36,371 nucleotides of DNA from Aplysia californica. Taxonomy: Eukaryota. Below the pieces are notes generated by a model that saw only the letters and a list, made by a program, of their open reading frames with translations, ran no database searches and was not told where the DNA came from. The translations under genes were made by a program, and so were the position numbers. The DNA lies in assembly GCF_000002075.1 (NCBI RefSeq), contig NW_004797520.1, forward strand, positions 445,094 to 481,464. Reading direction: 5' to 3'. Positions 1 to 36,371 of the stretch are shown here, in pieces. Within the stretch, counting starts at the first letter, position 1. Every line of letters starts with the position of its first letter.

Positions 1-525
1 ACGTCAGAACAGTCCCCAATTTCCGGAAAAATTAGATGCTACGATTAAGCAATCGATGAGAGCAGAATATTAGCACAAGGTAAAAAGTGCAGGGTGTCCC
101 GTGGAACATGTTTCTATGACCATGCATGCGTGTATGTGTGTCAGTTCATAGTGTGTTTGCGTGTGCGCAAGTGCATCGTTTGATAGTGTTGGGTGGAGAA
201 ATGCACGTTTGATATGAAATAAAGATTCTTTTAATCCCACAGAAAGTTGGGTCCGATAAAAATATAGAAGAGTGAAAGTAGTATAAAAGTACTTTATTTA
301 TCACGTAGTATAGCCCGCATCACCGCCATTTTAATTCCACTGGTCCTTTTAAATTTCGTGTTAAAAAAACAGAATTACTTCAGTCTGATCAGTCTTTTTT
401 TTTCTTTTTTTCTAGAAGGGTGGGGTGGCGGCTGCATGTTCTACGCATGCCTTTGTTAGCTTGGCTTAATTAGAATCACAAATGTGGCTAAAATAATGCC
501 GGAGTCGGAGTGACAGAGAAAAACG

Positions 526-530
<5 letters not shown>

Positions 531-616
<86 letters not shown>

Positions 617-619
617 GCA

Positions 620-705
<86 letters not shown>
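531..705. repeat. Compound microsatellite (GA)~40 (531-610) followed by (CA)~42 (621-705)
   Basis: Direct reading of the sequence. Confidence 0.98.
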
Positions 706-706
<1 letters not shown>

Positions 707-713
707 CAAAACT

Positions 714-914
714 GTGTCTCACCTTGTGACACATAAACTTGTGTTCCTGCACACAGAAGCAGACGTCGGGGTACGACAGAGGCAGAGACTCACAAAGACA
801 CACAGACACACACACACAGACACAAAGACACAACAAAAGTGTCTCACCTTGTGACACATAAACTTGTGTTCCTGCACACAGAAGCAGATGTCGGGGTACG
901 ATAGTGGCAGAGAC
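714..914 (-). repeat. Tandem duplication of the 3' half of ABTB1 exon 9 plus its donor (copy 714-793; original 838-914), separated by (CA)n-like repeats
   Basis: Two near-identical 77-bp copies of gtgtctcaccttgtgacacataaacttgtgttcctgcacacagaagcaga.gtcggggtacga.ag.ggcagagactc. Both carry CACAAG|GTGAGA on the minus strand. Confidence 0.9.
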
Positions 915-943
915 TCGGGCTCAAAGGGGAGCTCACCCACCAC
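848..943 (-). CDS. ABTB1: ABTB1 start of second BTB domain; the gene continues beyond the window start
   Basis: Acceptor ctttccccag|GTG and consensus donor CACAAG|GTGAGA. Translation VVGELPFEPESLPLSYPDICFCVQEHKFMCHK aligns with ABTB1 ELPFPCPDGFNSCPDICFRVAGCSFLCHK. Phase 0/0. Confidence 0.85.
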
Positions 944-1026
944 CTGGGGAAAGTTTGGGACGACTTGTTTCACGGGTACCATGCCAGATAGGACGGGGAC
1001 ACAAATAACAGTTAGAAGTAGTAATT

Positions 1027-1296
1027 AACCCTATCCGTATGTCGTGTTTTACTATCGTATCCATATGACATGAGGAACTCTGTGCCACCACTTAACCCTA
1101 TCCGTATGTCGTGTTTTACTATCGTATCCATATGACATGGGGAACTCTGTGCCACCACTTAACCCTATCCATATGTCGTGTTTTACTACCGTATCCATAC
1201 GACGTGGGGAACTCTGTGCCACAACTTAACCCTATCCGTATGTCGTGTTTTACTATCGTATCCATACGACGTTGGGAATTCTGTGCCACCACTTTC
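1027..1296. repeat. 67-bp tandem repeat x4; also found inverted at about 17140-17215
   Basis: Unit ccctatccgtatgtcgtgttttactatcgtatccatatgacatggggaactctgtgccaccacttaa, repeated head to tail. Confidence 0.9.
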
Positions 1297-1329
1297 CAAA
1301 GAGGAAATTTACTCATTAATCCGATCCGT

Positions 1330-1480
1330 ACGCTTTGCATAGCAGTCTGTGTGTCAAAATGATTTTTTGAGAAATACTGAAAGTTTTTAAGAGATCTTCA
1401 TACTAGAAGTATTCTAAAGTGTGAAGAATACAACCACGGGGGTACAAAATGACCCAGAGCGTACGGATAGGGTTACGGTG
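1330..1480 (+). mobile_element. Dispersed repeat/TE fragment; an inverted copy lies at 16960-17130
   Basis: 1330-1480 is the reverse complement of about 16960-17130 (..gcatagcagtctgtgtgtcaaaatgattttttgagaaatactgaaagt..). The adjacent 67-bp array is also shared. Confidence 0.7.
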
Positions 1481-1774
1481 TAGAAGTAATTGATGTTTTA
1501 AAGACCTCACTGACAGATTCACATTCCACGATCACTTAACAATCAATTTCTCAGGGTATCCAGGCAAAGACATTTTTCGAATATAAAGACATCAAGAGGC
1601 ATCTTACAACACATTTATGTTCTGTATCATTATTTCTATCAAACTTTCTAATTAAAAAAAACTAGTGGTCAAGTCATAGTTCTGATTTGGGGGGCTCTCT
1701 TTTAAAAATTTTCTCAGAACTTAAAAAAAACTGACATAGGTACTTGAGGAATGATGCTGGAGAGATATATGCAT

Positions 1775-2345
1775 CAACCCTAACGAATTCATCATAGACA
1801 GCTAAAAAGAAGGCGCCAGCAAGAAGAAAGAAGAGAGAGAGAGAGAGGCATTGACTGTAACCAATTGAATTAGTCCGGGATGTTTAAACGTTGGCCACCA
1901 GAAAGTAAGGAGAGATACATCAACTGTGCATCAACTGCACCCTGGAATTAAGTTCATTATAGACAGCTAAAAAGAAGGTGCCAGAAAACAGAGACAGATA
2001 CAACTCAACCATACCATGAAATTGAGTTTGCCACAGAGAGGTAAAAAGGAGGCAGCAAAAAGAAACAGAGAGAGAGAACGCGTCAACCGTACCCAAAAAT
2101 TGAGTAGGTCGGGGAGCACTCAGTGTGCCAGAGAGCAGAGAGAGAACAGATCAACCTTACACAAGAATTGAGTTTGTCACAGAGAGCTAAAAAGAAGCAG
2201 AGAGAGAGAGAACACATTAACCGTACCCTGATATTGAGTTCGTCATAGAGAGCTAATAGCAGAGAGAAAACCCATCAACCGTACCCTGAAATTGAGTTCG
2301 TCATAGAGAGCTAATAGAAGAGAGAGTACACGTCAACCATACCCA
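1775..2345. repeat. Degenerate ~60-bp tandem array, ~9 units; units derive from the exon 8 / intron junction of ABTB1
   Basis: Units like caaccgtaccctgaaattgagttcgtcatagagagctaatag... . The unit at 2081-2140 is ~85% identical to 2328-2390, which is the exon 3' end plus donor. Confidence 0.85.
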
Positions 2346-2464
2346 AGAATTAAGTTGGTCAGGCAGCGCCCAGTGTGCCAGCTGTGCCAGGTCTCGCTGC
2401 AAGACGTCGCTGCCCTGTGATTCCAGCACCAGGGTGGTCACTCTCACACCGGGCTTGCTCGACT
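2343..2464 (-). CDS. ABTB1: ABTB1 inter-BTB linker exon
   Basis: Acceptor ccccccttttcag|AG and donor TCTTGG|GTATGG. Translation (E)SSKPGVRVTTLVLESQGSDVLQRDLAQLAHWALPDQLNSW aligns with ABTB1 ASKPGTCVKVLTIE...LADCALPPELRGDLW. The donor lies in the terminal unit of a tandem array. Confidence 0.8.
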
Positions 2465-2818
2465 CTGAAAAGGGGGGGGGGGAGGAGAGGGGAGGGGGAG
2501 AAAGATTGTAAATTATGGAGAATAGAAACAGTCAGAGTTTGGCATTGGGTTGAAAATGTGGGAAACATGTAACACATTTTATGAGACAATATTTGATGTT
2601 GAGTTAAGTTTTGATCTAGAGTTTAACACTTTGTCATCATATTTGGGGGAAAATCCAAAGAAACTGGGTGGTAAACACATACACAAATACATTATAGTTG
2701 CATAGAACTTGAAAAAAATAAATGAATATGACAGACAGAAGCAATGTCTACACATTTTATCAAAACATGAAGACCACAAATAGCCTGTCGTACTAATGAT
2801 GAAATTCACAAGACATAC

Positions 2819-2935
2819 CCCAGGACAACGTCTTTTTCATCCTGTCCTCTATCTCCGTCATGAGTTCGTAGAGCTGACACTGGCGGGCCAGTTTGAGGCA
2901 GTCGTCCACCAGGTCCATCGACACGCCCATAGAAC
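2819..2935 (-). CDS. ABTB1: ABTB1 BTB1 C-terminal exon
   Basis: Acceptor ccaccccag|GT and donor CTGGG|GTATGT. Translation (G)SMGVSMDLVDDCLKLARQCQLYELMTEIEDRMKKTLSW aligns with ABTB1 ...VSDCERLAKQCQLWDLLSDLEAKCEKVSEF. Confidence 0.85.
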
Positions 2936-3046
2936 CTGGGGTGGGGTCAAAGTTCACGAACGTTAACACTGGGATATCCACATGGAGATCAAAATGTTCC
3001 GTGATACTTTACAAATATTATACGAAGTCGATATTCCCTTGTATTA

Positions 3047-3230
3047 GTTTTAGTAAGAGTTTTACGGTACTTGCAACACAATACGATCATATAAGTGCCG
3101 AGGATTGGAGGTGTTACAAGAGAGTAACAAACACAAATAAAAGAAGGAGGGGAGATAAAGAAAACAGATGTTTGATAGGAAAGAAGGAGCAAACCACACC
3201 AGAGCACCCGTCAACCACCCACATACTGAA
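3047..3230 (+). mobile_element. SINE-like element, family 1
   Basis: Head ttttagtaagagttttacgg.acttgcaacacaata.gatcatataagtgccga..., shared with copies at 4158-4310, 14198-14340, 22678-22870 (+), 22130-22325 (-) and the diverged 7715-7860. Confidence 0.8.
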
Positions 3231-3313
3231 CTCCTCTCACCACTATCACTCGATGAAGACATGAACAAACAAGATTCTTTTTATAATTAAGTAATACAGG
3301 GGGTCCAACCAAC

Positions 3314-3359
3314 CTGTGTACAGATACTGTAAGATTGACCCAAAGGCTCCTTCAGACAT
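3314..3359 (-). CDS. ABTB1: ABTB1 BTB microexon, 46 nt
   Basis: Acceptor ccattttcag|ATG and donor ACACAG|GTTGGT. Translation MSEGAFGSILQYLYT(G) aligns with ABTB1 NPVAFGALLQYLYTG. Phase 0 to +1, consistent with its neighbours. Confidence 0.85.
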
Positions 3360-3795
3360 CTGAAAATGGACGTGAAAAGAACAAAACTTATTTTATATAT
3401 GTACATATGTTACATGCGCGCGCTGTGTGTGTGTGTGTGTGTGTGTGTGTGGGCGCGTGTATGTGTGAGAGAGAGAGTGGGCATGTGTGTGTGTGTGTAC
3501 GTGTATCTTTATTTTTCAAACTCAGATATATGGAATACATATATTTGAACATTTATCGTTCACCAACAGGATTTGTACAGGACAGCGAAGTAAAAATGAG
3601 AAAAACAAGAGTAGTCGATGAAAAGCCATTTTGGTCCAATACAGCCCAGTAGGAAACATTGTGCTTGACAAAAGATTTATTTTTTCACTTTATCAACATT
3701 TTCTTCTTGATCTCATAGTAAAAGTCAAAGTTACCAATTTCGAGGGGAATTTGATGATGAAAATCTCGACAAACAATTGAACAAGGCGCACAAAC

Positions 3796-3955
3796 CAATG
3801 AATGATTCAGCTCCACCACGGGTTTGTTCAGCCATTTTGTCTTGAACATGTTGGCGAAAAACAAGCAGCGGGCGCTGAGAATGCAGCGATGGGCGGGGAA
3901 CTCTTCGCCGTGTACCCGGAACACGACGTCGCTGTAGACTCGGTCCTGTAGCAGT
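3796..3955 (-). CDS. ABTB1: ABTB1 first BTB domain, N-part
   Basis: Acceptor ggccacag|A and a weak donor CATTG|GTTTGT. Translation (R)LLQDRVYSDVVFRVHGEEFPAHRCILSARCLFFANMFKTKWLNKPVVELNHSL aligns with ABTB1 LLEQGIHSDVVFVVHGKPFRVHRCVLGARSAYFANMLDTKW... Confidence 0.8.
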
Positions 3956-4157
3956 CTGTGGCCGGGGAAACAAGCAAGGTTCTTTTCTCAACAAGAATTG
4001 TAATATAATAGATGTTGGGGACAGAAGGAAGATTCTTTTCTCAACAAGAATTGTAATATAATAGATGTTGGGGACAGAAGGAAGATTCTTTTATCAACAA
4101 GAATTACAATATAGAGGTTGGGGACAGAAGCAAGATTTTCTTTTATGTTTTTGTTTT

Positions 4158-4310
4158 GTTTTAGTAAGAGTTTTACGGCACTTGCAACACAATAAGGTCA
4201 TATAAGTGACGAAGATTAGAGGAGTTACAAGAGAGTAACAAACACAAAATAGAATGAGGGGAGATAAGGACGACAGATGTTTGATAGGAATGAAGGAGCA
4301 AATCTAGAGA
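4158..4310 (+). mobile_element. SINE-like element, family 1 copy; preceded by a 55-bp x3 tandem at 3975-4140
   Basis: Same consensus as 3047-3230. Confidence 0.8.
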
Positions 4311-4784
4311 GGGGAGGGGGAGGAGGGGAGAAGAGGTAGGGAGAAGAGGTGAGAAAAGGGGGCAGGATGGGTGAAGTGGGGAGGGCCAGATGAACAAACT
4401 GACAGGTTCCAAGTTCCAAACGTGAATATATGACATCACTAGCTGAAGAAATCTTGGTTACACTTTCTCCACTTCATTTGAAAAGTAGGTGTGAGAAAAT
4501 GTCTTTTATTCATTCTAAAATGTTCAGACAGAAACCCAAATTTTAGCTGCGAGTACATGTGTGTGCTTTTTAAAAATATATAAATCATAGTATGAGAGAA
4601 CTGACAAGAAAATTTGAACAGATGAAATGGCAAAGAAAACAAAATTTGAAATAAAAATGTGTCATCCTCGTTGAAGACATGTGACATCACCTTGCTAATC
4701 CGTGGATTCTGAACTGCCTAAAACTGTAATAAACAACCACCAAAGTTCGCCCCCCCTCCCCATTGAACTTCAATCAAAACGTAC

Positions 4785-4929
4785 CTTCTGAGAAATTCTT
4801 CATACAGCTCCCTCCTGATGGTTCTCGATGAAATAACATGATAGCTCTTCAGCAAGTTTCTGATGTCATCGGTTAATGCCCCATACAGGCAGCGCTCACC
4901 GTCAAAGGTGTTTGCCTCACATTTGGCAC
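4785..4929 (-). CDS. ABTB1: ABTB1 exon, ankyrin end plus linker
   Basis: Acceptor tccctctgctag|GT and donor CAGAAG|GTACGT. Translation (G)AKCEANTFDGERCLYGALTDDIRNLLKSYHVISSRTIRRELYEEFLR(R) aligns with ABTB1 ARCEANTFDGERCLYGALSD... Confidence 0.88.
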
Positions 4930-5443
4930 CTAGCAGAGGGAGAATAAATAATAATAATGACAATAATAATAATGATAATAATAATAATAATAATAATAGT
5001 AATAGTAATAATAATGATAATATTAATAACAATGATAATAATATAGTAATAATAATGATTTTAATAGTAATTATGATAATGATAATAATGATAATAATAA
5101 CAGCACCTATATAGCGCATATTCAAGCCTTACAGCATGCTTGGTGTGCTTTATAACTACCGTTACCCCAGCACACCATTTAAAAAAAATTTAATTGGTGG
5201 CCACTTGAACATTTTTTTTTTGGGGGGGGGGCAGCTCTGGTAATCAATTAAAAATTTTTGCTTAAGAATCAGGAGAAACATGCAAAAGGAAAACCTTTGA
5301 TACTAATATTGTACTGTGACGGCAGATAACGATTGCATTGACAGAGATCTTTTGTTCTTGTACATCCAGTAAAGCACAAGCTGTTGAACATTTTAACGTT
5401 TAGTTCTAGTACATCTTGTAAAGTACAAATTATTATTATTCAC

Positions 5444-5499
5444 CTTTATCCAGCAAATACTCCACAATATCTCTGTGGCCACATAAGCAAGCATAGTAT
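5444..5499 (-). CDS. ABTB1: ABTB1 ankyrin repeat microexon
   Basis: Acceptor ttcttcag|A and donor GATAAAG|GTGAAT. Translation (L)YYACLCGHRDIVEYLLDK(G) aligns with ABTB1 YYACLCGHEELVLYLLANG. Confidence 0.85.
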
Positions 5500-6136
5500 C
5501 TGAAGAATAGTAAAAAATAGAACAGATGTTATCTGCACTAGAAAACGGAAAGACTAGCATTTGTTTCAATGAATTTTACATAACTACATAACGACCAAAA
5601 ATGCCAGCAAAATGATAACAAAATCAGAAAAAAAAGAACCCATTGACATTTTCTGATTGTTTCAAGATAATTTTATGCTATTTCGAGAGTCGCACAATTT
5701 CCAAAATTTCATCAATCTGATTTAGCTAAAGATATTAGCTAACGTATAAAGATGAAACCCACAGACAGAAATCAAATTATTCAACATAGGTAACTGTTTT
5801 CATTCAACTTAGATCACATGGGTCTATACAAAACCCAAAAGCAAACTTGAATAGGAATGGAGTAGGGGAAACCCTTTCAGTCAATAATGCTAGGATTAAA
5901 AAACCTTAATTTCATACCAAGCAAGCTTCTCAGAGTTGTTCAGTAGCAGTCTCCAAGAAATTCGCTTAGAAGTTGTGACCATTTGTACCTATCCAGCCTT
6001 GATAAAGGATGGTAATGAACCACTACACCCACACATTATATAATGAATGCTTGAAAAGCTTGCAACAGATCTATAAGCGTAAATTAAAGTAATGTTTGTG
6101 ACCATTGTCTTAAACAGAGCAACAGAGGCACAGAAT

Positions 6137-6308
6137 TTAACACTTTGCAGTCACACAGCCAGCAGTATTAAATACCCCATCTGGTCACCCAGCCAGGAGA
6201 GCGACTGCAATGGACTTCTCAGGCAAGGCGCAGAACTGCGCCAGGTGACTGGAACGGATCATTTTCACCGTCCCATTTTCATAGCGCCAAGTGACTGCAA
6301 AGTGTTAA
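6137..6308. mobile_element. MITE-like element: perfect 14-bp TIR CACTTTGCAGTCAC with TTAA on both flanks, piggyBac-type target site
   Basis: 6137-6154 ttaacactttgcagtcac equals the reverse complement of 6291-6308 gtgactgcaaagtgttaa. The ~164-bp interior is non-coding. Confidence 0.7.
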
Positions 6309-6465
6309 GGAGAGTGTTGTTATGCCTACAGAGGGGAAAAAGCGATACGACATGGAGGGTGAGAGTCTTAACAAAATGGAACAATGTTAAGATCATCAAA
6401 CTATTAATTCTAATATTTAAAAAACAAGACTACTTTGACAATAGGAAATATCCAGAAAAGCTTAC

Positions 6466-6528
6466 AACGGTGTACTGTCCCATTTATCCCGGGTGTCGAT
6501 GTCTACCTCTTTCATCTCTACAAGATAC
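6466..6528 (-). CDS. ABTB1: ABTB1 ankyrin-region exon
   Basis: Acceptor tcttgtcttcag|G and donor CCGTT|GTAAGC. Translation (R)YLVEMKEVDIDTRDKWDSTP(L) aligns with ABTB1 YLLEQRDVEVNVRDKWDSTPL. Phases are consistent. Confidence 0.85.
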
Positions 6529-6783
6529 CTGAAGACAAGAAGAGAAAACAGAATTTTAAAAACATTCCTTATGATGTATCAAAATATTGTCAGAAACTGT
6601 CCTTGTCAGTTTTAAACAGTGGCATCATAAGGGTCAATAAGGGGCTTTGTTTGAGAAAGATGAAAACAGAAAGAACTGTGTTGATTGAAATTGAATGAAT
6701 GAATGTTCTGGGTGCAGTTAGGAAGTCCATTGCTGACATATATATGGGCGGAAGTGGTGCAAACGCTGTTTTCAGTGTCATAC

Positions 6784-6848
6784 CTGTGTTGAGAAAAAGA
6801 CGAAATAGACAATTCCAAACAATTTTTGCACGACACATTGTCAAAACA
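6784..6848 (-). CDS. ABTB1: ABTB1 orthologue, N-terminal coding exon; 5' limit uncertain
   Basis: Donor CACAG|GTATGA with phase +2, matching the next exon. Translation ...LVTSQCFDNVSCKNCLELSISSFSQH(R) resembles the ABTB1 N-terminus (MDTS.LF.SCRKGD...R). No in-frame ATG exists before the upstream stop, and a TTG sits where the initiator Met is expected. The candidate acceptor is cttcacag|TGT. Confidence 0.45.
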
Positions 6849-7904
6849 CTGTGAAGTGACCAAAACAAAGTACTTTCCTTTGGGACTAGATCTAGATAAA
6901 GATCTTATATCACTTAACCTGCTATAAAAGCTTTCCTTTTATTAGTCATTTGCTGTAAAAGGTTTACTTTTTTACTATTACTATACTATAGATCATGCAA
7001 CGGAAGCAGCTAGTCAGCTCATGCTTTCAATAATTTCTGCAACAAAAAAAAAATATATATAGATCTATATCCTACATAGTATCATAAACAACTCACAATC
7101 TCCTCAAGCTTCAACAACAAACCAAAAACAACTTTCTAGACTCTATAAAAATGATCCGACCCAAGACAACGCACAAAAAAGGCCCAGTATTTCAATTTGG
7201 TACCAGACACTAGAAGAGTCTCAGCTCCAATTGCCAGCCCAAACTTTACCCTTTAAAAAAAAAAAATTCAAACTCACATAGGCTACAATCTTATTTAATT
7301 ATTATATTTATTACAGACGTATAGAATCTAGATCTAGATTAGATCAAGCAGAGACGTAAACGAAACCGAAAATCAAAAACATTTCTCACTGAAGACGCTG
7401 CAAGTCTCCCAATTTGCAAGCATGAAACATGTCTTGAATATCCATTATGGAAATGATAAAGCCAGTAAAGCATGGGGCCTTTGAATTTAAACAATTCAAT
7501 AGATCTATATATTATTTCGACACGGAACACGTAGTAAAATTATCATAAAGTCTGAACACAAATTTCAGGTTACAGTGAAAGAAAGAGAGGACAGCTGATT
7601 CTCTCAGCAGTCAGCAATCCTTTGGCATCAAGAACTTCCGTCAGCAATGTTTACATTTTTCATTATAGGCCTAAAACATTATAGTACAAGTTATGAAACA
7701 TTCCCCCAGGTAGTTTAAAAGCACTTGCGATACTATAAGGTCATATAAGTGCCGAACAAATATTACCAGGAACAACAAACAAAAAAGAAGGAGGGGATAC
7801 AAGGACGATAGGTGTTTGATAGGAATTAAAGAAGCAAACCACAATAGCGCACCCTCCAATCACACGCCTTTCTTTGACTGAAGGTAAAAAAATATAGCAC
7901 ATTT

Positions 7905-7909
7905 TAACC

Positions 7910-7966
<57 letters not shown>

Positions 7967-7991
7967 TAATAATATTATTATTATTATTATT

Positions 7992-8035
<44 letters not shown>
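7905..8035. repeat. Palindromic trinucleotide microsatellite (AAT)n-(ATT)n-(AAT)n
   Basis: aataataat... then attattatt... then aataataat...; an inverted arrangement. Confidence 0.95.
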
Positions 8036-8038
<3 letters not shown>

Positions 8039-8040
8039 GG

Positions 8041-8176
8041 GGGGGTTGATTTTTAAAACAATGTGGTCGCAGCTTTTTGGCCCCGGTCCCAAAAAAAAAA
8101 AAAATTTTACTGCTCGGAAATCCTTTTAATTTGGTTTAAAAATTTTTACCCCCCCCCCCCCCCCCCCCCCCCCCCC
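8041..8176. repeat. Homopolymer cluster: G10 (8041-8050), A14 (8090-8103), C27 (8150-8176)
   Basis: Direct reading of the sequence. Confidence 0.95.
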
Positions 8177-8379
8177 AACCAATCAAAGCAAAAACCTGAC
8201 GAGCTCGTGTGCCGAAGTGCGGCAATTACGGTCAAAGGGAAACAACAAAGAATAAAATGATCAAAATAGTAATTACGGATTTGCCTCCCTTAAATAGGAC
8301 CAACGACGTTTCTCCACGATCATAGTCATTGATCATTGGGTACCAAAGAGGTTACAATAAATAGAACTGGAGGTCTTAG

Positions 8380-8532
8380 TTGTGACGTCACGAGTGTCAA
8401 ACTGGAGATGCGGGCCACCATTCCGGAGAGGAATAAAAGGTCAGTTGGTACACAGCAACACTTTTCAATCACGGATTAATGATACTCTGTGAAGTCTTTT
8501 GATGTTGATTTCTTTTCTTTCTGATTGGCTAT
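8380..8532 (-). promoter_or_regulatory. Promoter-like cluster: palindromic CRE TGACGTCA (8384-8391) and CCAAT box AGCCAATCAG (minus orientation, 8521-8530)
   Basis: Motif reading only. It lies 1.5 kb upstream (minus strand) of the most 5' ABTB1 exon found and could be its promoter or an unannotated first exon region. Confidence 0.3.
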
Positions 8533-10220
8533 CGCATAAATGTACTCATTGGGATTTTTTGTATTGTTTGCCTTTAAATGAGCCAGATAATCACCAAAAT
8601 AATGCAAATAGAGACTTTTACACCATGTGACGACATGCGGGTGTAAAATTCAGAAAAAAATGAATCAACTTGATCATCACTTGTTAAAATATAAAACATA
8701 ATTTTATTGAAAATTTTTGCTGAACGTCGCTCAAACAGTATGTTTAGATTTATCACCGCTGGCTACAACAAGGCGCTCGTTTCGGCCCTCTGGAATCAGG
8801 AATGTGACTGAGAAGCTGCTAGAATAGAAGCTTCAACTGCAACTCTAGCATTCCTTCAAGGCTGGCTGAACGGAAAAGAACCACAGTCGATGTTGTTGAG
8901 ATGAGAGAGTATAAAGTACCCACCAATAAGACCGGCGTAATATTCTGTCTCATTTGCGGAACCGATGCCAAACAGCATGTGCAACAGCAGCAGCAGGGGT
9001 TCATGGAAGATGGGGTGTTGTGTAGCCAAACATCTGTGCCAATTTTAGAAAATATTGTGAACGTTTAAGATAAACCAGTTATTTATCCAAGTGTTGTATT
9101 TTAAAATGTTGTCAGTATATAATTATTTGTGCCCGATATTAAACAACGCTCGTTGGGTGTGCGCACAGGATCCATACAATGAGTGATTTACAGTATCCCA
9201 GCCTACAGTTAATTGCTCATTTTGAGACAATAACGAATTAACATATATTGAATAATTAACCCAGTCTTAACCCCTTTCATACTCTATGAAGACATAGGCT
9301 TTGCATCAGTATAAGGAGAGTGTAGACAACATGACATAAAAGCAATCCATTTTGTAAGTGTGAAGTTGTTCCTTTTCTTAACAAACTCAATTACATTGTA
9401 CCAGTACTCACTTTGTCTTCCTCCACCTCTCCCACACCCCACGTAGTAGAAAGAGCCAGGAGTAAGGGGTGGGGGAAGGGGTGGGGGGAGGGGTGAAAGG
9501 GTGAAGAGTAAAGCTTGTAACAGAACATGACAAGAGTAGGCTACAGGTGAGGAGGAAGACAAAGGGGAACATTGGAGGGAGATACACTTTTCTGTCGCCG
9601 GCATGTTTCGATCCGGGGATCTTTTGACTGAGAGGCAAACACTGTGCATTAAGACCACAATAGCCCCTATCTATTAAATAAAATTGGAATGAAAAAAACC
9701 CCACTCAACACCCCCCCCCCCCCCAGCCCACTAAAAAAAAATTAATTAAGCTTTTAAAACACAACCAAAAAAAAACCCAAACAAAAAACCTCCAAAAAAC
9801 AAACGAAAACAAACAAACCTGAACAAAAAAAACAAACAACCCCCCCCCCCCTCAAATCAGCACACATCTTTACTAAGATGTGAAGGTATCAGAGTCCCTC
9901 ACCACCAGTTTAGTTTGTCGTCTTTAGTCACAGAAAACAAGGGGAGAAAACAGAAAACCAACCAGTTATCGTTTTTTTAAAGTACCGTAGGTGTTTTTAC
10001 ACCTCCATCAACACAATTTAGATCATTTGGGAGACAGGCTTTAACCCTACTTGTCAGGACCACACTGGGCTGCCAAGGATACAACATTCAGCAGAAAGAT
10101 CTAGATTCTTGATAATAAGAATCTCCCCCCCCCCCCCCCCCCCCCCCCCCCACCCTTGGGAAATCAAATTGGGGTCTCCTGCATGCCATGGCGAAGCACC
10201 GAACCACTACACCACAGACG

Positions 10221-10430
10221 TCAGTAGTTGTCCTCTGGTTGGGCCTGAGTGGACCACGGATCAAAGAAGTCTTCGTAGGCAAGTGAAGCATTGCTATCGT
10301 ATAAGTCAGCATGTTTATCCCGAGCCCTTCCTGGATCAAGAACAACAACCTGAGAACTGAGCCCTTGTTCTTTGATCCATTTTTCTCTATCTGGTCGTCC
10401 ATCACATAGCCTACTGTAGCGAAAGCTCAA
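10221..10430 (-). CDS. Candidate terminal coding exon of an unidentified gene
   Basis: A 69-codon ORF follows the acceptor ctttcgctacag|T: (x)RLCDGRPDREKWIKEQGLSSQVVVLDPGRARDKHADLYDSNASLAYEDFFDPWSTQAQPEDNY*. Its composition is protein-like. A second minus-strand ORF in another frame lies just upstream (10578-10808, ...KVFDLDNACIPQRFSFMGSTSVVAAGIQFLQSDQ). No homologue was recognised. Confidence 0.3.
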   Translation of the reverse strand: MSFRYSRLCDGRPDREKWIKEQGLSSQVVVLDPGRARDKHADLYDSNASLAYEDFFDPWSTQAQPEDNY

Positions 10431-10991
10431 TGATTAAAATTTTAATGAACTGAGCAAAAAACAAACAAACAGAGTCTGTAGAAAAAGTTTACTTTCACCT
10501 CCATACATATATTATACAAAAATGGAAAAAATTTTCCTCTTTCTAATGGAGGTTTTCTGAATAACATAAGCTTCGTGCTATCTTGCACTGACTCCATTTT
10601 TCTGGTTTTGATCACTCTGAAGGAACTGAATACCAGCAGCAACAACAGAGGTACTACCCATGAAGCTGAACCTCTGAGGAATACAGGCATTGTCCAAATC
10701 AAATACTTTTTGGCTCAAGGGGCAGCTTTTTTCAACAGCGTTGACAGTCGCGACAAAAACTCCCAAAAGTGGGAAATTGGAGTCTGTGCAAGACAGCACA
10801 TGGATCACAATCTGGCAATGTCACTCCATTGGTAACAATAGAATCGGTGGGATATAATAGAAACCTTTTCATCATGTACAAATTTTGCTATGTACACGTT
10901 TTAAATACGAGGAATATAATAATATATATATACACACACATGACATGGAAGAAAAAATTCGGGACCTGGAAATCTCTTGTCATACATTTCC

Positions 10992-11365
10992 TTTCTTTCC
11001 TTCATCCTAGCATTCATCACAACAACTTTCTTCTTTCCTTCATCCAAGCATTCATCACAACAACTTTCTTCTTTCCTTCATCCAAGCATTCATCACAACA
11101 ACTTTCTTCTTTCCTTCATCCAAGCATTCCTCACTACAACTTTCTTCTTTCCTTCACACTAGCATTCAACACTACAACTTTCTTCTTTCCTTCACACTAG
11201 CATTCATCACTACAACTTTCTTCTTTCCTTCATCCAAGCATTCATCACTACAACTTTCTTCTTTCCTTCATCCAAGCATTCCTCACTACAACTTTCTTCT
11301 TTCCTTCACACTAGCATTCATCACTACAACTTTCTTCTTTCCTTCACACTAGCATTCATCACACG
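10992..11365. repeat. 47-bp tandem repeat x8, abutting the tail of the 11395-11800 SINE
   Basis: Unit ccttcatccaagcattcatcacaacaactttcttctttc repeated with minor variants. Confidence 0.9.
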
Positions 11366-11394
11366 ACCACAGCGCAGAAATTACACCTGGACTT

Positions 11395-11800
11395 ACCCCC
11401 CGCGGCGGTGCCACTCACTGAAGTGTCTTTAGGCCATTCCCAAAGGGGGGACATTTCTCGTTCTAATGCACAGTAGAATTGTAAAAGGGCAGATCCAACA
11501 ATGTCATGCTCATAACTGTGCCTAAACTACAACAGGAAATGCCTGCTTTTTCTTTCCTAATCCTTACTATCATCATTTTCCTCTACTTTTTTTGTATGTT
11601 TGTCTTACTCTTGTGACCCGCTATTTCCGGGGTGCCTTGATGGTCGAAGCAGACTTTGTGCTGTTGAAGCTAGAGAGGTGAACAGAGTAAGTCTGATTCC
11701 CTGTAAGGACTTCTCTGTTGACATCCACCTCTTGGCGCTCATATGACCTTATGCAGCTGCGAGCGCCGTAAAACCTGTACTAAAACTAAACACTTGGACT
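11395..11800 (-). mobile_element. SINE-like element, family 2 copy, starting ~12 nt after the Kelch-gene stop codon and forming the 3'UTR; abutted by a 47-bp tandem array
   Basis: Reverse-complement match to 30878-31270. Confidence 0.8.
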
Positions 11801-11808
11801 TGTGAAGT

Positions 11809-11990
11809 TCACACGACCACAGCGCTGAAATTACATCTGGACTTGCAAAGAGAAGCCACGCGTCTCCACCGGTCCCCGTCAGTTGTCGGCACCGTGGGAT
11901 CTGCGACTTCCACAAAGTTGGACACGATCCTCGCCCCACCCGGGTACCAGCCGCCCAGGTCAGCGTGTTTCTGAGACGCATACGATTTTC
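11809..11990 (-). CDS. Kelch last blade, terminal coding exon; stop TGA at 11809-11811
   Basis: Acceptor tctcttctcccttacag|GA. Translation (G)KSYASQKHADLGGWYPGGARIVSNFVEVADPTVPTTDGDRWRRVASLCKSRCNFSAVVV*. The phase matches the previous exon. The 3'UTR starts inside a SINE-like element. Confidence 0.65.
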
Positions 11991-12430
11991 CTGTAAGGGA
12001 GAAGAGACGGAGATTTTCCTGTACGATACAAGAGACGTAGAAAAAAATATAAGACTTTATTCACCGGACAAATAAAATCTTAAGTCCCAATAGTTTCCTT
12101 CTTGTGTAAGACTGAGACATCTTAGAAGCAGCATTTCCTCAACGCAGAAACGGAATTAAGTTTAAAATATGGCCATTGTTAGTTGTTTTGTCTAAATCTA
12201 TGATAACTCATCACGTACGATTTTCCTGTACGGTAGAAGAGATGGAGAAAAAAAAATATCACTCTATTCGCTGAGCAAATAAAATCTCAAGTCCCAACAG
12301 TTTCCTTCATTGTGTAAGACTCTAAGACATCTAAGCAGCAGCATTTTCTCAAAGCACAAACGGAGTTCAGTTTTATGATATGGCCATTGTTACTTTTTCC
12401 GTCTAAATCTATGATATCTCATAATGATAC
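11981..12430. repeat. ~205-bp tandem duplication, 2 full copies plus a partial copy that contains the real acceptor of the terminal Kelch exon
   Basis: Units start tacgattttcctgtac[ag].ta.aagaga.ggag.... The partial unit 11981-12012 reads ...cctgtaaggga, which is the exon 10 acceptor. The full units carry ..cgtacag|GAAAATC on the minus strand. Confidence 0.85.
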
Positions 12431-12644
12431 CCCAACGAGTCAGACGAAATGCTTCATGGGCACACACATGTAGTAATGTAGTTTATTGTGAGTGATATAT
12501 CAAGGTAGCGATAAAGAGCCAGAAGCCCAGAGGAGGGGGGAAAGGAGGTGAGGGCAGAAAGTGGAGATGAAATCAGAAAACAGAACATTGCTAGAAAGCA
12601 GGAAAGGAAATGAAAGGAGTCAATTTTAGAGAAGAAAATGTTTC

Positions 12645-12738
12645 TGTCGCTATCCGGATTCGAACCCGGGACCTTTGAATTTGAAAGAGAGGCGAACACC
12701 TTAACCTCTAGGTCACGAGAGCTCCCCACCAATAGTGA
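12645..12738 (-). ncRNA. tRNA-derived SINE head / tRNA pseudogene with a B-box GGTTCGAATCC, 15 bp downstream of the Kelch exon 9 donor
   Basis: Minus-strand sequence GGGGAGCTCTCGTGACCTAGAGGTTAAGGTGTTCGCCTCTCTTTCAAATTCAAAGGTCCCGGGTTCGAATCCGGATAGCGACAG. The T-arm has a 1-nt deletion relative to a canonical stem, and no acceptor-stem pairing was found. Confidence 0.5.
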
Positions 12739-12753
12739 ACAGGCTGCACTTAC

Positions 12754-12927
12754 CACCAATAGTGTAGAGAAGACCATCCATGGCCAGACTACAGTGATGA
12801 GAGCGAGAGTGCTGCATCTCGGCAAACATCAACCACTTGTCCTCCCGGACATCGTAGCGTTCACATTTCTGCAACCGCCTGCGAGGATTTTCCCCACCAT
12901 ACCCACCAGAGACAAATATTTCCTCAC
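12754..12927 (-). CDS. Kelch repeat exon
   Basis: Acceptor caattgcag|GT and consensus donor GGTG|GTAAGT. Translation (G)EEIFVSGGYGGENPRRRLQKCERYDVREDKWLMFAEMQHSRSHHCSLAMDGLLYTIG carries YD..EDKW and LLYTIGG Kelch motifs. Confidence 0.8.
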
Positions 12928-13479
12928 CTGCAATTGCAAACAAAAGACAGGATTTTTTTAGAGAAACCAGCACAATTTCAAAACTAACAGTTTATTTTAA
13001 AAAGTAAGAATTTATTGTACACAAAGTAGGCCTAAAAAATAAGATGACGGCAACACTTGGAAGAGACAAAAGTTATAAAATATCATTAACTAACCACTAG
13101 CCACATACATAATTACCTCTTTTTTTCTTATATTTTCAACAGTCTCTTATTCCAGAGTTTGTCTTTCCCGTGAGAAGACATAATAATCTTGTCTTGAAGA
13201 CACAGGTGTGTGTTTTTTTTTTTTGTCTTTTTCGGAAACATCGACCACACTATAATTTGTAAACATCCACATCATCGGGGAAAAAGTAGGCCAAGATGGT
13301 GATTGTGTTATGAACATTTATACTATCAGACAAAAAGTAGGCCCTATCACTATTTGATTTTAAAATCATTTCTTTCACAGGAAAATGTCTTTGAGGAGCT
13401 TCGTTTCAAAGTTATCACAGCAATGGCAGGACTTATGTATTCTCCAGCTAGTAAATGACAACAAATGCCCTTCACTGAC

Positions 13480-13702
13480 CTAAAGAGACCACAGCGAAGT
13501 CACACCTAGTGCTGATCATGCTGGACTTGGTCAGCCATCTTGTGTGGTCTTCACTCAGCGCCAGAACCGCGTCGGAGAAGACTCGTTCCCACATCGGGCC
13601 GGAGAAGCCCCCCAGGAGGAAGAGCTGACCTTTGTGCACGACCGCCTTCAGGCCGCAGTGGCTGGCGTCTAGCACAGTGGTCAAGCTGGGCAGGGGTCTT
13701 TT
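13480..13702 (-). CDS. Kelch repeat exon
   Basis: Acceptor cccctaaag|AAA in phase 0 and donor TTTAG|GTCAGT. Translation KRPLPSLTTVLDASHCGLKAVVHKGQLFLLGGFSGPMWERVFSDAVLALSEDHTRWLTKSSMISTRCDFAVVSL carries the LFLLGG double-glycine blade motif. Confidence 0.75.
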
Positions 13703-13721
13703 CTTTAGGGGAAACAGAAAT

Positions 13722-14197
13722 TAAGTTTTAGTTTTAGTACAAGTTTGATGGAACTTGCAACAACACAAAAATGCGTCATATAAATGCTGAAACAGAAAGA
13801 GAAGTGAATCGATACAGGCAAGAGAGCTTTTCTTTGGAGGACTCAGAAATTTAGTTTTAGTTTTAGTTTTAGTACAAGCTTCATGGAACTTGCAACAACA
13901 CAAAAATATGTCATAAAAATATAAATGCTGAAACAGAAAGATAAGTGAATCGATATAGGGCAGTGGACCTTTCTTAGGAGGACTCAGAAATTTAGTTTTA
14001 ATTTTAGTACAAGTTTCATGGAACTTGCACCTCAAAAATATGTCAATATAAAAGCTGAAACAGAAACAGAAGTGAATCGATACAGGGCAGGGGACCTTTC
14101 TTTAGAGGAAACAAATTAAGTCGTAGTTTTAGTAGCCTACAAGTTGCATGGAACTTGCCATACAAAAATAGGTCATATAAATGCTGAAACAGAAAGT
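13722..14197. repeat. ~125-bp tandem array x~4 in a Kelch-gene intron; units end with copies of the exon 8 acceptor plus the first ~17 nt of the exon and begin with a family 1 SINE-head-like segment
   Basis: Unit ends cagggcaggggacctttctttagaggaaac correspond on the minus strand to cctctaaag|AAAGGTCCCCTGCCC. The real acceptor is cccctaaag|AAAAGACCCCTGCCC at 13702. Confidence 0.85.
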
Positions 14198-14340
14198 TTA
14201 GTTTTAGTAAGAGTCTTACTGCACTTGCAACACAATACAATAAGGTCATATACGTGTCGAAGAGTAGAGGTATTACAAGAGAGTAACAAACACAAAAAAG
14301 GAGAATGAGAGATAAGGACGATAGCTGTTTGATAGGAAAC
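14198..14340 (+). mobile_element. SINE-like element, family 1 copy, in a Kelch-gene intron
   Basis: Same consensus. The minus-strand ORF of the Kelch exon runs on through it in the intron, a reading-frame artefact. Confidence 0.8.
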
Positions 14341-14364
14341 TGAAAAGACGGACAGAGAACCTAC

Positions 14365-14758
14365 CACATCACACAAGATATCTCCATCTTGACACTTGAC
14401 ATCAATGGCGATTGATTCTTCCACCCTGACCGCATAAATCACGTTGTTCACCGTGCAGTGAGCCACAGTCCCTCCGTGCGTCAAGCATCGCGTGATTCCA
14501 TCGCGGGCAGCCTCGGTGAACACTCTGTCGTCCCGGTCCCACTTATCGAACAGATGGTTGTAAACGTAAACTACCGTCGTGTGAGAACAATCGTTCCTGT
14601 CGGGCTCCACTGTCATGTACACAGCAAAAAACGTCACGTATCCCATCAGGTTTAACGCGACGCCGTACGACGGAGCCTCCGGTAAGCTACACACGGTGGA
14701 TAACGTGTCACTTCCTGGGTCGTACTTCTCTACTGTTGGTGTCCGCGGGCACGTTGGA
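14365..14758 (-). CDS. Kelch repeat exon, about 3 blades
   Basis: Acceptor tttgttccag|T and donor GATGTG|GTAGGT. Translation ...PTCPRTPTVEKYDPGSDTLSTVCSLPEAPSYGVALNLMGYVTFFAVYMTVEPDRNDCSHTTVVYVYNHLFDKWDRDDRVFTEAARDGITRCLTHGGTVAHCTVNNVIYAVRVEESIAIDVKCQDGDILCDV. It contains VEKYDP and DKW Kelch-blade motifs, diverged. Confidence 0.75.
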
Positions 14759-15204
14759 CTGGAACAAAAACAATAATCCAATAATCTGATTAAACGCTAG
14801 TTCAGTTTTCACATAAAATATCAGTGAAAACAGCAGTCCCAAACTGAAAAGTCTGAAATCACTCTCAAGGAAAACAGTGCACCAGAGACAGGCCTGCCAT
14901 AGAAAACAGATATAAACATGATATATACAATATTATACAATACAATATCATAAACATGATATATACAATTATATATACAACATATGTATACAACATTTTG
15001 TACCAACATCAGATGCCATCACTTTTGCTCCATTAACTTGCACTACATTACGACACGATTAGAGAGGATTTCCCAGCAATCTTTTCAGACAAAGAATAAC
15101 ACTTTCCCCAACTTCAGACTAATAAAAATATAATTGGGAGACTGTTACTGTTGACAGAGATAATTAATTGAGATCTTTTTCATAGAACAAAAGAAAACTC
15201 TCAC

Positions 15205-15425
15205 ATACGGGGAATCAGGCTTACTCTGCTCACCTCTCTAGCTTCAACAGCACAAAGTCTGATTCGACTATCAAAGCACCCTGGAAAAGAAGCAGAGGAA
15301 AAATGACGATAGTAAGGATGAGGAAAGAAAAAGCAGCAGTTCCCCCTATGTTGTTCCGGCACAGTATGAGCATGACATTGATAAATCAGCCCATTTACAA
15401 TTCTACTGTGCATAAGAACATGCTA
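15205..15425 (+). mobile_element. Partial family 2 SINE copy
   Basis: Matches 30950-31200 (tcagacttactctgctcacctctctagcttcaacagcacaaagtctg...). Confidence 0.7.
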
Positions 15426-15525
15426 TTATCCCCTCTTTGGGAATGAAACAGGGATTTGACCAAACTATCTGCAATATGAACTGGATATTCGATTCCTCTA
15501 AAACCGGAACAAGACGTTCACCTAC

Positions 15526-15622
15526 CCTGTCCGAGACTGTAAGAATCCACAAATAATCATGAAGTGATGTGTACACTTCCTCGGGACCTCTGTATCCTGT
15601 TGCTGAAATCGTCTCTCAAGCT
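15526..15622 (-). CDS. Candidate 97-nt exon linking BACK to Kelch
   Basis: Strong acceptor tttttattttag|AG and donor GACAGG|GTAGGT. The frame is open (ELERRFQQQDTEVPRKCTHHFMIICGFLQSRTG). Its length restores the phase between exon 16362-16532 (+1) and exon 14365-14758 (needs +2). No clear Kelch motif. An alternative is a direct junction via the acceptor ccaacag|TAGAGAAG inside the next exon. Confidence 0.4.
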
Positions 15623-16361
15623 CTAAAATAAAAATCATAACAAACAAATTCTTGATCATTAATGGTACAAACAGATTAACGATATCATGAAGAATTAAAC
15701 ATTTTTACGTAATTCTATCTCACCCCTATTCTAATTGTTGAAAGTAACTTTCGATGTCCCATTCTTAAAATAACAAGTAAAAAGCGTTTTTTGCTCATGA
15801 TGTCACGCAACCCAAATGTGGCTCCAGTGACAATGGAGACGTGACCTGCGCATGGTAGGCCAGTTTCTGAATAGAATACTCCCGTTTACTTTTACCCTTT
15901 AATCTCTACTAAAACAAAAACATGCCACACACTCTAGAAAAGTAGACTTTTACCCTTTAACTCTTTATCTCCAAGGGGGGTGAACCCACTATGCCGGGGC
16001 AATATTTTGGTGCTAAATGTAAAAATGACAAAAACGTTATTAAATGGGTCATGAAATCGAAACTAGCAAACCTATTTCGATAGTTCTTCATCTAATGAAT
16101 GAACATCCGGTAAAAGAGACCGCAAAAAGCAATTTGATGTCGAAGTCGTCGTAGAGGAATGTGCCCAAGCTGCTGTCAGCGGCTTGCCGGAGATAAAGAG
16201 TTAATCTCTACTACTACAAGCCACTCACTCTAGAAAAGTAGACTGTTACCCTTTTATTTCTCCTAATACGTACCACACACTCTAGAAAAGTTACCAAGAA
16301 ATTCAGCAAAAATTCAAACTCAATACTACGGTACGACATTACCAAACAAGACAGCTCTAAC

Positions 16362-16532
16362 CTTGTTTGCCCTCTACATCAGAGTCATCCAAGAGTTGTC
16401 TCCTCAAATCCTGGGAGACCTCCGACACACTCACATGACCCAGGACCTCCTCAAGGTCGTGCACCCTGGCGTCTCGGTCGTGCTTGTACCACTTGAGCAC
16501 CGCCTCCAGGACAAAATCCTCTCCACGGGGAC
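16362..16532 (-). CDS. BACK domain exon
   Basis: Acceptor tactccaag|GT immediately 3' of the (GAT)n tract, and donor CAAG|GTTAGA. Translation (G)PRGEDFVLEAVLKWYKHDRDARVHDLEEVLGHVSVSEVSQDLRRQLLDDSDVEGKQ. Confidence 0.75.
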
Positions 16533-16545
16533 CTTGGAGTAAAAG

Positions 16546-16790
16546 AGCATCATCATCGTCATCATCACCACCATCATTGTCATCATCATCATCATCATCA
16601 CCATCATCATCACCATCATTGTCATCATCATCATCATCATCATCACCATCATCATTATCATCATCATTATCATGATCATCGTCATTATTTGTCATGATGA
16701 TGCTCATCATCGTCATCATTATTGTCTTTATTGCTGTCATCATCATCATTTCGTCATCATCATCATTGTCTTCATCATGTAGCCTTTCCC
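16546..16790. repeat. (GAT)n / (ATC)n trinucleotide tract, ~240 bp, intronic, ending at the acceptor of the BACK exon (16532)
   Basis: catcatcat... on plus. On the minus strand it reads in frame as poly-Asp/Asn directly upstream of the exon. Confidence 0.95.
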
Positions 16791-16929
16791 AACCTGGATC
16801 AGGGCATAGGCCACCAACAAACATTTTCCACCTTTCCCTATCTTGGACTAGCTTCTTGACATTATTCCACGTCTTTCTACTTTTCTCTAATAATAAAAAT
16901 AATAGAGTCAAACTTGGGGTTTGATCACC

Positions 16930-17220
16930 AACTCAGGGACCCTGACAAAAATGGTGCTTAACTCTCTCCGTACGCCCTGGGGTCATTTTGTACCCCGGGG
17001 GTTGTATTCTTCACATTTTAGAATACTTCTAGCTCAAAGATCTCTTTCAAGACTTTCAGTATTTCTCAAAAAATCATTTTGACAGACTGCTATGCAAAGT
17101 GTACGGATAGGATTAACAAGTAAATTTCCTCTTTCGAAAGTGGTGGCACAGAGTTCCCCACGTCATATGAATACGATAGTAAAACATGATGTAAGGATAG
17201 GGTAAGGGAAAGAAAATGAG
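16930..17220 (-). mobile_element. Second, inverted copy of the same dispersed repeat, in a Kelch-gene intron
   Basis: Reverse-complement match to 1000-1480. Confidence 0.7.
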
Positions 17221-17626
17221 TTAAGCTTGATAAAGAGGTCTTTTCAAATCAACGTGAGAAAAAAAAATGAGTTTGGTTTTACACAAGGGTCTTCACAAAT
17301 AAACATGAAAATAAAATAAATGAGTTTGACTTAACAGAGCAGTCTCCTCAAATCATTATGAGAAAAAAAATATTTGGCTTGACAATACAACCCACATTAT
17401 ATTGTCTTGAACGTATCGGTGTTCTTGTCTTTAATAAAGAAGTCTACCGAATCCCACCATGATTTGCTGTGTAGATCTCAATACTGTATAAAAGAAATTA
17501 AAGACTGAAAAAAACCCAATAATCTGACTGAATGCTAGCCTAGTTTTCACAGACACCTTTTCCATAGAAAAAGAGAAAATTAAAAAACCACTCAAACGAT
17601 CAAAATGGCCATAGCCAGTCACAGAC

Positions 17627-17788
17627 CTGTTCTCAGCCCGTCCTCACGGAGAACTTCGACAAGATCTCGTGCCGACAGCTCCAAAAAAGCCTCTGTGTGC
17701 ACCACAGCCTGGAAGTACAAGCGAATCACTTGACAGCAAGCCTGGCCCAGCTTCTCACAGCTGTGAGTCTTGGCAAGTTTCAGCAAAT
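17627..17788 (-). CDS. BACK domain exon
   Basis: Acceptor tctttccag|AT and donor ACAG|GTCTGT. Translation (D)LLKLAKTHSCEKLGQACCQVIRLYFQAVVHTEAFLELSARDLVEVLREDGLRT. Confidence 0.8.
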
Positions 17789-18348
17789 CTGGAAAGAAAG
17801 AAGCACAGGTTATTTAAAGAATACATATAACTCGATAGCTGTATGCAAGACTGACAAAGGCCATTACACCATTTGGCATTTGTCTCAGTCTTGCACTCAG
17901 GCATCAAAATGCAGATGTCTGTATATTATACATCTGTGCACACATCACCCATTCAATCCTCACTGTAACAGAGTACCCTTGGAAGCTATTCTATGTCAGT
18001 CTTTGCTTGCAGCGGTCAGCAATGATCACTTGTGGTCATTACCAGCTCTAAACTACAGCCAGTATTCCTTACACACAAAAAGATATCTACACATGAGAAG
18101 GATGGAACACGCGACCTGCATGGTACTGTCAACGATAGAAATAATGGTTTATATATATATCTATCATTTCCCTGCTTTTAGCAAAGTAGACTGTAGTTGT
18201 CTTTTGTTCCATCTGCCAAACTTGTCCTGAGCAACCTCTTAAAAAAAAAAAATTGTCAACCGCTTCAATGCTGTTGTATGTACAGGCTTTTAAAAAGATT
18301 TAATATTTTCAGCAAAACAAATCGCCCCCTGTTAATACCGGTACATAC

Positions 18349-18465
18349 CTAAGCAGTTCGATACATCCAGTTCCCATTCCATAAACCTTGTGCACATTGC
18401 GTAGATTCCAGACATACTCCAAATGTCAGAGAGCTGAAACATTTTCTGCACATCAGTGGCCGCAA
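18349..18465 (-). CDS. BTB C-terminal / BACK start exon
   Basis: Acceptor ctttttag|TT and donor CTTAG|GTATGT. Translation (V)AATDVQKMFQLSDIWSMSGIYAMCTRFMEWELDVSNCL. Phase 1 at both ends, consistent with its neighbours. Confidence 0.8.
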   Translation of the reverse strand: MRPLMCRKCFSSLTFGVCLESTQCAQGLWNGNWMYRTA

Positions 18466-19451
18466 CTAAAAAGAAACATTTTAAGATTTTAAAAAAGCAT
18501 CATGTCTAAAGTCCAATTGTATGACTTAAAGTATGTTGAAACAAAACGCCAATAAAAGGCAAAAATGTGGGGATTTCACAAAGAACTGAATTTCTCAACA
18601 GATACTGAAGGATGAAAATCTTTCCATTTCATCTTTTTGCCAAAGAAGGCACAGCTTTGTTTGACTGAGCTAGAAAATCATGATGTCACAACACTCATCT
18701 AGTAAAGAAAAAGGCAATACAACCCGTCCCCGTGGTTTTATGCACCCCACATAATTTAGCAAAATTTGATAATTTTTTGCATAATTTCTGATTATTTCCC
18801 TTTATCATTTTTTGCTAAAATTAACAGAATCACATAATTTTCACATTTTTGGGCTCAGTTTGCATAATTTCAGAATTTTTTTGCATTAAACCACAGGGAG
18901 AGTACAACGGACTTAAAATAACAGACCAATGAGTAGTGAGTAGAACCAACAATAACACCCTCCATCCACATTCAGTAGACCTCTATAATATACTGATTCT
19001 TCACACCAACAAGGTAGAATAGAAGTATATCGGACCAAAAATAAGTTTCACAAAACACATGAACATGTTTGTACATTTGCCACTCTATGAACTATGTCAT
19101 TAACAGGCAATCTGCACAAAAAACAACAACAAACAAAAAAAACATTACAAAAAAATCTTAATATATATATAAGAGTTTTTATGCCCCTTTCGACAAAATT
19201 CAGATCATATAGAAAGCTAGCTCCAACCCTGTGTTTCATGGCTAACCCTGGCTCTGAGAGATTCAACTTCCCATCAGAAAGACCAAGATACTCGATAAAA
19301 ATTCTCTCCATACATGATGTGAACTAAAGTCTTCTGCGTTTAACAACAAATGCCTAACTTTACTGTTACCCCACAGACACTGGAAAACAAATTAAACGAT
19401 GCGGAACAAATGGAAAATTATGCAATACAAAGATCTATATATATACATTAC

Positions 19452-19638
19452 CATGCATGATTCCCTTGTAGAAAAACTCAATCAGCTTTGATACAGTTTG
19501 AAAATCCACATATTCCCCAAGATCTACAACAGACTGGGAGCTTTCTGCAAAATTCTCTGAAAACATGGCCTTGAAATAGTCCACTTTATTCGCCAAAACC
19601 TCCTTGTGGGCTTTCACCTGACAGTCTGCAGAGCCAAC
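19452..19638 (-). CDS. BTB domain exon
   Basis: NAGNAG acceptor gagcag|GTT and donor CATG|GTAATG. Translation VGSADCQVKAHKEVLANKVDYFKAMFSENFAESSQSVVDLGEYVDFQTVSKLIEFFYKGIMH is a canonical BTB/POZ core. Confidence 0.85.
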
Positions 19639-20160
19639 CTGCTCAAGTAAACAAAGTCAGATATCAAAACACCTGTACTGTAGCACTTTAAAAAAGACAT
19701 AATCTAAATAAAAGCAAAAATCTCTTACTTTAGACACAAATGGTGAGTTTTTCTATGTTTATTTGTTTAGAAGCACAGTGGGCAAGGAGAGGCATTTCAG
19801 ACCATTTCTCTTACCCAACAATGGAGTCCACTTATTATGAAATCTGGAGACATGAATTCTTTAGAGTTCAGTTCTAGAAGTTCGCAAATTAAACAGTACA
19901 AATGTGTCCAAAATGTTTCCAAAACCATTTTGTTTATCATGTTTAGAGCAAATGCAGATAGATATAAAATGTTGCTTTCATCTGTTTGTTCTCAGGTCTT
20001 ATTTATATTATCATTATCATCATCATTTTATTATTATAATATAATATTATTATCAACTATCATTAATATAATTACATCATCATCATCATGATCAATTATC
20101 ATCACTATCATTAATATCATCATAATTAATGCAATTACAAATACAATACTACTACTTTAC

Positions 20161-20293
20161 CTGAAGTGTGATATCAAACGGTGTTTTCTTAATTTCATTC
20201 ATTTCTCTCTTGAAGGCCTGTTGGCCTTTGACGGTGATGGTCATGAGGTTTCCCTCAACTTTCACTTTACAACCATCCTCCTCAAACGTCAAG
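20161..20293 (-). CDS. BTB-BACK-Kelch gene exon 1: N-terminal region plus start of BTB
   Basis: Translation (x)LTFEEDGCKVKVEGNLMTITVKGQQAFKREMNEIKKTPFDITLQ with donor CTTCAG|GTAAAG. An upstream acceptor ccctcccag|C suggests a further 5' exon. Alternatively the start is the ATG at 20244 (MTITVKG...). Confidence 0.6.
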
Positions 20294-22129
20294 CTGGGAG
20301 GGCAATACTTGAGTGGACTATGTTGCCTTCAAGCAGGAAGGACATGAGGATAGAAAAAGCTTGGCATTAAAATTCTTTCATAAAAATAATGTAATTTCAC
20401 ATTCACAGAGGCACCATATAAATACTTGTCTTTATGCAGATTATAATAATTTACAATTGATGCATTATATCAGTGTCTGAAAGGTCACATTTGGATCACA
20501 TTGAGATTCAAAAGACACTTAAATTATTTTTACAAAAAGGAATGTAAGCCAACTATAGTACTAGATATCTAGATCTAGATCTATATAGTAACAGAGGCAG
20601 AGGAAAGAAAAGTCTTGATTTTTTACTGTCTAGAAAGGACTTGGGAGACTGAGAACAGACTTTAAATATTAAAAGACAGAGGGGTGCTCATTCAAATTGA
20701 TATTGCCACTGCCCTCCTCAGACTAGTCTGACTTGATGATTCAGTTTTAGTTTTGGCATAGATTCTTCTAGATCTGTAGGCCTATTACTATTGATTGGTT
20801 TCGAAGAGCGGCAAAAGCGTTTTATCTATTCTGGCTTGGCTTAGACTAATGTCAGGTAAAGATTTTTATTTTACTTCAGAATATCCACCTATTAACAAGC
20901 AAATATTTATTGAATTCAAAAGCAATCTTTAAAAAATCATGTGGAATCTAGCCTCCTAATCAATAAGATCATCAGTTATGTAAGTTGAACTTGATCTGAT
21001 CATATTCCGAAATATTCGGAAGTATGAATGGGAATCTAGATTCTAGACATTTTACATTTCAAGATCTAAATTAGACAAGGTATTTTTAAGACTAAGAAGA
21101 CCAAATACATACATGGTGGCTTCGTCTGTCTGCACTATGACTATAGCATAGAGACGACAGAGTAGGCTGAAGTGAAAGCAACTTCTTGGCAAGGCTAGCG
21201 GCTAGCGGCTCGACTTGGTCCTTTCACTTTTCAATGTTTACAATTCTGAGTTTACGCCACAGAATTCTGTGGTTTACGCTCAGCCGTACAAATTAAAGTT
21301 CGCTGATTTTGGCTCCAGCTTCTGAATTGACTTCGCAAAAAAGTTTTATTTCGATGGCAAAAATAAGGTATCCAGAGTTCACCTAACTTTAGTCATTCAT
21401 GCCTGTCTAGTTTTTGGTTAATTTTGAAAGAAAAATAAACAAGAAGACCTGCAATGTTAAACTAATAAGGTATAGAATTCTCCTGATGAATAACTATACA
21501 ATTCAATTATTTTTTCTGTTTCGTGAAAAAAGCCTTTAGATTTAGAATCGGGAAATCCCGATAGGGCCAAGCCTACGGTGTAGAGTTGGGCGAACGGTAC
21601 GGTGACGATGAAGAAATTGTACCCCTCCCCATAATAAAGAGGGTTTTTTTCCCCCTCAGTTCTTCCCAATGTGCCAAAGAGTGTGTTGAATTCCCCCTTT
21701 TTTCCACCTTCCAGCTGCCCTTTCTGCCCGTTTCTCTACACTATCATCTGTGCTGAGAATCTGAGAAGTCTCCCAGCTTTCTTCTTTCCAGTCTTCATTC
21801 ATCCCTGTTTCTTCTTTGTTCAGTTGATGGGAAAATGTAAGACTGATTGAACAAAAAAACTCCAAAGAAGTAGACCTTCCCGTGGCCCTGTAGACCAGCC
21901 ATTGTAATTACATTGTATCTGTTCTCCTCTGTAGTGAGAATCCTGAAGTCCAGATCTCCTGTGTATGTTGAATAAAGCATTATTTTCTCTCTCATCATGT
22001 TATTGTTGTTGTAATAATGCTATTATTATTTGAATTTGTTGTTCTTCTTGTTATTGATAACATATGTTGAATAGTCAGGATTAGGATGGGTTATTCTTTT
22101 CCCTTTGGTCATTTGTCAGACCTTCGAAA

Positions 22130-22870
22130 CCTCACAAGGGTGGTTGGCGGGTGCTCTGGTGTGGTTTGCTTCTTCTTTCCTATAAAAAATCTATCGTCTT
22201 TATCTCCCTTCCTTCTTTTCTGTGTTTGTGACTCTCTTTTAACACCTCTAATCTTCAGTACTTATATGACCTTACTGATTTGCAAGGGGCGTAATGCTCT
22301 TACTGAAACTAAAAAATCACAATGACTTAACAGAAAGCTTAATCCTGTTCAATGTCTTATTTGTATTTATTAGACGTAGGCTGCAGGCCTACCTGGTACT
22401 GGTACGTCAAAAAAATGCACAATTTTCCACACTTTGAGGTTTCAGAGAATGCAGAATACATAGTACTGCAAGGGTCAATAAATGGTGTCACTTCACACAG
22501 GAGGGCACGGACAGAGCCTCAGTGGGACCACCTCTCCCTCTTGGAAGAAACTTGAACCATAATTTGTTTTTCAAAAGAGTAGAGGACCAGCGAGTTATTT
22601 CACAAGCTTAACAGTAGGTATCCAACTTACTGCAACTGCTTCAGCATTGTTGCTAAGAGACCATTGTACTGGGGTTTTTTTTAGTAAGAGTTTTACGGCA
22701 CTTGCAACACAATAAGGTCATATAAGTGCCGAAGATTAAAGGTGTTACAAGAGAGTAACAAACATAAAAAAGAAGGAGGAGCGATCAGGACGATAGATGT
22801 TTGATAGGAAAGAAGGAGCAAACCACACCAGAGCACCAGCTAACCACCCACCATTGTCCTGTGGTAGATA
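22130..22870. repeat. Inverted pair of family 1 SINEs (22130-22325 minus orientation; 22678-22870 plus orientation), about 190-bp arms and a ~350-bp spacer
   Basis: The reverse complement of 22678-22870 aligns base-for-base with 22130-22320 over most of its length. Confidence 0.85.
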
Positions 22871-23305
22871 GACTCTATAACTGTTTACTGACATCTTACA
22901 CAAACAAAACAATGAAGACAGCATAATTTTTGTTCTATACTGATATCTTTTTAATAAACTTATTTTTTTTTAAAACTTTCACAAACATTAATCAGTGCAT
23001 AAGAATATGCGGTATACTAAAAAACTAACATGACACGAAATAAAAAGAAGTATCACTAAAATCACAATCGCATAGAATAATCACAGATTAAAATGAAACA
23101 CACCTTTGTGTGTCTACCTGTGTGTCTGCATGCAACATGAATTTTTAAAAACTTTTAAAAAGCTACGTATAACTACGTAAAAAGTAGAACTACGGCTGTT
23201 AGTAATTTATAATGATAGGAGCACACAAAGACGTGAGCGAACACAGACAGCAATCTTGTAACCACTGCAGCCCATTGGTTTTGAAAAAAACTGCTCGACC
23301 ATCTC

Positions 23306-23316
23306 AGTTTGAGCGT

Positions 23317-23359
<43 letters not shown>

Positions 23360-23530
23360 TGTGTACGTATGTGTGTGTGTGTGTGTGTGTGTGTGCACAT
23401 GTGTATGTCTGTGTGCATGTGTGTGTGTACTCATGTTATGGTGCTGTGTGAGTGATGTCCATGAGAGAGAAAGAAAGAGGGAGAAGAATGAGAGAGAGAG
23501 AAAGAAGGAGGGGGGGGGGGGGGGGGGGAA
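23306..23530. repeat. Compound microsatellite (GT)n imperfect (23306-23450), (GA/GAAA)n (23460-23510), G20 (23511-23530)
   Basis: Direct reading of the sequence. Confidence 0.95.
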
Positions 23531-24828
23531 TGGCATTAATAATGTTATTCGTGTATTTCACTATTGATGAAAAGGTGTATAAAAAATTTGTTCACGTAAA
23601 ATTTTCTGAACAGCAAAATGAGCATTCACAACATCGACACGCGCTATATTAACCTTTTCCTGTTCACACGGTTTGCCATCAACAATGGCCGCTCATTTGT
23701 TCAACTCCTCATATTCCTGTATTCTTTTGCACTCAGTTAAAGTGAACGTAAATTCCAACAGTCGATAGATCTACCAGCTTTGACACTTTCCAAATCAGAA
23801 ACGAAAGCAAAGCTACAACTTGATGTCCATGATTTATTTTTAGAAAAGCCACGTCTACACAGTATCAGCATCAGCCCCAAGGGTATTCCTTCTGCTTTCA
23901 ACTGAGTTAACTCCAGAGTACGTATTTTTTAACAGCAAGGTAAAGTGAACACGAAAGGGTTGGCGTGATCAAATAATACTATCATTGTTATTATATATGA
24001 TTATTATTATTATCACAATCTTACATAATACCAATGCTCTACAGTCGTATCACATTTCTGCATTATATTGTGAGCAAAGAAGAGTAAATGATTGTATAAA
24101 GTTATGCTCTATGCCCCCATCACCACAATATAATAGATCATCCTGGACCAGCCCAGACTAAGTAGGATACAATATCCCAGCACAAAGGTGGAGATACTTT
24201 ATAAAACATACGATACTTCCCAAAGTGGGAACTGAGCTCTTGTCTTCTGTAAGCAACAGCGAAGAGTCAAACCATTGCACACCACGGACGTTAATTTAAA
24301 AAAAGAGTGTTTTATCACAGTATTTACATTGACTTAAGGAACACAGTACATGTATTGGTACCAGATAAGAAAATGCTATGATAAGCATAAACTAGTTGCA
24401 CAAGAATAATAACAACTAAATAATGAACCATAGAAGGTGGGGCAGCAACGCAACCTGTGCACAGAGTACTGATCAATAAATAATGCCAAAGTAAACTGCT
24501 AGTAAAATTACTACTTTCAACTAAGATTTCCACAACCCAATATAAAAGCATTGTGAGTTAATAAAAATGAAAGACCCCCTGCCCCATAAAAAAGAAACCA
24601 TCAATACACTCCAGAAAACACTCGAAAGGGCCCAAACAGGTGTTAAACAAAAATTAGAATTATTTTCTTTCAACTCTTATCACCACTCACAAAAGTCTAG
24701 AAGCTGATTAAAACATAGATCAAATGTTATCCTTATCCTTTCTTAGTGTCCCCATGATACCAAAGGCATTAGGACTTTGATGAAAAGTGAGTGACTGGCT
24801 CGAGGTAAGCCTTAAAGTCATGAGTCAG

Positions 24829-24990
24829 TCAGACTTTCCGAGTGGAACAAGTCAAAATAAGTCAGACTTTCTGAGTGGAACAAGTCAAAATAAGTCAGAC
24901 TTTCCGAGTGGAACAAGTCAGAATCAGTCAGACTTTCTGGATGGAATAAGTCAGAATCAGTCAGACTTTCCGCGAGGAACAAGAACAAAA
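24829..24990. repeat. 33-bp tandem repeat x5 (agtcagactttccgagtggaacaagtcaaaata), downstream of PARP3
   Basis: Direct reading. It produces periodic 11-aa pseudo-ORFs on both strands. Confidence 0.9.
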
Positions 24991-25645
24991 CTTGATTTTC
25001 TGACAGAAGGGGAGATTTCCAAAATATTTCACTGCTGAAGTATTTTGATGATCGACAAGACAAAATATAGGTTCTAGGTCATTTGTACTTTGAACAAAGA
25101 CCAAAAGATCCTTCATCAGAACACTAGCTAACAGAAAAAATATTCTCAAGAGGAATAAAATGTTAATATTCTGCATAACATAAACACACAAACAGCTGCC
25201 TGTATTGTCAGAATCTCGCAAATTGTTCAATCGAAGGATGGAAAAAATATATGAGAATATCACACACACTACCTCCAGTACAATGTTAAATGAGAATATA
25301 TAGGGCCAACCTGGGCTGAGAGAGATACAACGTCCCAGCACACAGACAGAGACACACACGATTTCATGTCTTCAGCATACAACGGCGAAGTACCTAGCCA
25401 CAACACCACAGGGGCCAGTGATTACGCAGCGTGGGCCTAAGCAACAACAGACAATGACAAAGAACGATACAATCAGACATTTAAACTTCATCATACAATG
25501 ACAATTAATGATACAGTCAGACATTCAAATTTGAACTTCATCACTCGTGGAAAAAAATGGGAAATGAGCATGGTCATAATCTCATGTTGAGACCAATTTA
25601 ATTACCGGTAGCAAATTCTAACCGAACTAAGGCTATGCTGACAGT

Positions 25646-25815
25646 TCACATGTCAAAGAGCAGCAGGTAACGAATGCGGCACTGATCCTCTCGGTACACT
25701 AGGTACTCCGACTGCCAGAAGCTGCTGGACGAATATTTCGAGACTTTCTGCGGTTTCCCTTGAGGCACCACCACATTTTTCCCATCCAGCTTTATTGTCA
25801 CTTCAGATTTCTCAT
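25646..25815 (-). CDS. PARP3: PARP3 exon 11, terminal coding part; stop at 25646-25648
   Basis: Acceptor ttctcaag|AT. Translation (D)EKSEVTIKLDGKNVVVPQGKPQKVSKYSSSSFWQSEYLVYREDQCRIRYLLLFDM*. The catalytic Glu sits in SEYLVY. Confidence 0.88.
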
Positions 25816-26085
25816 CTTGAGAAAACAAAAACAAAGAAGAAACAATTTTATACATATATTTTAGATGGATTATCTAATAACGATCTAATATCAATATAAG
25901 GTGTATTATCTAATATTATAGACATCATTTCCCACATCTAAAGAGCAAAAGGAAAATAAAAGGCTATAATGTTTAAAAGGGCGCTAAAATTTAAGCATAA
26001 AAGAATCAGAATACTTTTTGCTCCTAAGGAAATTTTGAAGGTTAAAGGAATATACTCATAACAGTTCAGAGAAATACAGTTTAAC

Positions 26086-26088
<3 letters not shown>

Positions 26089-26120
<32 letters not shown>

Positions 26121-26132
26121 AACACACAAATG

Positions 26133-26174
<42 letters not shown>

Positions 26175-26185
26175 TGCATATACAC
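26089..26185. repeat. (CA)n microsatellite, interrupted
   Basis: Direct reading of the sequence. Confidence 0.95.
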
Positions 26186-26430
26186 AAACCCACACACAGC
26201 ATACCACAACAGCATTCATACTGAAACTTCTTGAGGGAAAAAGATGTTTTTAAATATATATATATATATATATATGAAAAAAAACAGGTAGAGAAAGAGT
26301 TAACGGGCACTAAATAATATATCGCGTGGACAATCCTAAATACCAAGAAATATATTCACGAAATCAAACACAAATTTTAAAAATAACAACGCAAGAGTTG
26401 TAAAGTTTCTAAAAACTTTTCTCTTCTTAC

Positions 26431-26574
26431 CCGGTTCCTGCTGGCCACAGGCAAGCACACTGTCATAGCCGCTGGGGGCTTGCACCAAGGACGAGTCGTC
26501 GCGTGTGATCCTGTGCTGACTGCCGAGGGCGACCTCATTCAGGAACATGATCCCTTTGCCTTGTGCCGAACTCA
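26431..26574 (-). CDS. PARP3: PARP3 exon 10, catalytic domain
   Basis: Acceptor gtggcag|TG and donor ACCGG|GTAAGA. Translation (V)SSAQGKGIMFLNEVALGSQHRITRDDSSLVQAPSGYDSVLACGQQEP. Confidence 0.9.
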
Positions 26575-27445
26575 CTGCCACGCAAACAGTCAAACAGACA
26601 GAAGCTTAACAATAATAATAATAATGATGATAATAATATTTTAAAAAATAATATTAATAATAATACTAATGATAATAATAACGATAATAAGAATAATAAA
26701 ATAAGGATAATTTATTTTTACTTTTTCCTTCCTCTGGTATCCTTAGGATGTCGAGGGGAAAATAAGGATAATAATACATGTAATAATACTATAATATGGC
26801 ATTTATATAGTGCTCAACCCTGATTAAAGAAAACAGGCGTCTGAGCCTGTTACAAAACAGCAAAACACAATCAGTTCATTGTGTTCTGGCTAAAAAATCT
26901 CTCTCTGTATATATAATATCTCATTAATCTAAAGACAGAAATGACTTTGGCTGACATTTCTTATTTACTTGCCAGGAAGAAGATTTGACAAATAACTCAA
27001 ATTACTGCACAAGAAATAAACATTTCAAGGAAATATTTCGTAGAAGTTATTGGTTTGTTAAAAGCGTTCCAGAGTTTATGGCACCGGTCAGAACCCCAGA
27101 TTTTTTAGGCAGTGATAGCTGAAGAGAAATTTCAGCGTAATACCAAAGATCATACATAACAAGATAGTTCACTCAGCCAAAAAAGTTTCAGCGGAAGTCC
27201 GCGCATTGGTTCAAATGTCGCTGCTGGCTTTGTTTTGAAGCTCTCCTTCATTTCTCCAGAAGAAGAATAGGAATAGCACAGTTTGCTTGTTTCCCTTTTA
27301 TTGTTTTTCACAGAAGCAGGGTTACTCTTTTCGCAAAGTCCTCTCTTTTTCGAAGAGGACGCCACCGAATTTTGAGGACACTTTTTTAATTGGCCAAAGA
27401 GAGGAGTGAACTATCTTTTTAAACACCATCTTTGGCAATACTCAC

Positions 27446-27623
27446 CATAACCAGCGGACTTGTTATTCTCTGAGGCAAAGTAAATGCCTCGTCCCACTCT
27501 CCCTCCGCTGTGAGGCATGATGCGGAGTCCAGTTTTCAAGATGGCGGTAACCACGGCAACATTGGTCCCATGCCACAACAGCTTCCTGTAGTCGATCTTG
27601 TTGTTGGCCGCGAATCTTGGTCC
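27446..27623 (-). CDS. PARP3: PARP3 exon 9, catalytic domain NAD-binding core
   Basis: Acceptor caaacag|GGACC and donor GTTATG|GTGAGT. Translation GPRFAANNKIDYRKLLWHGTNVAVVTAILKTGLRIMPHSGGRVGRGIYFASENNKSAGY carries the H-G-T and GIYFA signature, PARP3-type HSGGRVG. Confidence 0.92.
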
Positions 27624-28094
27624 CTGTTTGATTTACATCAGGATATAATGACTAGAAGACATCAGACAGAATTTGTTCAACAGTTTTCCAAGTTTTGTAC
27701 TTATATTATAGACATACATTTTAAAATAGGTGACAATAACTGATACTAAAATCTGCTAAAAAGCAATGAACAGTGTTTCATCAATCAAAAACATGGAATA
27801 ATAAAAATAAATATCACTTACTCCCAATGAAACAAAATGAATTCAGAGAAAAAAATTCAATTTCTGTATTGTTTACAGTCTTTGTATTGTTCAAAATAAC
27901 AGAAAGCCCTTGCAATATCCCTCTCACGCACGCTCGGAGAGTGACACTTAATTTTAAAAATTCTCATGGTATTATCATTCATAGCGAATAGACGTCAAGA
28001 CTTTCTCGACAATCTTTGAACAGAGACATGCTGGCTTTCTGGATCAGACCAAAACTGCTAAATTTGTCGACAGGTTCAGTAATGTGTGTTATAA

Positions 28095-28560
28095 AACGGA
28101 AAAACAATTTGTAATAATACTTTCTTCCCACATGGTATCTACCCACATGGTACTTTGTATCTTCCCATATGGTATCTACACACATGGTACTTTGTATCTT
28201 CCCATATGGTATCTACACACATGGTACTTTGTATCTTCCCATATGGTATCTACACACATGGTACTTTGTATCTTCCCATATGGTACTTTGTATCTTCCCA
28301 CATGGTATCTACACACATGGTACTTTGTATCTTCCCATATGGTACTTTGTATCTTCCCACATGGTACTTTGTATCTTCCCATATGGTACTTTGTATCTAC
28401 ACACATGGTACTTTGTATCTACACACATGGTACTTTGTATCTACACACATGGTACTTTGTATCTTCCCACATGGTACTTTGTATCTACACACATGGTACT
28501 TTGTATCTTCCCACATGGTACTTTGTATCTTCCCATATGGTACTTTGTATCTTCCCATAT
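28095..28560. repeat. Composite minisatellite of 15-bp (ggtatctacacacat) and 22-bp (ggtactttgtatcttcccacat) units, ~25 units, in PARP3 intron 8, starting 14 nt from the exon 8 donor
   Basis: Direct reading. It creates 130-250 aa pseudo-ORFs on the plus strand. Confidence 0.95.
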
Positions 28561-28576
28561 GGTAAGGAGTACAAAC

Positions 28577-28666
28577 CTCAGAGGCACGGTCAACTTCCCA
28601 GATTTCTTTAAGTTTCATTTTCCTCCAGCTGGAGCCCTCTGTGGCCAGGAAGTACTTTTCCAAAAG
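28577..28666 (-). CDS. PARP3: PARP3 exon 8
   Basis: Acceptor gtttttcag|CTTTTG and donor CTGAG|GTTTGT. Translation LLEKYFLATEGSSWRKMKLKEIWEVDRASE; phase 0/0. Confidence 0.85.
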
Positions 28667-29079
28667 CTGAAAAACATGAATTTACATCTTTATGATACAA
28701 TAAAAGGAGCAGTAAATATTCACGTAGAACATTATATTTATCATGCGCCACTTCTATCTTCATTATCTATTAGACTGTCCAATGCAACTTGTCTTATTTG
28801 GCTTGACTTGACATGGCTTGCATTTTTCATTCCCCTCAAATGGCAATTGAAATTGCCTCCTGTATTTTGCGCACTTTTATCCTTTTCCCCGACGACCTTC
28901 TTGACTTCTTGACAGCCTTCCATCCCCACCCCCCTCCCCTAATTTTGTCACTTTCGAAAATAATATTCATAGCAAAACCTCAAAAAGGAACTTTGTTTAT
29001 CAATGAAACAATAATTACATTGAGAAATAATCCTATAGAGTCTTCAGAACTTTTTAAACTAAAAAAACAAAAAGCAAAC

Positions 29080-29172
29080 CTTGTATTGTTTTGAAGATTT
29101 ATCCACATGATCCAGAGTACAATTCAGCAATCCATAGTTGGTATCCAAGGGATGGGGGACCGTGTCTTCCTT
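29080..29172 (-). CDS. PARP3: PARP3 exon 7
   Basis: Acceptor ctttacag|AAGGAA and donor ACAAG|GTTTGC. Translation KEDTVPHPLDTNYGLLNCTLDHVDKSSKQYK contains the HPLD motif of the PARP helical domain. Confidence 0.85.
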
Positions 29173-29835
29173 CTGTAAAGCAAGACAGAAAAAAAAGACA
29201 TGTACATGGCAAATTAACACTCGATAGCCCCTCCAATTTTACATTTTCCAGGAAATAAGTTCACCTTCGTTTCCCCTCTAGTATTCTATTCACCCTGTCT
29301 GGAACTGATATAATTGCCTGCACATAAAGAAAATAGTAGAGGAAATGGGAGTATAGGTTTATCTTACAGCTGTGTTTATTGTTATATATGAGGGGCTGAG
29401 ATGCAAAACCCGGTACATCCATTTTAGCACTTTTGAGAAAATCAGCTTTTTATAAATGCTGCTATACGCACAAACATGCGTAAAAAGAGAATTTTTGGAT
29501 GGCTCTTATGAAGTATATGTTGGGTTTTGGCCGAAAACACTTTGTGCATCTGATAGCCGGTAACAATGTGCATTTATAAGCAAAAAATCTTGAAATTTTT
29601 CCAAAATGTCGCTTAGCGGGTTTTGCAACTCACCCCCTCATATTTAATGAACTAGTCTTCCACAGAGCTAGTTACAGACGGCAATAACAGCAGATAGAAT
29701 ATATACTGGCAGTGTCATTGAATACAATTTCAAATTTGTAATTAACAAAACTAAAGCTTCCCCAGGCATAATCCAGAGCGACTATCCTGTTCTCCCTTGC
29801 CCATCACAACAGCAAGCACAAGAGCAGCCACTTAC

Positions 29836-29901
29836 CGACTCCTTCTCTGCTTTCTCCTTGTCTTTCTGAATGCTCTGAGCCATCTCAATGTCTCCAAGGA
29901 C
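29836..29901 (-). CDS. PARP3: PARP3 exon 6
   Basis: Acceptor tatttcccag|GTC and donor GAGTCG|GTAAGT. Translation VLGDIEMAQSIQKDKEKAEKES; 22 codons, phase 0/0. Confidence 0.85.
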
Positions 29902-30193
29902 CTGGGAAATAGAAGGAAACATTAGCAGGTGGCTGAAAGGGTGGCACTGGTAGGTCCTACTTCTTTTCCTCCCCCCTGCAGTTTCTGTCAACCTGTCTTG
30001 TTTTTTCCCCTGCACTAAATGCCTACTGTTGTGTCCATATGCATTTTTACCCAATCTCAAGAACAAATTATGCACAACTTCTAAATGAAGATAAATGCAT
30101 AGTTACAATGGTGGAAAATTTTATTGTGATTATGGGCATGTTTGCCAGACAGACAAGGTAACAGGGGCTTCAGAGTAGGAAAAAGTTACTTAC

Positions 30194-30366
30194 AGCTAAC
30201 ATATCATATTTCTTCTGGACCTCTTCAGCAGTTGAAATGGCTGGCGGCACCCTTCTGCCGAAATCATGAGGGATGGCGGTGTAGAACTTTGAGGAGAGCG
30301 CATTCAGCGAGTTCTTTGGTTTGTTCGAGTTGATAGCTTCTTCTATCTCTTCTAAAGCTTCAAACC
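30194..30366 (-). CDS. PARP3: PARP3 exon 5
   Basis: Acceptor aaatttcag|GG and donor TTAGCT|GTAAGT. Translation (G)FEALEEIEEAINSNKPKNSLNALSSKFYTAIPHDFGRRVPPAISTAEEVQKKYDMLA. Confidence 0.9.
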
Positions 30367-30877
30367 CTGAAATTTAAAAAAAAAGGAAATTAATTCCATC
30401 TTCAAATCTCAATTCCTCAACAGTCTTCTTCAATGTGTAACTCTCTCAAATAAAAGAACTGTACGGTGCCTTGTTCCTGTATTTGTTACACACACAATAA
30501 CAATCATTTACTTTTTCTTTCTCATAAACAAGATTTCCAAAGCTTTTGTACTCATAGGCACCAACATTATTTCTCTGAATTTCTAAAGGAATTTTAACTT
30601 TGAAAAGAGGTCAGTCTACAAATATTAGATAAAATAGTGCCTGTCAACCATCGAATGAATAACAACACTGGGCTAACAGCATACAGTATACGACTCAGAA
30701 TTATCATGTTGAAGTGAAGGAAGGGGAGGGATTGGTTGGGTGGGAGAAATTCACAACTGGGAGTGTATCTACGTGCCAATCAAGTCACAAAGAACGCTGC
30801 AAGGGTATGCCATAAAGTTGACAGAACTGATCAGAAGAAGGCTTACAAGGTCTCAACCCTTCACCTTTTTTTTTTGC

Positions 30878-31270
30878 AGGGGGTTTTACGGCGCTCGCAA
30901 CTGCATAAGGTCATATGAGCGCCAAGGTGTGGGTGTCAACAGAGAAGTCCTTACAGGGAATCAGACTTACTCTGCTCACCTCTCTAGCTTCAACAGCACA
31001 AAGTCTGCTTCGACCATCAAGGCACCCTGGAAAAAGCAGGTCACGAGAGTGACAAACATACAAAAGAAGTAGAGGAAAATGACAATAGCAAGGATTACGA
31101 AAGAAAAAGCAGCAGTTCCCTGTTGCAGATCAGGCACAGTTATGAGCGTGACATGAATCAGCCCATTAACAATTCTATTGTGCTTGAACAAGAAATGTCC
31201 CTCCCTTTGGGAATGGCCTAAAGACACTACAGTCAGTGGCACCGCCCCGGGGGGTGACCGTTCTCCAAAT
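30878..31270 (+). mobile_element. SINE-like element, family 2, in PARP3 intron 4
   Basis: Head gttttacggcgctcgcaactgcataaggtcatatgagcgccaag..; body gacttactctgctcacctctctagcttcaacagcacaaagtctg.ttcga.catcaa. Copies at 11395-11800 (-) and 15205-15425 (partial). Confidence 0.8.
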
Positions 31271-31577
31271 CCACTGCAATAGGTAGCATGTTTTGTAAAC
31301 CTGGATGGTTATGATCACTAAACGGATGTATTTCAGCATGGAATGTGAGACACACAGGTAGACAGGCACCTGTAGTATAATGGTTAGGTCCTTTCGTGTC
31401 GCACACAGAAGGCATGAGTTAAATTCCAGTGTGGGGAGTCCCTCTCAGTCCCTATTGTTCTTGGTAGACACGGTCAAAGCAGCCTACCTTGCATGCGCTA
31501 TTATGTCAAAATTTTGAAAACTTCTGGAATAATTTAAAAAAAGATAGAGAACATGGGAAAGAACACAATCTACTGAC

Positions 31578-31755
31578 CTTTGGCGATCTGAGTCTTGCTG
31601 AGTTTTCCAAGAGGCATCTTCTTGACATCTATGTCAAATTTCTTCAAGGCGTCGCGGAACATGTCATTGTCAAAAATGAGTTTCATTAGCGCCTGAGTTT
31701 CCTTGTTCAGCTTGCTTGGTAAAACTTTCTTAGGGACACCACTGTCGGACGGACC
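31578..31755 (-). CDS. PARP3: PARP3 exon 4, start of helical regulatory domain
   Basis: Acceptor caacag|GGTCCG and donor CAAAG|GTCAGT. Translation GPSDSGVPKKVLPSKLNKETQALMKLIFDNDMFRDALKKFDIDVKKMPLGKLSKTQIAK. The KKMPLGKLSK motif is PARP-typical. The exon ends in phase 1, which matches the next exon. Confidence 0.85.
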
Positions 31756-32565
31756 CTGTTGATTCATAGTATTAAAAGAAAAGTAAAAGAAAATCTAAAA
31801 TACTCAGACGTATTGTACAAAAAAAGAAGAGGCAAGATTTTTCAAGAAATTTGTATAGAGTTGTATTCTAATATGTATGAAAATACAATACTATGTATCT
31901 TTTTTCAAACCGTAAACCTTACTTTGATCTACTTCAAAAAGATTCTATCTTACAGCATTATTGTATTGGAAATTTGCTTAAATTTTAATACCACCAAGAT
32001 TTTTAGGCAAAAGTAAATTCCAACACCCTCATTCACAAAATAAGTTAAGAGTGTCTTTTGTACAAGACTTCATGGTGATAACTTTACAATATTATAGTAG
32101 ATATATATGAAGATACTTGATTTTTTAAAAAAAACAAGAAAAAAAACCCTCTCCACATGAAAATCGAATTCACGTCTTCTGCTTGCAAAGGCGAAGCCAC
32201 GAACTGCTGCACCATAGACTTGCCAGGATAAAGAGAGCACACATCCACAACTCAAATCATCAGAACCATTACCACGTATAATGACATGGCTGCATCTGTT
32301 TGCCTTCATAGTCAAACAGTAGAAAAACTTTTAAAATACTGTGAAACAGTAGAAATATTGAAAAACTACAGTGGAGTCCACTTGATCTGAACACAGTTGA
32401 TCCAAAAACAGGGGTTATCTGAAAGAAAATAAAAATCCCCAATCTATTCCTTCTATTTCAGCAACCTCCCTTACTGAAAGCCTGGCTAAAACGTAGAAAA
32501 CCCGGCAGTCCTGAAGATGTCGGTGTAAGCAGACTCCACTGTATACAGATTTCCGAGAAACTCAC

Positions 32566-32760
32566 CATGTCCACCACGTCTTCACCATCGTCTTCCTCTC
32601 CAGCCATCTCCAGCAGAGTATATTTCTTAGGTTTAGGAGTAAAGTTGTCTCTAGCACTCCATGCATTGCCTGTTTTGTCTCTGAACTTTTTCTCAAAGTC
32701 CTTGATAGCTGGTTCTGGAGAGCTAAATGGACCCTTGAGAGCATTTTGTCCGGTCTCTCC
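32566..32760 (-). CDS. PARP3: PARP3 exon 3, WGR domain C-part
   Basis: Acceptor gaattcag|GGAGAG and donor GACATG|GTGAGT. Translation GETGQNALKGPFSSPEPAIKDFEKKFRDKTGNAWSARDNFTPKPKKYTLLEMAGEEDDGEDVVDM; 65 codons, phase 0/0. Confidence 0.9.
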
Positions 32761-33400
32761 CTGAATTCATGGGAATAGAAGTGTATTAAAATTTTAAACA
32801 CAGTGATTGTGGAGACAGAGGGCAAGTGATGTGAGTGGAGAAGGACACTTGCACACAAAGAAAATGGGAATACTGCAAACATTGCATCTTTAACGTTTTC
32901 CACATTTTTTATTATAATAAATAGGCCTACTCATAGTTCGATATGTATTTAGCTATTGTGTGTTTTCCATAGTCAAAAAACATCCCAGTTTTTATCCCAC
33001 ACACCTTTACCAATAAAAGACTTGATGTAGATACTTTCATTCTCCTTCCCCCTTTATTTTCCATGACAATCTGATTGAGACCTAATAAGTTTTAGTAACT
33101 TAATAAATACATGAGTCCACAAAGTGAAAACATACCATTGCATACACACAAATTCCACAAACATAATGAGTATACTAACAAAAAACATAGTTCTCATCAT
33201 TTTATGATTAAAAATTAAAAACCATTATTATTTCTAAAAATAAAATTTTGTTCATTGAAAACTTAAATGTCGAGGAAATTAATTCTTTTCATTCTGAAAA
33301 ATAACTCGCAAATAAAAAATAAATTACGGAAAGATAGTACAAACTACTCATCATTTTGCTGTAAAGATGGTAAAAATGTGTATTCTATGCATGCACTCAC

Positions 33401-33526
33401 CACTCGGCCCCATCTGTTCCAAGCATAGTAAGACTTTCCGCAGTTCAACACTTGTATAACGTAGTACTTGTTGTTGTTGTGGCCAATATTGGTCTGGTTC
33501 AACATTGCGTCAAAGTCTTCATGTAC
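33401..33526 (-). CDS. PARP3: PARP3 exon 2, WGR domain N-part
   Basis: Acceptor ctcacag|GTACAT and donor GAGTG|GTGAGT. Translation VHEDFDAMLNQTNIGHNNNKYYVIQVLNCGKSYYAWNRWGRV carries the WGR signature. Phase 0 at both ends. Confidence 0.9.
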
Positions 33527-33829
33527 CTGTGAGCATCAAAACAAGAATCTACATAGTGAACAAACAACAGAAATCATCATAAAATTATAAAAACACTTTT
33601 AAGAAATTCATGTCACTATTCTTGAGCGATACTACATGAGTCACAAAATGTCGACACAGACAGCAAAAGAAACTGAGATGAAATGACCCAAAGCAATTTT
33701 GAGAAAGCAAACACAGAATTCATACAGAATATGATACCCAACAGTTTTGTCAAGAATAAGTCTCAAAGTCTATCAAATAATACTCAGACTTTTCTCAACT
33801 GGACGACAGTTCCTACAAGATTTACTTAC

Positions 33830-34033
33830 CTCAGAAGAGCTAGACAAATGACAAAAGGTGTCTGGTTTGTGCTTCTTGGGTTTCCCCTTGTCTGCAGCTT
33901 TCAGTTTTGCAATCTTGTCCTTCATGGTTTCAGGTGCCGCCTCCTCTTCAACTTTTACTTCCTCCGCGGCTTGCTTCGCTTTTTTTGCCTTGGTGGCAGC
34001 AGCCTTTCCAGCAGCTTTCCTTTTGGGTGGCAT
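33830..34033 (-). CDS. PARP3: PARP3 orthologue exon 1, first coding exon; ATG at 34033-34031, A at -3
   Basis: ORF MPPKRKAAGKAAATKAKKAKQAAEEVKVEEEAAPETMKDKIAKLKAADKGKPKKHKPDTFCHLSSSSE, ending at a consensus donor GAG|GTAAGT in phase 0. The Lys/Ala-rich N-terminus is followed by the WGR exon, as in PARP3. Confidence 0.8.
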
Positions 34034-36305
34034 TTTTAGCAGAATGTAGCGGCACCAATTTCAATTTCAAATGACAGAATCGTTCTGTAGAAAAAAAAGA
34101 CTTTGAAGTGTGCAAAGCAAAGAAGCAGGGAAATTTTCATTTTTGTGCAATACAGTTTTTTTACTTATTAGTTTGTATGTTACATTAAAAAAACAAACAT
34201 TGTAAGTAATTATTATAACTGAAATGTCATGTTTTTAACTGTCTTCTGACACTTCTACACATATACCAAAATTATAAGCCTTTTTAGATATTTCAAGGGC
34301 CCTTACGAAGCTGCACTTTCAGTTTACTCACAACAGAGATTTTGTGGCTCCATTTTCTGAAGTTAACTCTCAGAGGTCAGCAGGTCTCATGACTAGACGC
34401 TGCATTATTGTGGAATTTTGATTTGTTTTCCTCAGTTGTTATAAATATCTGCTTGCCTGTACTGCAACGGTGTCGACCTCACATATCAAATCTTTAATCT
34501 TCTTTTCCTGAATTTTTGCTGAAGAATACATGCATCGCAGCTTCATGAATCCTTTCGTCTTTATTATGATGAAAATGATAATGCTAATTAAAGTGCCAAT
34601 ATTTCAACTTAATCTTGCTACAACAAAGGAGAGAGAAAAGGCTTACGACTTGTAAGAAGTCAGTTGAGATACGATTACATAACCAACATACTTACACTAG
34701 AGTACAACCTCCACAACAGCTAAGTAGGTCATTCATAAGTTACAGTATCTGTATATATAGTTATTATAGTATGCAATAGAGTTATCAACAGCCAGGTCAT
34801 TAGAGGTATACCAATACTATGAAGATTAAGATTCTAACACTGGATTATTGCCCTGCCATGAAGGAAAATATAATTAACCTGGCTGCCTTCAAATATTTCA
34901 AATGAAGATTTGATTAAACTTTCTGCGATGTGCACTGGGTAGGCCCATATAGGCCTATTTGCATGTTTAATTGTTGTTCCTCCATTGAAGCGACAAAGAC
35001 TATGTTATAGTCACCCTATAGTCAGGGGTGAGTGCACCAGATACTGGTCAGGCCAGTCTGCACTCGAAAAGTTCTCTATCGCAATGCAGACATGGGGAGG
35101 TGGCAGCAGTTGGAAATCTATGAGTCTTCCTGGCGAACCTGCGCTACTCAGTTACTTGTAGCAATTCGGTTGTTTTCGCAAACCTTGGAGCGCTTTCGTA
35201 CAACTGCTTAATTGTCACCAAACTTTGTCCTGTGCAGTCTGCTCCCATGTTGTGTGGTTGATACTGGAGGCCTTCATTGAGGTGCTTTCATGGAAGCTTT
35301 GAGGCTGGCTTTAAAACGCTTCTTCTGGTCTCCATGACATGAGCAGATCAAACTTTATAGTGCACTCTACAGGATGCATCCATGGTCTGGTCAGGGTCTG
35401 GTCTTGCCTCAATCTACCCTCCGAGGGAAGGCGGTGAGGGCTGAGGGTTGGTCTGAAACCATTTTCTAGATCGAGGAGTATTACTACAACATTTTCAAAT
35501 TATCTATTCCGCACTATTTTGGCCTCTATGCAACTTCATTCATTAGACTCTAGCTAAGCACTAGATTTTTTCTAGATCTAGAGGTCTTCGTGGTAGGTGT
35601 GAGGAAATAATTGCACAGACATACCTGATCGAACCCTGCAAACTGCAGACCGCTCTCTGTCGACCTGGTTGTCTCCCACGGTTTTGATCCAACAAACAAT
35701 CCAACAATAACAACCGGCACCTTCCTTTTATCACTCCGTTTGCATGGACAAGTCTCGGTCCGTCTTGTTCTAAATATAGCCCCTGAGCACACCCATTTAC
35801 TTCGCGGAATCAAGATAACCTTGGTGTGGCAAAACACAGTATGGCTAAACAAACGCTAGCCAGGAATACAAGGCAGACCATGCAAAACTGGGATGGATGG
35901 CGTCAAATATCCCCACTAAAAGAATAAGATATAAAAAGCATCAACAACAGAAGCCATCCACCTTGCCCTTGACAGAAAATTGCACCTCCCTTTGACATCT
36001 AACGATAGGGGTCTCTGAGCTAGGCTACAAGAAAAAAAAAGCCACACAAATTTACTTCGCGGAGTCATAACCTTCGCGTGGCAAAACATGGTAAACCGCA
36101 GTTCGAAGAATAATATTTAAACTGGGGATTTTTAATTGTTGACTCCAGCGGAATGGGGAACCCAAAAAGTCTTGAAAAGAGGAAAATCATTCTAAAATTC
36201 AACTGTAAACATTATGCATCATGAACTTAGAAGCAACATTAAATGTTCTCATTTCTCCATTGGATCATTCTCTACGTCCACCCCACCTCCCCCTCCAAAA
36301 CCATA

Positions 36306-36371
<66 letters not shown>
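36306..36371. repeat. (TC)n microsatellite running to the window end
   Basis: Direct reading of the sequence. Confidence 0.95.

Follow-up and report, generated by a model that had tools for sequence, protein, structure and literature searches.

Minisatellites that reiterate a splice site have been described in several human genes. In intron 7 of F7 a 37-bp VNTR is placed such that its first monomer spans the exon–intron boundary, and similar minisatellites are found in IFI6 (6-16) intron 2, CBS intron 13, LMNB2 and PDGF intron 4 (Borensztajn et al., 2006; PMC1557585). In arrays of the F7 type, repeated 5′ pseudo-sites come after the authentic donor, and splicing uses the site nearest the exon. 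For F7 itself, the pseudo-sites were shown to be silent and the copy number to be polymorphic, and the array served to demonstrate 5′→3′ scanning (PMC1557585). Tandem genomic duplication has also been described as a route to intron gain or sliding in a Rogers-type model (Hellsten et al., 2011; PMC3265369), with further cases in Drosophila (PMC2891723) and potato RdRp (PMC4974935).

The stretch of Aplysia californica DNA analysed here (the window, 36 371 nucleotides) contains four intronic arrays, termed (a) to (d), that copy a neighbouring exon–intron junction. Arrays (a) and (b) share the donor-side architecture of human F7, IFI6, CBS, LMNB2 and PDGF.

Gene structures and junction-copying arrays

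The genes of the window are ABTB1, a BTB-Kelch gene and PARP3. All lie on the minus strand, as do all of the features described below, and coordinates are window positions within a single A. californica assembly. RefSeq proteins of A. californica match the Kelch and PARP3 exons with 100% identity, and for the Kelch gene a unique GT-AG spliced alignment reproduces the RefSeq protein P0001 exactly. As no Aplysia ABTB1 protein was found in the protein database searched, the ABTB1 exons were set from homology to Bulinus, Biomphalaria and Candidula combined with GT-AG boundaries and reading frame. The homology searches and exon maps agree with the ABTB1 and Kelch gene calls, and with the exon numbering, of the preliminary description. 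A second copy of the locus, sought through contigs encoding P0001, P0055 and two ORFs of the window, was not found.

All four arrays of the preliminary description are present where it had placed them, each copying its neighbouring junction, as judged from TRF, alignments and an unbiased scan of 55 exon–intron junctions. At four of the 55, exactly those of arrays (a)–(d), the adjacent intron held a copy that crosses the junction, and at the other junctions scanned it held none. Junction-crossing scores at these four are 51–98, compared with shuffle maxima of 21–26, and BLAST E-values of the copies range from 1e-13 to 6e-55. All are head-to-tail tandem arrays within introns, whose terminal monomer extends into the exon and holds the authentic splice site. 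The exon stubs are 69, ~33, 8–10 and ~15 nt, respectively.

Array (a) (703..791; local alignment and TRF) copies the end of ABTB1 coding exon 9, its donor and ~20 nt of intron. The authentic exon (848..943) was placed by tblastn against ABTB1 of Bulinus and Candidula, its GT-AG boundaries agreeing with the reading frame, and its equivalent in Bulinus has the same length of 96 nt. Alignment of 703–791 with 830–916 spans 87 nt and contains the last 69 nt of the exon, rather than the 60 nt first described; 3 substitutions and a single 2-nt indel separate the two copies. The copied donor AAG|GTGAGACAC, with its GT at 722–721, is identical to the authentic AAG|GTGAGA at 847/846. TRF reports 664–916 as 2.0 copies of period 125 with 91% matches; 703–791 represents copy two of this 125-bp unit, and a GT-rich spacer (792–847) separates the copies.

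Array (b) (1762..2342) lies beside ABTB1 coding exon 8 (2343..2464), an exon placed by tblastn homology and GT-AG boundaries with its donor, TGG|GTATGG, at 2342. The junction, ...LPxxLxSW|VVGELPF, is conserved, Bulinus included. The array contains eight units of ~58–80 bp (MAFFT alignment of 2317–1762, in-register identities, anchors and TRF), each formed from the last ~33–40 nt of exon 8 and ~25 nt of intron. In-register identities give clear homology on both sides of the junction for u1–u3, weaker homology for u5–u6 and marginal homology for u7–u8. In u4 (2135–2068) 26/33 exonic and 21/25 intronic positions match, an identity of 81% compared with the ~85% proposed earlier. Donor copies are recognisable in six units (G at 2284, 2226, 2160, 2092, 2014 and 1940). 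The motif GG|GTACGG, previously assigned to every unit, is found in three and is missing from the other five, three of which have GT|GTAAGG, TG|GTATGG and GG|GTGCAG and the last two of which are degenerate. The best-conserved stretch of the units is the donor-proximal GGTA.GGTTGA.

Array (c) (11991..12440; alignments, self-BLAST and TRF) precedes the BTB-Kelch terminal coding exon (11809..11990, from the spliced alignment to P0001), whose authentic acceptor is cccttacag|GAAAATCG. It consists of two ~205-bp units, 12012–12211 and 12219–12422 (84% identity over 204 nt, E = 6e-55), and a nested 28-bp duplication at 11984–12041 (TRF). The alignment bears out the two spare acceptors of the preliminary description. 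One, ccgtacag|GAAAATCGTA, belongs to the ~205-bp units, has its first ‘exon’ nucleotide at 12225 and carries 10 exon nt; the other, tcgtacag|GAAAATC, belongs to the nested 28-bp duplication and has its first ‘exon’ nucleotide at 12018. The exact 15-mer TACAGGAAAATCGTA across the junction is found twice, compared with 0.12 expected.

Array (d) (13703..14196; TRF, alignment and 15-mer search) contains 3.6–3.9 copies of a ~135-bp unit and precedes the eighth coding exon of the Kelch gene in the window (13480..13702), which has the authentic acceptor cccctaaag|AAAAGACCCCTGCCC. This acceptor is copied, as had been suggested, and three spares were found; the TRF period is 135–141, not 125 bp. The first exon nucleotides of the spares are 14099, 13972 and 13831; each carries ~15 exon nt, which agree with the start of the exon at 13/15, 12/15 and ~10/15 positions, respectively. 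Directly upstream is one copy (14196..14339) of a ~180-bp SINE-like dispersed element, a family of six copies by self-BLAST and alignment. Its ACTAAA-repeat tail adjoins the array and has been taken into the repeat unit, the last ~60 nt of the element being found in every unit (alignment scores 43–61; shuffle maximum 28). Almost the whole of this Kelch intron (14364–13703) is composed of the SINE-like copy and the array derived from it. An origin of this intron through insertion of the element, as in introner-like introns whose splice sites come from a flanking target-site duplication, was considered; in the Aplysia sequence, to which the comparison was confined, no such duplication was seen. 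Rfam and tRNA scans of the window gave no matches, and the element was therefore left unclassified.

Origin of the arrays

In all four arrays the decoys lie on the intron side of the true site, donors downstream of it and acceptors upstream, a geometry that fits simple tandem duplication. This polarity and the junction-crossing alignments uphold the earlier proposal of in situ tandem duplication of a boundary-straddling unit. Simple repeats near the junctions had likewise been proposed; they adjoin (a) as a GT microsatellite, (b) as CT-rich runs and (d) as the element tail. The breakpoints lie within or beside simple sequence, with 3-nt microhomologies of GAG at (a) and GTA at (c).

The arrays are most probably ordinary intronic minisatellites, that is, local tandem duplications which by happenstance straddle ancient exon–intron boundaries in short introns. 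The founding event would have been replication slippage, microhomology-mediated duplication or unequal sister-chromatid exchange, with a unit of 28–205 bp that happened to straddle the boundary. One copy would stay contiguous with the exon as the functional site, the 5′-most for donors and the 3′-most for acceptors. The remaining copies would then sit in the intron as decoy sites, each with an exon stub, and later rounds of duplication would give rise to the arrays. Decoys could persist because the exon-contiguous site gets used, and the choice of donor would be as the 5′→3′ scanning rule of human F7 predicts.

The recurrence of the pattern had previously been taken to suggest a duplication mechanism that prefers exon boundaries, a view the counts do not support. 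The null model was random unit-sized tandem duplication in the short introns of the window, with pre-expansion intron lengths guessed; it predicts 2.0 junction-spanning arrays among the 8 in introns, and four were observed (p = 0.08). Junction-spanning arrays are here just modestly commoner than chance predicts, and a boundary-seeking mechanism is not needed for the four arrays. ABTB1 introns 8 and 9 are found at the same positions in Bulinus truncatus, where they measure 365 and 96 nt and contain no arrays. As these introns are so short, a duplication of 60–205 bp will often meet a boundary by geometry alone. The presence of four arrays in 14 kb reflects mainly a repeat-rich region with many short introns.

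Two further arrays are anchored at intron ends and do not cross the junction. A 53-bp array of 3.3 copies (3964..4144; TRF, sequence and an intron-only match in the junction scan) begins at the tail of another SINE-like copy, stops 8 nt short of the acceptor of ABTB1 exon 5 and supplies that acceptor's pyrimidine tract. A 22-bp array of ~20 copies (28123..28564; TRF, PARP3 exon map, sequence and junction scan) begins 12 nt past the PARP3 exon 8 donor at 28576. Several microsatellites are also located 15–37 nt from junctions. Counted post hoc, 6 of the 8 arrays span or lie ≤12 nt from a junction compared with 2.3 expected (p = 0.003), an excess of intron-end-anchored arrays that is suggestive of a bias beyond pure chance.

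Such a bias could stem from a junction-associated process that favours tandem arrays at intron ends, either low-complexity slippage close to splice sites or DNA instability coupled to transcription or splicing. A block-placement null (p ~ 3e-7), the microsatellites near junctions and the simple repeats flanking (a), (b) and (d) would all be in keeping with this process. It is nevertheless considered unlikely, given the p-value of 0.08 for junction-spanning proper and the choice of the window post hoc for showing the pattern. In addition, short introns force repeats towards intron ends, and the arrays in the window yielded no molecular sign of a special mechanism. It is similarly doubtful that arrays form or persist preferentially at intron ends in Aplysia or in repeat-rich molluscs, with a substantial fraction of junctions (here 4/55, 7%) bearing decoys. 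If this were true, the cause would be junction-coupled mutation or selection for decoy splicing buffers, and acceptor-side arrays would provide a test bed for choice of the 3′-most among complete 3′ splice modules.

Decoy splice sites and the remaining alternatives

The pseudo-sites comprise an identical donor in (a), six GT-containing donors in (b), two acceptors in (c) and three in (d). They were scored with a position weight matrix trained on the remaining real sites of the window, 26 donors and 26 acceptors; a generic 5′ splice-site matrix was applied to the donors as well, and both matrices are approximate. With the position weight matrix, 5/7 decoy donors and 2/5 decoy acceptors reach scores typical of real sites, the acceptor decoys being mostly weaker than the authentic acceptors. 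Scores of the pseudo-sites overlap the range of real sites, in agreement with the earlier suggestion that the copies are credible cryptic splice sites, and it is therefore plausible that some mis-splicing occurs through them. Each decoy, if used, is computed to give a frameshift or premature stop; for the acceptor at 12225 the stop follows after 15 codons, exactly as had been stated. The products would be frameshifted ABTB1 transcripts or a Kelch protein without its last blade. From the RefSeq protein model and from conservation, both of which match the authentic sites, we infer that the decoys are silent.

There is a small probability that the decoy arrays are functional, acting as repeated U1-binding or 3′-splice-site modules that buffer or regulate splicing, or giving rise to regulated truncated isoforms. 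The decoy donors do retain near-authentic scores, the donor-proximal motif is the most conserved part of the array (b) units, and transcripts using the terminal-exon decoys would probably escape nonsense-mediated decay. However, the units diverge at roughly neutral-looking rates (4–40%), the orthologous Bulinus junctions are without arrays, the RefSeq protein uses the authentic sites alone, and the acceptor decoys are mostly the weaker sites.

It is very improbable that the similarity arises from mis-assembled or duplicated reads, or from chance resemblance in low-complexity, AT-rich repeats. The sequence comes from a draft scaffold (the RefSeq proteins map to a 1.0-Mb contig), and tandem repeats assemble poorly, such that copy numbers may be wrong. 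The copies, however, differ by 4–40%, including indels, unlike duplicated-read artefacts, and are therefore not assembly duplicates. Chance similarity was rejected on the shuffles and E-values above, and the repeated 15-mer of array (c) also speaks against it. Artefact and chance are thus largely refuted already.

The copied ABTB1 exon ends, ALPxxLxSW and YPD(V/I)CF...MCHK, are conserved in Bulinus and Candidula, and the Kelch exon ends LPSLT and GGKSYASQK are conserved in the homologue P0002. Together with the array-free introns at the same positions in Bulinus, this indicates that exon edges older than the diverged arrays were copied into introns, and not the reverse. Exon capture, in which a pre-existing intronic array gave its terminal unit to the exon through splice-site sliding or exonisation, would suit array (d), with its partly SINE-derived units and its authentic 3′ splice region within the last unit, but is scarcely credible and was rejected because the stubs encode residues conserved in distant homologues and the ABTB1 intron positions are common to Bulinus.

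Comparison with known systems

Tandem-repeat arrays seeded at the tails of transposable elements are a general phenomenon. The SINE tail in the array (d) units and the 53-bp array at a SINE-like tail resemble such cases. In contrast to them, the units here also hold unique intron sequence, an acceptor and exon bases, from which it follows that the arrays formed in place and were not element-borne.

In common with the cases of intron gain, a short duplication of a splice signal has added a nearby site, and splicing would remove the redundant copy. In those cases a new or shifted intron results from a duplicated exonic AGGT, whereas in Aplysia decoys have been added inside existing introns. Creation of an intron by duplication does not apply to ABTB1 introns 8 and 9, which, to judge from the positions common to Bulinus, are ancient.

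Arrays of this kind have precedents in human genes, F7 among them. Two differences separate arrays (a) and (b) from F7. The human array has a 4-bp exon stub and identical pseudo-sites, whereas the Aplysia stubs are 33–69 nt and most copies have diverged; and silence and VNTR behaviour have been shown for F7, whereas the Aplysia arrays are known from the sequence of one assembly. Arrays (c) and (d) form the acceptor mirror image of F7, as it is the last monomer that spans the intron–exon boundary. A literature search for acceptor-side boundary-spanning minisatellites found no described example, and one for Aplysia-specific reports of such arrays found nothing relevant. Minisatellites that reiterate splice sites represent natural experiments in splice-site choice, and pitfalls for gene prediction and variant interpretation alike. 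To the donor-side arrays described in human genes the window adds two further examples and two acceptor-side mirror images, in an animal rich in transcriptome resources.

Gene map and junction scan

The joined exon translations of two of the three genes correspond to 'kelch-like protein 17 [Aplysia californica]' (P0001) and 'PARP3 [Aplysia californica]' (P0055), whose records share one common contig of 1,004,601 bp. These matches place the window in Aplysia californica, not in a fish. Exact spliced alignment reproduces P0001 from ten exons (20326 to 11809, minus strand) and P0055 from eleven exons (34033 to 25646, minus strand), in each case as a single GT-AG solution. No Aplysia ABTB1 protein was found in the protein database searched. 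For ABTB1, nine exons running from 7445 to 848 on the minus strand were placed in the window by combining tblastn to Bulinus, Biomphalaria, Candidula and bird ABTB1 with frame-consistent GT-AG sites. The resulting partial translation of 287 residues has an open reading frame and aligns collinearly to its homologues. GT is present in 28/28 donors and AG in 28/28 acceptors. The gene names and exon numbering of the preliminary description are therefore right.

As an unbiased control, a probe of 30 nt of exon and 30 nt of intron from each of 55 junctions was compared with its own intron. A strong junction-crossing alignment was obtained at exactly four of the 55 (scores 51-98, against shuffle maxima of 21-26), and these are the same four at which tandem arrays had been described as copying the adjacent junction: (a) after ABTB1 exon 9, (b) after ABTB1 exon 8, (c) before the terminal Kelch exon and (d) before Kelch exon 8.

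Structure of the four arrays

In all four arrays the authentic splice site is the copy contiguous with the exon. The spare intronic copies, or decoys, lie 3' of the true donor or 5' of the true acceptor, a polarity that is the sole viable outcome of a tandem duplication straddling a boundary. The junction-crossing copies and this shared polarity bear out the proposal that the arrays are tandem duplications creating decoy splice sites.

Array (a) repeats 916-830 at 791-703 (minus strand) with three substitutions and one 2-nt indel; TRF gives 2.0 copies of a 125-bp period with 91% matches. Alignment confirms a copy of the end of exon 9 and its donor, although the exon stub is 69 nt and not 60; the copied stretch continues through the donor AAG|GTGAGACAC into the start of the intron, placing the intron G of the decoy donor at 722 (minus strand). 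Between the two copies is a degenerate GT-rich spacer, and after the second comes a pure (GT)n and then a (CT)n run. The intronic exon 9 copy (723-791) encodes YPDV, whereas the functional exon (848-916) encodes YPDI. As YPDV is common to Bulinus, Candidula and vertebrates, the decoy may preserve an older coding state.

Array (b) consists of eight units (u1-u8) of 58-80 bp downstream of the exon 8 donor TGG|GTATGG at 2342, each aligning to the last ~33 nt of exon 8 and ~25 nt of intron. Unit u4 matches the authentic junction in register at 26/33 exonic and 21/25 intronic positions, and u1-u3 match it at 19-21/33 and 19-20/25; identity is lower in u5-u6 and marginal in u7-u8. A donor-like GT is kept in register in six units, with the intron G at 2284, 2226, 2160, 2092, 2014 and 1940 (minus strand). 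The motif GG|GTACGG, said to occur in every unit, is exact in only three and absent as such from the others, so that this claim was overstated.

On the acceptor side, array (c) contains two ~205-bp units (12012-12211 and 12219-12422; 84% identical, E = 6e-55), both ending ...cgtacag|GAAAATC, with the first nucleotides of the decoy acceptors at 12225 and 12018 (minus strand). The two-unit array copying the acceptor is as first described, with the correction that a nested 28-bp duplication (TRF 11984-12041) places a further copy beside the authentic acceptor cccttacag|GAAAATCGTATG. Two exact occurrences of the 15-mer TACAGGAAAATCGTA were counted in the window, where 0.12 would be expected.

Array (d) spans 13688-14196 by TRF (period 135-141, 3.6-3.9 copies). 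In three intronic units the terminal ...aag acceptor leads into AAAGGTCCCCTGCCC, AAAGGTCCACTGCCC or AAAAGCTCTCTTGCC, with first nucleotides at 14099, 13972 and 13831 (minus strand); the authentic acceptor reads cccctaaag|AAAAGACCCCTGCCC. Copying of the exon 8 acceptor is confirmed, but the period is ~135 bp, not 125, and part of the array derives from a SINE tail. Every unit, including that with the real acceptor, carries the terminal ~60 nt of a SINE-like element of ~180 bp (alignment scores 43-61, shuffle maximum 28), and a fuller copy of the element is found directly upstream at 14196-14339.

The SINE-like family is dispersed, with six copies of ~180 bp in 36 kb that end in ACTAAAAC(T/A)AA; Rfam and tRNA scans gave no match. 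The copies at 3039-3222, 4151-4302, 7712-7871, 14196-14339 and 22675-22855 share the orientation of the genes and that at 22138-22316 is inverted. Three are located in sense orientation at 0-500 nt upstream of acceptors, and the tail TACTAAA resembles the branch-point consensus. The Kelch intron 13703-14364 is almost wholly one copy plus the array from its tail, with weak similarity to the element head extending to the donor. No target-site duplication was seen in this intron, which may have been created by a transposable element, although this cannot be claimed.

Decoy strength and the question of chance

The 26 other real donors and 26 other real acceptors of the window supplied an approximate position weight matrix, with which the splice sites were scored. 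Authentic and decoy donors of (a) score identically (8.6). The remaining authentic sites score 5.4 in (b), 11.0 in (c) and 4.0 in (d), against decoys of 5.2, 5.2, 3.1, 4.1, 7.0 and 0.6, of 7.2 and 2.2, and of 4.1, 1.6 and 1.0, respectively. On these scores the decoys are plausible cryptic splice sites. Decoy acceptors mostly score below the real ones, in a sample too small for a test. Use of any decoy is predicted to damage the message: by 125 additional nt and a frameshift in (a), a stop 13 codons into the intron in (b), and stops after 18, 83 or 36 codons in (d). In (c) a stop would follow after 15 or 19 codons, truncating the last Kelch blade either way; the former agrees with the earlier prediction. 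The RefSeq Kelch protein corresponds to authentic sites only.

Array breakpoints lie in or adjoin simple sequence. The unit of (a) ends in a GT microsatellite, and its copy junction and the exon share GAG (…cccGAG|tctctg and …tgtGAG|tctctg); CT runs occur at the unit ends of (b) and GTA is shared at the junction of (c). The founding event may have been replication slippage, microhomology-mediated duplication or unequal sister-chromatid exchange, which sequence alone cannot separate.

Eight intronic minisatellites were counted in the window, namely arrays (a) to (d) and those at 1025-1294 (67 bp), 17244-17369 (53 bp), 3964-4144 (53 bp) and 28123-28564 (22 bp). Random placement of whole arrays in their own introns gives p ~ 3e-7 for 6/8 within 12 nt of an end, but ignores array growth. 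A fairer null, one unit-sized duplication at a random position over the pre-expansion intron, predicts 2.0 junction-spanning arrays where 4 were observed (p = 0.08), and 2.3 arrays that cross a junction or come within 12 nt of one where 6 were observed (p = 0.003). Since the window was selected for showing the pattern and ancestral introns were probably very short (Bulinus: 96-365 nt), a special boundary-seeking mechanism is unnecessary for the four junction-spanning arrays, which recur at close to the frequency that geometry predicts for short introns in a repeat-rich region. Of the mechanism in the preliminary description, tandem duplication as the source of decoys is supported, and a process that preferentially spans boundaries is not supported as stated.

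A modest tendency of repeats toward intron ends is possible. Several microsatellites lie 15-37 nt from junctions, and by a rough count 4/6 intronic microsatellites are within 40 nt of one, against ~1 expected. The long examples near splice sites are (AAT)51 at 4947-5100, 17 nt from the acceptor of ABTB1 exon 4; (CAT)76 at 16548-16778, 15 nt from a Kelch acceptor; (TAA)33 at 26607-26704, 32 nt from a PARP3 acceptor; and an ATC-rich run at 20003-20123, 37 nt from a Kelch donor.

Further repeats were noted. The 3964-4144 array (53 bp x 3.3) runs from the tail of the SINE-like copy at 4151-4302 to 8 nt short of the acceptor of ABTB1 exon 5, where the final partial unit forms the pyrimidine tract. 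That at 28123-28564 (22 bp x ~20, 74-bp higher-order period) starts 12 nt past the donor of PARP3 exon 8, and this donor is not itself duplicated. Another dispersed element, containing 67-bp tandem repeats, occurs at 1025-1475 and, inverted, at 16959-17203, with four repeat copies at 1025-1294 and one at the second locus. Members of a ~380-bp family (75-89% identity) lie at 11395-11775, 30882-31255 (inverted) and 15206-15445, one immediately downstream of the Kelch stop codon. C28 and C31 homopolymers between ABTB1 and the Kelch gene (8149-8176, 10125-10155), a 38-bp x 9.7 array downstream of the Kelch stop (10993-11362) and a 33-bp x 4.8 array downstream of the PARP3 stop (24827-24983) are not junction-associated.

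Age of the arrays and known systems

The ABTB1 stubs ...ALPDQLNSW|VVGELPF... and ...YPDICFCVQEHKFMCHK| match Bulinus and Candidula, and the Kelch stubs |KRPLPSLT and GG|KSYASQK match LPSLT and TIGGKSYASQK in a homologue (P0002) that is 45% identical. Splice alignment of the Bulinus truncatus ABTB1 locus (L001) gave exons of 63, 56, 145, 160, 46, 125 and 96 nt. The Aplysia counterparts are 63, 56, 145, 160, 46, 122 and 96 nt, with a 117-nt exon (E7) between the 46- and 122-nt exons that has no counterpart in the L001 model. At ...TSW| and ...MCHK| Bulinus has introns in identical positions; they measure only 365 and 96 nt, and neither contains a minisatellite. At 1817-2372 of L001, TRF reports a period-1 'C' run of 556 nt (78% matches) in an intron, probably masked or low-quality sequence. 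Divergence between array copies is 4-40%. Because the stub residues are conserved and the Bulinus intron positions are the same, the exon edges and introns are old, and the arrays are younger, Aplysia-lineage additions through which the edge of the exon was copied into the intron.

Comparable structures are known. In the human F7 minisatellite the authentic donor is followed by identical, silent pseudo-sites, and 5'->3' scanning selects the most upstream donor; further examples are IFI6 (6-16), CBS, LMNB2 and PDGF (PMC1557585). No description of the acceptor-side mirror image, as in (c) and (d), was found in the literature searches, an absence that is not proof of novelty. Tandem duplication placing extra splice signals also underlies documented intron gains (PMC3265369, PMC2891723, PMC4974935), whereas the Aplysia introns pre-exist. 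The arrays add an example to a class of structures already known, and are chiefly valuable as a possible natural test of how 3' splice sites are chosen.
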